Positions 1 through 64,000 of a stretch of 64,000 nucleotides of DNA are shown piece by piece. The notes beneath the pieces were generated by a model, which worked only from the letters and a program-made list of their open reading frames with translations, made no database searches and was not told the DNA's origin. The stretch comes from Alphaproteobacteria bacterium (GTDB taxonomy: Bacteria; Pseudomonadota; Alphaproteobacteria; JANSWW01). The stretch lies in NCBI GenBank assembly GCA_024743275.1, contig JANSWW010000003.1:156521-220520 (forward strand), written 5' to 3'. Position 1 is the first letter of the stretch, and the number at the start of each line of letters is the position of its first letter. The position numbers and the translations under genes are program-made.

Positions 1-141
1 TGGATTGTGCCAAGTTCTGGCCCAGTTTTTCCTTCTCCACTGACGGTCATCTGTGGCTTCTCATGATCGGAGGCCGGACGGTAGCGCAGAGAGCGGTGCT
101 GAGGAAAGCTGTTGCGGCGGGAAGCAGCTTTACTTGGACTG

Positions 142-339
142 TCAAGGGTGCATTTTTGCGTCCTTGGTGATCTTGTCGACGACTTTCTTCTCGTCGCGCA
201 GCGCGAGACCGGCCAATGGCAGTTCCTCAGAAGGATAACGTGCGACAGCGGCGCGGTTTGCCGCGTCATGGCCGGTTTGTAACATGTCATCGATTTAGAT
301 AGCCAGGCGGACATTGCGGTTCGTCGCCCGCCCGCTTTG
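142..339 (-). pseudogene. Remnant of a DUF2000-family gene (5'-truncated, in-frame stop)
   Basis: Manual minus-strand translation gives RATNRNVRLAI*IDDMLQTGHDAANRAAVARYPSEELPLAGLALRDEKKVVDKITKDAKMHP*. This matches the remembered C-terminal half of DUF2000 proteins (..YIEEMF.TGHDAANRA...GIALR..KK.VDKITKGA.MHP). TAA at 295-297 sits where Tyr is expected, and there is no room for the N-terminal half before the mttB stop at 342-344. Not in the ORF track. Confidence 0.7.
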
Positions 340-341
340 GA

Positions 342-1913
342 CTAAATGTTCGAGTCCGGGAAGGCGGCCTTGCGGCGGGCCATGAAGTCGAGCAGTTGCT
401 CGTCCACACCCGGATCGATCGGCGGCGCCTCATAGGCGGCGAGCTTCGCCTTCACCACATTGGCGGCGTGCTGATAGGTGTCGATGGAGCCTTCCGCCTG
501 CCATTGCTCGAAGGTCGCGTTGTTGGCGATCTCGGAGCGGAAGAACGCGGTCTCGAAATTCCGCTGGGTGTGGTTGCAGCCGAGGAAATGGCCGCCGGGG
601 CCGACCTCCTTCAGGGCGTCCATGGCCTGGCCGTTCTCCGACATGTCCACGCCCGCCGTCATGGTGTGCATCATGGCGAGCTGGTCGGCGTCCATCACCA
701 GCTTTTCATAGGAGGAGGCGAGCCCGCCCTCCAGCCAGCCGGCGGCGTGCAGCACGAAATTGACCCCGCCGAGGACGGTCGGCAGCAGGGTGTTGGCGCT
801 CTCATAGGCGGCCTGGGCGTCGGGGATCTTGGAGCCGCACAGCGACCCGCCGGAGCGGAAGGGCACGCCGAGGCGCCGGGCCAGTTCCGCCATCCCGTAG
901 AGCACCATGGCCGGTTCCGGCGTGCCGAAGGTCGGCGCGCCCGACTGCATGGAGATCGAGCTGGCGAAGGAGCCGAACACCACCGGCGCGCCCTTGCGGA
1001 CGAGCTGGGCGAAGGCGATGCCGGTCATCGCCTCGGCGAGGGTCTGGGCCATGGTCCCCGCGACCGTCACCGGCGACATGGCGCCCGACAGGATGAAGGG
1101 GGTGATGATGACGGCCTGATTGTTGCGGGCGAAGACCTTGAGGGCGCCGAGCATGGTGGCGTCCCAGGTCAGCGGCGAGTTGGCGTTGATCAGGCTGATC
1201 ATCACCGTGTTCCGGTCGACGAATTCCTCGCCGAACAGGATCTTCGCCATATCGACGGAATCCTGCGCCCGGTCCGGATGGGTCACCGAGCCCATGAACG
1301 GCTTGTCGCTATGCCGCATATGGGCATAGAGCATGTCGAAGTGGCGCTTGTTGACCGGCAGGTCGACCGGCTCGCAGACCGTGCCGCCGGAGTGGTGCAG
1401 GGCCGGCGACATATAGGTGAGCTTCACGAAATTGCGGAAGTCCTCGATGGTCGCGTAGCGGCGGCCGCCCTCATAGTCGCGCACGAAGGGCGGACCGTAG
1501 ACCGGGGCGAAGACCGTCGCGTTTCCGCCGATCTCGACATTGTTCTGCGCGTTGCGGGCGTGCTGGGTAAAGGTCGACGGCGCCGTCTTGCACAATTCGC
1601 GGGCCATGCCCTTGGGCATCCGCACCCGTTCGCCGTCGACGTCGGCCCCGGCATCCTTCCAGATCTGGATGGCCTCCGGATCGTCGCGGAATTCGACCCC
1701 GATCTCCTGTAGGATGATATCGGCGTTCTCCTCGATCCGGACCAGCGCCTCCTCGCTCATCACCTGATAGGGCGGGATATTGCGGTTGATATAGTGGAGC
1801 TGACGGACGGCCTTGGTCTCGCGCGCGGCCCGGCGGGCCTCCCGGCCCCCACCACCCCGGCCCCGGCGCGCCGCCCGGCCGCCCTGGCCTTCCGTGTTCT
1901 CGATATCCGCCAT
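342..1913 (-). CDS. Trimethylamine methyltransferase (MttB) family protein, non-pyrrolysine type
   Basis: C-terminal 523 aa of the 904-aa ORF, start re-set to ATG 1913 (MADIENT...). Family motifs: Arg/Gly-rich N-terminus, GGTVCEPVD, INANSPL, GAMSPVT, GAPTFGTPE, HAAGWLEGG. No in-frame TAG. Confidence 0.9.
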   Translation of the reverse strand: MADIENTEGQGGRAARRGRGGGGREARRAARETKAVRQLHYINRNIPPYQVMSEEALVRIEENADIILQEIGVEFRDDPEAIQIWKDAGADVDGERVRMPKGMARELCKTAPSTFTQHARNAQNNVEIGGNATVFAPVYGPPFVRDYEGGRRYATIEDFRNFVKLTYMSPALHHSGGTVCEPVDLPVNKRHFDMLYAHMRHSDKPFMGSVTHPDRAQDSVDMAKILFGEEFVDRNTVMISLINANSPLTWDATMLGALKVFARNNQAVIITPFILSGAMSPVTVAGTMAQTLAEAMTGIAFAQLVRKGAPVVFGSFASSISMQSGAPTFGTPEPAMVLYGMAELARRLGVPFRSGGSLCGSKIPDAQAAYESANTLLPTVLGGVNFVLHAAGWLEGGLASSYEKLVMDADQLAMMHTMTAGVDMSENGQAMDALKEVGPGGHFLGCNHTQRNFETAFFRSEIANNATFEQWQAEGSIDTYQHAANVVKAKLAAYEAPPIDPGVDEQLLDFMARRKAAFPDSNI

Positions 1914-2108
1914 CGTCAGATACTCCCAGAATTGCGCGCCTGTGCGCACGAGGTTCGACCCGTTCGAATTGTTTCCGTTATGTGATCCGGGCGGGGGGCG
2001 GCGGCGCGTTCCAAGGCGACAGCGGCTATTCCCTTTCCGCCACCGGATGCTATCCCCTCTCCGGATGTATCCGCTAGACCGAATCCCACCCGTCGTCAGG
2101 GGACAATT

Positions 2109-3149
2109 GTGACGCCCGATCTCGCCCTGGAGGCGCTCAGCCACCTCTTCGACCGCGACCCCGCCTTGCAAAGCCGCAGGGAGACGGGGGGATTTTTGAT
2201 TCGGCCCACCGCCCTGCCGCGGGGCTTCCGCGGTTTCATCGCCGAACAGACCTTTCGGCCCGCCGCCGACCGGCTCAAGGCGTCGGGTCTCAGGGTGACA
2301 CGGCGCGTCTCCGGCCGGCATGCGACCGGGGTCGTGCTGGCGACCCAGCATAAGGAGGAGACGCTGGCCAACATCGCTCGGGCGTGGGGCCATCTGGAGC
2401 CGGGCGGCCTGCTGGTCTTTGCCGGTGAGAACGGCATGGGGGGCAAGAGCCTCGGCAAGCAGGTGGCCGTGGCCCTGAACGGGGCGCTGAATGGGGCCCT
2501 GAACGGGGCGCGCCGGGAGAGCCTGCGCAAATCGACCGTTCTGCTCGCCGCGAAGTCTGGGGAGGCGCCACCGGCCTTCGAGGCCTGGCTTGAGCAGGAC
2601 CAATTGGCGGTCCGGATCGAGCATCGATTCGCGACCCGGCCCGGCATGTTCTCCTGGAAGGCCGCGGATAAGGGCTCGGTCCTGTTGCGTCGTCATCTGC
2701 CGGACCGGTTTTCGGGGCGGATCGCCGATCTCGGCGCCGGCTGGGGGTATCTCGCGGTCCATCTCGCCGACCGGGCGGAGCCGGGCACTTGCGTCGATCT
2801 CTATGAGGCGGAGTTGCGGGCTCTGCAGGCCGCCCGGCTCAACCTTGCCGATGCCGGTCCCGAGATCGCCTGCCGTTATCGCTGGGTCGACGTCACGCGC
2901 CGGGCGCTGCCGAGACGGGCCTACGACCTGGTCGTCACCAATCCGCCCTTCCATGAAGGGCAGAGCGCCGATCCCGGGATCGGCCGCGAATTCCTGACCC
3001 GGGCCGCCGAGATGCTGAAGCCCGGCGGGACTCTGCTCGCGGTCGCCAATCGCCATCTACCCTACGAGGCGACGCTCGACCGGGCGTTCCGACGGTGGGA
3101 GACGATCGCGGACGAGGGCGGGTTCAAGGTGTTTTCCGCCATGCGTTGA
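2109..3149 (+). CDS. Class I SAM-dependent methyltransferase, RsmC/MTS-like
   Basis: PGMFSW..AD.GS, IADLGAGWGYL (SAM-binding), VTNPPFH, and VANRHLPYE...GGFKV C-terminus typical of RsmC. Confidence 0.85.
   Translation: MTPDLALEALSHLFDRDPALQSRRETGGFLIRPTALPRGFRGFIAEQTFRPAADRLKASGLRVTRRVSGRHATGVVLATQHKEETLANIARAWGHLEPGGLLVFAGENGMGGKSLGKQVAVALNGALNGALNGARRESLRKSTVLLAAKSGEAPPAFEAWLEQDQLAVRIEHRFATRPGMFSWKAADKGSVLLRRHLPDRFSGRIADLGAGWGYLAVHLADRAEPGTCVDLYEAELRALQAARLNLADAGPEIACRYRWVDVTRRALPRRAYDLVVTNPPFHEGQSADPGIGREFLTRAAEMLKPGGTLLAVANRHLPYEATLDRAFRRWETIADEGGFKVFSAMR
2472..2510 (+). repeat. 12-nt tandem repeat x3 (ALNG) inside the methyltransferase
   Basis: gccctgaacggg / gcgctgaatggg / gccctgaacggg / gcg. 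Confidence 0.85.
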
Positions 3150-3231
3150 GGTCGACCGACCGCACGGTCTTGATTGGCGGTCTTGATTGACGGCCTTGAT
3201 TTTGGGTCGGTTTGGCGGCACGTAACGGTCC

Positions 3232-3504
3232 ATGAGTGACGATCCCGATCTGAAGGCCCTGGCCCCCGACGGCGCGCAAATCCTGGACGTGCGGGGTTTC
3301 GCGTGCCCGCTGCCCGTGTTGAAGACCCGTAAGGCGATCAAATCGGTCGACGATGGCGGGCTGTTGCTGGTGGTCGCGACCGACCCCGCCGCCCCCTTGG
3401 ACTTCGAGGTCTATTGCCACCGGGCCGGCAATCCGCTGGAAGAGCAGTGGCAGAAGGACGATCTGTTCGGATTCCTGATCCGCAAGGGCGGTGCCGCCGC
3501 CTGA
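3232..3504 (+). CDS. tusA: TusA/SirA-family sulfurtransferase
   Basis: LDVRGFACPLPVLK (CPxP motif) and ATDPAAPLDF; 90 aa. Confidence 0.88.
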   Translation: MSDDPDLKALAPDGAQILDVRGFACPLPVLKTRKAIKSVDDGGLLLVVATDPAAPLDFEVYCHRAGNPLEEQWQKDDLFGFLIRKGGAAA

Positions 3505-3524
3505 TCGAGAGTACTTTCCGACCG

Positions 3525-5483
3525 TCACATTGTCTCGAACGGCGGCGCTTCCACGGTACCCAGGGTATCGACGAACGGTAGGCCCGGGATGCCGGGGATT
3601 TCCGGAAAGCTGGGGATCGTCGGGATGTCGAAAGTTCCCGGCAGATTGTTGAGCAAGGTCTGCAGCGCGGTGAAATCGAGGGTTCTGAGCGCACCGGTGA
3701 AGAAGGAGACGTCACCCGTCATGGCGTAATCCAGGACGGCGGCCTCGAAGGCCGGGGTTCCCGTCTCGAACCCGATGTTGGTGGCCAGGCTCTGAGCGGT
3801 CTGCACCAACTGCGGGTCGAGCTGGTCGGTGGAGGCGGGCGTCGCGGGGAAGCTCTTATCCGTGAAGCTGTCGGTGGTTTGGCCGCTCTCATAGTCGAAC
3901 AGGGATTCCGCCTGGGTGATCCGCCAGCTATCGGCCAGGGTCCGGTGGATCTGCTCGAAACTCGCCGTGCTGCCCAAATTCGTCCCGTCGCTCAAGGATA
4001 GATCGTTGCCCGGATCGCCGTCCTTGTTCCCCAGAAGACCCGTGACGCTTCCCGAGGCCCGGCTGTCCGCCAGCGTGATGTCGACGTCGAAGAAGGCGCC
4101 AAATTGCGGACCCGGCCCGTTGTTGGCGATGATCATCTTGTCGCCCGTTGCGAAGAACAGGGTGTATTCGTTGCTCTGCCGGGTGACGGCGCCGGTGCCA
4201 ACCTGTTGGGTGGCACCATCGGCCAGTTCGACCGTCGCGCCATCCACCTTCAGGGTGAGAGTCTCGCCCGCCGTGAAGGAGACCCGGGCCGATCCGACTC
4301 GGGTCGCGATCGCCGTGGTGAGCGAGATCGAGGTGCCCTCCACCGGCTCGTAGCGGACCTGGATTTCGAAGCCGTCCGAGGCGGCGGTCACCAGCTTGAA
4401 CTCCCCGACCGCCATGAAGTCGTAGGCCAGTCCGTCGAAGCTGACGAGATGGGGGTCGCCATGGCTTTGGCCCCGGTCGCCCTGATCCGGGTCGGAGAGC
4501 AGGCGGGGTGGGGCGATATCGGGTAGGCCCGCCATAGGCAGCCCCGCGGTCGGGAAGCTGTCCCGCAGCTGATTGAAGAAAGCCAGACTATCGGTCGCAA
4601 TGTCCGGGTTCGCCGCCGTGAAGGCGTTCTCGTCGAAGAACTGCCTGTTCTCCGCCTGGCCGAAAGCCTGAAAGTGCTCGGCCGCCTGCTGCACGTTGAA
4701 GCCCGCGCTCAAAAGATCGGGGTTCCGCATCAGATATCCCGCCGCGTCGAAGCCGGGCAGGCGCCCCTCGTCGCGGCCGAAGTTGACGAAGTGCTCTCCG
4801 GCCTGCGCTTCGGTGAGGCCGGCGGCGATCAGGTCCGGATTGGCGGCGAGATAGGCGTCGGCGCTGAGCGGACGGCTCTCCGCCTGTCCGAAAAGTTTGA
4901 AATGCTCCAGCGCCTGGGCCTCGGTCAGGCCGGCGGCCGTGAGGTCGGGGTTGACCGCGAGATAGGCGGCAGCGTCGAAGTCGAGCATCCGATCCTCGTT
5001 GCGGCCGAAGTTGAGGAAATGGCTGAGGGCGCTCTCGGTTGTCAGGCCGGCCGCCGCAAGATCGGGATTGGCGGTGAGATAGGATTCCGCATCGAAATTG
5101 AACGCGTCGTTCTCAGTGATCGTCCCTTTGGCGCTCAGGCTCATCCTGCCGTCCGGAAAGGCGGCGTTCACCGGGTTGAACAGGCCGACCAGGAAGGTCT
5201 CGTCCGGTTCGATCGAGATGTCGGGGGTGATGGCGACCTCGATCGTTTTCGTGGTCTCGCCCGGTGCGAAGGTCAGCGTCCCCGGCGTGGCCGTATAGTC
5301 CGTGCCATTGGTCGCGAGATCATCGAAGAAGCGGTAGTCCATGGTCACCGCTTCCTCGGGCGCGCGGTCCAGGCTTACCGTAAAGGTTGCGGTCCGGCCG
5401 ACGGCATCGGTTTCCGTAACCGTGGCGTCGGAGATCGAGACGGTGGGGGTGGTTGGAGTTTCCGTCGCGCGCGGGTTGGTCAT
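3525..5483 (-). CDS. Calx-beta + YLxxNPD repeats + VWD-domain protein (probable surface/extracellular protein)
   Basis: Calx-beta pattern (VSISDATVTE...ATFTVSL...DY....GTLTFAPGETTKTIEV...EPDETF); about 4.5 copies of FDAxxYLxxNPDLxxAG...HFxxFGxxExR; VWD start HGDPHLVSFDGLAYDF and GLLGNKDG. Confidence 0.8.
   Translation of the reverse strand: MTNPRATETPTTPTVSISDATVTETDAVGRTATFTVSLDRAPEEAVTMDYRFFDDLATNGTDYTATPGTLTFAPGETTKTIEVAITPDISIEPDETFLVGLFNPVNAAFPDGRMSLSAKGTITENDAFNFDAESYLTANPDLAAAGLTTESALSHFLNFGRNEDRMLDFDAAAYLAVNPDLTAAGLTEAQALEHFKLFGQAESRPLSADAYLAANPDLIAAGLTEAQAGEHFVNFGRDEGRLPGFDAAGYLMRNPDLLSAGFNVQQAAEHFQAFGQAENRQFFDENAFTAANPDIATDSLAFFNQLRDSFPTAGLPMAGLPDIAPPRLLSDPDQGDRGQSHGDPHLVSFDGLAYDFMAVGEFKLVTAASDGFEIQVRYEPVEGTSISLTTAIATRVGSARVSFTAGETLTLKVDGATVELADGATQQVGTGAVTRQSNEYTLFFATGDKMIIANNGPGPQFGAFFDVDITLADSRASGSVTGLLGNKDGDPGNDLSLSDGTNLGSTASFEQIHRTLADSWRITQAESLFDYESGQTTDSFTDKSFPATPASTDQLDPQLVQTAQSLATNIGFETGTPAFEAAVLDYAMTGDVSFFTGALRTLDFTALQTLLNNLPGTFDIPTIPSFPEIPGIPGLPFVDTLGTVEAPPFETM
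4596..5096 (-). repeat. Intragenic ~38-aa repeats (4 full + 1 partial)
   Basis: FDAESYLTANPDL / FDAAAYLAVNPDL / LSADAYLAANPDL / FDAAGYLMRNPDL / FDENAFTAANPDI. Confidence 0.9.
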
Positions 5484-5724
5484 TGCTTGCCCCGTGATCG
5501 TTTCCTGAATCTCGGATCAAGTTTATAGCCCTAAAAAAATAGGGGTTTTGATCGAGGTCAATTTCCAGCCTTCTTCCCGTTGCCGAGAACGCCTCTTTTC
5601 CGGTATTTCTGAAGCGGAGGATCCATCGTAGGATGGGGGGCACAGTCGCGGTGCGCACTCTTGCGATGACGACGGGAGGTTGGGGGGTAAGGTGAGCGTC
5701 GCGAAGACCAATTTGCGCTGCGAA

Positions 5725-6384
5725 ATGCTGACCCTTCGCGAAGACAGGGTAAAGACGCCCAACGGGGTCTTCATCAGCGGCGTTCATGTGAAACTGCCCG
5801 ACTTGATTGGCGAGGCGGTGGCCGGGCGGCTTTTCGGTGACGAGGCGGTCCGGACCGTTGTGGGATCGAAACAGGCCAAGGGCGAAATCCGCCGGCCCCT
5901 CTTCCTCGCCGGCTCCATAGGGGGATACAAAGCGGTCAAGCAGGCCGTCGGAGAGATCGAGCGGCTGCGGCTCACCGACCTCGGCAAACTCGATCTGGAG
6001 GACGGCAAACTCCAGCAAACGCCCAAGACGGCCACCGAGACGGATTTCTTCAGTGCCCATGTCGCCCCAAAAGCCGGCGAGCAAGGGCATGTCGTGGAAT
6101 GCGGCGTGGTCCGCTTCATTCTCACCGACTTTCTGTCCTACGATTCCGTGGTAACCGCCTTCAGCGATCGGTGGATGCTGCAATTCATGGCAAAGCTGGA
6201 CCTGTTTCCCGTCTTCTTGATGGAGGACCCCGCCTATTTCGAGGTCCGGGACCTTCTGCCCCTGTTCCATCGGCTGGGCGGCGAGTTGGACATCCCCATC
6301 GTTCTGCTCGCCAATTTCCGGGACCGTCGCGCCCAGAACGCCGTTCTCGAGGTCTTGGGCGTCGATCCGAACGCCATCGGCTGA
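5725..6384 (+). CDS. Hypothetical protein
   Basis: ORF with natural amino-acid composition that fills the gap. First ATG is at 5725 (the track starts at TTG 5680). No family recognised. Confidence 0.65.
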   Translation: MLTLREDRVKTPNGVFISGVHVKLPDLIGEAVAGRLFGDEAVRTVVGSKQAKGEIRRPLFLAGSIGGYKAVKQAVGEIERLRLTDLGKLDLEDGKLQQTPKTATETDFFSAHVAPKAGEQGHVVECGVVRFILTDFLSYDSVVTAFSDRWMLQFMAKLDLFPVFLMEDPAYFEVRDLLPLFHRLGGELDIPIVLLANFRDRRAQNAVLEVLGVDPNAIG

Positions 6385-6715
6385 TCTCCCTTTCCCCCGC
6401 CGCTCTTGCCGATCCAGCCTCATAACAGCTTTCCGGAATAGCACTCAAAACGAGATATTCATATATTTATATACGAGTGTTTAGAATATTTGCTCAGTCG
6501 AATCCTAATATCGTCGACGGTCCGTTGGGGCTCTTCTGTGCTGTCTCTTCAATAGGCGAAGTGGTGTCGCAAAAAACCCACTTTAATGGTGCGAACCGAA
6601 ATTGCTTGGAACATCTCGCGTTGAACATTATTAGTACCCCGTACGCACATGAGTTCGGAAAATATCGAAAATCTAATGTGCTAGGGATCCAAGAGACATT
6701 GTGGAGGCAACGTTA

Positions 6716-8035
6716 ATGGAAGAGCAGAAAACAGAGTATGAAGCTGCGGAAAACAATCTGACCGCGGATGGTCTGCGTCCGGTATCCACCCTTCAGGACG
6801 ACGCGCCGAGCGACGAGAATCGCCGCGGCTTTCTGAAAACCGCCGGGATCGCGGCGCTCGCATCCGTTGTATCGGTGCCGTTCAGCCGGTTCTTTCCCGA
6901 AGGACTTCAGCCGGTCGGCCTGGCCCACGCGGCCGGCGGGGATATGGACGCCTATGCGTTCAAGGACCAGTTGACGCTCCTGAACGATCGTCCGATCAAC
7001 GCCGAAACGGCGGCCCATCTTCTGGACGACCGGGTGACGCCGGCCAACCGTCTGTTCATTCGGAACAACGGCCAGGTGCCGGAACACGCCCTGAACATGG
7101 ACGCCTCCGACTGGAAGCTCACCATCGACGGCGAGGTCGACAAGACGATCGAACTCACGCTCGACGAGCTCAAGTCCAATTTCGAGAATGTCACCCGTCA
7201 GCTTGTTCTCGAATGCGGCGGCAACGGACGTGCTTTCTTCGTGCCCGGCGCGTCGGGCAACCAGTGGACGACGGGGGCGGTCGGCGCTCCCGAGTGGACC
7301 GGGGTCCGGATGCGCGACGTGCTGAACGCGGCGGGCGTCAAGCCGAGTGCCGTCTACACCGGCCATTACGGCAACGACCCGCACTTGTCCGGCGATCCGG
7401 AGAAGGTCGCGATCTCGCGTGGTGTTCCGATCGAGAAGGCCATGGAGGAAGACGCTCTCATCGTCTGGGCGATGAACGGTGAGGACCTGCCGGCCATTCA
7501 CGGCTTCCCGCTCCGGACCATCGTGCCGGGCTATCCCGGGTCCGCCTCGCAGAAGTGGCTCACCCGCATCTGGGTCCGCGATCAGGTCCATGACGGTCCG
7601 AAGATGGGCGGCTATTCCTACCGGATGCCGGCGTATCCGGTGGCCCCGGGCACCGAGGTTCCGACCGAAGACATGGTGATCATGACCACCATGCCGGTGA
7701 AGTCGCTGATCACGAGCCCGGCGACGGGCACGCAGATGACCGGCAAGACCCTGGACATCCGCGGGCACACCTGGGCCGACGGGGACGTCGCGTCGGTGCA
7801 CGTCTCCCACGACTTCGGTCAGACCTGGCAGGAAGCCAAGCTGGAGAAGCCCGTCAACCGCTATGCCTGGCAGCACTTCAGTGCCACCATCGAGCTCCCG
7901 CAGGCCGGTTACTATGAGATCTGGTCGCGGGCGACCGATATGGAAGGCCGCACCCAGCCGGTGACCACCCCGGGCTGGAACCCGCGCGGCTACGGCAACA
8001 ACATGGTCCATCGGATCGCCGTGCTGGCCGGCTAA
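6716..8035 (+). CDS. Sulfite oxidase-family molybdoenzyme (SorT/SoxC-like) with Tat signal
   Basis: GGAGG RBS before ATG 6716; RRGFLK twin-arginine motif; LFIRNNG, LECGGNGR (Mo-ligating Cys), HGFPLR, PGYPGSASQKWL, WNPRGY. Confidence 0.92.
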   Translation: MEEQKTEYEAAENNLTADGLRPVSTLQDDAPSDENRRGFLKTAGIAALASVVSVPFSRFFPEGLQPVGLAHAAGGDMDAYAFKDQLTLLNDRPINAETAAHLLDDRVTPANRLFIRNNGQVPEHALNMDASDWKLTIDGEVDKTIELTLDELKSNFENVTRQLVLECGGNGRAFFVPGASGNQWTTGAVGAPEWTGVRMRDVLNAAGVKPSAVYTGHYGNDPHLSGDPEKVAISRGVPIEKAMEEDALIVWAMNGEDLPAIHGFPLRTIVPGYPGSASQKWLTRIWVRDQVHDGPKMGGYSYRMPAYPVAPGTEVPTEDMVIMTTMPVKSLITSPATGTQMTGKTLDIRGHTWADGDVASVHVSHDFGQTWQEAKLEKPVNRYAWQHFSATIELPQAGYYEIWSRATDMEGRTQPVTTPGWNPRGYGNNMVHRIAVLAG

Positions 8036-8157
8036 CGGCCGGACACCGCACCGGATGCCGGGGCGTGTATCGGATGCGCGCCCCGGCTTTCCGCCCTATT
8101 CCTCTATATTGCATGAGTGCGGTGATGCTCATGCCGATCGCTATGACGGAGCTGGAG

Positions 8158-8610
8158 ATGAAGCTGCGGTTTCTAGGGGCTGGTTTCGCCTCTGTTTTTG
8201 TTCTTGGTGTTGGCTTGTTCGGCCTCACGACCGATGCCGCCGCGGAGGCGGCGATCCCGAATCCGATGATCCAGCCGGGGCCGCTGATGCCGCAGCCCGG
8301 TCAGCCAATGAGCCCGATGAATATCGCGCCGATGCAGCCCCTGGGCGGTTTGGCGGGGCAACCGGAAACCGGGGTCGAGCGGGATCCCGAATTCGAGAAT
8401 TTGCCGATCTCGCCCGGCATGGAGGATACCTTCTACGCGTGTACCGCGTGCCATTCCTCCCAGACCTTTCAGCAGATGCGCCTTACCGAGGCCCGCTGGG
8501 AGTATCTCTGGGACTGGATGATCAAGGAACAGGGGATGCCGGAATACGACGCCGAGACCCGTGACATCATCCTCGCCTATCTCAACGAGCACTTCTCGTC
8601 CGAGCGGTAA
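8158..8610 (+). CDS. Mono-heme cytochrome c, SorU-like partner of the sulfite dehydrogenase
   Basis: CTACH heme motif, W..LWDWMIKEQGM, N-terminal signal peptide and a Pro/Met-rich linker; directly downstream of the molybdoenzyme. Confidence 0.82.
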   Translation: MKLRFLGAGFASVFVLGVGLFGLTTDAAAEAAIPNPMIQPGPLMPQPGQPMSPMNIAPMQPLGGLAGQPETGVERDPEFENLPISPGMEDTFYACTACHSSQTFQQMRLTEARWEYLWDWMIKEQGMPEYDAETRDIILAYLNEHFSSER

Positions 8611-8631
8611 CGCCGTTTGCAAGGTCCTGTG

Positions 8632-8661
8632 AAAAGGGGCGCCGTCCACTGGGAGGCGCCC
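8632..8661 (-). terminator. Putative intrinsic terminator between convergent genes
   Basis: Stem gggcgcc (8637-8643) / ggcgccc (8655-8661), followed by TTTT on the minus strand. Confidence 0.45.
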
Positions 8662-8684
8662 ATCCGGGCTATGGATCAAACAGC

Positions 8685-9056
8685 CTAGAGCAGTTTCCAC
8701 TCGCCCGCCTCGGTGCGGCAGCGATCGATGATGTAGCGGAAATGGTCGCCGGCGTCCTTGACATAGATGTCGTGCTGCAGGCGGACACAGTCCAGGCCCC
8801 GTTCCTTGAACAGCTTAATGATCTCCACCGTCCCCTTGTTGCCTGTATCCTTGTTGGTCCAGGCTCCCAAGTCGCCGACCGCCCTTGCGTCGTTGCCGTA
8901 GAGCTCTTTGGCCGCGGCGCGGAGCATCTGCCGGTCTTCTTTGGTGATTTCGAAGTTGTCGCGCAGGAAAATGGTGCTGGCCCCCGCTGGCAGCGCTGCC
9001 GTCAAGAAGAGACCCGCCGCGACGGCCGCCAATAGATGGTTCTTGAACCGCATCAC
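8685..9056 (-). CDS. RT0821/Lpp0805 (17-kDa surface antigen-like) exported protein
   Basis: Signal peptide; WTNKDTGNKG...CVRLQH...CRTEAGEWKL pattern. Confidence 0.75.
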   Translation of the reverse strand: MMRFKNHLLAAVAAGLFLTAALPAGASTIFLRDNFEITKEDRQMLRAAAKELYGNDARAVGDLGAWTNKDTGNKGTVEIIKLFKERGLDCVRLQHDIYVKDAGDHFRYIIDRCRTEAGEWKLL

Positions 9057-9252
9057 TTTGTCTCCTCTGGGTGGCTCCCATGGATGGCCGGCGCGATGGA
9101 CGCTGGCTCACTTTCCACTCGCTTGAAACGATACCCTGACCCGGGGTTACCGACAATCCATCAAAAGGGGCGATGAAAGGCGTGCAAAAGGGGGGGGCTG
9201 TGCGATCTGCCGGCTGGGCTTAGGATGATTCGGCACCGGCAGAGCAGGGGGT

Positions 9253-10266
9253 ATGGGAATGCTTGAACGCGGGCAATGGGCCTTGGCAGCAGCGCTTGTC
9301 GCGTTGGCCGGTGCCGTCCTCTTTTTCGCCCTGGAACTTGCGGCCGTGCGCAAGGTGGCGCCCGAGTTCATGACCCAATTGAAGGCGACCGCGGAAGCGG
9401 TGGAGCCGGTGGCGGCGGAGATCGGTCGGGCAACCGGCACCGTTCCGGACATCCTTGCCGAATCCGAGGCCATCCGGGCGGCCCTCCCGCCGATCCTCGA
9501 TGAGATCGCCGCCGCCCGCGCCGCCGTCGACAAGGCATTGGCGGAAAGTGCGGCGGTGCGGGCGGCGATGCCGGATCTTTTGGCCGAAAGCACGGCGCTG
9601 CGCGAAACCGTCCCGGGTATTCTGACCGAGGTGGCGGAGGCCCGCGCCGCCCTTGACCGGGCCGTGTCGGAAATGGCGGAGGCCCGGCAAACTCTTCCAG
9701 ATTTGCTTGCCAGCGTCGATGCGACGGCGGTCGCCCTCGACAAGGCGGCGCTGGAAATCGAGGCGGTCCGTCCTCTTATCCCCGAGGTGCTCGATGAGGC
9801 CGTAGCGATCCGCAACCGCATCGATCCCACCTTAGACCGCCTGGATGCCGTGGTCGCGAATGCCAGGAGCGCCGGCCAGGAGGCCTCGGAGGGTGCCGTT
9901 TCCGGTCTGCTGACCGGCATCCTGAAAGCGCCCTTCTCGCTGTTCGGCGGTTTCGGTGGGGGCGACGATCTGCGCAGCCTCGCCGGAACGGAGATGCTGA
10001 CCCAGGACGATTTCGTTCTGGCGCGGGAGGCCTTCTGGGACCTGGACCTGGACCGGGCGGGTGACAGCGCGCTGTGGCGGAACCCGGAAACCGGCCTTGA
10101 GGGGAGCCTGACCGTGGTCGGGGCTGCGGACGATGTGGGGGAGGGATGCCGGCGCATCCGCAACATCGTTTCGCGGTCCGGCGAGCCCCTAACGGACAAG
10201 GTCTTGACCCTTTGTCCCGCGGAGGAGGGGCGCTGGGGGATCGTTGACCGATCGGGGCAGCGGTAA
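9253..10266 (+). CDS. Membrane-anchored helical-repeat protein with C-terminal RT0821-like domain
   Basis: N-terminal TM helix, nine 14-aa amphipathic repeats, and C-terminal WRNPETG..G...CRRI...LCP....W. Confidence 0.75.
   Translation: MGMLERGQWALAAALVALAGAVLFFALELAAVRKVAPEFMTQLKATAEAVEPVAAEIGRATGTVPDILAESEAIRAALPPILDEIAAARAAVDKALAESAAVRAAMPDLLAESTALRETVPGILTEVAEARAALDRAVSEMAEARQTLPDLLASVDATAVALDKAALEIEAVRPLIPEVLDEAVAIRNRIDPTLDRLDAVVANARSAGQEASEGAVSGLLTGILKAPFSLFGGFGGGDDLRSLAGTEMLTQDDFVLAREAFWDLDLDRAGDSALWRNPETGLEGSLTVVGAADDVGEGCRRIRNIVSRSGEPLTDKVLTLCPAEEGRWGIVDRSGQR
9451..9828 (+). repeat. Nine degenerate 42-nt (14-aa) repeats
   Basis: ILAESEAIRAALPP / ILDEIAAARAAVDK / ALAESAAVRAAMPD / LLAESTALRETVPG / ILTEVAEARAALDR / AVSEMAEARQTLPD / LLASVDATAVALDK / AALEIEAVRPLIPE / VLDEAVAIRNRIDP. 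Confidence 0.8.
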
Positions 10267-10297
10267 CGGCGGCGATACGATAGCGCGCTATCCGTCG

Positions 10298-11326
10298 CTA
10301 GCCTTGCTGTGCCACCCCGCCGCGGTTGACGGTATAGGCGATGAGGTCCGCCATCAGCCCTCTGACCGGCGTCTCGGGGACGGTTTCCAGGCATTCCGCC
10401 CCCTCGCGGGCATAGCGCCGAGCATCGCCATAGGTCTCGAAGAAGCTTGCGGACCCGATCACCTCCTCGATGGCCTTGGCGATCGCGGCCTCCCCGTCCA
10501 ACTCGCCGCGTATGACGCGTGCGATGTGGCTTTCCGGGCCCCGTTCCTCCATCGCCTTGATGATCGGCAGAGTGAGCCGCCGCATCCGCACATCGGCCCC
10601 CGGTTCCTTGCCCTCGCTGACGCTGTTGACCGTGAAATCGGCGAGGTCGTCCATGATTTGAAAGGCGCGGCCGAGCAGCCGGCCATAGCGGCCCAGCCTC
10701 ATGACATGCCGCTTGCGGCCCCGCATCAGGGCCGCGCCGGATTCGCAGGCGAGTTGAAAGAGGACCGATGTCTTGCGGTCGATGGTCTTGATATAGCGGT
10801 TCTTGAGCCGTGTCGGGGACCAGGTCGGATCGGTGGTCAGTTCGTCGATCTCGCCGCAGCAGATGCGCGATCCGGCGTCCAACACCATTTCGACCAGGTA
10901 CATGTCCTCCTGGGCATCGATGGCGCCGGCGAAGCACTTCACGGCGTTGACGAATTGCAGATCGCCGACCAGCAGGGCGATGTCCGGACCCCGTGCGGCG
11001 TTGACCGACGGCAGGCCCCGGCGCTTCGGGGCCCGGTCGACGATGTCGTCGTGGATCAGGGTCGCGACATGGAGCATCTCCAGCGAGGCGGCCGCCTTGT
11101 AGACCCTGCTCGGCATCGGCTCGGTTGCCGGCAGCGTCGAGACGGCCCGTGCGGCCATCAGCAACAGCAGCGGCCTTAGTTTCTTGCCGCGATTGTAAAG
11201 CTCGTATTCGACATCCGAGAGATAGTCCCGCATCGGTTCGATGGCCGCCGTCAGCGCCGCCCTGAACAGGGTCAGGTCGTCGGCGAGCAGGACATGGGCG
11301 TCGTCCAGCGGGCTCGGCTTATTCAT
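10298..11326 (-). CDS. trans-polyprenyl diphosphate synthase (long-chain type)
   Basis: GKKLRP, first Asp-rich motif HVATLIHDDIVD...RRG, KT, second Asp-rich motif AFQIMDDLAD, GK..G.D. Overlaps the upstream gene by 8 nt (ATGAATAA). Confidence 0.92.
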   Translation of the reverse strand: MNKPSPLDDAHVLLADDLTLFRAALTAAIEPMRDYLSDVEYELYNRGKKLRPLLLLMAARAVSTLPATEPMPSRVYKAAASLEMLHVATLIHDDIVDRAPKRRGLPSVNAARGPDIALLVGDLQFVNAVKCFAGAIDAQEDMYLVEMVLDAGSRICCGEIDELTTDPTWSPTRLKNRYIKTIDRKTSVLFQLACESGAALMRGRKRHVMRLGRYGRLLGRAFQIMDDLADFTVNSVSEGKEPGADVRMRRLTLPIIKAMEERGPESHIARVIRGELDGEAAIAKAIEEVIGSASFFETYGDARRYAREGAECLETVPETPVRGLMADLIAYTVNRGGVAQQG

Positions 11327-14300
11327 TCTTGAGGCTGTCCATCAGCGCTTCCCGGGACAGGCGTCGGTAGCGGCTCAGCACCGGAATCGCGACCCGTATC
11401 TGCTCGCGCAGGCCCGGACTCGCCCGATGGGCGACGGCGATAAGCGCCAGGATGCTCGTCTGCAGGACCAATTGCAGGTCGCGCCCGCCCTCCGGCGACC
11501 GTTCCAGGGCTGCGAGCCGCGCCCGTATGGTCGGATGATGGGCGAGCAGGCGCCAGATCTCGTCGCCATAGCCGTAGCGAAGATAGAGCAGTTGCCGGCC
11601 TTCCTCGGTCCCGGTCAGCATGAACCGCATGTCCCGGAGTGAGGGGTGGTCGGCCCCGGTTTCAGAGGCCGCCGCATTAGCCGAGGCCATGGCGCAATCC
11701 TGCACCAGGTCCTCGACGATGGTGACCGCCTCGTCATAGGTCTTGTGGAAGAAGCTCGTGAGCGCGCTGACGATCTGATCGAATTCGGCGCCGATATCCT
11801 TCAGATACTGGGCCGCGTCCTCGGCGCCCGTCTCGAAGTAGTTGGCAAGCGCGTTGGCGACATTGTCGATGTCGTCGGCAAGCTCGCCCAGGGCGTTCTT
11901 GATCGCGTCGATCCACTTCGAGACATCGCTCAGGATGTCCGCGAATACCTTCTTCACGTTGTTCTCGAGCCAGGAGAGGATCGCCGAGCCGAGCTTCGAG
12001 AGGTCGCTGGCGATATCGCCCAGGTCCAGGGTGAAGTGCAGATCGAACTTCGGCAGGCCGCCCCACTCGAAGGTGAGATGCATGGAAAGCGACACGTCGC
12101 TGCCGACGGTGATGGAGGCCCCGAGATCGGCTTTCGGTCCGTCGATATGGACTTTCGGGATCAGCGTGATGCCATCGACCTTCAATGGCCCCAGGGTGAC
12201 GTCAAGGTTGAAGTCGATATCGGCGCCGGCGGTGAAGTTCTTGTCGTCGATCAGGTGGCAGTTGAGGGTGTAGCCGTAGATGTCGAGGAACTTGGTCTCG
12301 ATGTCGAAGTCGAAGCTGGATTTGGCCGCCTTGGCGTTGACCGATTCGGTCAGGCCCAGAACCTCGACCTTGCCGTCCAGGGTGAAATAGGGCGGCGACC
12401 CGTCGGCCGCCCAGCTTTCGAGCGTCAGAAGCGGGGTGCCGTTGGCCAACGCAATGCGGTTGGCCCGCTGGAGGGCCGCCAGTTGGGTTGTGTCGATGGA
12501 CCCGCTCGGCCCCTTGCTGGCGTCGTCCGCCGCAGACAGGGTGAAGACGTCGAGCAGGGTGATCGGCTTGCTGATGCTGCCGCTGGCGATGATCCCCTTG
12601 GAGAACTCGACCTCGATGTTGAAGTCCGCCTCCCAGGAGAAGATATCGATGTCGGCGATGATCCCGATACCTTGCGGAAAGGTGGCGCTCTTGCCGTCGG
12701 TGGTGACCGTGGCGCCGGCCGGATCGGCGACGACCCAGAACGCGATTTCCTTGAAGCCGATATCGTCGAGGATCGGCACGTCGCTGAGATCGAGATCGGT
12801 GAAGGTGGAGATCAGATCGCCGAGGGTCAGCTCCTGCCCCTGGCCGTCCTTGAGTTCGAACAGGAAGAAATCCGGCTCCTCGAAGTCGACGATGCTGCCG
12901 GCGATTTCGAAGATGATCGAATCTCCGTTGTGGCCGACCTCGAACTGGCCCTCCAGCATAATGGTCAGCCCGATCTCGTCGACCGTGATGCCGAGTCCGA
13001 AGGAATCGATCGTCAGGCCGGTGATGCCGAACGGGTCTTTCCAATGCTCGATCTGGATGGTCACGGTCAGTTTCGGCGCAGGTCCGACGGTGATCGTGCC
13101 GTCGCCCTCGAGCCCGATGCTCTCACCATGGACGTTGAGGGTCGCCTGAATGTCGATGGTGGCGGTGATCGGCGGCCCTTCCTGGATGGTTAGGCCGAGC
13201 TCCTTGAAGGCGAGCGCGTTGGTCGACGGGCTGCCGGGCAGGGTCGCCTTGAATTCGGACTTCGACGGATCGCCCTCGTCGATGACCAGCAGAAGGTCCA
13301 GCTTGATGTCGTCGTTGAACAGCTTCGAGACCGGGCCGACGATGTCGCCGGTGAGCTCCAGGGAGGCGAAGAAGGTGAACCCCTCGTCGACGCTGGCCGG
13401 CAGGGCCGGCAGTTTGATGTCCGGCAGATTGACGCTGTTGCTGCCCTTCATGGTCGAGACGATGACGCCTTCGTCGTCGATGGTGATGTCGTTCAGGATC
13501 CCGTTCAGTCCCGACCAGAGGTCGCCCGGCGACCACTTCTCCGTCACCACCAGGCCGGTGATGACGCCATAGGTTCCCTGGGCCTTGCGGAGATCGAAAT
13601 AGGCCGCGCCCACGGTGGTTTCGTTGACCGCGGCGGAGCCCGAGAAGGAGAACTCGTAAAGCTCGCTGGTCGTGTTCAGCGTGATCGCCACATCGATGTT
13701 GTCGAAGGTGACGGTCACGCCGCTGATGATCTGGGTATGGGTGATTTCCTGGGCGAGCTTGCCGAGGTCCAGCTTTTCGATGTTGCCCTTGAGCTGGAAG
13801 TCGCCCGGGAGGGTCCAACGCGTCGAGAAGGTGGCGTCCCCCGCACCGCCACCGAGATCCAGATCGCCGTTCGCCCCGATCGTGCCGCTGGTCTTCGACG
13901 ATTCGTAGTCGAGCGACAGGTAGGCCTCGGTCAGGGTGAGGGTCGTGAACCCGATCGGGACCGACCAGTCGCCGGTGAGGCCGGTGGTGAGCTGAAAGCT
14001 CTTCGGATCCGTCTGTCCGCCGAAATTCAGTTCGTTGAGGACAAGCGTCGTCCCGTCGAGGCCGAAGGAGGGAATGAAGTTTTGGACGAACGGCACCAGG
14101 TCGATCGTCGTCCCCTCGACCAGTCCGCCGGACACGCTGAACTTCGGGGCGGTGGCCGACAGGGCGATGTCGCCCCCGCCGACCTCGAACAGGCCGTCGA
14201 GTGTGGCGATGACCGAGGACTTCTCCACATTCACCGTGAAGACGATGTCGATCTGGTCGATGGTGATCTGGCTGTAGACCGGCCAGGGGGCGGTGGTGCC

Positions 14301-15260
14301 GAGATCGATCGCCACCGTGGTTATCTTCTTTGTCTTTGGCATCAACAGGAAGGTCAGGGACTTGAGCGCGAAGTTGCTGCCCGGATCGAACCCGTCCGAC
14401 GGCAAACTGCCGGCGAAATCGATGCCCGGCAGCATCGTGGCGAAATCGGAGAAGGCGACCTCGGAGAGCTGGGTCGTGTTGGCCGTGATCGGCACGCCGC
14501 CGGAGGGGGCGGTGATGTCCATCGTGATCGGAAGCTGCACCCCGGCCAGCGGGATCGTCGAAGCGAGATCGAGGGATGTCTTGGGGCTGTAATAGGGGGA
14601 CGCCGCCTGGCTGCCGCCACTTACCGAAAGCGGCTGAGGCGTCGTCAGGACCGGTTTGCAGGCCACGACCAAGTCGAGGGCGAGTTTGCCCAGCACCGGC
14701 AGGGTCTGTTCGGCCAAGGTCAGGGACAGGCTGAAATCCGGAACCGCATGGCTTTGGCCGATCGCCCCGGCCATCGAGGCGACGCCGTTGTCGCCAAGGA
14801 GCCACAGAATGGTCTGCCAGTCGTCGGACAGCGTGAGGTCGCCCTTGAAATTGAGCCCTTTCTTGAGGCTCCCCGCCGCGACGGAGGTGAGGGTGAGCGT
14901 GCCGTTGGCCACGGTGATCTTGCTGATCCAGAGATTCGCCAGGACCGGCCAGCCGGTGGCGAAGGTCCAGTCGGACGCCAGGGTGGCGGTCAGGGTCAGC
15001 ACGGTGTCCTGCCCTGACGGGCTGAAATCCGCATCGACGGTGAGGCCGGCGAGCGGGGCGCCGCTGCAGGTCGCGCCCTTGATCGTGACCGCCTCGCCGT
15101 CTTTGGTCAGGGTCACACCGGTGAGATCGAGTTGCCCATTCGCGAAATAGGTCGTGAGAACGTCCTGGATGCCGCCGCTGCCGAAAGCGTTGGCGGGCAA
15201 GGTCAGGGTCGTTCCCGAAAGATGGGTGTTCAGCGTGTCGTAGATGCTGGTCGAGGCCAT
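11319..15260 (-). CDS. 1313-aa hypothetical protein: long beta-rich body, amphipathic helices, CFI-box-CTERM-like tail
   Basis: GAGGAG RBS; long ORF with strong GC3 codon bias; T/S/G/D-rich alternating hydrophobic strands; no signal peptide. Confidence 0.88.
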   Translation of the reverse strand: MASTSIYDTLNTHLSGTTLTLPANAFGSGGIQDVLTTYFANGQLDLTGVTLTKDGEAVTIKGATCSGAPLAGLTVDADFSPSGQDTVLTLTATLASDWTFATGWPVLANLWISKITVANGTLTLTSVAAGSLKKGLNFKGDLTLSDDWQTILWLLGDNGVASMAGAIGQSHAVPDFSLSLTLAEQTLPVLGKLALDLVVACKPVLTTPQPLSVSGGSQAASPYYSPKTSLDLASTIPLAGVQLPITMDITAPSGGVPITANTTQLSEVAFSDFATMLPGIDFAGSLPSDGFDPGSNFALKSLTFLLMPKTKKITTVAIDLGTTAPWPVYSQITIDQIDIVFTVNVEKSSVIATLDGLFEVGGGDIALSATAPKFSVSGGLVEGTTIDLVPFVQNFIPSFGLDGTTLVLNELNFGGQTDPKSFQLTTGLTGDWSVPIGFTTLTLTEAYLSLDYESSKTSGTIGANGDLDLGGGAGDATFSTRWTLPGDFQLKGNIEKLDLGKLAQEITHTQIISGVTVTFDNIDVAITLNTTSELYEFSFSGSAAVNETTVGAAYFDLRKAQGTYGVITGLVVTEKWSPGDLWSGLNGILNDITIDDEGVIVSTMKGSNSVNLPDIKLPALPASVDEGFTFFASLELTGDIVGPVSKLFNDDIKLDLLLVIDEGDPSKSEFKATLPGSPSTNALAFKELGLTIQEGPPITATIDIQATLNVHGESIGLEGDGTITVGPAPKLTVTIQIEHWKDPFGITGLTIDSFGLGITVDEIGLTIMLEGQFEVGHNGDSIIFEIAGSIVDFEEPDFFLFELKDGQGQELTLGDLISTFTDLDLSDVPILDDIGFKEIAFWVVADPAGATVTTDGKSATFPQGIGIIADIDIFSWEADFNIEVEFSKGIIASGSISKPITLLDVFTLSAADDASKGPSGSIDTTQLAALQRANRIALANGTPLLTLESWAADGSPPYFTLDGKVEVLGLTESVNAKAAKSSFDFDIETKFLDIYGYTLNCHLIDDKNFTAGADIDFNLDVTLGPLKVDGITLIPKVHIDGPKADLGASITVGSDVSLSMHLTFEWGGLPKFDLHFTLDLGDIASDLSKLGSAILSWLENNVKKVFADILSDVSKWIDAIKNALGELADDIDNVANALANYFETGAEDAAQYLKDIGAEFDQIVSALTSFFHKTYDEAVTIVEDLVQDCAMASANAAASETGADHPSLRDMRFMLTGTEEGRQLLYLRYGYGDEIWRLLAHHPTIRARLAALERSPEGGRDLQLVLQTSILALIAVAHRASPGLREQIRVAIPVLSRYRRLSREALMDSLKNE

Positions 15261-15276
15261 GGTCCGGCTCCTCGTT

Positions 15277-16341
15277 CTAAAGATCGATCGAGAGATGGAG
15301 CGGGTAGTGGTCGCTGATGCCGTAGCGGACGATCAGCCAGGCCCATATCGCCTCGTCGAGACATTGATTGAGCGGGTCGGGGAAACAATCCGCGTTGGGG
15401 AAGGCCCGGTTGCCGTCGCCGTCGACGAGGTCGAAATTCTGAACGATGCCCCGGACCAGCGAATCGGAATCCATCACCTTGGCGACGAGATCGATCACCG
15501 TGCCCGCGGCGTTGTCGGGATTGATCGTCGAGGCGTAGAAGATGTTGTCGAGTTGCAAGTTGAGATAGGACGCCGCGTCCGTGGGCCAGGTGTCCGAGTT
15601 ATCGCCCCATTTCCTCCGGCCGTCCTGGAGCGACACGATATGGGTGTCGTCGGTCGTCATCGCGGTCGTGCCGGCGCCGTGCTGATCGTCGGCCGGGGGC
15701 GCCGGCGGGTTCTCGGCCGCGTCAGTCAGCCATTGATAGGGGCCGGTCTCGCTGTTGACGTCGAGATTGTAGTCTCCGCACAGCAGCCGCTCGTAGACGG
15801 CCTGGTTCGCGCCCGCATTGTCCACCGCATAGATTTCCGGCGTCATCGCCAGGCTTTGCAGGCCGTTGCGGGCAAAGGTGTTCGGCGGGGCGTGATAGAC
15901 CGACACGGCGAAATTGTTGTTGGTGTCCGTTGTGCGGAACCCCATGACCGCCGCGCGGCGGCCGTTGCTGTTGAACCAGTTACAGGGGAACTCGACGGTG
16001 GACAGGCCCGCGTTGAGATTGTTGTGGCCATCGAGAACCGGGGCGAAGGCGCCGCCGGTCCGGTAGATGATGCCATAGCTCTCCCGGTCGCCCTGGGGAC
16101 GGGCCTGGACGACATAGTATCGCCAGTCCTCCTCGGTGTATTCGGCCAGGGCCTCGCAGACGCTGTAGCAGACCGCCTCGGCGGTGGAACTGCTCAACTC
16201 CATCAGCGCCAGGATGTCGGCCCCCGCCTGCACGCCGACGATGGCGATCAGACGGACGAGCCGGTAATTGTTGACCGAGTTCCCGTATTTCTGTGGTCCG
16301 AAGACCTCGATGTTCCAGGAGAGGATGTTGATCGTCGCCAT
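15277..16341 (-). CDS. Exonuclease/endonuclease/phosphatase (EEP) family protein
   Basis: ILSWNIE, DILALMEL, VYHAP, LCGDYN, LDNIF and ISDHYPL make up the full DNase I-like catalytic set. Confidence 0.88.
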   Translation of the reverse strand: MATINILSWNIEVFGPQKYGNSVNNYRLVRLIAIVGVQAGADILALMELSSSTAEAVCYSVCEALAEYTEEDWRYYVVQARPQGDRESYGIIYRTGGAFAPVLDGHNNLNAGLSTVEFPCNWFNSNGRRAAVMGFRTTDTNNNFAVSVYHAPPNTFARNGLQSLAMTPEIYAVDNAGANQAVYERLLCGDYNLDVNSETGPYQWLTDAAENPPAPPADDQHGAGTTAMTTDDTHIVSLQDGRRKWGDNSDTWPTDAASYLNLQLDNIFYASTINPDNAAGTVIDLVAKVMDSDSLVRGIVQNFDLVDGDGNRAFPNADCFPDPLNQCLDEAIWAWLIVRYGISDHYPLHLSIDL

Positions 16342-16359
16342 CGGCCCGTCCCCCGCGGC

Positions 16360-17661
16360 TCAGCTCGAGATCGTGACGTTGCCGACCACGCCGAGATAAC
16401 CGCCGACATTGGTCTTTCCGAGACCGGTCGGCGTCATGGTGATGTTCTTGCCGTCGATCGAGACCGTCGCCGTCGGGATGTCGAAGCTGTCGACGTTGAT
16501 GCCCTTGAGGAAGCCGGTGACCAGCGGGGTCAGGCTGGTGACCACGCCGTCGATGATGGCGGAGATCAGCCAGCCCACGACCTTGGCCGGGATCGAGCCC
16601 GTGGGGCTGACGACGATGGTGAACGGATTGACGCTGGCGGTGACCAGATTGACCTTGCTGCCGCTGATCTGCAGGTCGATGACGACCGACGGATCGGGGG
16701 TGGCGTGGGCGTTGAAGCCGAGCCCGATCGGCACGAACACGATCTTCACCCCGGCGGAGACGTCCCCGTTCAAGGTGAAGGTCCCGGCGACATCCGTGCC
16801 CTGGATCGATGTGTGGGGGTTGGTGAGCGACAGCCCGTAGCCCCAATGATAGCCGGCCCAGTCGTCGCCGCCACTGCCGTGATCGCTGAACTTGTTGGTC
16901 GCCGAGGCGAGCGCGACCTCGACCTGGGCCTGGATCATGTTCGGCCCCAGCAGGGCGAAGAAGTTGTCCGACGGCCAGGGGAAGGTGCCGTCCGGCGGCG
17001 GCGGCGTGCCGGCGGCGGCGAGGTTGCTCGCCAGAATGACGGAATCATTGACGATCCCGACCGACGGGGTGGCGATCGAGACGCTGCCGACCGAGATCGG
17101 CGGCAGATCGGTGCTGGAGAAGATGCTCTGCAGGGCGGTCTTCAAGGCCGGGTCGACCACATGGGTCACCAGATATTGCTGCACCGGATCCTGCTGCGGC
17201 GCGGCGCTGACCGACATAACGGTGAAGGTCAGCTTGTCGCCGGAGATTTCGGCCGTGCACTGCGCGGAAAACGGCAGTTTGAGCGTGGTCGTCGGCGCCC
17301 CTTTGGAGGACAGGGTGATATCGACCTCGGAGAAGCTCACCGTGAAGCTGGGCGTTTCCGCCGCCAGAAGCGGGATCGCCCGCTTCAATTCGACCGCCTT
17401 CGGATCGTCCGCCGACATCGGCATGGCGAGCGAGTCGTTGAGCCGGTCGGTCAAAAGGTCGGTGACCGCGTCGGCGGAGGCGGGTTTGGAGAGATCGAAG
17501 GTCGGCGCCGCTTTGACGTCCCAGGCGACCGTGTAGTCCACGCTCTTATAGGACGAGTCCTGCGTGCCTTTGAACGGACCCGGATAGATCGCGGCGTAGA
17601 CCGCCTTGCTGCCCGCGTCGAGCTGGGCCTGATTGATGCCGAGGGCGATATCGAAAGACAT
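16360..17661 (-). CDS. Hypothetical protein, putative two-domain BPI/P47-like (TULIP) fold
   Basis: GGGGGAG RBS; two similar halves, each with strand-helix start, beta meander, long amphipathic helix and a (L/I)P...hairpin end. The fold call is inference. Confidence 0.8.
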   Translation of the reverse strand: MSFDIALGINQAQLDAGSKAVYAAIYPGPFKGTQDSSYKSVDYTVAWDVKAAPTFDLSKPASADAVTDLLTDRLNDSLAMPMSADDPKAVELKRAIPLLAAETPSFTVSFSEVDITLSSKGAPTTTLKLPFSAQCTAEISGDKLTFTVMSVSAAPQQDPVQQYLVTHVVDPALKTALQSIFSSTDLPPISVGSVSIATPSVGIVNDSVILASNLAAAGTPPPPDGTFPWPSDNFFALLGPNMIQAQVEVALASATNKFSDHGSGGDDWAGYHWGYGLSLTNPHTSIQGTDVAGTFTLNGDVSAGVKIVFVPIGLGFNAHATPDPSVVIDLQISGSKVNLVTASVNPFTIVVSPTGSIPAKVVGWLISAIIDGVVTSLTPLVTGFLKGINVDSFDIPTATVSIDGKNITMTPTGLGKTNVGGYLGVVGNVTISS

Positions 17662-17728
17662 GACTGTTGCTCCCCCTGGCGCCGGGGCGCCCGGCGCGAT
17701 GGTTGATGGATGGACGCCCGGCGGCGGG

Positions 17729-19081
17729 TCAGGTCAACGAGGCCAGGGCCTTGTTGATGATCGTCGAGAGCTGATTGCGGACATTCTCAGCGCCCAGCGA
17801 GTTGTTCACCTGGGTCCCGAGGGTCGACTGGAACCAATCCGCGTCGTTCAACTCGCTCTGGACGTCCGACGTGAAGCTCGGGTCGGAGCCGTTTAGAAGG
17901 TTGATCTTGATGTTCGGGATGTCCGCCGAAAGCTTGGTGACGTCGACGGTGAGCGTCTCGTTCGGCGGCGTCCCGGTGATCGTGACGGTGCCGGTAAAGG
18001 TGATCGTCGGCGAGGTGAAGGTGAAATCGAAGTTGCCGGTGCTGGTATATGTCGTGATCTGATCGACCTTGGCCTGTTCCTTCTCGGCGGCCTGGGCGGC
18101 CCATTTGGGATAGTCCCGTTCGGCGGCCTCCCGTGCCTCGCGCGCCCAGTCCGGCTCCTCGATCGGTTCGGCGAGGGAGGCGCCGTTGGGGTTGGTGTTC
18201 GAGACGGTCGTCATCACCGACCCGACGGTCCGCTGATAGGCCTGCGGCAGGGCATGACCCTTGAACCCCAGGATCGCCTCTTTCAGGTTGCTGAACGGAT
18301 CGTCCTGCGCCTCCTCGGCGCTGATCCCGTTCGGAATGCGGTTGATGGTCTCCTTGTAGAACATCGTCTGCATGTAGATGGCGTGGCTGTTGTAGTTGGT
18401 ATCGCCGACGGTGAAGCTGTTATTGTCCGGGTTGGAGGCGGCGGCATTGGTCACGGCCATGTAATAGGAGGTCTTCTGTCCGGCCGTCGGATAGTTCTTC
18501 CACGCCTCGGTGAACGAGTTGGTGCCCGACGTGATCTGATACATCGGGTCGTTGTTGTCGTAGTAGGTGGCGACGAGGGACGGACCGCCACCGCCTCCCG
18601 ACATCAGATTTCCGCGATATTGCGTGGCGAGCGTCATGTTGTCGCCGCTGGACGCCGCCGCCAGTTCCGGCGGGATCGGTTGCGGGTTGGCGTTCGCCTC
18701 CGCCTCGTCCATGGCGCAGCCGGTGAGGCCCTTGCCGTCCGCCTCGAAGTTGCCTTTGAAGTCGAGGGATTGGAAGACGACCTCGATGGTCACGGAACTG
18801 GCGTCGTCGGCCGGGGTGAAGCTCTTCTTCTGGATCGAGGGCAGCCCGCTCAACACCAGCGAGGTCAGGGAGATATCGACATCGCCCCAGGTGCTCGATT
18901 TGTAGATCGGGATATTCTTGATGTCGGACAGTGTCGTCGACTGCATCGGCTCGATCTTGTCGCCTCCGATGGTGCCGCCGTTCTTCAGAAGACTCGGCAG
19001 ATAGTATTGGGAGCTGGAGTCCCAGATGAGGTTCCAGGCTTGCTTGAGGATCGCGACATTCGGGTTTCCGTTGGTTTCCAT
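17729..19081 (-). CDS. Hypothetical protein, putative TULIP (Takeout/JHBP-like) domain with large internal insertion
   Basis: GGAG/GAGG RBS; shares SSxYY[LM]PxxxKN, LxxxxxSGL and the C-terminal QLSxIxxKALA helix with the upstream gene. Confidence 0.82.
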   Translation of the reverse strand: METNGNPNVAILKQAWNLIWDSSSQYYLPSLLKNGGTIGGDKIEPMQSTTLSDIKNIPIYKSSTWGDVDISLTSLVLSGLPSIQKKSFTPADDASSVTIEVVFQSLDFKGNFEADGKGLTGCAMDEAEANANPQPIPPELAAASSGDNMTLATQYRGNLMSGGGGGPSLVATYYDNNDPMYQITSGTNSFTEAWKNYPTAGQKTSYYMAVTNAAASNPDNNSFTVGDTNYNSHAIYMQTMFYKETINRIPNGISAEEAQDDPFSNLKEAILGFKGHALPQAYQRTVGSVMTTVSNTNPNGASLAEPIEEPDWAREAREAAERDYPKWAAQAAEKEQAKVDQITTYTSTGNFDFTFTSPTITFTGTVTITGTPPNETLTVDVTKLSADIPNIKINLLNGSDPSFTSDVQSELNDADWFQSTLGTQVNNSLGAENVRNQLSTIINKALASLT

Positions 19082-19168
19082 GACCTCTACTCCAGCATCG
19101 ATTGTTGAAAGAAAGGGCGGCGCCCCGCCGTTGCCTTTCGGGTGCCTTTCCGGGGGCGCCGGCCGAAA

Positions 19169-20719
19169 TCAGGTCTCCTTCTCGGCGGCCGCCTGTTCGG
19201 CGAGCACGTTGGCGAGCGCCTTGGTGACGATCTTGCTGAGCTGATCGAGGATCGACTGGCTGTTGATCTCTGCCTGCAGCCGCTGCAGCACCACCGTCGT
19301 GGCCTGGGTCGTGTTCAGGGTGTTGTCGATGTACTCGTTCCAGCTATCCCGGCCCTTGTCCTTGGGGATGCTGGTCGCGTCGACCTTGAAGACGATGTTC
19401 TTCGCGTCCGTCACATTGGGGTCGCTCTGGATCCGCAGGCCCTTGACCGTCCCGGTCAGATTGTCGTGGCTGTCGGTGCCGATGGCGATGAAGGCCCCCA
19501 GGGCCGCCGCCTTGATGGTCGCGGTGAAGGTCCCGGTGCCGGTCTGCGGCTGGGACGCGCCGGAGCAGGTCTGGAAATTCGTCGTCGGGCAGCAGCTCAG
19601 CTTCAAGGTGAAGGTGCCGCTCAGTTCGAACTGATACTGCCAACTCGGCACCTGGCCGACGATGGCGAGCCCCGTCACATTGTCGCCGATCACCATAAGC
19701 GGCTGCGGCAGCGCGTTCGACAGGCCTGAAATGACGATGTTCTCAAGGGTCAAGGGGGCTGGCGCGCCCGGGGTTCCGATCCACGATTCCGAGCCGGGCG
19801 CGGAGGCGCCGCAGATCGAGCTGACGGCCGACGAGGCGAAATCGCCGATGCTGCCGATGGACCAGCTCGAATTCGTCGTCGTGTACGGCTCCAGCGTCGG
19901 GTCGGACGCATTCTTGATCACCGTCGGCATGTAGTAGTCGCTCGACGCATTGGTCGCCATTTTGTAGAGCAGCGACACGGTAAAGCTGAGCAGCGACGGT
20001 TTGGCGACCGACTGGACATAGGCCGTCAGCCCCTTGTTGAGGGCCGATGTCACGCTTGACTGAGCCAGGCATTTGTTGATGACGGTCGAGAAGACCCCCG
20101 GATTGGCCGCGAGCGCACTGCCGAGATCGTTGGCGATCTTCACCTGGGCGGTCGGGTCCGCCGGCTGTTCCAGCGTGAAGGTGTGGGTGGTCAGGCTGCC
20201 GACCGCGCAGGTCAGCGATGTGACGGAAACGTTGTAACTCCCGTCCACCGTTGCCTTCAGGGTCAGGACGGCTCCGCCGAGGCCCATCGTGAAGGTGCCG
20301 CTGATCGTCTCCGCTTTTCCGCAGTCGATGGCGATGGAGAAGGAGCCGGTGATGGTCGGCTGTTCGAGGACGAGACCGGTTGGTACGCTGGCGCCGCCGA
20401 GGGTGACCGTCATACTGACGTCGTTGCCGCTGACCGATTGATTGCCGAGCACACCGTTGGCCAGACCGGAAACCGAGACGTTGGTGAGCGTCATCGTCGC
20501 GCTGGTCGCCGTCCCGCCGCCCATGTCGGTGCAAAGGGTTTGCGCCAGGGTGCCGCTGATCTGGCTCAGATCGCCGAAATCCACGGTGCCGGAGACGGCC
20601 AAGGGGTCGAGGACGGGAAGCGGTTGGGCGAGAACCAGGACGGGATAGAAGAGCGCGCTCGTCTCGTCATTTCCTTTGGTGACGATCGTATCGATCACAT
20701 CGGAAAGGCTCTGGGTCAT
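19169..20719 (-). CDS. Hypothetical protein (516 aa), two tandem putative TULIP (Takeout/JHBP-like) domains
   Basis: Start re-set to ATG 20719 (MTQSLSD; RBS GGGGAG). Internal duplication: LDPL...LTNVSVSGLAN...ITGSF...GTFT versus LEPY...LENIVISGLSN...LSGTF...GTFT. Confidence 0.82.
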   Translation of the reverse strand: MTQSLSDVIDTIVTKGNDETSALFYPVLVLAQPLPVLDPLAVSGTVDFGDLSQISGTLAQTLCTDMGGGTATSATMTLTNVSVSGLANGVLGNQSVSGNDVSMTVTLGGASVPTGLVLEQPTITGSFSIAIDCGKAETISGTFTMGLGGAVLTLKATVDGSYNVSVTSLTCAVGSLTTHTFTLEQPADPTAQVKIANDLGSALAANPGVFSTVINKCLAQSSVTSALNKGLTAYVQSVAKPSLLSFTVSLLYKMATNASSDYYMPTVIKNASDPTLEPYTTTNSSWSIGSIGDFASSAVSSICGASAPGSESWIGTPGAPAPLTLENIVISGLSNALPQPLMVIGDNVTGLAIVGQVPSWQYQFELSGTFTLKLSCCPTTNFQTCSGASQPQTGTGTFTATIKAAALGAFIAIGTDSHDNLTGTVKGLRIQSDPNVTDAKNIVFKVDATSIPKDKGRDSWNEYIDNTLNTTQATTVVLQRLQAEINSQSILDQLSKIVTKALANVLAEQAAAEKET

Positions 20720-20940
20720 GGCGCGTCTCCCCTGATTTTGCTGTTTTGTGAAGTGTTTAGGGTCTTTTTCTGCGTTCTTAGGCGGCAAAAAATACCTTCA
20801 CAGCAATCAAAAATAGCAACAGCCTGAATAATATCGCAATCCTTTAATCACAAAGGATCGATAAAATTTCGTGATAAAATTGTTTCAATCAGATTGTATC
20901 GTGCATTAGCGGATTTTAAGGGAGGTTCCGAAAATCCATG
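20720..20940 (-). promoter_or_regulatory. AT-rich promoter region of the six-gene operon with GATAAAATT direct repeat
   Basis: Clearly AT-rich relative to the flanks; GATAAAATT at 20860-20868 and 20873-20881. Confidence 0.5.
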
Positions 20941-21184
20941 CCGTTGGAGACACCGCTTGCGGCCTCCGGTCTCTCTGGGATGATTGCGCGATCACCAACC
21001 GTGTCATGGCGAGGCCTTTCGGATTGGCGTTGACCGTCCGCTCGATCTTTGTCCCGCGCATGGTGCGGGACCTGATGCCTTAGGCTACGTGTCTTGGAAA
21101 CCGTCTGGGCTGATCCGCCCTGTGAACCTCTTCGTCGCGTTTGAGGGATTGTTAATTCTTTTCGGCTACACCCGACAAAGACTT

Positions 21185-21781
21185 ATGGCGGACCGGCCGG
21201 CCCGTCCCCCACGCAAAGGCGGTGCACTGGTGCCCATGTTCAAGACCGGATCAGGCTTCGACAGGATGTTCGACTATTGGATAGGGCTGAAGGGCGATCA
21301 GGCATTGCCCGCCTATCATGCGATCGACCCGATCGAGATCCCATGGGCGTTGGCCAATCTCTATGTCGTCGAGCGCAAGGACGACGGCATGTTCCGATAT
21401 CGGCTGGTCGGCGAAGCGGTGCAGGCCAAGTATCGTGTTTCCCTTAAGGGCCGGACGTTGCACGATTTCCTGGAGAAGGAGACCGCCGACCGGACCGTTG
21501 CCACGTGGGAAGAGGGGCTGCGGAGCGGACTGGTGCGTTATACGCACTCCCGCCATTACCGCGACGTGTCCTATCCGATTTGTGGCCGGCGGTTGCTCAT
21601 GCCCTTCGCGGACCGTGACGGCCGGGCGCGTTTCATTCTCGGCTATGTGGAGTTTACCGCGGAGATGCGATCGCTCGTCCCGCTCGAGGCGGCGCGCACC
21701 GAGATCTTCCACGAGACCTGGATCGACGCGGAAGGCGAGGTCACTGCCGCGCCCGGTACCGGCGCCGTGGCGGTCGGTTAG
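21185..21781 (+). CDS. Stand-alone PAS (PAS_5-like) domain protein
   Basis: FDYWIGLKGDQALP...IDPIEIP..L...FRYRLVGE...RLLMPF.D.DG....ILG. Start uncertain (21185 or 21236). Confidence 0.78.
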   Translation: MADRPARPPRKGGALVPMFKTGSGFDRMFDYWIGLKGDQALPAYHAIDPIEIPWALANLYVVERKDDGMFRYRLVGEAVQAKYRVSLKGRTLHDFLEKETADRTVATWEEGLRSGLVRYTHSRHYRDVSYPICGRRLLMPFADRDGRARFILGYVEFTAEMRSLVPLEAARTEIFHETWIDAEGEVTAAPGTGAVAVG

Positions 21782-21788
21782 GGCGCCG

Positions 21789-22313
21789 TCACCAGTCCGC
21801 CGCGCCGAGAATACTGGAAACCCGCGTTCCGTCGTCCGACAGCGGCAGAAGGACGCCCGCCGCCGACCGTAGGGTGATGTTCCCGCTGGTATAGGTAAGC
21901 CGGAAGAAGACGGGCGCGCCGCGCCGATACACCGCCTGTGCCCCGGTTCGGAAAGGGGCGGCGCTGGGGTTCTGGGCGATCAGGTCGTTGACGGACAGGC
22001 CGGTGAGATCGCGCCCGTATTCCCATTCGTGACGGGAGCCGAAGAGCCGCCACCGGAAATCCTCGCCCGCGCCCAGCACGTCGAGAATCACGAGATGCGG
22101 CAACAGCCGCGGGCCGAGGCGGAGCGGGTCGACCTGGTCGCGCCGGGGCATGGCTGTGGGATTGATATCACGCCACACCGCCTCGGTTTCCCGCGCAATC
22201 CGGAAATCCGGATGCTCTCGGGTCGCGGCGTCATCGACAAGTTCGATGTCGCTTGAAAGGCCAGCATCGAATTGGATTTCCGACAACGGTTTTTTGCGAT
22301 CGTCGGCCGCCAT
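21789..22313 (-). CDS. Stand-alone PAS (PAS_5-like) domain protein
   Basis: VW.....MPRRDQVDP...LLPHLVILDV...FRWRLFG...GRDLTG...LLPLSDDGTRV..ILG. Start re-set to ATG 22313. Confidence 0.8.
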   Translation of the reverse strand: MAADDRKKPLSEIQFDAGLSSDIELVDDAATREHPDFRIARETEAVWRDINPTAMPRRDQVDPLRLGPRLLPHLVILDVLGAGEDFRWRLFGSRHEWEYGRDLTGLSVNDLIAQNPSAAPFRTGAQAVYRRGAPVFFRLTYTSGNITLRSAAGVLLPLSDDGTRVSSILGAADW

Positions 22314-22788
22314 CTTCCATCCTCGCCGGCTGCCTTTGTGAGATGCCCGACGAAGGGCACGCTCCTCTCGACCTTTGACATAGGGTGCGTCGTGGCCATT
22401 TCGACGCAGGACAGGCATTCTCCAATCGTGGCATACATCGCCGGACCGTTCCGCCGCACTCTCCGTCACCAATCCTCTCCGGTTGCTCAGCGAGGCCCTG
22501 AAGATCGAAATCGTGAAATTCGGGAGGGGACCGCTGCGCCGTCTTGATTCCGGGCGGTGAGGATTTTATGTTTGGTTAGCTAAAATTCACACTTATCCAA
22601 CATGAGCCGGACATAGGTTTTTCGATCAAATAAATCGGTAGGGCTGGTGATGTGTATTTAGGTTTGGTGTGAATAACCGTATTGCGGGCATTTAAATTTT
22701 TTTTAATTAAAACTGCCACTAAACGCGTGCCGAAATCTCTCCGATGTGCTTTTCTCTTGCCGGTACGATTCAGGGTTTGGGAAGCGTC

Positions 22789-23220
22789 ATGCGGCACGTT
22801 TTTTGTGTGTTGTTCGGTCTATTACTGCTTCCGGGGGTTGCGACCGCGTCGGAGTATCGACAGCTTAGCGGGCCGGCGACGGTTGTCGACGGGGATACCA
22901 TCCGGTTCGAGCATATCGAGGGCTCGATCGAGCTGTGGGGCGTGGACGCGCCGGAGATTTGGACGGAAGCCGGCGAGCGGGCCAAATTGGCAATGGAGGA
23001 TATCGTTTGGGCGGGCCAGCCGTTGAGCTGCACCGACGCCGGCCAAACCCTCCACGGCAGAACCGTCGCCCGATGCCTCGACAAATACGGACGCGATATC
23101 GCCGAACGCCTGATCCTCCAAGGCTATGCCCGGGCCTTCAAGGCAACGGGACGGGGGCAGGCGGTCCCGTTCCCGGACGCGTGGCTTAATTACGCGCGGG
23201 CGGAAGCGGCGATGCGCTGA
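22789..23220 (+). CDS. Thermonuclease (SNase-like) family protein
   Basis: Signal peptide; VVDGDTI, LWGVDAPE, GRTVARC, DIAERLILQGYA. Confidence 0.82.
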   Translation: MRHVFCVLFGLLLLPGVATASEYRQLSGPATVVDGDTIRFEHIEGSIELWGVDAPEIWTEAGERAKLAMEDIVWAGQPLSCTDAGQTLHGRTVARCLDKYGRDIAERLILQGYARAFKATGRGQAVPFPDAWLNYARAEAAMR

Positions 23221-23261
23221 GCCGAGAGGCGGGTTGGACACTCGGAAAAGATCGATAGGGG

Positions 23262-24509
23262 TCAGGCGAGGAGAGCGTCCTCGAAGGGGAAGGTCGACAG
23301 CAGCTCCTTCCCCGTTTCCGTAATAAGGACCTGTTGCTCCAATTTCACGCCTTCTCCGCCTGTTTCGCCGCCGATGAAGCTCTCGACGCAGAGCGTCATG
23401 CCCGGTTCGATAACCCCGTCATAGCCCGCATCGGGAAAATCGGTCCGGTGGTAGAGATAAGGGTATTCGCCGGTCATGCCGCAGCCATGGGCCGAGAGGT
23501 AGTAGCGGTTCGCGAAGAACTTCTCCGGGATGGTCCAGGCCGCTTCGGCATAGTCCCGGAAGGTCATCCCCGGCTTCAGAATATCGAGATTGTGATGCAC
23601 CTGCTCATGGGCGGTCTTGTAGAGTTCCCGCTGGGCCGGCGTCGGTGCCGACGGGCCCGAATGGAAGGTGCGTGAGAAGTCGGCGTAATAGCCATGGCAG
23701 CCGACGACATCCGTATCGAGCGCAATCAGTTCGTTCTCGCCGATCACTCTGGTGCCGGTCTCCTGGAACCAGGGATTGGTCCGCTCGCCCGAATTCAACA
23801 GGCGGGTTTCGACATAGTCGCCACCCTGGGCGATCACCGATTGATGGAGCACGGACCACAATTCGTTCTCGGTGAGTCCGGGACGGATCGCGGCCCGTAG
23901 CTTGCCCACCGCCACCTCCGTCGCGCGGACCGAGGCGCGGACGCATTTCATCTCCTCGTCCGACTTGATCGCCCGGGCCATCTCGACTGGTTCCTGGGCG
24001 TCGACGATCCGATAGCCTGTTGCCGCGAGCGCGATCGCCGCACCGGCGTTGATCCGCTCCAGACCGATGGTCTCGCCCGGGCCGACCTCTTCCCGAAGCG
24101 TCGCCGCCATACCCTCCGCCCAAATGCGTTCCCGTTCCGCGATGGCCGGGCCGGCCGAAACGAAGCTGGCGGTCGTTGAGGGGCGGACCTCGTCCACCGT
24201 CTCGAAGCCGTCGGCCAGATGCAGGCAGCCGGTGAATTCGAAAAGAATGCTGCGGGTGGCGGTCAGCAGCAGATAGCGTGCCGGCGTGTTGCGGGCGGAG
24301 AATACCTGCATGTTCCGGGTGCCGGTGGCATAGCGGATGTTGACCGGGTCGGACAGGATCACCGCCGCGACGCCCCGGCGTGCCATTTCCGCCCGGACGC
24401 GGCCAAGCCGGTAGCCGCGGACCGCGACATGATCGATGGTCGGGTCGGTATCGTCCAGAAGGCGGACGCCGGCGAGATCCGCGCGGTCGGCGTGCCAGTC
24501 GAGTTGCAT
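23262..24509 (-). CDS. M24 peptidase-family protein, DddP (DMSP lyase)-like
   Basis: Start ATG 24509 with GGAG RBS; DPVNIRYATG.RNMQ, ETRLLNSGERTNPWFQE, DTDVVGCHGYYADFSRT, HGCGMTGEYP, CVESFIG, GVKLEQQVL. Confidence 0.8.
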   Translation of the reverse strand: MQLDWHADRADLAGVRLLDDTDPTIDHVAVRGYRLGRVRAEMARRGVAAVILSDPVNIRYATGTRNMQVFSARNTPARYLLLTATRSILFEFTGCLHLADGFETVDEVRPSTTASFVSAGPAIAERERIWAEGMAATLREEVGPGETIGLERINAGAAIALAATGYRIVDAQEPVEMARAIKSDEEMKCVRASVRATEVAVGKLRAAIRPGLTENELWSVLHQSVIAQGGDYVETRLLNSGERTNPWFQETGTRVIGENELIALDTDVVGCHGYYADFSRTFHSGPSAPTPAQRELYKTAHEQVHHNLDILKPGMTFRDYAEAAWTIPEKFFANRYYLSAHGCGMTGEYPYLYHRTDFPDAGYDGVIEPGMTLCVESFIGGETGGEGVKLEQQVLITETGKELLSTFPFEDALLA

Positions 24510-24660
24510 GGGTTTCTCCGTGGAAAGCGGCCTGATCCGACACAGGATAATGCCTTTGGATTCTGCCGGCATCCCGCTGGCCGACCTGGATTTCCGTTCA
24601 GGCGACATAGGTTAGGGGCTTGGGTCGTGACCTAGAGTAACTTTTGATATCGGAGACCGC

Positions 24661-25227
24661 ATGCACGCTGACGCGCGAAACGGCCAATCGATCCTGTGGC
24701 GGCGCCTGGACGCCCCCGGGCATGAGGCCTGCTTTGTCCGCTGGACGGGGGCGAATTGGTTGATTGAGGGGGCCGCGGTGGGGCGCGACCGGGGCGCGGC
24801 CTCGATGCTGAACTATGCCCTTGTCTGCGACCACAATTGGATGGCGCGCAAGGCCGCCGTCTCGGGCTGGACCCCGGAGGGCGAGATCGATCTGGCCATC
24901 GATCGCGACACATCCGGAACCTGGCGGGTGAACGGTATCGCCGTTCCCGAGGTGGATGGGGCGTTGGACCTCGATCTCGGGTTCACGCCGGCGACCAATA
25001 CTCTGGCGATCCGGCGCCTGGGCCTGGATGTGGGTGAGTCGGCGGACATCGCGGCGGCCTGGCTGGACGTTTCCGATTGGATGATGAAACCCCTGGCCCA
25101 GGGCTATGACCGTCTCGATGAGGATCATTATCGCTACCGGTCGCCAGGTAACGATTATGAAGCCCGGTTGGAAACCGATCCGTTCGGCATGGTCACAGCC
25201 TATCCGGGCCTCTGGGTTCAGGCCTAG
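24661..25227 (+). CDS. Putative glycolipid-binding domain protein (DUF1089-like)
   Basis: LWRRLD.PGHE, DLDLGFTPATNTLAIRRL, Q.Y.RL, G.V..YPGLW. Confidence 0.8.
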   Translation: MHADARNGQSILWRRLDAPGHEACFVRWTGANWLIEGAAVGRDRGAASMLNYALVCDHNWMARKAAVSGWTPEGEIDLAIDRDTSGTWRVNGIAVPEVDGALDLDLGFTPATNTLAIRRLGLDVGESADIAAAWLDVSDWMMKPLAQGYDRLDEDHYRYRSPGNDYEARLETDPFGMVTAYPGLWVQA

Positions 25228-25238
25228 CCCGGTTTTCC

Positions 25239-26132
25239 CTAGGCAGGCTTGCGGCGCGCGGCGTCCGCCGTCATCAGCACGATCCCGCCGCCGATCAGCA
25301 GGGCGCCGACCAGAAGTCCGTCGGGTGGGGCTTCTCCCAGCAAATGGATGGCGAGGGGAACGGCCACCAGGGCCGAGACCGACCCGAGCAGGCTGAGATA
25401 GACCGGCCCGCCATGTTTCTGCAGCACGAACAGCAGCAGGAACTGAAGGGCGAAGGTCGTGCTCTGCGCCAGAATGAGAGGCAGGGCGGCCGGCACTTGC
25501 AAGGGTACCGCGACCGTGAAGCCCGGAACGCCCCCTAGCAGGAAGAGAAGTCCGGCGGCCGCCCCGACCATGCCCGGGGCGAGCACGTCGGGCTTTGCCC
25601 CCTCGGGCCAGCGCAGGGTGCGGTAGAGGTTCCCGGCCGCCAGGAAGACCGGCCCCAGGAGGGCGGCCATGATCCAGAAGCCTGCGGCGGCGGGGGCCTG
25701 AAACTTAAGGACGGCGATATACCCGGCCCCCGCCAGCGCCAGGGCGACACCGAGCGCCCGGATATGGCGGTAGCGCTCCATCCGCAGCGCCAGCGCCCCC
25801 AGATAGGTCAGCAAGGGTGGCAGTGTGATGGCGAGGGCGACGAAACCGGCGCCGACATGGGGGATGGCGGAAAAGAACAGGAAGTTGGGGGCGGCCACGC
25901 TGACAAGGGCGGCCACCAGATAGTACTCCGCCGTCTGCCGGTTGACCGGCGGGAACTGCCGGCGCAGGCCGGCGGCCACGAAGAGGATGACGCTCGCCCC
26001 GACCACGGACCAGGTCAGGAACCCCAGCGGTGCCACGCCGGCGTTGGCGGCCAGCTTGGCAAACGTCGTCGAGACCCCCAGCATCGTGCCGGTGCCGATT
26101 AGGCACAGGCAGGCGATAAGCCACGATGGCAT
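25239..26132 (-). CDS. DMT/EamA-family transporter
   Basis: About 10 hydrophobic segments in two EamA-like halves; LLGEAP near the C-terminus. Confidence 0.85.
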   Translation of the reverse strand: MPSWLIACLCLIGTGTMLGVSTTFAKLAANAGVAPLGFLTWSVVGASVILFVAAGLRRQFPPVNRQTAEYYLVAALVSVAAPNFLFFSAIPHVGAGFVALAITLPPLLTYLGALALRMERYRHIRALGVALALAGAGYIAVLKFQAPAAAGFWIMAALLGPVFLAAGNLYRTLRWPEGAKPDVLAPGMVGAAAGLLFLLGGVPGFTVAVPLQVPAALPLILAQSTTFALQFLLLFVLQKHGGPVYLSLLGSVSALVAVPLAIHLLGEAPPDGLLVGALLIGGGIVLMTADAARRKPA

Positions 26133-26150
26133 GGCGCGTTCCTCCCGCTG

Positions 26151-27326
26151 TCAGCGGTTCCGGACGAACGCCGCGATCCGGTCTCCGGCTTCCGCCATGC
26201 GGTCGGCCGGGGTGGTGAAGGCGATCCTCAGGAACCCGCTGCCGGCCGGCCCGAAGGCATCGCCCGCGACCACCGCCACCTTTTGTTCCTTGAACAGCTC
26301 CATTGCGAAATCGAAGGACGGGATTCCGGTCCCGCGGACATCGGCCATGGCGAACATGCCGCCATGGGGCGAGTCGCAGGTGATGCCCTCGATCTGATTG
26401 AGCCTGCGCACTATGACATCGCGCCGTTCCCGGAAGGTCTCCCGGATCGTCTCCAGCTCCGGCTGGGGCTGGGTGAGGGCCGCCACGGCGGCGTCCTGTA
26501 TGAACGGGGCGTAGCCGAACATGGAGACCTGCGCGACGTCGATCATCCGGCGCACCACCTCGTCGGGGGCGACCGCCCAGCCGACCCGCCAGCCGGTCAT
26601 GGCGTGGGACTTCGAGAGGCTGGAACAGGTGATGACCCGATCGCCGATATCGCGGATCGCGGCGGGCGAGACATGCTCGCCTTCGAAGGTGAGCGGGCCG
26701 TAGACCTCATCGGAGATGATCCACAGATTATGCTCCATGGCGATCTCGCCGAGCTTGTAGAGCTCTCCCCGGGTGAAACAGGTGCCGGTCGGATTGTTCG
26801 GCGTGTTCACCAGGATGACGCGGGTACGCTCGGTGACGGCGGCCCGGATCGCCTCGATGTCGAGGTGGAAGCCGTTGTCGGCGTCCAGCGGGACGAGCAC
26901 CGCCTTTGCGCCGGTCGCCTGGACGCAGCCTTCATAGGTCGAATAGGCCGGATCGAGCAGAATCGCCTCGGTGCCCGGGTCGAGCAGAACCTGGAGGGCG
27001 TGGAACAGCGCCGATTGCGAGCCGGGGAAGACCACGACATTGCCGGGGCCGCAGGGCTGCCGGGCGATTTTCATATGATAGGACGCGATCGCGGCACGTA
27101 GCTCGGGAATGCCGGCCGCGGGCGTGTAGTGGGTCCTGCCCGACCGCAACGCGGTGACGGCGGTCTCGATCACCCCTTGGGGGCTGTCGAAATCCGGATC
27201 GCCGATCGACAGGTTGATGACGTCCTCGCCCCGGGCGGCGGCTTCCCGCGCATGGCCAATCACGGACCAGGCTTCCAGACCCGCCCGGAACCCATGCTCG
27301 GTCCGTGCCGCGAAACGCATTGCCAT
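26151..27326 (-). CDS. Class I PLP aminotransferase (AruH/aspartate aminotransferase-like)
   Basis: INLSIGDPDF, NTPNNPTG, SDEVY, SLSKSHAMTGWRVGW. Start re-set to 27326. Confidence 0.88.
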   Translation of the reverse strand: MAMRFAARTEHGFRAGLEAWSVIGHAREAAARGEDVINLSIGDPDFDSPQGVIETAVTALRSGRTHYTPAAGIPELRAAIASYHMKIARQPCGPGNVVVFPGSQSALFHALQVLLDPGTEAILLDPAYSTYEGCVQATGAKAVLVPLDADNGFHLDIEAIRAAVTERTRVILVNTPNNPTGTCFTRGELYKLGEIAMEHNLWIISDEVYGPLTFEGEHVSPAAIRDIGDRVITCSSLSKSHAMTGWRVGWAVAPDEVVRRMIDVAQVSMFGYAPFIQDAAVAALTQPQPELETIRETFRERRDVIVRRLNQIEGITCDSPHGGMFAMADVRGTGIPSFDFAMELFKEQKVAVVAGDAFGPAGSGFLRIAFTTPADRMAEAGDRIAAFVRNR

Positions 27327-27328
27327 GA

Positions 27329-28294
27329 TCAGATCTCTCTTTCGACGATGCCGGTGAGGCAGCCGAACCCGCCGGCCGCCTTGACCAACTCCTGCGCCTC
27401 GACGGTGACGCATTCGATGCCGAGGCTTTCGTAGAAACCCTGCACCTCGGGATAGCCTTTTTCCAACAGGATACGGCGGGGGCCGAGGGTGACGAAGTTC
27501 ATCGACCGGTTGAGCGTGTGGTTGTCGAGATCGGGGATGAAGGCGACCCGGTAGCTCCTGTCCTGCAGCGCCCGGACGGCGCCATGGGGGGTGCGGCGCG
27601 GCCAGCAGATCGCCAGATCCCGGTCGGCGAAACGCAACATGCCCATGAGATGCATGGTGCCGAAGGGCATATCGACCGGAATGGTCTCCACGCCCATTTC
27701 CTCGAGGGTCCGGCCGATCTGATGGGCCGCCTCCTCGTTGGTCCGATGGCCGATGCCGAGAATAACGCTATGGGCGTCGAGCCACATGGCGTCCGCCCCC
27801 TCGAAGGTCGCCTCGCCGCGCAAGGTGCGCACCGCGGGGATCCGCAGGTCGGAGAGCCGCCGCTGGACCTCGATCTCCTCGCCGGCCCGCACGGTCGACG
27901 CCGGGCGCGCCAGGATCACGCCCTCGGGGGTCATGAACATGAGGTCGGCGCAGAACATCTGATTTGGATTGGCCGCCCCCGCCGGGTCGACGTAATGGAC
28001 CGTCACCCCCTGCGCCCGGAACGCCTCGGCCATGGCGTCGTGTTCGGCGGCCGCCTTGGCGACGTCGATCGGGGCCAGCATCTGGACTTTGTCCGGGTCG
28101 TCATGGCTGGCGGCCAGTTCCTCGCCCGGCCGATGGAGCAGCACCTGCTTCAGCGGCTTCCATTCACTGTCCTGGCCGCAAGGCCCCCAAAGTCCATCGG
28201 CGGCGAGCTCCTCGCGGTGGTCGGCGATCCGCTGCGACCAATTCTCGCCGCCATACGCGGCGGTTCCGAAAGTGTTCTGCCCCCATTCGGCCAT
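27329..28294 (-). CDS. Amidinotransferase/DDAH/arginine deiminase (pentein) family protein
   Basis: SEWKPLKQVLLHRPGEEL, NQMFCAD, R.GEE, FEGAD, MHLM, GGFGCLT (catalytic Cys). Confidence 0.85.
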   Translation of the reverse strand: MAEWGQNTFGTAAYGGENWSQRIADHREELAADGLWGPCGQDSEWKPLKQVLLHRPGEELAASHDDPDKVQMLAPIDVAKAAAEHDAMAEAFRAQGVTVHYVDPAGAANPNQMFCADLMFMTPEGVILARPASTVRAGEEIEVQRRLSDLRIPAVRTLRGEATFEGADAMWLDAHSVILGIGHRTNEEAAHQIGRTLEEMGVETIPVDMPFGTMHLMGMLRFADRDLAICWPRRTPHGAVRALQDRSYRVAFIPDLDNHTLNRSMNFVTLGPRRILLEKGYPEVQGFYESLGIECVTVEAQELVKAAGGFGCLTGIVEREI

Positions 28295-28318
28295 GGTCCG
28301 GTTTCCTTGCTGCGGGGA

Positions 28319-29524
28319 TCAGGTTTTGGCGATGTAGTCCATCGCCGCCTGGACGCCGCCCGGCTTGTGCGCCAGCCCGACTGTCTGCATCGCCATCTCG
28401 ATTCCGGCCAGCGCCCCGAGGATCATCGGCGGGTTGAGCTCGCCCATATGGCCGATGCGGAAGGTTCGGCCCTCGAACTTGCCGAGGCCTTGGGCGATCA
28501 CGGTATCGTAGCGCAGATCGGCCGTCTTCAGCAGCAGATCCGGATCGAAATTCTCCGGCACCAGGACGGACGTCACCGCGTTGGACCGGAAGTCCGGATC
28601 GACGCCGACGAATTCCAGGGCACCGCCCTCGGCCCAGTGGGCCACGCAGCGGCGCACCGCCTCGGCAAGGCGGTGGTGGCGGGCGAAGACCTGGTCCAGG
28701 CCTTCTTCCAGGACCATGCGCATACCTTCGATGGTGCCCCAGATCGCGTGCTCGGGCGCGGTGCCGCTGAAGCGGAATTTGGAGCGATCCGCGAAGGCCC
28801 GCTTCCAGGAGAAGTAGTGGCGCGGGGTGTCGACGGTCATCGCCTTGTCGATCGCCTTTTCCGAGACCGAGCACAGGCCGAGACCCGGAGGGCCCATCAG
28901 CCCCTTCTGCGACCCGGCGACGCCGACATCGACGCCCCAATTGTCGACCTGGAAGTCCGTGGTCGCCAGACAGGCGATCACGTCGACCAGGAACAGGGCC
29001 GGGTGATTCGCCGCGTCGATCGCCTTACGCACCGCTTCGACATCCGACCAGATGCCGGTGGCGGTATCGACCTGGACCATGGCGACGGCCTTGATCTCAT
29101 GGTTGGTGTCGGCCCTCAGGCGTTCTTCGACCGCGGCCGGATCGACCGGCTTCCGCCAGTCGCCCTCGACCTCCTCGACCTCGATATTATGGGCACGGGC
29201 CATCACGCCCCAATTCTTGGAGAAGTTCCCGGCGACGGGGATCAGGACCTTCTCGCCCGGATTAAGGACATTCACCAGGGCCGCTTCCCAGGCGCCATGG
29301 CCCGAGGAGGCGTAGATCGCCACCTGCTGTTCGGTCTGGAAGATCTGCCGGGCGAGATGGATCGCCTCTTCCTTCGCCGGGGTGAAGCCCTTGTAGACGT
29401 CCATCGCCGGACGGTGCATCGCGTTCAGGACCCGGTCGGGGATATTGGTCGGGCCGGGGACCTGGAGGAACTGGCGTCCACGCTTGACCGTCGTTTTCGG
29501 AGGGTTGAGAGGAGAATAATTCAT
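28319..29524 (-). CDS. Class V aminotransferase (serine/alanine-glyoxylate aminotransferase-like)
   Basis: GRQFLQVPGPTNIPDRV, SSGHGAWEAA, GSQKGLM (PLP Lys), FRIGHMG. Start re-set to 29524. Confidence 0.88.
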   Translation of the reverse strand: MNYSPLNPPKTTVKRGRQFLQVPGPTNIPDRVLNAMHRPAMDVYKGFTPAKEEAIHLARQIFQTEQQVAIYASSGHGAWEAALVNVLNPGEKVLIPVAGNFSKNWGVMARAHNIEVEEVEGDWRKPVDPAAVEERLRADTNHEIKAVAMVQVDTATGIWSDVEAVRKAIDAANHPALFLVDVIACLATTDFQVDNWGVDVGVAGSQKGLMGPPGLGLCSVSEKAIDKAMTVDTPRHYFSWKRAFADRSKFRFSGTAPEHAIWGTIEGMRMVLEEGLDQVFARHHRLAEAVRRCVAHWAEGGALEFVGVDPDFRSNAVTSVLVPENFDPDLLLKTADLRYDTVIAQGLGKFEGRTFRIGHMGELNPPMILGALAGIEMAMQTVGLAHKPGGVQAAMDYIAKT

Positions 29525-29637
29525 GGCCGCCGCCGTTCTTGTAAGATTGTGCCTCAAGACAATAGACCTGCCGGAATATCCGGACCAGTCCAAGGGACAT
29601 GAAAAATTCTACGGGATGTTCAAGCCATTAGCTCAGT

Positions 29638-30879
29638 TCATTCGGCTAGGTCGTCCCGATAAATTTTTCCGTCCTTCATAACTATTTTTAGGGCCGTGTC
29701 GGGCCGCGTCATCAGCGTGATATCGCTCAGCGGGTCGCCGTCGACGACCAACAGGTCGGCTCGATAGCCCTTGGCGACGCGGCCGATCTCGTCCGCCATC
29801 TGGAACAGGGCCGCCGCCGTGACCGTGGCCGACCGGATGATTTCCGCCGGACTTTGGACCTGGCTGCGGATGTTGAATTCGTTGAGTTGGTGGCGGTGCA
29901 TGTCGCCCAGCAGATCGCTGCCGAAGACGATCTGCACATTCTTGGAATGGGCGAGCCCCAGCGCCTCGATGCCGGCGTCGAGGACCTGATAGGTCTTCTC
30001 GACCAGTTCCGGCGGCATGCCCGCCTCGACGCCCTCGTCCACCAGGGCGCGGTAGGTCGACAATGTCGGCACCAGATAGGCCCCTTTGGCCTTGAAGATC
30101 TCGCAGCTTTCCGCGTCGATCAGGTTGCCGTGCTCGATCGAGCGCACGCCGCATTCCAGCGCCCGATTGACCGCGCGGGCCGTGTAGGCATGGGCGCAGG
30201 CGTAGCGGTTCGCGGCCTCGCATTCGTCGACGATGGCCTTGAGCTCGTCGAGCGAGAACTGGGTCGAATCGATCCGGTCGGTCGGCGACGCGACCCCGCC
30301 GGAGGCCATGATCTTGACATGATGGGCGCCGCGCCGCAGTTCGTCGCGCGCCGCCTTTTGAACCTCGGCGATACCGTCGCAGATCCGCCCCATCCCGGCA
30401 CAGCAAAGGCATTCGTCCAGGATGTTCTCGCCCGGACCACGGAAATCGCCGTGGCCGCCGGTCTGGGAGAGCGCGCGGCCCCCGAACAGCAGTCTGGGGC
30501 CGTCCAGCAGATCCTCCTCGACCGCCTGGGCGAGGCCGAAATCCGCACCGCCGGCATCGCGCACGGTCGTGAAGCCGCGATAGAGCATCGCCGCCATCAC
30601 CTCGCCGGCCTTGGCGGTGACATAGCTCGGTGACCAGGAGAGCAGCTTTTTAAAGTTGGCGGTCGAGGCGACGACGTGGACATGGGCATCGCACAGGCCC
30701 GGCATCAGCGTCTTGCCGGCAACGTCGATCCGGCGGGTGTCGGCGGGAAGCGTCGCGGGGGCTCCCTCGGTCACCGACGTGATCCGCCCGTCTTCGACCA
30801 GCACGGACCGGCCCGGAGACAGGCGTCCGGCGTCCGGGTCGAGGACAGATGCGTTTTCGAACAGGATCGGTGTGAACAT
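29638..30879 (-). CDS. Metal-dependent amidohydrolase (prolidase-like subgroup)
   Basis: MPGLCDAHVH, GFTTVRDAGG, KIMASGGVASPTD, AHAY, SIEHGN, GSDLLG. Confidence 0.88.
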   Translation of the reverse strand: MFTPILFENASVLDPDAGRLSPGRSVLVEDGRITSVTEGAPATLPADTRRIDVAGKTLMPGLCDAHVHVVASTANFKKLLSWSPSYVTAKAGEVMAAMLYRGFTTVRDAGGADFGLAQAVEEDLLDGPRLLFGGRALSQTGGHGDFRGPGENILDECLCCAGMGRICDGIAEVQKAARDELRRGAHHVKIMASGGVASPTDRIDSTQFSLDELKAIVDECEAANRYACAHAYTARAVNRALECGVRSIEHGNLIDAESCEIFKAKGAYLVPTLSTYRALVDEGVEAGMPPELVEKTYQVLDAGIEALGLAHSKNVQIVFGSDLLGDMHRHQLNEFNIRSQVQSPAEIIRSATVTAAALFQMADEIGRVAKGYRADLLVVDGDPLSDITLMTRPDTALKIVMKDGKIYRDDLAE

Positions 30880-30918
30880 GGGAAGCCTCGTTCTTTTTGT
30901 TATGGGATAGACGTCGGG

Positions 30919-31956
30919 TCAGGGCGCGTTCCGGCTGCCGGTCAGGACCAGATTTTCGAGCGGCTCGCCGCGCGCGAAACGGTCGAGATTGGCGGCGACG
31001 AATTTCCAGCGTCGCTGACGCATGGCGCGGGTCCAGCCACTGTTGTGTGGCGTCATCACCACATTGTCGAGCAGATGGAAGGGCAGGTCCGACGGCCTTT
31101 TGCTGATCCCGTCCTTGTCGAGATAACGGTACCAGACGTCGATGACCGCGCCTTGGATGGTACGCGTCGCCAGGGCACGGTAGAGCGCGTCCTCCTGGAT
31201 CACCCGGCCGCGGCCGACATTGATGACGACCGTGCTGTCCTTCATCGCGGCGAACTCGGCGGCGCCGATCAGGCCCTCGGTCTCGGCGGTCAGCGGGCAG
31301 GCGATCAGCACATAGTCGCTCTCGCCGAGAAGCCGATGCAGATCCGCCCCGGTGCCCAACCAGTCCAGTTCCGGCGGGCAGGGCTTCTCGCTGCGGGCAT
31401 TGCCGATCACCCGCATCCCGAAGGCCCGGGCCCTGAGCGCCACTTCCCGGCCGATATGCCCATATCCGACGATGCCGACCGTCTTGTCCCGGACCTCGCC
31501 GTGTTCGGGGCCGCCGCCGACGCCGCGCTTCTCCCACCCGACCTCCTTGAAGCGGGTGGCCGAGCGATGCAGCCCGGTCTCCCATTCAAGCATCGCGCAG
31601 AGGACATATTCCGCGATCGCGGTTTCATGTTCGAAGGTGTTGCAGACCGGAACGCCCGCCTTGAGATGCTCCGGCCGCATCCAGTCATAGCCGGTGAACG
31701 GGATCTGGTAGAGGCCGAGCTTCGGCATCGCCGGCCAGTCCTCGCCCAGGGCGCCGCCGCACATCGCCGTGATGTCCGGGGCGAGGGCCTCGAGGTCGGC
31801 CATCGGTTCCCCGGGATTCCACATCTCGATGCGCCACTGTGTCGTCAACGCGTCCCGCAGCATGGGCAAGGCGCTGTCGGCGTCCCGCCGGATCATTAAA
31901 AGCACGTTCTCGCTGGTCTGATCGCGCGGGGTGTCGGAAATCGATCGGTCAGGCAT
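30919..31956 (-). CDS. D-2-hydroxyacid dehydrogenase family protein
   Basis: GIVGYGHIG, CPLTAETEGLI, INVGRG, IDVW, TPHNSGW. Confidence 0.88.
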   Translation of the reverse strand: MPDRSISDTPRDQTSENVLLMIRRDADSALPMLRDALTTQWRIEMWNPGEPMADLEALAPDITAMCGGALGEDWPAMPKLGLYQIPFTGYDWMRPEHLKAGVPVCNTFEHETAIAEYVLCAMLEWETGLHRSATRFKEVGWEKRGVGGGPEHGEVRDKTVGIVGYGHIGREVALRARAFGMRVIGNARSEKPCPPELDWLGTGADLHRLLGESDYVLIACPLTAETEGLIGAAEFAAMKDSTVVINVGRGRVIQEDALYRALATRTIQGAVIDVWYRYLDKDGISKRPSDLPFHLLDNVVMTPHNSGWTRAMRQRRWKFVAANLDRFARGEPLENLVLTGSRNAP

Positions 31957-32036
31957 GGCATTCCGGAAATGGTGAACGGACGTCCCAACACTCTTTAGAG
32001 GGCGGTCGCGGCCTGTCCAGTCCGGAGACGGGAATA

Positions 32037-32585
32037 TCAGCCATCCAACGGGCCGGTTTCACCCTTTCCGCCCTCGCCCTCGCCCTCGCCCTCGCCCTGG
32101 CCGGTATTCCCGCGCTGCCAGTCCGCGAGCGATTTGGCCAGATCGAAGAGCCGTTTGCGGACAAGGCCGTCCTCAATGTCGTAGTAAGCCTTGACCAGAT
32201 CGATGGTTTCCCGGCGGGTCATCGGATCCGTCTCCCCGCCTGTTTGCCCGCTGGGCTCCGCCTGGGGGGCGACCGGCGAAGCGATGCCTTCGAAGAAGAA
32301 GCCGATGGGCACGCCGAGGACTGTCGCGATGTCTAGCAGGCGGCTGGCGGTTACCCGGTTGATCCCCTGTTCGTATTTCTGGATCTGTTGGAACGCCAAC
32401 CCCACCCCGTCCCCCAGATCGCTTTGGGTCATGCCGAGATAGTGCCGCCGCTGCCTGATGCGGCGGCCGACATGGGCATCGACCGGCGTGCGTGCGCCGC
32501 GGTTACCCGCCTGGGACGGTTTCGCCGCTGCCAAGGGCTTCTCCTCCAGTACATTTTTTGGTAGTGGGGATGTCTGGAATGCCAT
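32037..32585 (-). CDS. XRE-family HTH transcriptional regulator
   Basis: PVDAHVGRRIRQRR..LGMTQ..LG..VGLAFQQIQKYEQGINRV. Confidence 0.88.
   Translation of the reverse strand: MAFQTSPLPKNVLEEKPLAAAKPSQAGNRGARTPVDAHVGRRIRQRRHYLGMTQSDLGDGVGLAFQQIQKYEQGINRVTASRLLDIATVLGVPIGFFFEGIASPVAPQAEPSGQTGGETDPMTRRETIDLVKAYYDIEDGLVRKRLFDLAKSLADWQRGNTGQGEGEGEGEGGKGETGPLDG
32070..32098. repeat. Hexamer simple repeat (GCCCTC, ~4.8 copies) encoding the GEGEGEGEG tail
   Basis: gccctcgccctcgccctcgccctcgccct. Confidence 0.85.
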
Positions 32586-32630
32586 TTACGGCAGAATAAT
32601 AGCGTGGCGAGAGGCGAGCGAGTTCAATAA

Positions 32631-33359
32631 ATGGGAAAAACGGATTTGTTGGATGCCCTCGGCGACATGCATGACGCGGTCGGCAGGGTCTGGGACATGG
32701 TCTACAATCACGCTCTTGGGTTGAAGCAAAGCCGCTCGCCGATTGATAATTTGGCGAAATGGGCGGATCGGGCGCAGGTCAGCAAGGGCACCTTGACCCG
32801 TGTCTTGGACGGACAACGGCCGAAGGCGGATACGCTTGAGAAGCTGGCGCGGGCAATTATACATCCTGACCAAGAGGATAACATCGTCGGCATGGAGAAT
32901 GATGTCCTGGCCTTCGAGGACGGCATGGCCGCGCTCCCACAGCATCCGATCGTAAAAAGTGTCGTGGATGTCTTCGTCGCCCAGAACGCCGTGATCGACT
33001 ATGCCGAATCGGTACCGCACTGGAAGGTGAGTGGGGCATATGATCGGATGACTGTTTCAAGGGTCAACGCCGATCGGACCGAGATCGAGAATTTGCATCG
33101 GGGCGTCGACCTGCGATTCCGGGTGCTGGGACCGCCGAAATGTCAGGTGACCAAGCTACAATTCTGGCGCCGTCGCAATTTCGAGCGCGGCTTGCGGAGC
33201 CTCGAGAGTGGGCGGCCGCAGTTCCTGTTTCAGGAGATGTTCATTCTAGAGAACGACGATCTCGACAGCTTCGAGAATCTCGTTTCGACCATGGCATTCG
33301 AAAGCCACGACATGGGGACCGTTTTCATCACCGTCAGCGAACGGCGGAAACCCCAGTAG
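32631..33359 (+). CDS. HTH (XRE-like) protein with uncharacterised C-terminal domain
   Basis: LAKWADRAQVSKGTLTRVLDGQRPKADTLEKLARAI helix-turn-helix; divergent from the XRE gene with a 45-nt gap. Confidence 0.68.
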   Translation: MGKTDLLDALGDMHDAVGRVWDMVYNHALGLKQSRSPIDNLAKWADRAQVSKGTLTRVLDGQRPKADTLEKLARAIIHPDQEDNIVGMENDVLAFEDGMAALPQHPIVKSVVDVFVAQNAVIDYAESVPHWKVSGAYDRMTVSRVNADRTEIENLHRGVDLRFRVLGPPKCQVTKLQFWRRRNFERGLRSLESGRPQFLFQEMFILENDDLDSFENLVSTMAFESHDMGTVFITVSERRKPQ

Positions 33360-33369
33360 GCGGACCCTG

Positions 33370-33443
33370 GAAAACGGGTTCGGAGCGGGCTTGCACCTGC
33401 CCCGAAGACCCGTTTTCAAGACCCGTTTTCAAGATCCGTTCTC
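33370..33443. repeat. 13-nt tandem repeat x3 plus an inverted copy, between convergent genes
   Basis: aagacccgttttc (33405), aagacccgttttc (33418), aagatccgttctc (33431); inverted gaaaacgggt at 33370-33379. Confidence 0.8.
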
Positions 33444-33503
33444 GGGACCTGCTGTCATGTCGACCGTCCGCCGGCACGGACGGGACAGTGAGCGAGCGGG
33501 TAA

Positions 33504-33962
33504 TCAGGACGCCTTTTCGCGGGCCTCCTTGGACATGTTGCCGACCGACTTGACCAGTTCGAAGATCTTGCGGCGGGTCGGCATATCGTCGATCGCGTAA
33601 TAGGAACGAACGAGTTCAAGGGTTTCGCGCCGGGCCATCGGGTCCGGGTTGTGCTCCGGCTCATAGGAGACACCGCGCTGCTGCGCCGGGGACTGGGCGG
33701 CCGTATCTTCTTCCATGTCGTCGAAGAAGAAGCTGATCGGCACATCCAGGATGCGTGAGACGTCGAACAAACGGCTGGCACCGATGCGGTTGGCGCCGCG
33801 TTCGTATTTCTGAACTTGCTGGAAGGTAAGCCCGAGCGCTTCGCCAAGTTTCTCCTGGCTCATCCCGAGAAGCGTGCGGCGCAGGCGCAAACGCTTTCCA
33901 ACATGCACGTCTACGGGATTATAGCCGCCGCGGGGGCGTTGTTTTTGTTCTGTTGCCATCAT
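33504..33962 (-). CDS. XRE-family HTH transcriptional regulator
   Basis: NPVDVHVGKRLRLRRTLLGMSQEKLGEALGLTFQQVQKYERGANRIGASRL...RRETLELVRSYY. Confidence 0.92.
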   Translation of the reverse strand: MMATEQKQRPRGGYNPVDVHVGKRLRLRRTLLGMSQEKLGEALGLTFQQVQKYERGANRIGASRLFDVSRILDVPISFFFDDMEEDTAAQSPAQQRGVSYEPEHNPDPMARRETLELVRSYYAIDDMPTRRKIFELVKSVGNMSKEAREKAS

Positions 33963-34218
33963 CTCTCTCCGAAGGGTTCTTCATCCCACTTTTTGGGATG
34001 TCTGAGGTGTTTTTCTGCTCACCGCGAGTGTTCGCGACTTAGTGAAAGAACTTGTACGAAAAAATGTAAAAAAAAACAACAAATGCGGATAATGGCTCGC
34101 GTACTTTCGTGCGCGAGATGTACCCATCGAATAGGACGATTTTAGCGCCACTATTCAAAAGACGTGTGTAGGGGAGACAGAAAAAACATGAAAGGTTATC
34201 GATTTAACCATGTTTACC

Positions 34219-34234
34219 GTTAATTTCCAGTTAA
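34219..34234 (-). promoter_or_regulatory. CtrA full-site consensus TTAA-N7-TTAAC
   Basis: Minus strand reads TTAA-CTGGAAA-TTAAC, in the AT-rich intergenic region upstream of the XRE gene; GANTC at 34240-34244. Confidence 0.6.
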
Positions 34235-34483
34235 GGGTCGATTCACTCACTTAAAAGTACGCATCGAAAAAATTTTTCTGCGTCAAAAAAAACGGAGGAA
34301 AATCAAGGGTTAGTGACTCCCATTCTCGGACATCGTTCCGGAATCGACCTGATGTGACGCCCTGGAACGGGAGAAAACCGCCGCTGGCCGCTATCTCCGG
34401 CACCGTAGTGCCACGCGGGGCGCCAAAAGGGATCGGAGCATGGGAGTGCCGGCCTGGGCGTCCCCCCAGGGGAGACGATAGCG

Positions 34484-35635
34484 ATGTCCGTGCTCAGCGA
34501 CGAGGAATTCAGCGCAACCGTTCGGTCGATTTCCGGGGCCAGGGGGTTGCCCAATCGCCTCTATGTTGACCCGGAGTCGGCCGAAGCGGAGCGGCAGACG
34601 GTCTTCCGCAACAACTGGACCGGCATCGGATTCGCCCATGACGTCCCCAATGCGGGCGACGCGGTCCCGGTGACCTTTCTCGGTTGGCCGCTGCTCATGC
34701 TGCGCGACCGCAAGGGGCGGGTGAAGGTCTTCCACAATGTCTGCCGGCATCGTGGTCACCCGCTGATCGACAAGAAGTGCAGCGGGCTCGCCATGCTACG
34801 CTGCCCCTATCATAGCTGGGCCTATGGCTTGGACGGCAGTCTACGCTCGACGCCGCTGATCGGCGGGGTGGGCGTGAACGAGGTGGAGGGGTTCGACCGA
34901 TCGCGGTTCAACCTGGTCGAGGTACGCAGCGAAGTCTGGTTCGGGGTGGTGTTCATCGACATGTCCGGCGTCGCGCCGCCGCTGTCGGAGCGGACCGATG
35001 CCATCGAGGCGCGCTGGCCGGGCGCGGATTTGGCGCGGCTCGTTTCCGGCGGCGACCGGGCGCAGTTCGCGCTGACGGTCGAGTGCAATTGGAAGCTTGC
35101 GGTGGAGAACTATTGCGAGGCCTATCACCTGCCCTTCGTCCATCCGGACCTCAACAGCTATTCCCCGCTCGAGGATCACTACACGATCGCCGAGCGCCAT
35201 TTCGCCGGGCAGGGCTCGATGAATTACAAGGGCAATGACGCCTTGGGCGGGAAGCCCTTTCCGGAGTTCGAAGCCTGGCCGGCGGAAAAGCGCGAGATCG
35301 CCGAGTATGTCGCCTTCTTCCCCAATGTTCTGTTCGGGATCCACCGGGACCACGGCTTCGCCATTTTGTTGATCCCCCAGGGCCCCGCCCGGACAGAGGA
35401 GCGCATCCAGCTCTTCTATGTCGGCGACACGGTGCCCGAAGACCCCGCAATGGCGTCGGTGATCGACGCCCATGCCCGTCAATGGCGTCAGGTTTTCGAG
35501 GAGGATCTGGGCGTCGTTGCCGGGATGCAGCGAGGCCGGACGTCCCCCGGGTTCGATGGCGGTGTCTTCTCGCCGGTCCTCGAAACCCCGACCCACGCGT
35601 TTCACCGCTGGACAGCCGAGCAGCTTAACGGCTAA
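34484..35635 (+). CDS. Rieske non-heme iron oxygenase alpha subunit (choline monooxygenase-like)
   Basis: NVCRHRG...CPYHSW Rieske motif; NWKLAVENYCEAYHLPFVH; ED...MQRG. Confidence 0.9.
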   Translation: MSVLSDEEFSATVRSISGARGLPNRLYVDPESAEAERQTVFRNNWTGIGFAHDVPNAGDAVPVTFLGWPLLMLRDRKGRVKVFHNVCRHRGHPLIDKKCSGLAMLRCPYHSWAYGLDGSLRSTPLIGGVGVNEVEGFDRSRFNLVEVRSEVWFGVVFIDMSGVAPPLSERTDAIEARWPGADLARLVSGGDRAQFALTVECNWKLAVENYCEAYHLPFVHPDLNSYSPLEDHYTIAERHFAGQGSMNYKGNDALGGKPFPEFEAWPAEKREIAEYVAFFPNVLFGIHRDHGFAILLIPQGPARTEERIQLFYVGDTVPEDPAMASVIDAHARQWRQVFEEDLGVVAGMQRGRTSPGFDGGVFSPVLETPTHAFHRWTAEQLNG

Positions 35636-35826
35636 AACCGCGCCGGAATTCGGGGTTTCGGCCTTTCTGGAAGATCCGGACCGCGTCGGTCTTGCGGTCG
35701 GGGCCGGGCGCCCTATGTCCTCCGCGCAGGGGCATTTATGGGCTGGCCGGCCCGTGTCATAGGATCCCACATCTCTTCCGACAACAACGAAAACAGAGGC
35801 TCGCCGCCGGAAGACGGTTGATTGTA

Positions 35827-35839
35827 GACCAAATTGGTC
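35827..35839. promoter_or_regulatory. Palindrome upstream of the suf operon; probable Rrf2 operator
   Basis: GACCA-AAT-TGGTC about 30 nt upstream of the Rrf2 ATG. Confidence 0.55.
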
Positions 35840-35868
35840 CTAAATATACCCCCGTAAGGAGACAGGGT

Positions 35869-36333
35869 ATGCAACTCAACCGTTTGACCGATTACGCGGT
35901 CGTGATCCTGGGGCAGATGACCCGCCATCGCGGCGCGACCGTCTCGGCCCTCGATCTGGCGAAGGGCACGGGTTTTCCGCTGCCGACGGTCCAGAAGGTT
36001 CTCAAGCAGCTCGCCAAGGCCGGGCTGGTGGCGAGCCAGCGCGGCGTGGGCGGTGGCTATCAGATGGTCGGTACCGCATCCGAGGTGACGGTGGGAGACG
36101 TCGTCACGGCGATGCAGGGGCCGATCATGCTGACCGCGTGCGTGGAGGGGTCTGAGGATCCCTGCAACTGCGCGGCGCATTGCCCGCTCGCGGGGAACTG
36201 GAACCGGGTCAATGAAGCGATCCGGGCCGCGTTCGCCAGCGTGACGCTCGAAGAGATGCTGACCTTTCCCGCGCCCGGCCCCGCTTCGGTGCCCGACCCG
36301 GTGGCCAAGGCCCCGGTCGGCGTTCCGGCGTGA
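35869..36333 (+). CDS. SUF system Rrf2/IscR-family regulator
   Basis: MQLNRLTDYAVV, SQRGVGGGY, Cys cluster TACVEGSEDPCNCAAHCP; AAGGAG RBS. Confidence 0.9.
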   Translation: MQLNRLTDYAVVILGQMTRHRGATVSALDLAKGTGFPLPTVQKVLKQLAKAGLVASQRGVGGGYQMVGTASEVTVGDVVTAMQGPIMLTACVEGSEDPCNCAAHCPLAGNWNRVNEAIRAAFASVTLEEMLTFPAPGPASVPDPVAKAPVGVPA

Positions 36334-36377
36334 ACGGGCTTCGGCCCCGATGATTTTAACCGATTAGGTGAGAGACC

Positions 36378-37835
<1,458 letters not shown>

Positions 37836-37892
37836 TCGGGGCGCCGTCCCCCGTCGACCGGTCCCACAAGAGATTTATTGGAAGAGGAAGCT

Positions 37893-38654
37893 ATGCCGCT
37901 TATCGAGATCAAGAACCTGCACGCCCGCATCGAAGACGATGGCAAGGAGATCCTGAAGGGGATCGACCTGACCATCGAGCCGGGCGAAGTCCACGCCATC
38001 ATGGGCCCGAACGGTTCGGGCAAGTCCACCCTGTCCTATGTGCTTTCCGGCCGTGACGGCTACGAGATCACCGAAGGCTCGGTGATGTTCGACGGCGTGG
38101 ATCTTCTGGAAATGGAACCGGACGAGCGGAGCCGCGCCGGCCTGTTCCTCGCCTTCCAGTATCCGGTCGAGATTCCGGGGGTGACCAACTCCACCTTCCT
38201 GCGCGAGGCGGTCAACGCCCGCCGCAAGGGGCAGGGCGAGAAGGAAGTCGACGCGCTGCAGTTCGTCAAAATGATGCGCGAAAAGACCAAGAAGCTGGGC
38301 ATGTCCGACGAGATGCTGAAGCGGGCGGTCAATTTCGGCTTCTCCGGCGGTGAGAAGAAGCGGAACGAGATCCTGCAGATGGCGGTCCTCGAGCCGAAAT
38401 TCGCGATCCTCGACGAGACCGATTCCGGCCTCGACATCGACGCGCTGAAGATCGTCTCCGACGGGGTCAACTCCCTGCGCGATCCGTCCCGGTCGATGCT
38501 GGTCATCACCCACTACCAGCGCCTGCTGAACTACATCGTGCCGGACAAGGTCCACGTCATGGCCGACGGCAAGATCCAGCGCACCGGCGGCAAGGAACTC
38601 GCCGAAGAGCTCGAGGCAAGCGGTTATGCCGACTATCAGGAGGACGCGGCATGA
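37893..38654 (+). CDS. sufC: Fe-S cluster assembly ATPase SufC
   Basis: [43 protein letters not shown]. Confidence 0.97.
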
Positions 38655-39922
38655 GTGACGCGCTCGATCACTTCCTGATGGGGGTGGGCGGCGCCAAGGC
38701 TCAGCTCTCCAGCCCCCATATCGACGCGCTCAGGGATCGGGCCGTGGCCGCCTTCAAGGCGACCGGCCTGCCGACGGCGCGGACCGAGGCGTGGAAATTC
38801 ACCAGCGCCGCTCCGTTGATCAAGGCGAACGCGGCCCCGGTTGTTACCTCGGCCGATCCGGAAACGCTCCCGGCGAACGCGCTTGCCGTCGACTGCCCGA
38901 CGGTGGTTCTGGTCGACGGGGCCATCTCCGAGACGCTGTCGACGCTCGACAACCTGCCCAAGGGCCTCACCGTGCGGTCCGCGTCGGCGGGCGACGCCGG
39001 CCTCGGCGATCTGCTGCCGCTCGAAGGCTTCCCGTTCGCGGCACTCAACACGGCGAGCTTCCGGGATGCGGTGATGATCGAGGTGGCGGCGGGTCAGACG
39101 GTCGAAACGCCGGTCCACATCGTCTCCCTATCGACCCATGCCAAGGTGCCGCAGATCAGCCATCCGAGGATCTGCATCAAGGTGGGCAAGGGCGCCATCG
39201 CGGCGGTGGCTGAAAGCCATATCGGCGAAGGCGGCGTGAGCTTCGCCAATGTCGCGGTCGAGGTGGATGTCGCCGATGACGCGGTCCTGACCCATGTCAA
39301 GCTGCAGGACGAAAGCCGCGACGGCTTCCACACGGCGATGACGGCGAGCAAGGTCGGCGAGAAGGCGACCTATGAGAATGTCGTGATCCAGATGGGTGCG
39401 TCGCTCGCCCGTAACGAGATCCGTCACACGATCGCGGGAAGCCATTCCGAGAGCCGCTTGCTCGGCGCTTATCTGGGCGATGGCGATCAGCATCTCGACA
39501 ACACCACCTTCGTCGACCACGCGGTCGCCGACACGGAACTGGACGAGGTCTACAAGGGTGTCCTGGCCGGCAAGGCCCGCGGTGTGTTCCAGGGCAAGAT
39601 CCTGGTCCGCCCGGACAGCCAGCGCACGGACGGCAACCAGATGAGCCGCGCCCTGCTGCTCTCCGACAAGGCGGAAGCCAACCTGAAGCCCGAACTGGAG
39701 ATTTACGCCGACGACGTGAAATGCTCCCACGGGGCGACGGTCGGGGAACTGGAGGAAGACCAGCTCTTCTATCTTCAGGCGCGGGGGCTGAGCCGGCCTG
39801 CCGCACGTGCCTTGCTTGTCGATGCCTTTGTGATGGAGATTGTCGACCGCATCAGCAGCACTTCGCTGCGCGAGGCGATGGCGGACGCGGTTCGCGCTCA
39901 CTTCGCCCGGATGTTCAAGTAA
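38651..39922 (+). CDS. sufD: Fe-S cluster assembly protein SufD
   Basis: [40 protein letters not shown]. Confidence 0.95.
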
Positions 39923-39955
39923 GTCGATGTTCGAAGCAGAGTAGGAACGCCTGTC

Positions 39956-41209
39956 ATGGCCACCGCGACCGCCAGCCACACTCCGGAGGATGTCTTCGAC
40001 GTCGAAGCCATCCGCGCCCAATTCCCGATCCTGTCGGAGGAAGTCCACGGCAAGTCCCTGGTCTATCTCGACACCGGGGCGTCGGCGCAGAAGCCGCAGT
40101 TGGTGATGGACGCGGTGGACGACATGTACAAGCATGCCTATTCCAACGTTCACCGCGGCGCTCACCGCATGAGCGAGCTGGCGACCGACCGGTTCGAGCA
40201 TGCGCGCGAACAGGTGCGCAGCTTCCTCAATGCCGCCCACAGCCACGAGATCATCTTCGTGCGCAACGGCACCGAGGCGTGCAACCTGGTCGCCTTCTCC
40301 TATGCGAAGAAGTTCCTGCAGGAAGGCGACGCGATCCTGATCTCCGAAATGGAGCATCACTCCAACATCGTGCCCTGGCACATGGTGGCGGAGGAAAAGG
40401 GGCTGCGGGTGCTGGCAGTGCCGGTCACGGACGACGGCGGCTTCGACATGGACGCCTATGACCGGTTGCTGGAGGACGGCGTCAAGCTGGTGGCCGTCAC
40501 CCATACGTCGAATGTTCTCGGGACGGTCACCCCGGCCAAGGAGATCATCCGAAAGGCCCACGCCGCTGGGGCCAAGGTGTTGCTCGACGGCTGTCAGTCG
40601 GCGGTCCACATGCCGGTCGACGTTCGGGATCTAGACGTCGATTTCTACGCGATCACGGGGCATAAGCTCTATGGCCCGTCCGGGATCGGGGTGCTCTACG
40701 GCAAGGAAGAGCTCCTGAATGCGATGCCGCCCTATCAGGGGGGCGGGTCGATGATCAAGACCGTGACCCTGACCAAGTCGACCTATGCGCCGCTGCCGGC
40801 GAAATTCGAGGCCGGGACCCCGGCGATCGCCCAGGCGGTTGGCTTCGGCGCCGCGCTGGACTATATGCGCTCCATTGGGTTGGACGCGATCCGGGATTAC
40901 GAGGAGGACCTGAGGGCCTATGCGACGCAAAAGCTGTCGGCGGTCCCGGGCCTCAAGATCTACGGGACCATGCCCGGCAAGGCGGCGGTGATCTCCTTCA
41001 CCCTCGACAAGGCGCATTCCCATGACGTGTCGACCATTCTCGACCGTCACGGCGTCGCCATCCGTGCCGGCCACCATTGCGCCCAGCCCCTGATGGACCG
41101 CTTCGGGGTCGCGGCGACCGCCCGCGCCTCCTTTGGTATGTACAACACAAGGGCCGATGTCGACCGCCTCGTCGAGGCCGTCGAGTTCGTGTCGGAGATT
41201 TTTGGCTGA
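39956..41209 (+). CDS. sufS: Cysteine desulfurase SufS
   Basis: YLDTGASAQKP, NVHRG, EHHSN, TGHKLYGP, RAGHHCAQPL. Confidence 0.96.
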   Translation: MATATASHTPEDVFDVEAIRAQFPILSEEVHGKSLVYLDTGASAQKPQLVMDAVDDMYKHAYSNVHRGAHRMSELATDRFEHAREQVRSFLNAAHSHEIIFVRNGTEACNLVAFSYAKKFLQEGDAILISEMEHHSNIVPWHMVAEEKGLRVLAVPVTDDGGFDMDAYDRLLEDGVKLVAVTHTSNVLGTVTPAKEIIRKAHAAGAKVLLDGCQSAVHMPVDVRDLDVDFYAITGHKLYGPSGIGVLYGKEELLNAMPPYQGGGSMIKTVTLTKSTYAPLPAKFEAGTPAIAQAVGFGAALDYMRSIGLDAIRDYEEDLRAYATQKLSAVPGLKIYGTMPGKAAVISFTLDKAHSHDVSTILDRHGVAIRAGHHCAQPLMDRFGVAATARASFGMYNTRADVDRLVEAVEFVSEIFG

Positions 41210-41673
41210 TGCTCGACGAGCTGAGAGAACTGTACCAGGAAGTCATTCTGGACCACGGGAAGAACCCGCGAAATTTCCGGGCGATGGATAACGCCACCCA
41301 TAAGGCGGCCGGCCGAAACCCGCTGTGCGGCGACCAGTTGGTCGTCTATCTGGCGGTGGACGAGGACGGCAAGGTGGCCGATGCCTCCTTCCTCGGCAAA
41401 GGCTGTGCGATTTCCATGGCGTCGGCCTCGATGATGACGGAGATGGTCCACGGCAAGACGCCGGAGGATGCCGAACGGCTGTTCGAGAACTTCCACACGT
41501 TGTGCACCACGGACCACACGCCGGACGCGCCCGAGGGCCTGGAGGACGAGGTGGAGAAGCTGGAAGTGCTCTCCGGCGTGCGCCAGTTTCCGAGCCGGGT
41601 CAAATGCGCGACCCTGTCCTGGCACACCATGGACGCCGCCATCAAAGGCGAAGAAGAGATTTCAACGGAATAA
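41209..41673 (+). CDS. sufU: SufU (NifU/IscU-like) protein
   Basis: LYQEVILDH.KNPRN, NPLCGD, GCAISMASAS, RVKCATL; TGATG coupling with sufS. Confidence 0.92.
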   Translation: MLDELRELYQEVILDHGKNPRNFRAMDNATHKAAGRNPLCGDQLVVYLAVDEDGKVADASFLGKGCAISMASASMMTEMVHGKTPEDAERLFENFHTLCTTDHTPDAPEGLEDEVEKLEVLSGVRQFPSRVKCATLSWHTMDAAIKGEEEISTE

Positions 41674-41695
41674 AGGCGGACGGGAGGATCGACGG

Positions 41696-42100
41696 ATGCA
41701 GCCCTACAACCCCTATATGATGGCGATGGACGACGACCCGGCGGTGGAGGAGGGCTTCACCGCCACACGGGGCGCCCCGCTCGCCGACGGCGCGGAGCAC
41801 GCGACGGAGGAAGACGTGGTCAAGGCGCTGCAATCCGTCTACGACCCCGAAATCCCCGTGAATATTTATGATCTCGGTCTAATATATGAGATCAATCAGA
41901 AGCAGACCGGAGATCTGCATGTGAAAATGACGCTCACCGCGCCGGCCTGTCCGGTGGCGGGCGAGCTTCCCGGAGAGGTCGCCGACGCGGTGGCCGCGGT
42001 GCCGGGCGTCGGTGAGGTCGAGGTCGAGATGACGTGGACCCCGCCGTGGAACCCCGGCATGATGAGCGAGGACGCGAAGATCGCGCTCGATATGGGCTGA
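41696..42100 (+). CDS. sufT: SufT (DUF59) Fe-S assembly protein
   Basis: VYDPEIPVNIYDLGLIY, MTLTAPACPVA, WTPPW. Confidence 0.9.
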   Translation: MQPYNPYMMAMDDDPAVEEGFTATRGAPLADGAEHATEEDVVKALQSVYDPEIPVNIYDLGLIYEINQKQTGDLHVKMTLTAPACPVAGELPGEVADAVAAVPGVGEVEVEMTWTPPWNPGMMSEDAKIALDMG

Positions 42101-42166
42101 GGCCTCGTTGCGGAGCCTTGTTCGATGTTTCTTGTTCGACTTTGACGCTGGAAAGAGGATGAGCCG

Positions 42167-42517
42167 ATGTTTGGTGCCCCTGGAGCCGGTTCGATCGTAA
42201 CCCTGACCGATGCCGCCGCCAATCAAGCCCGCAAGCTGATCGAGCGGAGCGAGGACGGCAAGAACGCGCTGCGGGTCGGCGTCAAGGCCCGTGGCTGTTC
42301 CGGCATGAGCTACTTTGTCGAATATGCCGACGAGCCGAAAAAGTTCGAGGAAGTGATTGAGGAAAAGGGCGTGCGGATCTTCATCGACCCGGCCGCGACC
42401 ATGTTCTTGATCGGCTCCGAAATGGACTATGTCGAGGAAACCTTCCAGACCGGGTTTGTGTTCAGCAACCCGAACGAGAAGGGCCGCTGCGGCTGTGGCG
42501 AGAGCTTCCACGTCTAG
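42167..42517 (+). CDS. sufA: A-type Fe-S carrier (SufA/IscA)
   Basis: GCSGMSY, NPNEKGRCGCGESF. Confidence 0.92.
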   Translation: MFGAPGAGSIVTLTDAAANQARKLIERSEDGKNALRVGVKARGCSGMSYFVEYADEPKKFEEVIEEKGVRIFIDPAATMFLIGSEMDYVEETFQTGFVFSNPNEKGRCGCGESFHV

Positions 42518-42816
42518 GATATAAGGGCTTCGGCTTCCTTCCTGAAGGACGCCGACCGGTCGGCCCCCGCCCAGGCGCGATAGACTGGGTGCGCCTCCCT
42601 CTTGACGTCCCATAGCATCCCCATCAGGTGTTCCGAACGGCGGAAAATGCCCATGAAAAGGGGTGCCCCTCGCCCTGCGCGTGGGGCCCACGCCTTTTGC
42701 GCGTCCGTGGTGGACAGAGCGTCGTGGAGAGGGGACAGTCGCTCAAGCGAAGCGGGACGCGCCGCGCCGTCCTTCGCCATGATCCGAACGCCGCCCATCG
42801 AAAAGGGGTCGCCCTT

Positions 42817-44028
42817 ATGCCGGAACCTTTCCTGTCCTATCTCATCGAGACCCTGGCGGAGATCGATGCCGCCGGTCTCTATAAACGCGAGCGGCAGATC
42901 ACCTCGCCCCAGGGCGCCCATATCCATGTCGGGGCCCCCGGAGCCGAGGGGGCGTCCGACGTCATCAATCTTTGCGCCAACAATTATCTCGGGCTCGCCG
43001 ACCATCCGGCCCTGATCGCTGCGGCCCGGGCGGCGATGGACGACCATGGCTACGGCATGGCCAGTGTCCGTTTCATTTGCGGCACCCAGGATCTGCACCG
43101 CCACCTTGAGCGGCGACTCGCGGACTTCCTCGGCAAGGACGATTCGATCCTGTTCGCCGCCTGTTTCGACGCCAATGGCGGGTTGTTCGAGCCTTTGCTC
43201 GGCCCGGAGGACGCCGTCGTTTCCGATGCGCTGAACCATGCCTCCATCATCGACGGGATCCGGCTCTGCAAGGCGAAGCGATACCGCTACGCCAACTCCG
43301 ACATGGCGGATCTGGAGGCCAAGTTGAAGCAGGCCCGATCCGACGGGGCACGCTTCGTGATGATCGCGACGGACGGCGTGTTCTCGATGGACGGCTATCT
43401 CGCCAACCTGCCGGAGATCACCCGGCTGGCCGAGGCCTATGAGGCCGTCGTCATGGTCGACGATTGCCATGCCACCGGCTTCATGGGGCCGCAGGGGCGC
43501 GGGATGCATGCCCATTACGGCGTCGGGGATAAGGTGCACATCCTCACCGGGACGCTCGGCAAGGCGCTGGGTGGGGCCATCGGGGGATATATCGCCGGGC
43601 CGCAGCCGGTCATCGACCTGTTGCGTCAGCGCGCCCGGCCCTATCTCTTCTCCAACGCTCTGCCGCCGATGGTGGTGGCGGCGTCGCTCGAGGCTCTGCG
43701 GTTGGTCGAGGAAGGCGACGATCTGCGGGCGCGGCTGTTCGAGAACGCGGCCTATTGGCGCCAGGGGCTCGCCCGTCTCGGTTTCACCCTCCTGGAGGGC
43801 GAGCATCCGATCGTCCCGGTGATGCTGGGCGAAGCGCGTCTGGCCCAAGACATGGCGGCGGAGCTCTACCGGAACGGGGTCTATGTCGCCGGCTTCTTCT
43901 TTCCGGTGGTGCCGAAGGGGCAGGCGCGGATCCGCACCCAGATGAACGCGGCTTTGAGCCGGGAGGATTTGGACCGGGCCTTGGAGGCGTTTGCCAAGGC
44001 CGGTAAGGCGACGGGAGTGCTGCCATGA
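42817..44028 (+). CDS. kbl: Glycine C-acetyltransferase (2-amino-3-ketobutyrate CoA ligase)
   Basis: [43 protein letters not shown]. Start re-set to 42817. Confidence 0.95.
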
Positions 44029-45080
44029 CGACGAACCAGATGAAGGTCCTGATGAAGTCGAAGCCGGAGCCGGGCCTGTGGATGGCGGATGCCCCGGTGC
44101 CGGAGATCGGCCCGGACGACGTGCTGATCCGGGTCAAGAAGACCGGCATCTGCGGGACCGACGTCCATATCTGGCAGTGGGACGAGTGGGCGCAAAAGAC
44201 CGTGCCGGTTCCGTTGGTCACCGGCCATGAATTCGCCGGCGAGATCGTCGAGGTCGGTCGCGACGTGGACGATCTGGCGGTTGGCCAGCGGGTCAGCGGC
44301 GAGGGGCATTTGATCGGCCATCATTCGCGTCAGGTTCGGGCGGGCAAATTCCACCTCGATCCGGAGACGCGGGGCATCGGGGTCAACGAGCAGGGGGCGT
44401 TCGCCGAGTTTCTGCGCCTGCCGGCCTTCAATGTCGTGCCGCTGCCGGATGCCGTCGACGACGAGATCGGGGCGATCCTCGATCCCCTGGGCAACGCCGT
44501 TCACACCGCCCTGAGCTATGACCTGATCGGCGAGGATGTGCTGATCACCGGGGCCGGGCCCATCGGCATCATGGCGGCGGCCGTGGCCCGCCATGTCGGC
44601 GCCCGTCACGTGGTGATCACCGACGTGAACCCGGACCGTCTGGCGCTCGCCGAACAGGTCGCCGATGTGGTGACGGTGAATGTGGCGGAGGAGGACCTAC
44701 GGTCGGTCTATCCCAGGCTGGGCCTCAAGGAGGGTTTCGATGTCGGGCTGGAGATGTCCGGCAACCAGGCGGCGATGGACCAGATGGTCGAGTGTCTGGT
44801 GATCGGCGGGCGGATCGCGCTGCTGGGGATTCCACCGGGCAAGAGCCAGGTCGATTGGTCCCGGATCGTCTTCAAGTCGATTACGATCAAGGGGATCTAC
44901 GGCCGGGAGATTTTCGAGACCTGGTACAAGATGATCGCCATGATCGAGAATGGCCTGGATGTCCGCAAGGTGATCACCCACCGGTTTTCCGTTGACGATT
45001 TCGCGACGGGGTTCGAGGCGATGATGAGCGGAAGGAGTGGGAAGGTCGTCCTGGATTGGACCGGCGGGAACAAGGGGTGA
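44025..45080 (+). CDS. tdh: L-threonine 3-dehydrogenase
   Basis: [34 protein letters not shown]; coupled to kbl. Confidence 0.95.
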
Positions 45081-45096
45081 TCCGACGCGGGGTGAT

Positions 45097-45480
45097 TTAG
45101 GAGCGCGATTTGCGGTTCTTCGCCTTGTGGGCGGCGACCAGGGCGTCGAGTTCGGCGAAATCCACCTCGTCGCCGTCTTCCGCCACGCGCTTTTCGATGT
45201 AATCGAGGATCTCCATCGCTTCTTCATGGTCCTTGCGGACCCGGTCGGAGATCAACCGCACCTCGTCGAGGGTGGACTGGATTTTGGCCTCGCTTTCCAG
45301 GGCCATTTCGTAACTCTGCGTCAGCCGGGCGTGTTGCCGGCGCAATTCCGCGGCCGATTCGTTGAGGCTTTTCGAGGTTTCGCGCATCTCTTCGGAGGAT
45401 TTGACAATACGCTGGATGGCACGGTCCCGACGCTCCTTGTGATCGAGACGGGGCGAAGGGAATTGAATAATATCTGCCAT
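45097..45480 (-). CDS. Hypothetical coiled-coil protein
   Basis: MADIIQFP start with GAGGAG RBS; charged heptad helix. Confidence 0.7.
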   Translation of the reverse strand: MADIIQFPSPRLDHKERRDRAIQRIVKSSEEMRETSKSLNESAAELRRQHARLTQSYEMALESEAKIQSTLDEVRLISDRVRKDHEEAMEILDYIEKRVAEDGDEVDFAELDALVAAHKAKNRKSRS

Positions 45481-45602
45481 CGCAATATCTCCTCTCTCTT
45501 CATTAGAAATGGTATGGGAAGAGCCTTGCATTAACCAAGCACTAATTATTGGCTGTCATCCTTAGGATTTTTTCGACCTACCATAAAGGATATGCGCCCC
45601 TC

Positions 45603-46835
45603 ATGGCGGACCAGACACTGAATACTGGCGTATCGGCCACGCATCCGCCCTTTAGTCGGGTGATCGCCCTGATCGGGACCGCGCATTTTCTCTCCCATTT
45701 CTACATGGTCGTCCTGCCGGTACTGTTTCCCGTCCTGGCCCCGGCCCTGGGGGTCAGTTTCACCCAGCTCGGCCTGGCGATGACCGCGTTTTCCATTGGC
45801 TCAGGCCTGTTTCAGGCGCCGGTCGGCTTTGCGGTCGACCGCTATGGGGCGAAGGCGATCCTGATCGCCGGCGTGGCTCTGGAGGGGCTCGCCTTCCTGC
45901 TCATCGGGGTTACCGGAAACTACATCTTCCTGCTGGTTCTGATGACCCTGGCCGGCATCGCCAACAGCGTCTACCACCCCGCCGACTACGCCATTCTGAA
46001 CGCCAGCGTCGACCAGACGCGGATCGGTCGTGCCTTTTCGATCCACACCTTCACCGGCTTTTTCGGCGGCGCGGTGGCCCCGGCGATCGTGCTCGGCCTG
46101 CAGGCCCAGATCGGCTGGCAGAGCGCGCTGACTCTGGTCGGCCTATCCGGCCTGGTGATGGCGGCCCTGCTGCTGTTCTACGGCCGCAGCCTGACCGATG
46201 TCGGGGCGCGCAAGAAGAAGGGCGAGGCCGGCGGCAGCACCAGGGACGGAATTTCGCTGCTCTTCAGCAAGCCGGTGCTGTCGGGCCTGTTCCTCTTCGT
46301 CTGCATCGCGCTGGTCGGCGGCGGCATCAACGGGTTCGGGACGGTCGCCATGGTCAACGGGCTGGAGATGTCGCTGGAGATGGCGGGCCTCGGGCTCACC
46401 GGCTTCCTGTCCGGCATGGCCGGCGGGGTGCTGATCGGCGGCCTGATCGCCGACCGGACCAGCCGTCACGATCTCGTCGCGATCCTCTGTTTCGCCCTCT
46501 TGGCCGCCACCATGGCGGCGATCGCCGCGACGAGCCCCGGTCCCTGGCTGCTGATCCCGCTTTTGACCCTGGGCGGCATGTCGGTCGGCATTGTCGCGCC
46601 CTCGCGGGATATGATCATCCGCTCGATCACGCCGCCGGACAGCATGGGCAAGGTGTTCGGTTTCGTTTCCGTCGGATTCAACATCGGCGGTATCATCGCG
46701 CCGCCGGCCTTCGGTCTGTTGCTGGACCATGGGGCGCCGACCCATCTGTTCTGGGCGGTGTCGGCCCTGGCCCTGCTCACCGTCTTGGCCGTGATGGTGA
46801 CGACCTGGCAGCGCGCCCGTCATCAGGCGGTCTGA
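45603..46835 (+). CDS. MFS transporter (Fsr-like)
   Basis: About 12 TM segments; G..VDRYG motif A, NSVYHP, GGLIADR. Confidence 0.9.
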   Translation: MADQTLNTGVSATHPPFSRVIALIGTAHFLSHFYMVVLPVLFPVLAPALGVSFTQLGLAMTAFSIGSGLFQAPVGFAVDRYGAKAILIAGVALEGLAFLLIGVTGNYIFLLVLMTLAGIANSVYHPADYAILNASVDQTRIGRAFSIHTFTGFFGGAVAPAIVLGLQAQIGWQSALTLVGLSGLVMAALLLFYGRSLTDVGARKKKGEAGGSTRDGISLLFSKPVLSGLFLFVCIALVGGGINGFGTVAMVNGLEMSLEMAGLGLTGFLSGMAGGVLIGGLIADRTSRHDLVAILCFALLAATMAAIAATSPGPWLLIPLLTLGGMSVGIVAPSRDMIIRSITPPDSMGKVFGFVSVGFNIGGIIAPPAFGLLLDHGAPTHLFWAVSALALLTVLAVMVTTWQRARHQAV

Positions 46836-46954
46836 AGTTCGGGCTTTGATCGGGGCAGGTCTGGTCTGTTCTTTAAGGCCTTGGTTCTGTCACGATCGGG
46901 GCTTAAGGAAGCGACCCGTTATTTCGGCACATTTCGCGGCACATAGGATTTCGA

Positions 46955-47683
46955 ATGTCTTTGGGGTTGGGCAGCTACGAGGAACGGCGGCGCAAGAAGA
47001 CCTGGGGGCGGGTGATCAAACTCGTTCTGTTCCTGGGTGTCGTAGGCGGTGTCGCGATGTTCAGCTATCAGGTTGGCGTGCAGGACCGGAACCGGAACCT
47101 CGCCGATCTGGTCGACGAGAAGAATACCCTTGAGGCGCAGGTCGACCAATCCGGCAACGCCATCGCCGAGCTGAGGGCGCGGGTTGCCGAGGCCTCGGCC
47201 CAGGCCGAGATCTGGGAACGGCGTTATCGGGAGGACGTGCCGGAGGGGCCGCTCGCCGAGTTGAACCGCAAGGCGGCTGCCCGGGTCGCGGAGGGCGTTC
47301 CGGCGGAGCGGTTGGCCTTCGTCATCGACAATGTGCGGGCCGCCCGTGACTGCGAAACGGCGGAGACAAAGCGCTTCCTTTTGCAAACCCCGCTGACCGA
47401 GGGACCCGCGACCTGGGTGACCTTCCTGGACGGCCGCATGACCGTCACGGGCCGCGGCGATTCGGCGACCGACGATGCCGGCCGGCCCCATGCCTGGTTC
47501 GATCCGGAAAAGCCGGTGACCCTGACGGTGACGGAGATCGGGGGTATCCAGTCGCAGGCCACGGGCCCGCTGCCGCTGCATCATTCGGTGGTCCAGGGCA
47601 CGGTCGAGCACCGTTTCACCATGGTCGCCGGGGAAGGCCGCGGTTTCGTCGAGATCACCGCCGACCGTTGCGCCTTTCCGTGA
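46955..47683 (+). CDS. Hypothetical membrane-anchored coiled-coil protein
   Basis: Basic N-terminus, one TM helix, coiled coil, and a beta C-terminal domain with two Cys. Confidence 0.75.
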   Translation: MSLGLGSYEERRRKKTWGRVIKLVLFLGVVGGVAMFSYQVGVQDRNRNLADLVDEKNTLEAQVDQSGNAIAELRARVAEASAQAEIWERRYREDVPEGPLAELNRKAAARVAEGVPAERLAFVIDNVRAARDCETAETKRFLLQTPLTEGPATWVTFLDGRMTVTGRGDSATDDAGRPHAWFDPEKPVTLTVTEIGGIQSQATGPLPLHHSVVQGTVEHRFTMVAGEGRGFVEITADRCAFP

Positions 47684-47693
47684 CCGTTTAGGT

Positions 47694-48944
47694 TTAAAGC
47701 CCGATCGCCTGGCAGTATTGCCGCTTGGTGCGCAGGGGGCGGCAGGCCTGATCGGCCGCGGCCTTGGTGGCATAGCCGCCGGCGACCAGACGGACGAACT
47801 CCCGGCCTCCGGTGCGGGGCCGGAATTTGGAGAGCCGGTGATCCAAGTCGCCGAGTTCGGTCTTGTATTTCTCGGCGAGCATCTTCCAGCCTCGTTCGGC
47901 GGCGGCCTCGGTACGGTAGGACGCGAGGTGAAGACCGAATTTGGCGTCCTGCGCCATGCCGCCGGTCATTTGCTTACCGTCCTCCGCTGGTTTGCCAGCG
48001 GCCGCGGGGGCAGTGCCGGAGGTCATCGTTTCCAGAAGCTGGTCGACCTTGCGTTCAAGGACCGCCACGCGGCGTTCCAGGGTCTGGAGACCTTCGGGCG
48101 CGGCCATCTCCTCCTTGGGTTCTTCCTTCATGACCGGCGCGGGCATCGGTTCGCCGTCCAGTGTCGCGAGCGCGGTCTGGAAGGGGCTCATTTCCGCCAC
48201 CGGCCGTTCCCTGGCGAGGGAGAAGTCGACCAGATCGCGGGTCACGGTGATCGTGTCGAAGGCCCGGATCCGGCGGGCATAGGTCTGCGCTTCCGGGGCA
48301 TAGTAGATGGTTTCGATATGGTCGGGTCGCTGGCACACGATCTCATAGGTGAAGAACCGCCCGGCCTCGACCTCCAGCGCCCTGGCGTCGACCACCTTGC
48401 AGCTATGCTGAACCCGCCACCCGCCGGGCCGGTTTTCCGATTGACCACGGACGATGAAATCGGTCTCACGGCCGACCGCGAGTGGGAACAGATTGGGGCC
48501 TGACCCGTCGATCTCCTGTTTGCCGCGGCCGAGTTCCGGATCGCCGGACCAGGACAGCACCGGCGAGGTGACGTCGTAGAGCGTTGTCCAGACGGTGCCG
48601 CTCTCATTGGTCCAGACCACCTTGTCGCTCGTCGTGGTGAGAACCTGTTCGCGTATCTGCTGGCCCGCCTCCCGATAGGTGAAGGTGTCGCCGGGGCTGT
48701 AGCGCGGCAGGGGGGCCGGCGGCAGGTCGAGCGCGGCCGGTTGGGCGCCGGCACCCTGCGGGACGGAGGCCTGAGCGGAGCCGCCGGCCGGAGCGCTGGG
48801 CGCCTGGGCCTGACCGCTGTCGCCGGAGGCCAGGGCGTCGAAGGAAGCGGCCATTTCGTCAACGAACCCCGAGACGCTTTCGCAGCCGGTCAACAGACCG
48901 AGGCACAGGCTCAGCGTCATCAACCGTCTCAAGGGCCGTTTCAT
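47694..48944 (-). CDS. SPOR-domain lipoprotein
   Basis: Lipobox LLTGC; C-terminal LHLASYR...W..L...RLVAG...A...C..L....C. Confidence 0.82.
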   Translation of the reverse strand: MKRPLRRLMTLSLCLGLLTGCESVSGFVDEMAASFDALASGDSGQAQAPSAPAGGSAQASVPQGAGAQPAALDLPPAPLPRYSPGDTFTYREAGQQIREQVLTTTSDKVVWTNESGTVWTTLYDVTSPVLSWSGDPELGRGKQEIDGSGPNLFPLAVGRETDFIVRGQSENRPGGWRVQHSCKVVDARALEVEAGRFFTYEIVCQRPDHIETIYYAPEAQTYARRIRAFDTITVTRDLVDFSLARERPVAEMSPFQTALATLDGEPMPAPVMKEEPKEEMAAPEGLQTLERRVAVLERKVDQLLETMTSGTAPAAAGKPAEDGKQMTGGMAQDAKFGLHLASYRTEAAAERGWKMLAEKYKTELGDLDHRLSKFRPRTGGREFVRLVAGGYATKAAADQACRPLRTKRQYCQAIGL

Positions 48945-49048
48945 GGGCAGTCCAATCTCGCGTACAATTCTTTTCTAAACCTAGATATAGTAGCAAAGTG
49001 AACAGGTTATGCCCAGATATATATGTCATCGCCACATGACAGAGGGGA

Positions 49049-50779
49049 TTACCCGGGCTTGAATTTGTCCTCGTCGATGATGATGAGGGTTGGGACCGGC
49101 TGTGTGAGGGCGACCTCGATCGAGGCGCTGAGGGCCGCGTGGGTCGTGGGCGCGTTCGCCCGGGCGCCATAGGCCGCCGCCAGTTTGATGAAGTCCGGGT
49201 TTTCGAGGTTTACCCCGATGGGCGGGATGTTGCGGTCCTCCAGGCCGAGCCGGATCTCGCCATAGGCATTGTTGTTCCACACGAAGATCGGCAGCGACAG
49301 ACCGTTCTCGACGGCGGTTGCCAGTTCCTGGGAGGTGAATTGCAGTCCGCCGTCGCCGACCAGTGCCGTCACCACCCGGTCCGGGCAACCGATCTTGGCG
49401 CCGATCGCGGCCGGCACGGCATAGCCAAGGGTCCCGAAACCGCAGGGATGGTTCCACAGCCGCGGGCCGTCCACCGGGAACAGGTCGTGGCCGGCATAGG
49501 CGATCTGGGTCATGTCGTTGAACACCATGGCGTCGTCCGGCAGCGCTTGGCGAATGGTGTCCAGAACGTCGCGATGAACCGTTTTCAGGCCGTCGGTGGC
49601 GCGCAGTTTGGCCTTCATCTCGGCCGCCCAGGCGCGGGCGCGCCCGGCGGTCGCCGCGATTTCCGCCGGCGGTGGGCCAAGTCGCTCCAAGAGGGCGTCG
49701 ACCGACAGCCCGGCGTCGCCGAGCACCGGGACCATGACCGGATAATCGCCCTGCAACTCGTCCGCGTCGATGTCGATCCGCACCGTCCGCTCCGGCAGGG
49801 GAAGCGGGCCTTCGATCCAGATGTCCGCGTCGGAGAGTTCCGAGCCGATGACCAGCGCCACATCCGTGTTCACCAGCCGGCCGTCGACCGCCCGGTCCGA
49901 CAGGCACATACCGGCGGAGAGCGGGTGGCTTTCCGGCACGATTCCCTTGCCGGCGACCGTCGACATTACGACCGCGCCCAGGCGCTCCGCCAGGGCGGTG
50001 ATCGCCGCGCCGGCCTGCCAGGCGCCGCCGCCGAGAATGATCGTCGGGTCCCGTGCCTCGGCGAGAACCGCCGCCGCCTCGGCGATGCGGTCCGGATGGG
50101 GGGCCGGGATCTTCGGCAGGGGACGGCTCTGCCGTGGCGCCTGGACCGGCAATGGCATGACGTCGATCGGGACCTCGATATGGATCGGCCGCGGGCGCTC
50201 GGTCGCGAATTTGGCGAAGGCCCGTGCGATCACCAGGGGCATGTCGTCCGGGTCGTGGAGCGTGTGGCTCCAGCCGGTCATCGGGGCGGAGAATGCCCGC
50301 TGATCGGTCATCTCGTGGAGTTTTCCGCGCCCCATATTGAGGTGGCGCCGCGCGTTCACGGCCGTGATCACCAGCATCGGGATCGAGTCCGAATAGGCTT
50401 CGGCGATCGCGGTGGCGGCATAGGTCAGGCCCGGCCCGGTGATCAGGGTGCAGACCCCGGGGCGGCCGGTCGCCCGCGCATATCCGTCGGCCATGAAAGC
50501 CGCCCCCAATTCGTTGCGCGGGGTGATATGGCGCAGATCCGCGTCGGCGATGCCCCGGTAGAGCTCCAGGGTATGGACGCCGGGGATGCCGAACACCGTA
50601 TCCACGCCATAGCCGCGCAGCAGGTGCATCAGGGCCGCGCCGCAATGGTCGTCGGGCAGATTGTCGAGCAACGGTTTCTCCGCTGTCGCGGCGCCCGCCA
50701 GCGGCAGCGTGGCCGCCGCCGTCTCGATAACGCTCTTGGGCGCGGGTTTGGGTTTGCGGCCCCGGGGCTTACCTGCCAT
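49049..50779 (-). CDS. ThDP-dependent enzyme, 5-guanidino-2-oxopentanoate decarboxylase (AruI)-like
   Basis: VFGIPGVHTLELY, RNELGAAFMADGYAR, DMTQIAY, GFGTLGY, GDGG...NN. Start re-set to 50779. Confidence 0.85.
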   Translation of the reverse strand: MAGKPRGRKPKPAPKSVIETAAATLPLAGAATAEKPLLDNLPDDHCGAALMHLLRGYGVDTVFGIPGVHTLELYRGIADADLRHITPRNELGAAFMADGYARATGRPGVCTLITGPGLTYAATAIAEAYSDSIPMLVITAVNARRHLNMGRGKLHEMTDQRAFSAPMTGWSHTLHDPDDMPLVIARAFAKFATERPRPIHIEVPIDVMPLPVQAPRQSRPLPKIPAPHPDRIAEAAAVLAEARDPTIILGGGAWQAGAAITALAERLGAVVMSTVAGKGIVPESHPLSAGMCLSDRAVDGRLVNTDVALVIGSELSDADIWIEGPLPLPERTVRIDIDADELQGDYPVMVPVLGDAGLSVDALLERLGPPPAEIAATAGRARAWAAEMKAKLRATDGLKTVHRDVLDTIRQALPDDAMVFNDMTQIAYAGHDLFPVDGPRLWNHPCGFGTLGYAVPAAIGAKIGCPDRVVTALVGDGGLQFTSQELATAVENGLSLPIFVWNNNAYGEIRLGLEDRNIPPIGVNLENPDFIKLAAAYGARANAPTTHAALSASIEVALTQPVPTLIIIDEDKFKPG

Positions 50780-50916
50780 GTCCTCACCTGTCGGGCTGGT
50801 TACGTTGACCTGACCTATCTCGCACGCCAGACTGCCATGGAACGAAACGGCGCCAAAGCCGATAAACCCGCATTTCAGAACGTTTCGAACGGTCTTGGTT
50901 AAGGGAGAAGCGAAGG

Positions 50917-51690
50917 ATGTCCGCAACGCTGCACGCAGTCGATGGATCGCATGTCCGGGGAAAGGTCAGCCAGGAGGAGTGGGAGGCCCGGGTCGAACTC
51001 GCCGCCTGCTACCGGTTGGTCGCCCATATGGGATGGACCGACCTGATCTATACCCACATCTCCCGCCGGGTGCCGGGGCCGGATCATCATTTCCTGATCA
51101 ATCCCTATGGCTTCGGATTCGACGAGATCACCGCCTCCAGCCTGGTGAAGATCGACCTCGATGGGAATCCGGTGATGGATACGCCCTATGAGGTGAACAA
51201 GGCCGGCTATGTGATCCATTCCGCCATCCATGGCGCGCGCGAGGATGCCGCCTGTGTACTCCACACCCACACGGTCGCCGGCATGGCCGTCTGCGCCCAG
51301 CCGCGCGGTCTGCTGCCGATCAGCCAGCATGCGATGATGTTCTACAACCGGATCGGCCATCACGACTATGAGGGCATCGCCACCGACGTCGACGAGCGGA
51401 CCCGTCTGGTCAACGATCTCGGCCCCCATCAGGCGATGTTGCTGCGCAATCACGGTCTCCTGACGACCGGTGGAAGCTGTGCGTCGGCCTTCACGACCAT
51501 GTACTATCTGGAAAAGGCCTGCGCGGCCCAGGTCGCGGCCCAGGCCGGCGGTCAGGTGATCGAGCTGTCCCACGAGGTCGCCGAGCACACGGCCCAGCAA
51601 TACGACCGGGGCGGTCATGCCGGGCGTGAGCGTCCTTGGCCGTCCCTGATCCGCATGCTCGACCGGATGGGCAGCGACTACGCGACCTGA
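50917..51690 (+). CDS. Class II aldolase/adducin family protein
   Basis: RVELAACYR, THIS, FLINPYG, IHSAIH, HTHT, LRNHG. Confidence 0.9.
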   Translation: MSATLHAVDGSHVRGKVSQEEWEARVELAACYRLVAHMGWTDLIYTHISRRVPGPDHHFLINPYGFGFDEITASSLVKIDLDGNPVMDTPYEVNKAGYVIHSAIHGAREDAACVLHTHTVAGMAVCAQPRGLLPISQHAMMFYNRIGHHDYEGIATDVDERTRLVNDLGPHQAMLLRNHGLLTTGGSCASAFTTMYYLEKACAAQVAAQAGGQVIELSHEVAEHTAQQYDRGGHAGRERPWPSLIRMLDRMGSDYAT

Positions 51691-51784
51691 GCGGTGTATC
51701 GGTCGGCCATTCGGGGTCGGCCTTTCAGGTGTTGGGCATTCGGGGTTGGGCAATCGATAACGGCAAAGACGGGAGAGGGCTATC

Positions 51785-53410
51785 ATGGCGGTCCATGCGG
51801 ATATCGTGCTGACCGGCGGTCGGGTGTTTCTCGGTCTGGACGAGGGCTTCGCCGAGGCGGTGGCGGTATGGGGCGGCAAAGTGCTGGCCACCGGCACCGC
51901 GGAGGAGATCGCGCCGTTGGTCGGCCCACAGACCGAAGTGGTCCCGCTGGAGGGACGGTGCGCCATCCCCGGCATCAATGACGGGCACCAGCATCCGCTC
52001 TCGCTCGGTCTGGCGTTGTTCCAGATCGACCTGCGGCCGAGCGAGGTCACGACCCTCGACGCCTTCCTCGCCCGGGTGAAGGAGAAGGCGGACGGGACCC
52101 GCCAGGGCGACTGGGTTTTCGGCGGGCGCTACGACCATTTCCAGCTCGACGCCGGACGACATCCGCACCGCCTCGAACTGGACCGGGTGGCCCCCAACAC
52201 GCCGGTTTTCCTGAAGCGGACCTGCGGTCATATGGGCGTCGCCAACACCAGGGCCCTTGAACTGGCCGGCATCACCGTCGACACGCCGGATCCCGAGGGC
52301 GGCCATATCGAAAAGGACGAGACCGGCCTGACCGGCCTGTTGCAGGAGCGGGCCCAGGAAGTCGTCATGAAGGCGATGCCCAAGGAGGATCCGGGCCATC
52401 TGGTCGACGCCCTCGAGGCGGCCGGCAAGCTGTTCCTGGAACATGGCATCACCTCCGTCCTCGACGCGGCCATCGGCTTCTATAACGACTATGGTCATCT
52501 GGTCGCCTTCCAGGACGCCTATCGCCAGGGCCGGCTGCCGGTCCGCAGCTATCTCGCCATTCTCGGCGGCCCGGCCGGGATCGAGCCGATCGCCCGGGAG
52601 CATGGCATGATGCACGGCTTCGGGGATCCAATGCTGAAGATCGGGACGGCGAAGCTCTTCGGGGACGGCAGTGCCGGCGGCAAGACGGCGGCGATGGTCG
52701 AGCCCTATCTCGGCGAGCCGGACAACAAGGGCATCTTCATCTACAGCGACGAAGAGATGGAGCGCTATATCGCGCAATATCACGAGGCCGGCTGGCAGAT
52801 CATGGTGCACGCCATCGGCGACGCCTGTATCGAGCAGGTGCTGACCGCCTATGAAAAGGCCGACCGGATCGCGCCGGTGAAGGGCCGCCGGCACCGGATC
52901 GAGCATTGCGGCTTCGTCACCCCCGACCAGAACCGGCGGATGAAGGCGCTGGGCCTCATTCCCGCACCGCAGCCGGTTTTCCTTTACGAGTTCGGCGATC
53001 TCTATCACAAGGTGCTCGGGCCGGAGCGGTCGGATGTCTCCTATCCGATGCGGACCTGGATGGACGAGGGGATGCATCCCATCGCCAGTTCCGATGCGCC
53101 GGTTTCCGACTTCAATCCGTTCAAGAACTTCTACACCATGGTCACACGGAAGAGCGCGGTCGGCACGGAACTCGGACCGCACCAGCGGCTGACCATGGAG
53201 GAAGCGGTATCCGCAGCGACCCTGAATGGCGCCTATGGCAGTTTCGAAGAAGACATCAAGGGAACTCTGGTCCCCGGCAAGCTGGCCGACATCGCGGTCG
53301 TCGACCGGGACATCTTCGCGATTGCGCCGGAAGAGGTTCTGCCGGCCCAGGTGGATGTCACCCTGTTGGACGGTAAGATCGTCCACGACCGTCACGGCGC
53401 CCATGCCTGA
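51785..53410 (+). CDS. YtcJ-like amidohydrolase
   Basis: PGINDGHQH, KLFGDGS, HAIGD, RIEHC, SSDAP, GKLADI. Confidence 0.9.
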   Translation: MAVHADIVLTGGRVFLGLDEGFAEAVAVWGGKVLATGTAEEIAPLVGPQTEVVPLEGRCAIPGINDGHQHPLSLGLALFQIDLRPSEVTTLDAFLARVKEKADGTRQGDWVFGGRYDHFQLDAGRHPHRLELDRVAPNTPVFLKRTCGHMGVANTRALELAGITVDTPDPEGGHIEKDETGLTGLLQERAQEVVMKAMPKEDPGHLVDALEAAGKLFLEHGITSVLDAAIGFYNDYGHLVAFQDAYRQGRLPVRSYLAILGGPAGIEPIAREHGMMHGFGDPMLKIGTAKLFGDGSAGGKTAAMVEPYLGEPDNKGIFIYSDEEMERYIAQYHEAGWQIMVHAIGDACIEQVLTAYEKADRIAPVKGRRHRIEHCGFVTPDQNRRMKALGLIPAPQPVFLYEFGDLYHKVLGPERSDVSYPMRTWMDEGMHPIASSDAPVSDFNPFKNFYTMVTRKSAVGTELGPHQRLTMEEAVSAATLNGAYGSFEEDIKGTLVPGKLADIAVVDRDIFAIAPEEVLPAQVDVTLLDGKIVHDRHGAHA

Positions 53411-54974
53411 GGGCCGCCCGGCCGACGTTATCCCGACGCTGCCGGGGCTTCTCCTGTTTTTCGCGCTTCTTTTGGCGAGCCTTGTTTCGGGTCTTTTGTC
53501 CGGCGCGCCCGCCCTGGCGCAGAGCGGCGAGATGCGGATCGGCAGGCTTGTCGACTGGACGACCCTGGATCCGCATCGGGCCCGCTCCTCCGCCGAGACC
53601 GAAATCCTGCGGCTGATCGGCGAAACACCGCTGACCCTGGCGGCCGACGGACGGACCCTTCGGCCTGGTTTCGCCGAAAGCTGGACCGTCTCGCCCGACC
53701 GCAAGACCTATACACTCACCTTGCAGGAAGGGCTCGCCTTCTGCTCCGGCAAAAAGGCGACGGCCGAGGATGTGGTTCGCTCGGTAAAACGCTGGCTCGA
53801 CCCCAAGATCAAGGGGGCCGCCACCCATTTGGCCGGGCCGCTCGCCACGGTGACGGCGGAGGACGACCGGACGGTCCGCTACCGCCTCACAGCCCCCTAT
53901 TCCGAGATGCTTCACGCGCTGACCGATACCGCGCACACCCTGATCGATGTCGACCAGGCCGAGACGGCCGGCGAGGCCTTCGGCACGGAAGCGGTCGATG
54001 GGACCGGTCCCTATTGCCTCACCGGACGCCGGGAGGACGGCACCACCGTGCTGACGCGGAAAGGGGATTGGGCGCGCAAGGGACCGGGGCCGGCCTTGCT
54101 GGGGCCGTATACCGTTCCGCCGGCCCGCATCGCCTTCGTCTCCTATGGCGAGGAGCGTGATCTGCTCGACGCGTTGATGGAGGGCCGGATCGACCGCACG
54201 CGCGAGGCGCCGTTCTGGGCGCTCGGCTATCTCCGCGAGGATCCCCGCTTCGCCGTCACGCCGGCGCCGGGACGGGCCTGGAGCTGGCATCTCGGGCTGG
54301 TCAGCGGCAGGCTCCTGCTGTCCGACCGGCGGGTGCGGCAGGCGATCGGTTCGGCCATCGATCTCGGGCCGATCCTCGCCGAGGAATTCGCCGGCGAGGT
54401 GCTGCCCGCCGGCCATATCGTCGATCCCGCCGTGCTCGATGCCCTGCCGGAAAGCGACCCCGGGCCGTTCAGCCTCGATCCCGACCGGGCCGACGCCCTG
54501 TTGGTGGAGGCCGGGTGGCGACGCGGTCCGGACGGCAACCGCCTCAAGGACGGGGAGGTTCTGGACCTCGTGGCCTATGTTCCGGCGCGGGGGCCGGCGA
54601 AGCGGATGATGACGGCGATCGCCGGCCAACTCGCGACTCTGGGCATCTCCGTGACGGTGCGCGAATTCGAGGGCGCGGACTATTGGCGGGCGCTCGGTAC
54701 CGGCAGCTACGATCTCTATGTCATGGGCCTGCCCTATCGCACGGCGGGGGAAGTCATGCGGCTGGGCTTTGCCTCGAGCGCGGTGGGCGCCACCAACCGG
54801 GTCGGATGGCGGGATGCGGAGCGGACGGACTTGTTGCTGCGCCAGGCCCTGCTGGCCGCCAGCGACGCCGCCCGCCGTGATGCACACCATGAGGTGCAGA
54901 GAGTTCTGGAGAACGAGTTTTTGTGGGTGCCGATCGCCCATGAACGCAATTTCTGGGTTGATCTTGTTAGATAG
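53403..54974 (+). CDS. Peptide/nickel-type ABC substrate-binding protein (family 5)
   Basis: Signal peptide; TLDPH, AESWTVSPD.KTY, GTGPY, D.RVRQAI. Start re-set to 53403. Confidence 0.85.
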   Translation: MPEGRPADVIPTLPGLLLFFALLLASLVSGLLSGAPALAQSGEMRIGRLVDWTTLDPHRARSSAETEILRLIGETPLTLAADGRTLRPGFAESWTVSPDRKTYTLTLQEGLAFCSGKKATAEDVVRSVKRWLDPKIKGAATHLAGPLATVTAEDDRTVRYRLTAPYSEMLHALTDTAHTLIDVDQAETAGEAFGTEAVDGTGPYCLTGRREDGTTVLTRKGDWARKGPGPALLGPYTVPPARIAFVSYGEERDLLDALMEGRIDRTREAPFWALGYLREDPRFAVTPAPGRAWSWHLGLVSGRLLLSDRRVRQAIGSAIDLGPILAEEFAGEVLPAGHIVDPAVLDALPESDPGPFSLDPDRADALLVEAGWRRGPDGNRLKDGEVLDLVAYVPARGPAKRMMTAIAGQLATLGISVTVREFEGADYWRALGTGSYDLYVMGLPYRTAGEVMRLGFASSAVGATNRVGWRDAERTDLLLRQALLAASDAARRDAHHEVQRVLENEFLWVPIAHERNFWVDLVR

Positions 54975-54993
54975 CAAAGAGGAGGTGCGAGCG

Positions 54994-56448
54994 ATGGACA
55001 CGGCGCGGAAAACGGTCGTCAAGAATGCGGGTTGGATCGTCGCCTATGACGCGGGCACGGACAATCACAGCTATCTGCGCGATCAGGATGTGGTGATCGA
55101 GGGCGACAGCTTCGTTCAGGTCGGCGGCAGCTATGACGGTCCCGCCGACGAGACCGTCGACGGCCGCGGCCTGATGGTGATGCCGGGTCTGGTCAACCTG
55201 CATTCCCACCCCTCTTCCGAGCCGGGCAACAAGGGCCTCTTGGAAGAATTGGGTAGCCCCCGGCTCGGGCAGAGCGGGCTTTACGAGTTCATGCCGGTTT
55301 TCCGCCTGCCCCCCGGGGCCGCCTCGCCGGCCAGTCTCGTCGCGGTGTCGGAGCTGCTGAAAAGCGGCGTGACCACCTTCACCGACCTTTCCGGCGCCCG
55401 GGAGGGCTGGGCCGACGAATTGGCCGCCACCGGCATCCGCGCGGTTCTGTGTCCGATGTATCGGGATGCGGTCTGGTCGACCCAGGACGGCCATTCGGTG
55501 GTCTATGACTGGGACGTCAAGGCGGGCGAGAAGGCGATGGAAAACGCCATCGCCGTGGTCGACGCGGCGGCCAGGCATCCGAGCGGACGGGTCGGCGGCA
55601 TGCTGGGGCCGAGCCAGATCGATACCTGCACCCCGGAGCTCCTGCGGAACAGTCTGAAAGCGGCCCGGGAGCGGGGCCTGAAGATCCATCTCCACGCCGC
55701 CCAGAGCGTGGTCGAGTTCAACGAGATCACCCGCCGCTATGGCATGACCCCGATCGAGTGGCTCGACCATGTCGGCATTCTCGGACCGGACCTGATCGTC
55801 GCCCACGGGATCTTCCTCAACGACCATCCCTGGATCAAATGGCCCCAGGCGGACGATTTCGCACTGCTCGCCGGGTCAGGGGCCCAGGTCGCCCATTGCC
55901 CCAATGTGTTCGTCCGCCGCGGGATCGCGCTCAACGCCGTCGCCCGCTATCAGAAGGCCGGGATCACCGTCGGGCTCGGCACCGATACCTTCCCGCACAA
56001 CATGATCGACGAGATGCGCACCGGCTGTCATGCGGCCCGGATCATCCGCGGGGATTTCACCGCCTGTTCCACGGCGGACATCTACAGGGCGGCGACCCTC
56101 GACGGGGCGAAGATGCTGAACCGCACCGATATCGGCCGGATCGCGGTCGGCGCCAAGGCGGACTTCAGCCTCGTCGACCTGGATCATCCCTATATGAAGC
56201 CGGTCCGCGAGCCGCTTAGAAGCCTGATCTTCTCGGCGTCCGACCGGGCGATCCGTGACGTCTATGTCGGGGGCGAACAGGTGGTCTCCAAGGGCGAGGT
56301 GCTGCACATCGACGTCGACAGGGCGCTGGCCGAGCTGTCGGCGGCCCAGGCGGAGACCATCGCCACGGCCCATGAGCGCGACTGGGCGGGCCGCAGCGTG
56401 ACCGAGATGACACCCATGGTGTTCCCGGTCTCGGGCGCCAACGCCTAA
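54994..56448 (+). CDS. Amidohydrolase (MtaD/AtzA/SsnA-like deaminase family)
   Basis: PGLVNLHSH, HLHAAQ, AHG, HCP, GLGTD; GAGGAGG RBS. Confidence 0.88.
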   Translation: MDTARKTVVKNAGWIVAYDAGTDNHSYLRDQDVVIEGDSFVQVGGSYDGPADETVDGRGLMVMPGLVNLHSHPSSEPGNKGLLEELGSPRLGQSGLYEFMPVFRLPPGAASPASLVAVSELLKSGVTTFTDLSGAREGWADELAATGIRAVLCPMYRDAVWSTQDGHSVVYDWDVKAGEKAMENAIAVVDAAARHPSGRVGGMLGPSQIDTCTPELLRNSLKAARERGLKIHLHAAQSVVEFNEITRRYGMTPIEWLDHVGILGPDLIVAHGIFLNDHPWIKWPQADDFALLAGSGAQVAHCPNVFVRRGIALNAVARYQKAGITVGLGTDTFPHNMIDEMRTGCHAARIIRGDFTACSTADIYRAATLDGAKMLNRTDIGRIAVGAKADFSLVDLDHPYMKPVREPLRSLIFSASDRAIRDVYVGGEQVVSKGEVLHIDVDRALAELSAAQAETIATAHERDWAGRSVTEMTPMVFPVSGANA

Positions 56449-56451
56449 CCG

Positions 56452-57402
56452 ATGCTGTCGGTCGAGGCCCTTTCGGTCACGGCGGGGCGGGAGGCTGTTC
56501 CCGTCATCGAGGATATCTCCTTCGAGATCGCCGCCGGCGAGACGCTGGCCCTGGTCGGCGAGAGCGGCTCCGGCAAATCGGTGACGGCGCTCGCCCTGCT
56601 CGACCTGCTGCCGGCGGTGATGGGCCGGCGCGCCGGACGGGTCTCCCTGGATGGGGCGCCGTTGCCCCTGGGGGACGAGACCGCCATGGCGAAGGTCCGG
56701 GGCGGCGGGATCGGGATGGTGTTTCAGGAGCCTTCCACCGCCCTCAATCCGGTCATGACCATCGGCGATCAAGTGGCGGAGGCCCTGGTGCTCCACGAAT
56801 CGGTCGCGGCCGACGCGGCCTGGCGGCGCGCGGTCGCCATGCTGGACGAGGTCGGGCTCACCGATCCCGGCAAGGTGGCCCTTTCCTATCCCCACCAGCT
56901 TTCCGGTGGGATGAAGCAGCGCGCGTTGATCGCCATGGCCCTGGTCGCCGGACCCAGGGTGCTGCTGGCCGACGAGCCGACGACCGCCCTGGACGTTACG
57001 GTCCAGGCCCGGATCCTCGACCTGCTCGACCGATTGAAGGCGGAACGGGGCATGGCCCTCTTGCTGATCAGCCATGATCTGGGGGTCGTCGCCGAGCGCG
57101 CGGACCGGATCGCGGTGATGTATGCCGGCCGGATCGTCGAACTGCTGCCCGCGAATGACCTCTTCACGGCGGCGCGTCATCCCTACACCCTGGGTCTGCT
57201 GGCCGCCCTGCCTCAGGCCGCGGGGCGGGGGCATCTCGCCGCCATACCGGGCCGCGTGCCGCCGCCGGGCGAACGCCCACCCGGCTGCGCCTTCCAGGCC
57301 CGTTGCCCGATTGCCCAGGCGCGTTGTGCCGAACCGGTGGCGCTGCGGAATGTCGGTGAAGCACATCGCCTCGCTTGTGCCTTTGACGGGGTGCCCGCGT
57401 GA
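56452..57402 (+). CDS. Peptide ABC transporter ATPase (DppD/OppD-like)
   Basis: [28 protein letters not shown], Cys-rich tail. Confidence 0.92.
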
Positions 57403-58235
57403 CCGACCTCATCACCGTCGCGGATTTGCGGAAGACCTTTCGCGCCGAGGGGCGTTCGGTTGCGGCCGCCGACGGCGTATCGTTCTCGATCGCCAGGGGC
57501 GAGACCCTGGCCCTGGTCGGCGAGAGCGGATCGGGCAAGTCGACCACGGCCCGCCTGATCCTGCGGCTGGTCCGGCCGGATGGCGGACACATCTCTTACG
57601 ACGGTTCGGATGTGCTGTCCCTTGCGGGTCAAGACCTCAAGGCCTTCCGTCGCCGGGCGCAGATGGTCTTCCAGGACCCCTATGCCTCTCTCGACCCCAA
57701 GCTCACCGTCGGCCAGATCATCGCAGAGCCGCTGATCATTCACCGGCTCGCATCCGGCCGGCGCAAGGAGCGGGTGGCCGAATTGCTGGATCTGGTGGGG
57801 CTGGAGGCGGACGTGGCCAAACGCCGGCCCAAGGCGTTTTCCGGTGGCCAGCGACAGCGCATCGGGATCGCCCGGGCGCTCGCCGTCGAGCCCGAATTCC
57901 TGGCTTTGGACGAGCCGGTCTCCGCCCTCGACATGTCGGTGCAGGCGGATCTGCTCAATCTCCTGGACCGGCTGCAGCGGCGGTTCGGTCTGACCTATCT
58001 GTTCATCTCCCATGATATTGGCGTCGTCCGTCATGTCGCCGACCGGGTGGCGGTCATGCAGGCCGGCGCGCTGGTTGAGATCGGGGCGGCGGAAGAGGTG
58101 CTGTCGGCCCCCCGGCATCCCTATACCCAGGGCCTGATGGCGAGCGTGCCCAAGGTGCCGGACACACGCCCGCCCGGGATCGGGATATGGGCGCAAGCCG
58201 TGTCTAAATCGGAATCCCGAGCCGCCGATAGATGA
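57399..58235 (+). CDS. Peptide ABC transporter ATPase (DppF/OppF-like)
   Basis: [29 protein letters not shown]; lacks the Cys-rich tail. Confidence 0.9.
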
Positions 58236-58662
58236 AGCTCAGTAGCCAGGCCGGGCCGATCATCAGGAATTGGACGTCCTTGAAGAAGGAGGGCTTCTTG
58301 CCTTCGATCCTGTGACCCCAGAACTGGCCGATCCAGGCCAGGACGAAGGCGGCGAGCGCGACTTGCCAGACCGGTGCCACGGCCTCGACCGCGAGGATCA
58401 ATCCCATCGAGAGGGCGGAGACGACGACGAAGCCGAGCGCCAGCGTCGGCGAGAGGACCGCATAGTAGACAAGCGAGAGGGTCAGCAGAATGCCGAGCCA
58501 GCCGAACGGCATCCAGGCAATCGCCCCGATCGACGGGATCTCATGGATCAGCGCGAGGACGCACCAAAAGATCACCGGGACACAAACCCAGTGAATCCGC
58601 TTGTTCCGCTCGTTCTGGTGGCTCTCGCCATATTCCTCCAGAAGAGCGTCGATCTTCCGCAT
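58204..58662 (-). CDS. DUF962/Mpo1-like membrane protein
   Basis: [35 protein letters not shown]. Confidence 0.88.
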
Positions 58663-58832
58663 CGTCTCATGCCTCCACTCATTTCCCTCTTGGGTTTTTC
58701 CCGAGGGTAGCGGGAGGCAGGGGGGCCGGCAATCCGAAGCCCGCGCCTGAAATGGGCGGTATGATCAAAAGCCCGCTGACAGGAAGGCCGCTTCCCTTCT
58801 AGTCTCAACCAAACAACAAGGAGGCAGGCTTC

Positions 58833-60305
58833 ATGGCGTCATTCGACAAGGTGATCACAGGCGGGGAGATCGTCACCGCTTCGGACCGGTATTTCGCGGA
58901 CATCGGGATCAAGGACGGCGTGATCGCGGCGATCGGCCGGGATCTCGACGGTGCCGCCGAGGTGATCGACGCCGCGGGCAAGCTGGTCCTCCCGGGCGGG
59001 ATCGACAGCCATTGCCATATCGACCAGCCATCCTCCTCCGGTGCCATCACGGCGGACGATTTCGAAAGCGGCACGCGCTCGGCGGCCTGCGGCGGGACGA
59101 CCATGATCATCCCGTTCGCCGCCCAGCATCGGGGCCAATCGCTCCGTGCCGTGGTTCAGGACTATCACGCGCGGGCGGAGGGAAAGGCCCATACGGACTA
59201 TGCCTTCCACCTGATCATCTCCGATCCGACGGACCAGGTCCTGGGTCAGGAGCTGCCGGCCCTCATCAAGGACGGCTATACCAGCTTCAAGATCTATCTC
59301 ACCTATGATTCGCTGAAGCTCGACGACCGTCAGGTCCTCGATGTGCTGGCGACCGCCCGCCGCGAGGGGGCGATGGTGATGATCCACGCGGAAAACCACG
59401 ATGTGATCAACTGGCTGACCGAGCGCCTGTTGGAAAGCGGACACGACGCGCCGCCCTTCCATGCGGTCGCCCACGCCGCGGCCGCCGAGCGGGAGGCGAC
59501 CCATCGGGCGATCACGCTCGCCGAGATCGTCGATCAGCCGATGCTTGTGGTCCATGTCTCGGCCAAGGCGGCGATCGACGAGATCCGCGAGGCCAAGGCG
59601 CGGGGGCTCAAGATCTATGGCGAGACCTGTCCGCAATACCTCTTCCTGACCGCCCATGACATGGACCGGGAGGGCTTCGAGGGGGCGAAATACATGTGCT
59701 CGCCGCCGCCGCGCGATAAGGCCAATCAGGAGCATGTGTGGAACGGCCTGACCTCCGGCGTGTTCGACGTCTTCTCCTCCGACCACGCGCCCTATCTCTA
59801 TTCCGGCGACGAGGGCAAGGCCCAGCATGGCCATGGTTGCGGCTTCCACCGGGTCGCCAACGGCGTGCCGGGGCTGGAGATCCGCATGCCGCTGCTGTTC
59901 TCCGAAGGGGTTCGGACCGGTCGCCTCGATATCCATCGCTTCGTCGACCTCTGCTGCACCCGACCCGCCCGGATGTACGGGCTCAGCCCGCGCAAGGGCA
60001 CCATCGCGGTCGGGAGCGACGCCGACATCGTGCTCTGGGACACGGAAAAGACGGTCACCATCACCCAGGAGCTGTTGCACGACAACATGGACTACACGCC
60101 CTATGAGGGGCGGGTCTGCACCGGTTGGCCGGTGCTGACCCTGACCGGCGGCGAGGTCGTTTATCGCGACGGCGAGTTCGTCGCGCGCAAGGGCAAGGGC
60201 CGGTTCATCCCCTGCGATCTGCCGGAGACGGCGAAGCCGCTGGGTCAGTCGATCCACGGGTTCAACCCCGCCGAAGGCCGCTATGCGGGCCGCTACGAAG
60301 CATAA
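58833..60305 (+). CDS. hydA: Dihydropyrimidinase / D-hydantoinase
   Basis: PGGIDSHCH, GGTT, SFKIY, IHAEN, VVHVS, ETCPQY, SSDHAP. Confidence 0.92.
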   Translation: MASFDKVITGGEIVTASDRYFADIGIKDGVIAAIGRDLDGAAEVIDAAGKLVLPGGIDSHCHIDQPSSSGAITADDFESGTRSAACGGTTMIIPFAAQHRGQSLRAVVQDYHARAEGKAHTDYAFHLIISDPTDQVLGQELPALIKDGYTSFKIYLTYDSLKLDDRQVLDVLATARREGAMVMIHAENHDVINWLTERLLESGHDAPPFHAVAHAAAAEREATHRAITLAEIVDQPMLVVHVSAKAAIDEIREAKARGLKIYGETCPQYLFLTAHDMDREGFEGAKYMCSPPPRDKANQEHVWNGLTSGVFDVFSSDHAPYLYSGDEGKAQHGHGCGFHRVANGVPGLEIRMPLLFSEGVRTGRLDIHRFVDLCCTRPARMYGLSPRKGTIAVGSDADIVLWDTEKTVTITQELLHDNMDYTPYEGRVCTGWPVLTLTGGEVVYRDGEFVARKGKGRFIPCDLPETAKPLGQSIHGFNPAEGRYAGRYEA

Positions 60306-60317
60306 GGATAAACAAGA

Positions 60318-61244
60318 ATGACGCGTATTCTGACGGCCGCGGCCGCCCAGCTCGGCCCGATCGCCCGTGAGGAGAGCCGCGAAAGCGCGGTCTCCCGCAT
60401 GGTCGACCTCATGAAGCAGGGGGCGGCGCGCGGTGTCCGCTACCTGGTGTTCCCGGAACTGGCGCTGACCACCTTCTTTCCCCGCTGGTATATGGAGGAC
60501 TGGGCCGAGGTCGACAGCTTCTTCGAGACCGAGATGCCCGGGCCGGCGACAAAGCGGTTGTTCGAGGCGTCGGCCGAGTACGGCATCGGCTTCTATCTCG
60601 GCTATGCGGAGAAGACCCCGGACGGCCACCGCTACAACACCGCGATCCTGGTCGACGACAAGGGCGCCATCGTCGGTAAATACCGCAAGGTCCATCTGCC
60701 CGGCCATTCGGAATATGAGGGCCACCGGCCCTGGCAGCATCTCGAGAAGCGCTATTTCGAGCCGGGCGATATCGGCTTTCCGGTCTGGCGGTCCCAGAAC
60801 GCGATCATGGGGATGGCGATCTGCAACGACCGCCGCTGGCCGGAGATGTACCGGGTGATGGGCCTTAAGGGCATGGAGGTGCTGTCCCTCGGCTATAACA
60901 CGCCGGATGTGAACACCTCGGCCTGGGAGCCCAATCACCTGCGCATGTTCCACAATCACCTGGTGATGCAGGCCGGCGCCTATCAGAACAGCAGCTATGT
61001 TATCGCCACGGCCAAGGCCGGGATCGAGGAGGGTGTGGGCATGATTGGCGGTAGCTGTATCGTCCAGCCCTCCGGCGAGATCGTCGCCCAGGCCCAGACG
61101 GTCGGTGACGAACTGATCGTCGCCGACCTGGATCTGGATCTGTGCAAGATGGGCAAGGAGACGATCTTCAACTTCGCCCGCCACCGTCGCGTGGAGCATT
61201 ACGGGATCATCGCCAGCCAGACGGGCGTGGTCGAGCCGGAGTGA
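60318..61244 (+). CDS. N-carbamoyl-D-amino acid hydrolase (nitrilase superfamily)
   Basis: FPELALTTFFPRW, YRKVHLPGH, HLEKRYF, ICNDRRWPE, GYNTP. Confidence 0.9.
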   Translation: MTRILTAAAAQLGPIAREESRESAVSRMVDLMKQGAARGVRYLVFPELALTTFFPRWYMEDWAEVDSFFETEMPGPATKRLFEASAEYGIGFYLGYAEKTPDGHRYNTAILVDDKGAIVGKYRKVHLPGHSEYEGHRPWQHLEKRYFEPGDIGFPVWRSQNAIMGMAICNDRRWPEMYRVMGLKGMEVLSLGYNTPDVNTSAWEPNHLRMFHNHLVMQAGAYQNSSYVIATAKAGIEEGVGMIGGSCIVQPSGEIVAQAQTVGDELIVADLDLDLCKMGKETIFNFARHRRVEHYGIIASQTGVVEPE

Positions 61245-61275
61245 TTCGGCCCTCCCGCCCGCCGGTTCCTTCCTC

Positions 61276-63189
61276 TTATCCCTCCAGGAAGGCACCGGTC
61301 TGGAGCCGCCAGAGGCCGGCATAGTGGCCGTCCGGCTTGGCGATCAGGTCGTCATGGGCGCCGTCCTCGACGATTTGGCCGGCGTCCATGACGATGATCC
61401 GGTCCATGCTCTTGAGCGTGGAGAGGCGGTGGGCGATGGCGAGCACGGTCTTGGTCGACATCATCTCGTGCAGGGACTCCTGGATCGCCTGTTCGCTCTC
61501 ACTGTCGAGGGCGGAGGTCGCCTCGTCCAGGATCAGGATCGGGGCGTCCTTCAGGATCGCCCGGGCGATGCTGATCCGCTGGCGCTGGCCGCCGGACAGC
61601 TTCACCCCGCGTTCTCCCACATGGGCCTCGTAGCCCGCGCGGCCCTTGTTGTCCCGGAGGTCCAGGATGAAGTCGTGGGCATGGGCCCGGCGCGCGGCCT
61701 CCTCGACCTGCGCCAGGGTGGCGTCCGGCCGGCCGTAGCGGATGTTGTCGGCGACGGACCGGTGGAAGAGATAGGTCTCCTGCGTGATCATGGTGATGGA
61801 CCGGCGCAGGGAGTCCTGGGTCACGTCCGCGATGTTCCGCCCGCCGATCTCGATCGATCCGCCCCGGATGTCGTGGCCCCGCACCAATAACGTGGTGACC
61901 GTCGATTTTCCCGCACCGCTGCGCCCCACCAGCCCGACCTTCTGTCCCGCCGGGATGACGAGGGAGAAGTCCTTGAGAACAGGCTTGTCCCGGTCCCTCT
62001 CGGCTTGTCCGTAGTTGAAGGCGACATGCTCCATTCGGATTTCCGCCGTTTCCGGCGTGACGATGAGCGGTTTGGCGTCCGGCCGGTCGGTCACGGTCTT
62101 CGCGGCGGTCAGCACCTCTACGCTTTCCCGCACGCTGCCGAGATTCTCCGAAATGCTGGCCACCTCATACATGATCCAGCCCGATTGGAAGGTCGCCTGC
62201 AGGACCATCGGCAGGGCCATGGCGAAGGCGGCGATGCCGGCGTTTCCCTCCTTGTCGATGAGCCAGAAGCCAACCACCGCCGTCCCGACCAGCAACGCCA
62301 TGTTGAACAGGTCGATCACAAGGCTGAGGCGCCAGACCGTCATCATGGTCTTCTCGCTGCGCCGGCCCGCCTCGTTCAGCAGGCCGACAACCCGGTCGTC
62401 CTCGTCCTTGCCCCGGGCGAAATACTTGATCGGCAGGAAGTTGGTGAAGATGTCCACCACCTGACCGGTGAGCGTGCTGATCGCCTCTTCCGCCGCCGTC
62501 GACCGCGCCTTGATCCGCGGTACGAAGAACCAGAGCGCCGCGATATAGCCGACCAGCCAGATGAACAGCGGCAAGGCCAGCAGCCAATGGGCCGACGCCA
62601 GGAACCAGAGATTGGTCAGGGTGAAGATCGCCGCGAACCAGATGGCGGCGATCACCGACCCCACCGCCTCCTTAAGCCGCGGGGCCGACTGCAATAGCTT
62701 GTTGGCGATCCGGCCGGCGAAATCGTCCTGGAAATAGGCCAGGGACTGGTGCGAGACATGCCAGTAGATCTGGCGCCGGATCATCATTTTGAAATAGGGC
62801 GAGAACACCGCGAAGTTGACATATTCCGAGACCACGCCGCTGAAGAAACGGACGGTCAGGATCGCCACACCGGCCCAGATCATGGCCAGGGTGTACTGGG
62901 TGTTCTCCACCAACTCGCCGACATACCAGAACTGGAGCGAGATCATCACCGCGAAGATCCCGTCGAGGCTGGTGATCGCGAAGATCGGGCCGGGGATCTG
63001 GCGGATAAAATACCAGCAGAAGCCGGGGAAGTCGGCCGGCAGCGGGTAACGGCCCGGGTCCGGCACGTGATCGACATCGATCCGGACCCAGGCGTTTAGC
63101 CGGTCGAAGGGGCGGCGCAACCGGCCGAGGATATCCATCGCGCGCGGTGCCGCCGGGGTTTTCCCGAGGGATTTGGTCTTTTGGGTCAT
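61276..63189 (-). CDS. Fused permease/ATPase ABC exporter
   Basis: TM domain with FQDDFAGRIA; GRSGAGKST, LSGGQRQR, LDEATSALD. Start re-set to 63189. Confidence 0.92.
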   Translation of the reverse strand: MTQKTKSLGKTPAAPRAMDILGRLRRPFDRLNAWVRIDVDHVPDPGRYPLPADFPGFCWYFIRQIPGPIFAITSLDGIFAVMISLQFWYVGELVENTQYTLAMIWAGVAILTVRFFSGVVSEYVNFAVFSPYFKMMIRRQIYWHVSHQSLAYFQDDFAGRIANKLLQSAPRLKEAVGSVIAAIWFAAIFTLTNLWFLASAHWLLALPLFIWLVGYIAALWFFVPRIKARSTAAEEAISTLTGQVVDIFTNFLPIKYFARGKDEDDRVVGLLNEAGRRSEKTMMTVWRLSLVIDLFNMALLVGTAVVGFWLIDKEGNAGIAAFAMALPMVLQATFQSGWIMYEVASISENLGSVRESVEVLTAAKTVTDRPDAKPLIVTPETAEIRMEHVAFNYGQAERDRDKPVLKDFSLVIPAGQKVGLVGRSGAGKSTVTTLLVRGHDIRGGSIEIGGRNIADVTQDSLRRSITMITQETYLFHRSVADNIRYGRPDATLAQVEEAARRAHAHDFILDLRDNKGRAGYEAHVGERGVKLSGGQRQRISIARAILKDAPILILDEATSALDSESEQAIQESLHEMMSTKTVLAIAHRLSTLKSMDRIIVMDAGQIVEDGAHDDLIAKPDGHYAGLWRLQTGAFLEG

Positions 63190-63788
63190 CGACGTGTTGC
63201 CCGGGGTAAGCGGACATCTCTGGATCGGGTCTGTTGGGAAGCCCGCCGCAGTCTGATGGCCACGGGCTATCGGTGACGGGTACGGCCCGGGCCTTCCAAG
63301 GGGCGCGAAGCGGACGCTCGCACCCTCGGCCGAGGCGATACGGGATCGGGCGGTTAGAGCCAAATCCGACCATTCTGAATCACTTGATAATCCAGAATGG
63401 TCGGTGAATTTGCCTCTAAAACAATAAGAGAGAGCGGATTCACGCGTGGCATTCCGGTCGTGTCACGGACCAGATGCCACGCGATCCGCTCTAACCGCGA
63501 AGCGGCGGTACGCCCCCGATCATCAGGATTTTCGTCACCATGATCCCTGCTTTCCGTTGGGAATAGCTGAACACGTCTGGGAAGAATTTTGCCATAGGGT
63601 ATTGTGCGAGGGAAGCGCCCGAGGGCCGCGCCCGGCGCATTGCTCCGGGGACGTTGCCGATCGGCCACAGGATCACCTCTATATCTGGCGCAAACCAGCC
63701 ATCCCGGTCTTCGGTCCCGCTCGACGGCCGGCGGGATATCCATTAGCCTCTGCGCAACTACTATCCGATCTTTGCCGGAGGCTCCGCC

Positions 63789-64000
63789 ATGACCGTTCTG
63801 CCCAATTCGCCGCAAGCGCGCGACGTCGAGACCATGATCCACAGCTATACGGATCTGAAGGCGCACCAGAGCGTCGGGCCGAAGATCATCGGTCGCGGCG
63901 ACGGTGTTTATGTCTATGACGATGACGGCAAGCGCTATATCGAGGGCTTGGCGGCCTTGTGGAGCACGTCCCTGGGCTTCTCCGAACAGCGCCTGATCGA
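63789..64000 (+). CDS. Class III aminotransferase (omega-transaminase-like), runs off the window end
   Basis: Manual translation MTVLPNSPQARDVETMIHSYTDL...GDGVYVYDDDGKRYIEGLAALWSTSLGFSE; GGAGG RBS. Not in the ORF track. Confidence 0.88.
   Translation, partial: MTVLPNSPQARDVETMIHSYTDLKAHQSVGPKIIGRGDGVYVYDDDGKRYIEGLAALWSTSLGFSEQRLI

Follow-up and report, generated by a model that had tools for sequence, protein, structure and literature searches.

Two proteins encoded in one operon, the giant protein P0001 and the 450-aa protein P0002, very probably carry genuine copies of one shared module, in which a Cys box is followed by a helix / Gly-loop / helix element. To judge from sequence profiles, the module is probably a remote homologue of the CFI-box-CTERM domain. 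The whole account, that is, a shared CFI-like module together with the covalent mechanism that we infer for its Cys, falls in our estimation slightly short of an even chance. The operon itself is horizontally scattered and previously undescribed, and within it a soluble, tail-less variant of a poorly known domain is new. In the window (the whole stretch of 64,000 nucleotides that was analysed) the relevant features, all on the minus strand, are the following:

10298..11326, minus strand: polyprenyl diphosphate synthase P0003, 342 aa (PF00348, E 2.6e-51)
11319..15260, minus strand: giant protein P0001, 1313 aa (ORF and sequence composition)
11322..11696, minus strand: C-terminal module of P0001 (hhalign against the CFI-box, AF2 and homologue alignment)
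15277..16341, minus strand: P0004, 354 aa, endonuclease/exonuclease/phosphatase (EEP)-like hydrolase (weak NCBIfam matches)
16360..17661, minus strand: P0005, 433 aa, without family match, a possible P47/OrfX-like TULIP lead
17729..19081, minus strand: P0002, 450 aa (ORF, weak PF06585 match, AF2 secondary structure)
18512..18721, minus strand: internal module of P0002, residues 121-190 (invariant columns and hhalign against the CFI profile)
19169..20788, minus strand: P0006, 539 aa from a TTG start, T/S/G-rich (hhalign to the ends of P0002)

When the ORFs were re-checked, the sequences and Cys positions that the sequence-only reading had quoted for both proteins were recovered as given. In P0001, QDCAMASANAAAS has its Cys at residue 1189 (codon 11694-11696). 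Residues 1-1188 of this protein are acidic, T/S/G-rich and almost without Arg; the chain then passes through a helical stretch to Cys1189 and ends in a helical C-terminal domain rich in Arg, in which Cys1189 opens a C-A-M-A-S-A box that is succeeded by a low-confidence linker, by SLRDMRFMLTGTEEGRQLLYLRYGYGDEIWRLLAHHPTIRARL and by a helical bundle reaching the stop codon. In P0002, the Cys of TGCAMDEAEA is residue 122 (codon 18716-18718), the sole Cys of the protein, and the module consists of G-C122-A-M-D, a variable linker and NMTLATQYRGNLMSGGGGGPSLVATYYDNND. Thus a C-A-M box, a variable linker and a helix / Gly-loop / helix resembling LRxFRDxxL...G..V..YY are present in both. As a consensus, the Cys box would be C, small residue, M/I/V, .. 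A .. AY, and the helix / Gly-loop / helix, which is reached through a flexible linker, would read L[RA]x[FY]Rxx L ... G..[LV][LV]..YY.

Both segments had been proposed as divergent versions of the CFI-box-CTERM domain, for which NCBIfam holds the model NF041770 (69 positions, cut-off 40 bits). By this curated cut-off neither protein is a member: the model gave no match at E<=10 to whole P0001 and P0002 or to their excised segments, and four genuine CFI-box members tested on it scored 89-114 bits. Nothing in the same genome passes the cut-off, its sole match at E<=10 (12.7 bits) lying on another contig, and Pfam gave nothing relevant for the excised segments. An in-house HMM built from 101 real CFI-box sequences scored P0001 at 3.0 bits and P0002 at 2.3-2.4 bits, ranks 126 and 228 among the 33,724 ORFs of the genome, which for single sequences is chance level genome-wide. 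In P0010, P0008, P0009 and P0007, the same HMM did give matches where the module was expected (per-sequence E values from 8.6e-6 to 2.9e-4).

The likeness appears when families are compared as profiles. Against the CFI profile from the same 101 sequences, hhalign scored the C-terminus of the giants (14 rows) at a probability of 80% and P 1.4e-5 (73-86% and P 3e-5 to 5e-6 over several runs), and the P0002-family insert (8 rows) at 86% and P 4.7e-6 (76-88% and P 2e-5 to 3e-6 over several runs); these are shallow alignments of 8-14 rows with an aligned core of only ~40-55 columns, and the probabilities, that of the two modules against each other included, lie between 62 and 88%, none above 95%. 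Compared with each other, the two modules aligned Cys on Cys (probability 62%, P 7.6e-5), and an HMM-to-sequence search of each module for the other fails (ranks 963 and 1863). In the giant family the alignment with the CFI profile extends to the AYGS positions and stops short of the Cys itself. The Cys boxes found upstream read C-A-M-A-S-A in P0001, C-A-M-D-E-A in P0002, CPVETAYQS in P0007 and CQTETAADLAYG in P0012. The proposal of divergent copies, one C-terminal and the other internal, therefore stands as a family-level profile match and not at the level of the NF041770 cut-off.

It could be argued that the two segments are alike by chance or convergence, as generic amphipathic helix-loop-helix elements preceded by a common and coincidental C-A-M. 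The silence of NF041770 on both proteins, their genome-wide ranks, the failed cross-detection between the modules and the short aligned core would all agree with this. Nevertheless, we regard it as rather unlikely, since no column shuffle reached the observed hhalign score (0/150 for either module, on earlier 2-row and 4-row alignments) and, when six operon families were scanned in 65 sliding windows, the only four to stand out were those with a module (34.1, 33.0, 32.5 and 22.8, with the remainder at <=14.3). Furthermore, the spacing in P0007 from the YY to the next helix and on to the H..LR motif agrees with that of the CFI-box, and the Cys box lies at a comparable distance upstream in both families.

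The shared module that we favour would be a remote soluble relative of CFI-box-CTERM without the transmembrane tail. NF041770 starts with the Cys box CFIATAAYGS, where the operon proteins have C-A-M-x-[NT]-A..AY, and ~5-30 residues past this box it presents LRxFRDxxL...G..FV..YY..SPPIA..I..H..LR, where both operon modules align. However, the operon copies are far under the cut-off, they have no hydrophobic tail and one of them is internal; in addition, the giant lacks, ahead of its Cys, the Gly-rich spacer of those canonical sequences that were inspected. Over 19 residues, hydropathy past the Cys peaks at 1.44 in P0001 and at 0.51-1.61 in 8 other giants, whereas 68/101 canonical CFI-box sequences reach >=1.6, that is, a transmembrane tail. 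As neither protein has such a tail, the label of a C-terminal 'sorting' domain, which the sequence-only reading had applied, is unwarranted.

Known C-terminal sorting signals (PEP-CTERM/exosortase, PGF-CTERM/archaeosortase, LPXTG/sortase) combine a short motif with a transmembrane helix and a basic tail, and they depend on a sorting enzyme of their own. P0001 resembles them in a conserved motif that joins a large passenger to a C-terminal tail, and in a Cys or similar residue proposed as the point of processing or attachment. It differs in having a ~125-aa soluble helical domain, no transmembrane helix and no sorting enzyme in the operon; neither a transferase nor a sortase nor a protease was recognised there with Pfam and NCBIfam. 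By hydropathy, P0001, P0002, P0005 and P0006 have no N-terminal hydrophobic signal-like stretch.

The Cys was followed through the homologues of both proteins. P0007 is a full-length homologue of P0001 (43% identity), and more giants are P0013, P0015, P0018, P0022 and one in genome G442. The databases also contain short 'C-terminal only' proteins (P0014, P0017 and P0021), probably contig-edge fragments. P0017 and P0014 start at the Met after the Cys, and this Met was considered as an internal start codon; gene-calling on truncated contigs is the more likely cause. The Cys proved invariant in the giants, being kept in 13/13 giant-type homologues that span the site, but not in the homologues of P0002, where 7/9 keep it and the other two have a Ser and, at a contig edge, an Ala. 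The C-A-M reappears in each of the two families; the G442 giant, for instance, has KGCAMQ. A Gly precedes the Cys or Ser in 7/8 of the P0002-family sequences having one, with L125 as the exception, and the same holds for the Cys of those canonical CFI-box sequences that were inspected; the giants vary at this position (D, E, H, Y, V, I or G).

The abrupt change of composition noticed at the Cys of the giant is even sharper than had been claimed. Arg makes up 0.3% of residues 1-1188 (4 Arg) and 12.9% of the part past Cys1189 (16/124), the net charge being -96 ahead of the Cys and +3 past it, and the Arg switch has the same direction in 5/5 other giants tested. The AF2 model of the 175-aa C-terminal fragment has a mean pLDDT of 86; the block means are 82-98 once residue 71 is reached, and residues 52-62, just past the Cys, have values <50. 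In this model the Cys is preceded by a helix and followed by the low-confidence linker, with a confident helical bundle farther on. A Foldseek search of the PDB with the model returned nothing at E<=0.001. The wide fold search with VIA-align gave no informative match: the best Z of 7.0, to a designed helical protein and RecX, falls on the N-terminal helices (fragment residues 4-56), and the bundle reached Z <=5.6 (IL-5, ZDHHC9 and others), values in the range that the tool calls common for helical models. In the ESM Atlas, the C-terminus of the giant scored at best 0.80 with clusters without names, which is uninformative.

These features would suit a processing site, at which the Cys is the cleavage point between an exported or assembled Arg-free body and an Arg-rich pro-domain or chaperone domain, perhaps through an autocatalytic N-to-S acyl shift. 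The Arg switch falls exactly at the Cys, a disordered linker comes right after it in the model, the Ser variant might serve as an alternative nucleophile, and the Gly before the Cys or Ser recurs in the P0002 family and in the canonical sequences. A comparison with Hedgehog, in which a Hint domain carries out autoprocessing with cholesterol esterification, comes to mind: there is a large N-terminal body, a junction Cys (as Gly-Cys in the P0002 family and the canonical CFI-box), a C-terminal domain of other composition and an isoprenoid-derived lipid at hand. However, the C-terminal domain of the giant is all-helical in AF2 and not of the Hint beta fold, no Hint family match was obtained, and the giants have no conserved residue ahead of the Cys. 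In addition, Pfam and the fold searches detected neither a Hint-like nor a protease fold, cleavage of P0002 would fall inside its putative lipid-binding fold, and the short proteins that could have passed for cleavage products are those probably cut by contig edges. We judge cleavage at the Cys unlikely.

The gene that follows that of the giant encodes a polyprenyl diphosphate synthase, and the sequence-only reading had connected the two because of their overlap. The connection turned out to be stronger than could be seen from this window: 4/4 related loci whose context can be seen have an orthologous synthase, which begins before the giant gene has ended in 3/3 (an overlap of 8 nt for P0003 and P0001). 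P0003 scores 174.7 bits on PF00348 (cut-off 27) and presents the Asp-rich motifs DDIVD and DDLAD, kept in its orthologues in L124, L125 and G442 (41-62% identity). It lies under every NCBIfam equivalog cut-off, the best being the heptaprenyl type (150.7 vs 456 bits). The residues before the first DDxxD are A-T-L-I-H-DD, which by the chain-length rule we take to be of the long-chain type. With long-chain trans-polyprenyl diphosphate synthases such as IspB and HepT/GerC3 it shares PF00348, both Asp-rich motifs and its best NCBIfam matches, of the hepta- and nonaprenyl types; it differs from them in its scores below the equivalog cut-offs and in forming an orthologous group of its own, tied to the operon. 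P0003 is the fourth PF00348 paralogue of the genome, the other three being IspB-like, FPPS and FPPS/CrtE-like, which gives the genome IspB-like and FPPS genes apart from P0003.

On these grounds it can be asked, as the sequence-only reading did, whether the Cys is S-prenylated, or otherwise lipidated, by the product of the overlapping synthase. In such a case the CFI-like module would be recognised and the junction Cys S-alkylated, or a Hedgehog-like acyl shift would be resolved by polyprenol; the coupled synthase would supply the lipid and the EEP hydrolase would act on the diphosphate. In favour of it are the presence and coupling of the synthase gene, the invariant Cys of the giants, the fact that P0003 is an extra paralogue, and the conserved, putative EEP hydrolase in the neighbourhood, whose presumed activity could be directed to the diphosphate. 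The comparison with CaaX prenylation, in which the Cys has to be fourth from the C-terminus, is less favourable. The Cys does have small or hydrophobic residues after it (C-A-M-A and C-A-M-D in the operon, C-F-I-A in the canonical CFI-box), and a trans-prenyl synthase is there to supply isoprenoid diphosphate. Nevertheless, the Cys is 125 residues from the end of P0001 and internal in P0002, and it is therefore not in a CaaX position; P0003 would make a long-chain product and not C15/C20; and a thioether is impossible for the Ser and Ala variants. Furthermore, no protein prenyltransferase was found in the genome (93% complete): it has no PPTA repeat, and the only Prenyltrans match is sub-threshold (22.5 bits) and lies on contig C5, not in the operon. 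Attachment of the operon's polyprenyl to the Cys is a remote prospect, and we think it very unlikely that the operon is a self-contained bacterial system joining long-chain polyprenyl lipid covalently to proteins. If it were true, the large CFI-box-CTERM family would be a lipid-attachment signal too.

Another aspect to consider is the lipid-binding character suggested for several of the operon proteins. Bacterial TULIP families are named in PMC6791001. Residues 54-119 of P0002 match the JHBP/Takeout family PF06585 weakly (E 1.7e-5), and 2/9 members of the P0002 family have this match; P0005 lies near the rank-22 Atlas cluster 'TULIP family P47-like' (score 0.87). As in orfX-p47 clusters, several lipid-binder-like proteins are encoded side by side. 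However, the scores are below the curated cut-offs (24.5 vs 29.2 bits for JHBP, and no match for PF06597), and no toxin gene was recognised in the operon. When PF06597 (P47/OrfX) was run over the genome and over 3 members of the P0005 family, nothing matched at E<=10. Profiles of four families (P0005, P0002, EEP and P0006) were also compared with the sequences of the PDB, and gave nothing better than E 0.026. Our literature search turned up neither a CFI-like insert nor a prenyl synthase for TULIP or orfX-p47 clusters.

The plan of P0002 would be one of beta-rich ends on either side of a helical insertion at ~residues 121-342, according to the AF2 secondary structure only, as the model was built from 4 rows and its pLDDT of 51 is too poor for a fold search. 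What had been called an insertion is accordingly kept in tentative form, its basis being this low-confidence model and weak collinear matches to P0006 only. The 9-member P0002 family has 23 invariant columns, and 11 of them fall in residues 123-177.

From this evidence a non-covalent role can be drawn, in which the module is no more than a folded helical element, serving for docking or as the lid of a lipid-binding protein. The Cys would then have a structural, redox- or metal-related function, and the synthase would supply a polyprenyl ligand that the TULIP-like cavities hold non-covalently, much as a sesquiterpenoid is carried by JHBP. Besides the JHBP match and the P47-like lead, this reading is consistent with the loss of the Cys in 2/9 P0002 homologues, the lack of a transferase in the operon and of PPTA in the genome, and the confident helical bundle of the giant; lipid loading of TULIP-like proteins would account for the synthase with no role needed for the Cys. 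On the other hand, the Cys is invariant in 13/13 giants despite its poorly ordered segment and is the only one in P0002, and the TULIP match is under the Pfam cut-off, limited to those two members and coupled to a poor AF2 model. We consider a purely non-covalent role plausible, if somewhat less than likely.

Some covalent chemistry at the Cys is, to a similar degree, possible and short of probable; the residue may be a lipid or cross-link site, as a candidate. In the covalent account, which is the mechanism that we favour, the module would be recognised by its helical hairpin, and the Cys, exposed where two domains meet, would act as a reactive handle. The module would mark two subunits, the Arg-free giant at its C-terminus and the JHBP/TULIP-like protein within its insertion, and through the Cys both might be covalently processed or tethered, either to the isoprenoid lipid of the operon or subunit to subunit by disulfide. 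The remaining genes would provide more lipid-binder-like proteins, an EEP-type hydrolase and a long-chain-type synthase, apparently dedicated to the operon and translationally coupled to the giant gene.

CFI-box-CTERM is widespread: a scan for the CFIATAAYG motif gave at least 121 loci in many phyla, and no published function for the domain or the motif was found in the literature. The operon offers a soluble and genetically compact version of it, and since the module is present in two partner proteins beside a dedicated isoprenoid synthase, the role of the Cys is directly testable. The operon also unites a 1,300-aa protein almost without arginine, several proteins of lipid-binder-like type and a polyprenyl synthase of its own, a combination which could therefore reveal a new isoprenoid lipid-protein coupling in bacteria, covalent or not.

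The operon is conserved yet rare. Its proteins have from 1 to ~11 homologues each among 5.8 billion protein clusters (for P0005, 12 proteins including itself, none functionally named), and the C-terminal domain of the giant has 13 matches, including itself, among 1.8 billion representatives. In 400 other genomes of the class of the window, the P0005 family was found in G442 only; it was absent from the 3 genomes with loci L032, L005 and L064 and from 147 genomes of the order of G041, which was searched because the NCBI homologue P0025 is labelled Kofleriaceae. The P0002 family was absent from 40 other genomes of the same class.

With respect to the other genes, a scan for promoters and terminators did not exceed the shuffled expectation. 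PADLOC gave only weak coiled-coil-like matches (OloA and ZorA, E ~0.005-0.009), and the operon was not read as a known defence system. P0004 gave nothing at E<=0.1 with Pfam and matches MnuA (E 2.3e-5, 24.5 bits) and ExeM/NucH (E 0.003) weakly in NCBIfam; by eye it shows WNIE near the N-terminus and SDHYP near the C-terminus, which we take to be motifs of the EEP superfamily, and it has orthologues in L124 and G442. The P0005 family has a single invariant Cys, Cys135. As for P0006, the ATG at 20719 (516 aa) is a more likely start than the TTG, and its second half is weakly collinear with both ends of P0002 (hhalign P 0.0016 and 0.0054).

The operon occupies positions 10298-20788 of the window on the minus strand, where six genes lie head to tail:

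19169-20788, minus strand: P0006, operon gene
17729-19081, minus strand: P0002, 450-aa protein
16360-17661, minus strand: P0005, operon gene
15277-16341, minus strand: P0004, operon gene with weak matches to EEP nucleases
11319-15260, minus strand: P0001, the giant protein, 1313 aa
10298-11326, minus strand: P0003, polyprenyl diphosphate synthase (PF00348, E 2.6e-51)

PAS_5 proteins are encoded upstream of the operon, and a 17-kDa-antigen-like gene follows downstream; these neighbours are unrelated to it and oriented divergently or convergently. The 87-nt gap that separates P0006 from P0002 contains a GC-rich 5-bp hairpin with a T run behind it on the coding strand (19114-19130, minus strand), which could act within the operon as an attenuator or a partial terminator; overall, the promoter and terminator scan gave no excess over the shuffled expectation.

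A conserved module, composed of a Cys-box and a helical hairpin, occurs in two subunits of this operon, P0001 and P0002. The peptides quoted in the sequence-only reading are exact in both proteins, and the Cys codons were confirmed at 11694-11696 (Cys1189 of P0001) and 18716-18718 (Cys122, the sole Cys of P0002). The abrupt switch in composition described at Cys1189 was also found: Arg represents 4 of the 1188 residues before it (0.3%) and 16 of the 124 after it (12.9%), and residues 1-1188 have a net charge of -96. Arg depletion extends to P0006 (0.9%), P0002 (1.6%) and P0005 (0.5%); the median for the ORFs of the genome is 9.9%, with values below 2% in just 11 of the 2341 ORFs of at least 400 aa. 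Avoidance of proteases, surface chemistry and economy in export are among the possible reasons for this depletion. The four Arg-poor proteins (residues 1-1188 in the case of P0001) contain about 4% Lys in a genome with 64% GC, and five other giants are Arg-poor like P0001. P0005 also has a single Cys, at residue 135, which is kept in 3/3 aligned homologues (one at 27% identity) and whose context is not C-A-M.

It had been proposed that both segments are divergent versions of the CFI-box-CTERM domain. With the NCBIfam model NF041770.1 (CFI_box_CTERM; 69 positions, cut-off 40 bits), on which four genuine members score 89-114 bits, no match at E<=10 was obtained for P0001 or P0002, whole or excised, and the Pfam search with the excised module segments gave nothing relevant. 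The scan of the whole genome with NF041770 revealed no member, the sole match at E<=10 being one of 12.7 bits on a different contig. By the curated criterion, the two modules are not CFI-box-CTERM members. A degenerate motif scan yielded a genuine CFI-box set of at least 121 loci, from which 101 complete C-terminal domains were translated. The HMM built from them (Z=1) gave weak matches at the predicted sites in 6/6 operon-type proteins tested, namely the database homologues P0010 (12.1 bits, E 8.6e-6), P0008 (11.7 bits), P0009 (8.6 bits) and P0007 (7.2 bits), together with P0001 (3.0 bits) and P0002 (2.4 bits). In a ranking of all 33,724 six-frame ORFs in the genome, P0001 came 126th and P0002 228th, and therefore the single sequences are not above chance.

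As judged from alignments, the family profiles, unlike the single sequences, do resemble the CFI-box above chance. The comparison by hhalign with the CFI alignment gave P 3.1e-5 for the giant C-terminus (2 rows) and P 2.2e-5 for the P0002 insert (4 rows), and column shuffles of these alignments reached either observed score in 0/150 cases. Deeper alignments gave a probability of 80% (P 1.4e-5) for the giant C-terminus (14 rows) and of 86% (P 4.7e-6) for the P0002 insert (8 rows). In a sliding-window control, with 100-column windows moved along the family alignments of all six operon proteins (n=65), the four module windows scored 34.1, 33.0, 32.5 and 22.8, and all the others reached at most 14.3, with a probability of at most 1.2%. 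The proposed divergence stands as a likeness of family profiles, with one version C-terminal and the other internal, but below the NF041770 cut-off. The claim that the two proteins share the module is borne out by hhalign, which aligned them Cys on Cys (probability 62%, P 7.6e-5), but not by HMM-to-sequence cross-detection, which failed (ranks 963 and 1863 of 33,724). While canonical CFI-boxes present a transmembrane-like segment in 68/101 sequences, the giant tails have none; the most fitting description of the module is a CFI-box variant without the transmembrane tail, internal in one case. No published paper on the CFI-box-CTERM domain or its motif was found.

Both protein families are rare. 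The word-index search found one homologue for P0001, the full-length P0007 (43% identity), and three for P0002, and in a full HMMER scan the giant C-terminal profile matched 13 proteins among 1.84 billion representatives at E<=0.001, P0001 included. The Cys, which had been put forward as a possible cleavage or lipid-attachment site, is invariant among the giants (13/13 proteins spanning the site, counting those of locus L126 and of G442, a genome of the same class, and leaving out the short fragments P0014, P0017 and P0021, which begin past the Cys). The residue at Cys+2 is M in 8/13 and I, L, V, T or Q-type in the others, and C-A-M recurs in P0001, P0011, P0022 and the G442 giant. For the P0002 family invariance held in part, the Cys being kept in 7/9 homologues but replaced by Ser in one paralogue of locus L124 and by Ala in the contig-edge L126 copy. 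Residues 123-177 hold 11 of the 23 invariant columns of this family, so that conservation is highest in the module. At L124:9971-14382, two P0002 paralogues flank a P0006-like gene, with Cys at the module position in one and Ser in the other.

In the AF2 model of the last 175 residues of the giant (13 rows; mean pLDDT 86.3), three helices come first and the Cys lies directly past the third; pLDDT is below 50 after the Cys (fragment residues 52-62), and a confident all-helical bundle is predicted from fragment residue 71 (block means 82-98). With this model, Foldseek gave no match at E<=0.001 and VIA-align nothing informative (Z up to 7.0 on the N-terminal helices and at most 5.6 on the bundle). 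The AF2 model of P0002 was poor (pLDDT 51); by its predicted secondary structure, the protein would have beta-rich ends that enclose a helical insertion beginning at the Cys. We infer that the helical hairpin may be a recognition element, and that the exposed junction Cys would serve as a reactive handle for lipid attachment, disulfide formation or processing.

The operon has a polyprenyl synthase of its own, to which it is both linked and coupled at the level of translation. The overlap of the P0003 start with the end of the giant gene was confirmed, its ATG overlapping the giant stop by 8 nt. The related loci contain the following genes:

L124 (contig of P0007): two P0002-like (named first here), P0006-like, P0005-like, EEP, giant, synthase; the synthase GTG overlaps the giant stop
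G442 (complete genome, same class): P0002-like, P0005-like, EEP, giant, synthase; 4-nt overlap
L125 (39% GC): P0002-like (24% identical), P0005-like, synthase, P0006-like

From this gene content, an orthologous synthase (mutual identity 41-62%) is present in 4/4 loci with visible context, L126 being too short for this count. The genome of the window carries three other PF00348 genes (IspB-like, FPPS and FPPS/CrtE-like), and therefore P0003 is a dedicated extra copy. It falls under every NCBIfam equivalog cut-off, and the small residues ahead of its first DDxxD presumably indicate a medium- or long-chain product. The overlap had been taken to raise the possibility of bacterial protein prenylation or lipid anchoring. 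Prenylation proper is improbable, and no transferase supports it: in the 93%-complete genome, the search for a protein prenyltransferase found no PPTA repeat and a single, sub-threshold Prenyltrans match. Of 400 other genomes of the class, one carried the operon; it was not found in the 40 same-class relatives searched, nor in 147 genomes from the order to which G041 belongs. The relatives listed for the genome all show class-level kinship only, so that no same-order or nearer relative is among the matches listed.

Nearly as likely as the reactive-handle role inferred above for the Cys is a non-covalent alternative, in which the lipid would be carried in TULIP-like cavities and the module would be a structural element. 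Residues 54-119 of P0002 match JHBP with 24.5 bits, below the 29.2 cut-off, as seen in 2/9 members of its family, and for P0005 the Atlas points to 'TULIP family P47-like' as a lead (score 0.87, rank 22); the PF06597 search with P0005 gave no match, and no PDB sequence relatives were found for the families of P0002, P0004, P0005 and P0006. The bacterial TULIP families named in PMC6791001 include P47, OrfX2 and YceB. No publication was found that connects TULIP proteins with an operon encoding a polyprenyl synthase.

Elsewhere in the window, a 904-aa ORF (342-3056, minus strand) carries a trimethylamine methyltransferase MTTB domain in its C-terminal 500 aa (E 1.5e-237); its first ~400 aa have no Pfam match, and its start may be over-called. 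The 652-aa protein encoded at 3525-5483 (minus strand) combines Calx-beta and von Willebrand factor type D domains, an unusual combination in a bacterium.

Follow-up and report, generated by a model that had tools for sequence, protein, structure and literature searches.

Six co-directional genes on the reverse strand (positions 10298-20719) of the window, by which we mean the whole 64,000-nucleotide stretch of alphaproteobacterial DNA analysed, are interpreted here as a self-contained, horizontally mobile cassette whose products would form a soluble, lipid-loaded multi-protein complex around the product of gene 5. We give this reading a probability of roughly 0.45, that is, somewhat short of even odds. 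No described system has this six-gene set: no family in Pfam, NCBIfam, PADLOC or PHROG covers it and no description was found in the literature, so the statement of the preliminary description that no named system contains these genes stands for the databases and literature searched. Bacterial BPI/P47-like TULIPs have known structures and a poorly understood function, and the cassette ties three TULIP or TULIP-like proteins genetically to a prenyl synthase and a phosphoesterase, in fixed order and across phyla. This tie offers a concrete candidate for the ligand, namely a polyprenyl phosphate or alcohol of long chain, and a defined set of partners, which is what studies of lipid-transfer proteins usually lack. 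Furthermore, the cassette leads to a family of giant proteins with amphipathic beta-sheets, which overlaps in part with the DUF6603 proteins and whose members are repeatedly paired with EEP enzymes.

Table 1. Genes of the cassette and associated features (positions in the window)
Feature	Position	Strand	Size and description
Gene 1	19169..20719	-	516 aa; two-module, probable TULIP-type protein, paralogue of gene 2
Gene 2	17729..19081	-	450 aa; probable TULIP-type protein
Gene 3	16360..17661	-	433 aa; BPI-like double-TULIP protein (fold searches)
Gene 4	15277..16341	-	354 aa; predicted divergent DNase-I-like EEP phosphoesterase
Gene 5	11319..15260	-	1313 aa; giant acidic protein, predicted amphipathic beta-sheet and helical C-terminal region
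Gene 6	10298..11326	-	342 aa; predicted trans-polyprenyl diphosphate synthase, extra paralogue; 8-nt overlap with gene 5
AT-rich leader	20720..20983	-	5' of gene 1, presumed promoter region; from GC content
Possible partial terminator	19114..19130	-	short GC-rich hairpin, then T-rich run, in the gap between genes 1 and 2; from consensus scan

The number, direction and sizes of the genes (Table 1) agree with the list of open reading frames, whose coordinates also reproduce the intergenic gaps given earlier (87, 67, 18, 16 and -8 nt, from gene 1 to gene 6). The longest open reading frame of gene 1 starts at an upstream TTG (19169-20788, 539 aa); the 516-aa form starts at the ATG at 20719, which has a GGGGAG a few bases 5' and from which the homologues align. 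As to the AT-rich promoter proposed ahead of gene 1, the composition is as claimed (GC 0.30-0.38 at 20750-20949, compared with about 0.64 for the whole window), whereas a sigma-70 consensus scan yielded a single weak site (21007-20980) that did not rise above shuffled sequences, and hence the leader can be called AT-rich and the promoter only presumed. The leader also holds an AT-rich hairpin with a 10-bp stem (20860-20837). The terminator in the gap between genes 1 and 2 is regarded as weak, because terminator-like sites in the region (12) do not exceed those of shuffles (8.4 +/- 3.4). GC3 reaches 0.85-0.90 in the six open reading frames and is similar in the neighbouring genes. In a near-identical strain from a separate study, the entire 13 kb lies within one 102-kb contig and differs at 36 positions, with no indels within the cassette; 27 of these positions belong to the six genes and comprise 21 synonymous and 6 non-synonymous changes, a ratio between two strains that indicates purifying selection on the cassette.

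All six genes recur in identical order in L002, L003, L004 and L005, the last of which has one additional copy of gene 2, and in G102 they are found at 26-47% identity in the order 2-3-4-5-6 followed by the C-terminal half of gene 1. The hosts comprise two actinomycete MAGs, a Bacteroidota MAG, a metagenome contig and a distant relative within the class; the Bacteroidota copy is placed on a 2.84-Mb contig and has a local GC of 0.44, versus 0.66-0.70 in the other loci. The synthase gene lies immediately 3' of gene 5 in each of the seven related loci whose sequence continues beyond gene 5 (L002-L006, L008 and L016; L007, which ends 65 nt after gene 5, was left out), and genes 1-4 were found in the five related loci (5/5) with upstream sequence. 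The company that the synthase and EEP genes keep with the uncharacterized genes, on whose conservation across genera the preliminary description had made its proposal depend, is thus maintained in the same order and across phyla. The flanking genes, for their part, are different at every locus, and the cassette is rare and patchy in its distribution, being present in one of 400 further genomes drawn from the phylum and in none of 60 class relatives.

The synthase is the member of the set that is most readily recognized. Gene 6 matches the Pfam family polyprenyl_synt (PF00348) with an E-value of 2.6e-51 (174.7 bits, for a cut-off of 27), and both DDxxD motifs are present in it and in its five orthologues (5/5). 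Its best NCBIfam matches, none of which reaches the equivalog cut-off, are to synthases of the hepta-, nona- and solanesyl type, and the sequence leading into the first DDxxD reads LH(V/T/M)ATLIHDD, with small residues as in the IspB-like copy of the same genome. Long-chain (C30 or longer) synthases are characterized by small residues at -4 and -5 relative to this motif, and gene 6 is accordingly classed as probably of the long-chain type, with a product length inferred from these features. PF00348 genes number four in the genome of the window and four, three and three in those of L002, L003 and L004, and the cassette synthase, never the best-scoring copy in those genomes, is an extra paralogue.

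Lipid-binding tube folds had been suggested for the uncharacterized proteins, and the suggestion holds at full length for one of them. In fold searches, gene 3 superposes over its full length on BPI/P47-like proteins with two TULIP domains, and BPI outranks P47 in both searches. Its identity to BPI, LBP and CETP is 10-13%, and faint matches to LBP_BPI_CETP_C appear in 3 of 63 relatives (best E 0.0027). BPI, LBP and CETP are eukaryotic double-TULIP proteins that bind or transfer lipids, whereas gene 3 is bacterial and shows no signal peptide in a crude scan. Of 11 over-long gene-3 relatives that were scanned, three carry lectin domains (Jacalin in one, B_lectin in another, and ChW with Ricin-B in the third). 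Assignment to the P47/OrfX sequence family was rejected, with no match to Pfam P47 for genes 1-3 (E<=0.1) or for the 63 relatives of gene 3 (E<=0.01).

For genes 1 and 2, the TULIP-type signals are weak. Gene 2 matches Pfam JHBP over residues 54-119 with an E-value of 1.7e-5 and 24.5 bits, below the cut-off of 29.2, and the match recurs in two of the eight other family members scanned (E 0.0015 and 0.027); a word search of 5.8 billion proteins returned only three homologues of gene 2, at 45-47% identity. In gene 1, residues 241-390 match the same stretch of the locus as residues 4-133, which indicates an internal duplication. Its C-terminal region aligns to gene 2 (hhalign 77%, E 2e-5), with which its second module has an N-terminal 'YYLP' motif in common, and its C-terminal half corresponds in G102 to a stand-alone gene of 342 aa (hhalign 99.8%). 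Genes 1 and 2 are accordingly taken as paralogues. The nearest named clusters to gene 1 in language-model features are the arthropod Grp7_allergen and JHBP (0.90 and 0.89), which is to be read as a lead only; searches of gene 1 against Pfam and PDB sequences gave no match, and neither did profile searches of genes 1 and 2 against solved structures or hhalign comparison of both with the gene-3 family. Genes 1 and 2 are therefore termed probable TULIP-type proteins, on sub-threshold matches. The signals point to JHBP, Takeout and the mite group-7 allergens, carriers of isoprenoid-derived ligands, which differ from genes 1 and 2 in being secreted eukaryotic proteins with a single domain (single-TULIP); JHBP binds a sesquiterpenoid, as stated in a preprint that also considers prokaryotic TULIPs under-represented in the literature (bioRxiv 10.1101/2025.09.09.675085).

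The EEP enzyme and the synthase had been presented as the two recognizable products; the synthase passes its Pfam threshold, and the EEP enzyme is recognized only through a profile search of solved structures. Gene 4 has no Pfam match at E<=0.1 and weak NCBIfam matches to the MnuA and ExeM/NucH nucleases, but a profile of four orthologues matches DNase I over about 200 residues (E 1.9e-5), aligning to it the QE, H-A-P, GD(F/Y)N and SDH(Y/L)P motifs. Within them, E48, H150, D190, N192, D344 and H345, which we take to be the catalytic residues, are invariant in all four orthologues. Gene 4 is thus assigned to the DNase-I-like EEP enzymes as a divergent member that retains all the catalytic motifs. 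Compared with DNase I, MnuA, ExeM and NucH, it has an insertion of about 130 residues, located between the GDYN and SDH motifs, and it shows no signal peptide in the crude scan.

Gene 5 is the hub of the system. In the AF2 model of residues 1-1190 (pLDDT 73.2, pTM 0.38, 64 strands), an antiparallel beta-sheet is predicted to span residues ~1-1080 and to be followed by a helical C-terminal region, and hydrophobic and polar residues alternate along the strands to a degree (2.94) not reached by any of 500 shuffles (1.50 +/- 0.15). The giant beta protein of the preliminary description thus remains one in the model, and the picture changes in that amphipathic strands, a helical region and a hub position among modules are added to it. 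The best Foldseek match is ApoB100, a weak one (E 1.3e-6, TM 0.11); LptD is listed as well (E 6e-5, prob 0.69, TM ~0.1), Tc/Rhs shells rank 21-44 (prob 0.16-0.21), and no toxin fold rises above the generic level. VIA gave only generic meander or barrel matches, porins included, with an rmsd of ~20 A, and for this reason 'long antiparallel meander' is the only safe description. Compared with the ApoB100 beta-belt of low-density lipoprotein and vitellogenin-type lipid-binding sheets (TM 0.11, rmsd >20 A), porins and other barrels match gene 5 equally well or better. The likeness to ApoB100 may amount to nothing beyond a long antiparallel amphipathic sheet in the model.

The relatives of gene 5 show what it is combined with. 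By hhalign, the N-terminal half of gene 5 shares homology with the N-terminus of the DUF6603 protein P0168 (98%), and the C-terminal half with an 852-aa protein of Acidovorax (99.6%). Assignment of gene 5 itself to DUF6603 (PF20248), a family on which no paper was found in the literature, was discarded: no match was obtained at E<=0.1, and the homology covers residues 30-596 of P0168, outside its DUF6603 domain (839-1302). A gene-5-like giant is preceded by an EEP gene on the Herpetosiphon plasmid pHAU01 and again on Azospirillum AZO_p2, where the pair is flanked by IS elements; matched to the profile of gene 4 by hhalign, the two EEP genes reach 95.4% and 75%, respectively. A SIR2-family gene is found 12 kb from the Azospirillum pair. 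The pSCAT megaplasmid of Streptantibioticus cattleyicolor carries, side by side and in this order, a synthase gene (49% identical to gene 6), a gene-1-like gene and a gene-5-like gene, with no detectable homologue of the EEP gene or of gene 3, and this reduced variant, in the cultured and non-pathogenic strain NRRL 8057, makes bench work feasible. Given that relatives of gene 5 pair either with an EEP gene alone or with a synthase and a gene-1-like protein, the system looks modular around gene 5. Furthermore, the lipid module is not obligatory in the wider family, because distant relatives lack synthase and TULIP genes on a Bacillus thuringiensis plasmid, in Herpetosiphon, in Azospirillum and at three DUF6603-type actinomycete loci.

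The composition of the uncharacterized proteins is as first noted, poor in Arg (0.5-1.6% in genes 1, 2, 3 and 5, versus 9.4% in gene 6) and rich in Thr and Ser (17-24% together), and gene 5 is acidic (net charge -93). The reported lack of Sec/Tat signals and TM helices agrees with a crude scan of hydropathy and N-termini, its sole basis here, in which none of the six proteins has a signal-peptide-like N-terminus, a lipobox or a TM anchor. Their maximal 19-residue hydropathy is 0.97-1.91, versus 2.43 in a flanking membrane-type protein, and the peaks of gene 4 (1.91) and gene 5 (1.62) fall within predicted core or strand segments. The botulinum OrfX and P47 proteins are likewise not known to carry an export signal.

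How might such a set of proteins work together? In the reading that we prefer, gene 6 would work in the cytoplasm and make a long-chain all-trans polyprenyl diphosphate dedicated to the system, as its enzyme family and motifs suggest, and the tube proteins 1-3 would take up this lipid, in keeping with the behaviour of TULIP folds. The amphipathic beta-sheet of gene 5, a feature of a medium-confidence model, may serve as a scaffold or as a lipid-coating surface, and gene 4 would be the catalytic component, either trimming the phosphate head group of the lipid, a possibility suggested by the breadth of the EEP family, or serving as a nuclease payload. No immunity gene is visible, which counts against gene 4 being a true cytoplasmic DNase. 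The likeliest destination of the complex is the producer's cytoplasm, or else the membranes of other cells after release without Sec or Tat. We lean towards an outward, inter-organismal role, counting as hints the lectin fusions, the patchy spread, the relative on the B. thuringiensis plasmid and the Arg-poor, acidic, Thr/Ser-rich composition. A comparable arrangement has been described in Bdellovibrio bacteriovorus, where TipA, a BPI-like double TULIP encoded in an operon with its partner TipB, is filled with lipid and has been proposed to target the membranes of other cells (bioRxiv 10.1101/2025.09.09.675085). Compared by description only, TipA/TipB differs from the cassette in having two genes and a small beta-sandwich adapter, and in lacking a synthase, an EEP enzyme and a giant protein. 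A more specific version, to which we attach little credence, would make the complex a prokaryotic counterpart of lipoprotein particles, with gene 5 as an amphipathic belt of ApoB-like architecture, loaded by the BPI/CETP-like TULIP proteins with a cassette-made, EEP-trimmed long-chain polyprenyl lipid; the lipid would be neutral or anionic, and the soluble particle would either be stored or serve, once released, as a weapon or public good. If this were true, bacterial BPI/P47-like TULIPs would gain their first ligand that is both native and genetically linked, and by analogy the cargo of OrfX/P47 proteins would be hinted at.

The alternative that survives best, although we judge it unlikely, is a toxin-associated complex of the OrfX/P47 type, in which the TULIP proteins would be accessory or protective, gene 4 a CdtB-like nuclease effector and gene 5 the agent of delivery or membrane insertion, with the prenyl synthase merely supplying a structural lipid cofactor. 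According to the main text of a survey of orfX-p47 clusters, numerous bacteria other than clostridia have them, consistently in the neighbourhood of toxin genes, and what OrfX1-3 and P47 do is unknown; the words prenyl, polyprenyl and isoprenoid are absent from that main text (PMC7020563). The proposal is favoured by DNase I being the best alignment of gene 4 (the likeness to CdtB is one of family, the sequence comparison being with DNase I), by the recurrence of the EEP and giant pair on plasmids, by the relative of gene 5 in B. thuringiensis and by the cross-phylum, patchy distribution. Owing to the DNase-I-like gene 4 and the lectin fusions in some distant relatives of gene 3, an effector role of this kind, the alternative offered in the preliminary description, is given about the same weight as pure lipid transfer. 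Nonetheless, Pfam P47 is unmatched in genes 1-3 and in the relatives of gene 3, BPI is placed above P47 in both fold searches, and the matches of gene 5 to toxin folds, Tc/Rhs shells included, are generic. Pfam and NCBIfam scans detected no toxin family in the cassette or its flanks, and the cassette has no OrfX1-like small protein, no NTNH/BoNT-like or recognizable toxin gene and no visible immunity gene, while, unlike OrfX1-3/P47 clusters, it combines an EEP enzyme and the giant beta-sheet protein with a prenyl synthase that is fixed in the set. An OrfX/P47-type complex also leaves unexplained the constant presence of a long-chain prenyl synthase in every close locus.

Two further explanations, both very improbable in our estimation, keep the lipid and give it another purpose. 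One is a housekeeping system for lipid transport or storage in the envelope, akin to Mla, Lpt, AsmA/TamB or the YceB-type TULIP systems. TULIP folds do move lipids, as described in PMC6791001 and bioRxiv 10.1101/2025.09.09.675085, and LptD is among the Foldseek matches of gene 5; the TM of those matches is nevertheless ~0.1, in the crude scan none of the six proteins shows a signal peptide, a lipobox or a TM anchor, and the cassette is rare and patchy (1/400 and 0/60). Moreover, the same cassette is present in genomes of actinomycetes and Bacteroidota, which differ in envelope architecture. The other is a small terpenoid or isoprenoid natural-product cluster, with the TULIP and giant proteins acting in carriage, sequestration or self-protection, a reading favoured by the dedicated extra synthase and by the variant on the S. 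cattleyicolor megaplasmid. However, among the six genes and their conserved neighbours only the synthase reached threshold in Pfam and NCBIfam, so that the scans detected neither a cyclase nor an aromatic prenyltransferase, a P450 or any other tailoring enzyme, and some 9 kb of the 10.4 kb code for proteins that are not enzymes. Least credible of all is a defence against phages or plasmids with the EEP nuclease as effector: PADLOC gives nothing beyond coiled-coil-level matches in the tail of gene 5 (E 0.005-0.009) and PHROG only one coiled-coil tape-measure match in the same tail (E 1.7e-4), and we know of no defence system with a prenyl synthase or TULIP proteins, although a nuclease-like enzyme does adjoin large uncharacterized proteins, the distribution is patchy and mobile, and the Azospirillum pair has its SIR2-family gene nearby.

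The six genes of the cassette (table) constitute a fixed set that is mobile and under selection. A locus scan with the gene-5 alignment, covering one genome per species and a metagenome collection, yielded seven loci (L002 to L008), and the prenyl synthase directly follows gene 5 in 7/7 informative related loci, genes 1-4 being present in 5/5; the co-conservation of this enzyme with the uncharacterized genes across genera, a check proposed in the preliminary description, is confirmed. The genes flanking the cassette differ at every locus. A more distant version lies in G102, a genome of the same class and the only one of 400 other sampled genomes of the phylum in which a profile search found a member of the gene-3 family; a 517-aa ORF upstream of its gene 2 was considered as gene 1 and rejected, as it is not gene-1-like. 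A search of 60 class-level relatives revealed no gene 2, no relative closer than the same class appeared among the genomes compared with that of the window, and a locus search with the single gene-2 protein returned no related locus. In the Bacteroidota copy (L004:7686-13932), genes 3, 4 and 5 are in frame-shifted pieces (about eight for gene 5) and genes 1, 2 and 6 are intact; these frame breaks could come from degeneration of this copy or from homopolymer errors of long reads, and a few are also present in L003 and L002.

Genes of the cassette (window coordinates) and loci carrying related sets
Feature	Location	Strand	Description	Basis
Gene 1	19169-20719	-	516 aa, counted from ATG	ORF
Gene 2	17729-19081	-	450 aa	ORF
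Gene 3	16360-17661	-	433 aa	ORF
Gene 4	15277-16341	-	354 aa	ORF
Gene 5	11319-15260	-	1313 aa	ORF
Gene 6	10298-11326	-	342 aa	ORF
L002	Ornithinicoccus MAG		six/six genes, order kept	tblastn
L003	actinomycete MAG		six/six genes, order kept	tblastn
L004	Bacteroidota MAG, 2.84-Mb contig, local GC 0.44		six/six genes, order kept	tblastn
L005	metagenome contig		six/six genes, order kept, plus one additional gene-2 copy	tblastn
L006, L008	short metagenome contigs		gene 5 then gene 6	tblastn
L007	short metagenome contig		contig ends 65 nt past gene 5	tblastn
G102 (L016)	same-class genome, 1 contig, listed as 100% complete		g2-g3-g4-g5-g6-g1C (g1C, C-terminal half of gene 1), 26-47% identity	tblastn

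That the six genes are genuine and kept under purifying selection is shown by a near-identical strain of a separate study: one of its contigs (102 kb) carries the entire 13-kb stretch, the cassette differing by 36 substitutions and 0 indels, and 21 of the 27 substitutions that fall within the six genes are synonymous. For the window segment 9000-22000, the best-matching DNA run, possibly the source of the window, is labelled as phycosphere metagenome, a 99.7%-identical copy occurs in a run of a second study, and an aquatic metagenome contains pieces about 90-95% alike; no RNA run was among the matches listed. The ORF calls bear out the co-directional arrangement and the gene sizes first reported, and their coordinates give the same intergenic distances (87, 67, 18, 16 and -8 nt); the start of gene 1 is marked by a GGGGAG just 5' of the ATG at 20719, where the homologue alignments also begin. 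Of the single AT-rich promoter proposed at the outset, the AT-rich leader stands (GC 0.30-0.38 upstream) and the promoter is presumed, a consensus scan upstream of gene 1 having found no site exceeding shuffles. The spacer of 87 nt that separates gene 1 from gene 2 holds a GC-rich hairpin with a T-rich stretch after it (window 19114-19130, minus strand), not above chance in the scan, which could reduce read-through and give gene 1 a higher dose. In GC3 (0.85-0.90) the six genes match their neighbours, so they are not compositionally foreign; the window contains no tRNA, and no flanking direct repeats marking an island were found.

Regarding the products, genes 1, 2, 3 and 5 encode Thr/Ser-rich, strongly acidic proteins with 0.5-1.6% Arg, and it is for these four that the Arg-poor, Thr/Ser-rich character ascribed earlier to the unknowns holds. 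They prefer Lys over Arg in spite of a 64% GC genome (4.2% K and 0.5% R in gene 3), in contrast to gene 6 of the same operon, with 9.4% R. A simple hydropathy scan of these four proteins detected neither a signal-peptide-like N-terminus nor a convincing transmembrane segment, in agreement with the absence of Sec/Tat signals and obvious transmembrane helices noted before. The TULIP proteins of orfX-p47 clusters are not known to carry export signals either.

Gene 3 has the best-defined fold. Its family comprises 174 representatives (E<=1e-3, of 1.84 billion cluster representatives), and the model built from a 63-sequence alignment (pLDDT 92.6, pTM 0.87) retrieves BPI as top Foldseek match (1e-14), followed by LBP, CETP, P47 (1e-9), OrfX3 and OrfX2; as modelled, it qualifies as a genuine double TULIP of the BPI type. 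Its membership of the P47 family was rejected at the sequence level, as neither gene 3 nor any of 63 relatives has a Pfam P47 match. Three of 11 over-long relatives contain lectin domains (Jacalin; B_lectin; ChW plus Ricin-B), which suggests that some members of the family bind targets outside the cell. Genes 1 and 2 are probable TULIP proteins, judging from sequence comparisons. They are related to each other (hhalign 77% in the C-terminal region, with a common N-terminal 'YYLP' motif), and gene 1 is an internal duplication whose second half G102 encodes on its own. A JHBP match of gene 2 stays below threshold (E 1.7e-5) and recurs in 2/8 other family members scanned, and the nearest named feature clusters of gene 1 are the arthropod Grp7-allergen and JHBP families, a lead rather than a proof. 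Searches against solved structures returned nothing under E 0.4 for genes 1-5 as single sequences and no meaningful match for profiles of the gene-3 family, gene 2 and gene 1. Compared with the gene-3 family by hhalign, the families of genes 1, 2 and 5 showed no relationship, which is weak evidence because each profile contained only 4-9 sequences.

The giant protein encoded by gene 5 has about 10 homologues with 38-44% identity, and a word search with its alignment added only 3 further proteins among the 8000 candidates scored. The model of residues 1-1190 (pLDDT 73, pTM 0.38) consists of 64 up-and-down strands, the helical tail being modelled poorly; the hydrophobic/polar alternation along the strands is 2.94, versus 1.50 +/- 0.15 in within-strand shuffles, a value reached by 0/500. 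Foldseek places three ApoB100 entries first (E 1.3e-6 to 1.6e-5) and LptD next, every one with TM about 0.1. A BFVD fold search gave nothing specific (TM about 0.1), the ESM Atlas returned only unnamed clusters at 0.80-0.83, under the meaningful level, and VIA searches of the model, covering mostly residues 655-1080 and little of the N-terminal 650, gave generic meander or barrel matches (rmsd about 20 A). The safe reading of the model is a very long amphipathic antiparallel sheet that matches no family found. At the sequence level, hhalign shows homology of its N-terminal half with a 1565-aa DUF6603 protein (98%), located in the N-terminus of the latter and outside the DUF6603 domain, and of its C-terminal half with an 852-aa Acidovorax protein (99.6%). 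Two marginal matches in the phylum sample (G165 and G208, E about 5e-4) involve only the helical tail and were regarded as coiled-coil noise.

Both recognizable enzymes could be placed more precisely. Gene 4 has no Pfam match at E<=0.1, but a profile of four orthologues matches DNase I (E 1.9e-5), the alignment bringing the QE, H, GD(F/Y)N and SDH motifs into register, and the MnuA and ExeM/NucH nucleases appear as weak NCBIfam matches, identifying it by profile as a DNase-I-like EEP enzyme. Gene 6 clearly encodes a trans-prenyl diphosphate synthase (Pfam 2.6e-51), with both DDxxD motifs kept in it and in 5/5 orthologues; its nearest NCBIfam models are hepta-, nona- and solanesyl-type enzymes, far under every equivalog cut-off. 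Small residues before the first DDxxD are associated with a long prenyl product, and gene 6 has them, like the IspB-like copy of the same genome, which suggests a long-chain product. The window's genome has four PF00348 genes, gene 6 among them, and those of L002, L003 and L004 have 4, 3 and 3, the cassette copy likewise being extra.

Parts of the set also occur elsewhere. Against 72,556 plasmids, tblastn with gene 5 retrieved seven records, each with <30% identity, and gene 3 had no match. The S. cattleyicolor plasmid pSCAT encodes, in this order, a prenyl synthase sharing 49% identity with gene 6, a 581-aa protein with the gene-1 N-terminal motif (hhalign 88%) and, with a 4-nt overlap, a 1204-aa gene-5-like protein; neither an EEP nor a gene-3 homologue could be detected at this locus, whose upstream ORFs showed no relationship to the gene-3 and gene-4 profiles, and the gene-1-like protein matches only itself among plasmids. 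Herpetosiphon pHAU01 encodes a 1446-aa protein whose N-terminus is gene-5-like, preceded at 30 nt by a 335-aa EEP protein that hhalign relates to the gene-4 profile (95.4%). In Azospirillum lipoferum AZO_p2 an annotated EEP protein (75% against the gene-4-specific C-terminal part) precedes by 18 nt a 3380-aa protein, part of which is gene-5-like. IS elements flank the latter pair, and a 1570-aa SIR2-family gene (L033:24943-29655) and several IS elements are found within 12 kb, surroundings that suggest an accessory or conflict-gene island. A B. thuringiensis plasmid carries a solitary 982-aa gene-5 relative. In 400 sampled genomes of the class to which the L002 genome belongs, three gave remote gene-5 matches, with DUF6603-type giants shown by tblastn in two of them and cassette neighbours seen by tblastn within about 9 kb in 0/3 regions; the DUF6603-type (L028 to L030), Herpetosiphon and Azospirillum neighbourhoods were assessed by tblastn and record annotation only. 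Since the giant is accompanied by the EEP enzyme in some loci, by the lipid module in others and by both in the cassette, it looks like a hub.

The cassette thus holds one certain and two probable TULIPs, a DNase-I-like EEP enzyme, a giant amphipathic sheet protein and a dedicated extra prenyl synthase, and it belongs among the bacterial multi-TULIP gene clusters, as a new variant. Our main reading, with a probability of about 0.45, is that of a lipid-loaded TULIP/beta-sheet complex with an EEP enzyme: the product of gene 6 would be the ligand of tubes and sheet, the proteins would assemble as one complex, the EEP enzyme would act as head-group phosphoesterase or as nuclease payload, and the complex would target other organisms. 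A narrower reading, rather doubtful, is an OrfX/P47-like toxin complex with the nuclease as effector. The orfX-p47 clusters, toxin-linked according to PMC7020563, also have several TULIP genes in a row, but the partner genes of the cassette are entirely different, and P47 family membership of its genes fails at the sequence level. Lipid transport for the cell's own envelope is improbable, and a natural-product cluster equally so; a defence system is the least credible, PADLOC and PHROGs having given only coiled-coil noise against the cassette. Besides orfX-p47, the closest described proteins are eukaryotic BPI and CETP and, in a preprint, TipA/TipB of Bdellovibrio. As initially stated, no named system with this gene set emerged from literature searches limited to papers outside subscription journals and without their supplements, and an earlier mention is possible. 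Searches for BPI-like proteins with bacterial polyprenyl diphosphate synthases gave no description of the set, those for TULIP and polyprenyl in bacteria nothing relevant by title or abstract, those for TULIP and undecaprenyl a sole candidate, the Lipocone preprint, which names TULIPs in another context only, and those for DUF6603 no paper. A bolder possibility is that the cassette represents a new kind of protein-lipid particle system.

As for the neighbourhood, sensor or second-messenger genes lie beside the cassette in three loci, in non-homologous positions: immediately upstream in L005, a protein combining GAF with an HD-type phosphohydrolase (L005:1189-3069), a GAF-GGDEF-EAL protein nearby in G102 (L016:3413-5350) and two PAS_5-domain proteins upstream in the window (20984-22472). 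A 'putative glycolipid-binding' (PF06475) protein is encoded 4 kb upstream (window 24661-25227, plus strand), not conserved beside the cassette at the other loci examined. In L003 only, two tandem phage-tail-collar-domain proteins (L003:2620-3630) lie about 1 kb upstream, and in one metagenome contig a 530-aa ORF with MutS domain V (L008:3175-4764) shares 4 nt with the end of the synthase gene. The window also encodes, on the minus strand, a 652-aa protein with Calx-beta and von Willebrand factor type D domains (3525-5483) and a 904-aa ORF (342-3056) with a full MttB trimethylamine methyltransferase domain (residues 403-899) after an unassigned N-terminal stretch of about 400 aa, which could reflect a fusion or an ORF called too long.
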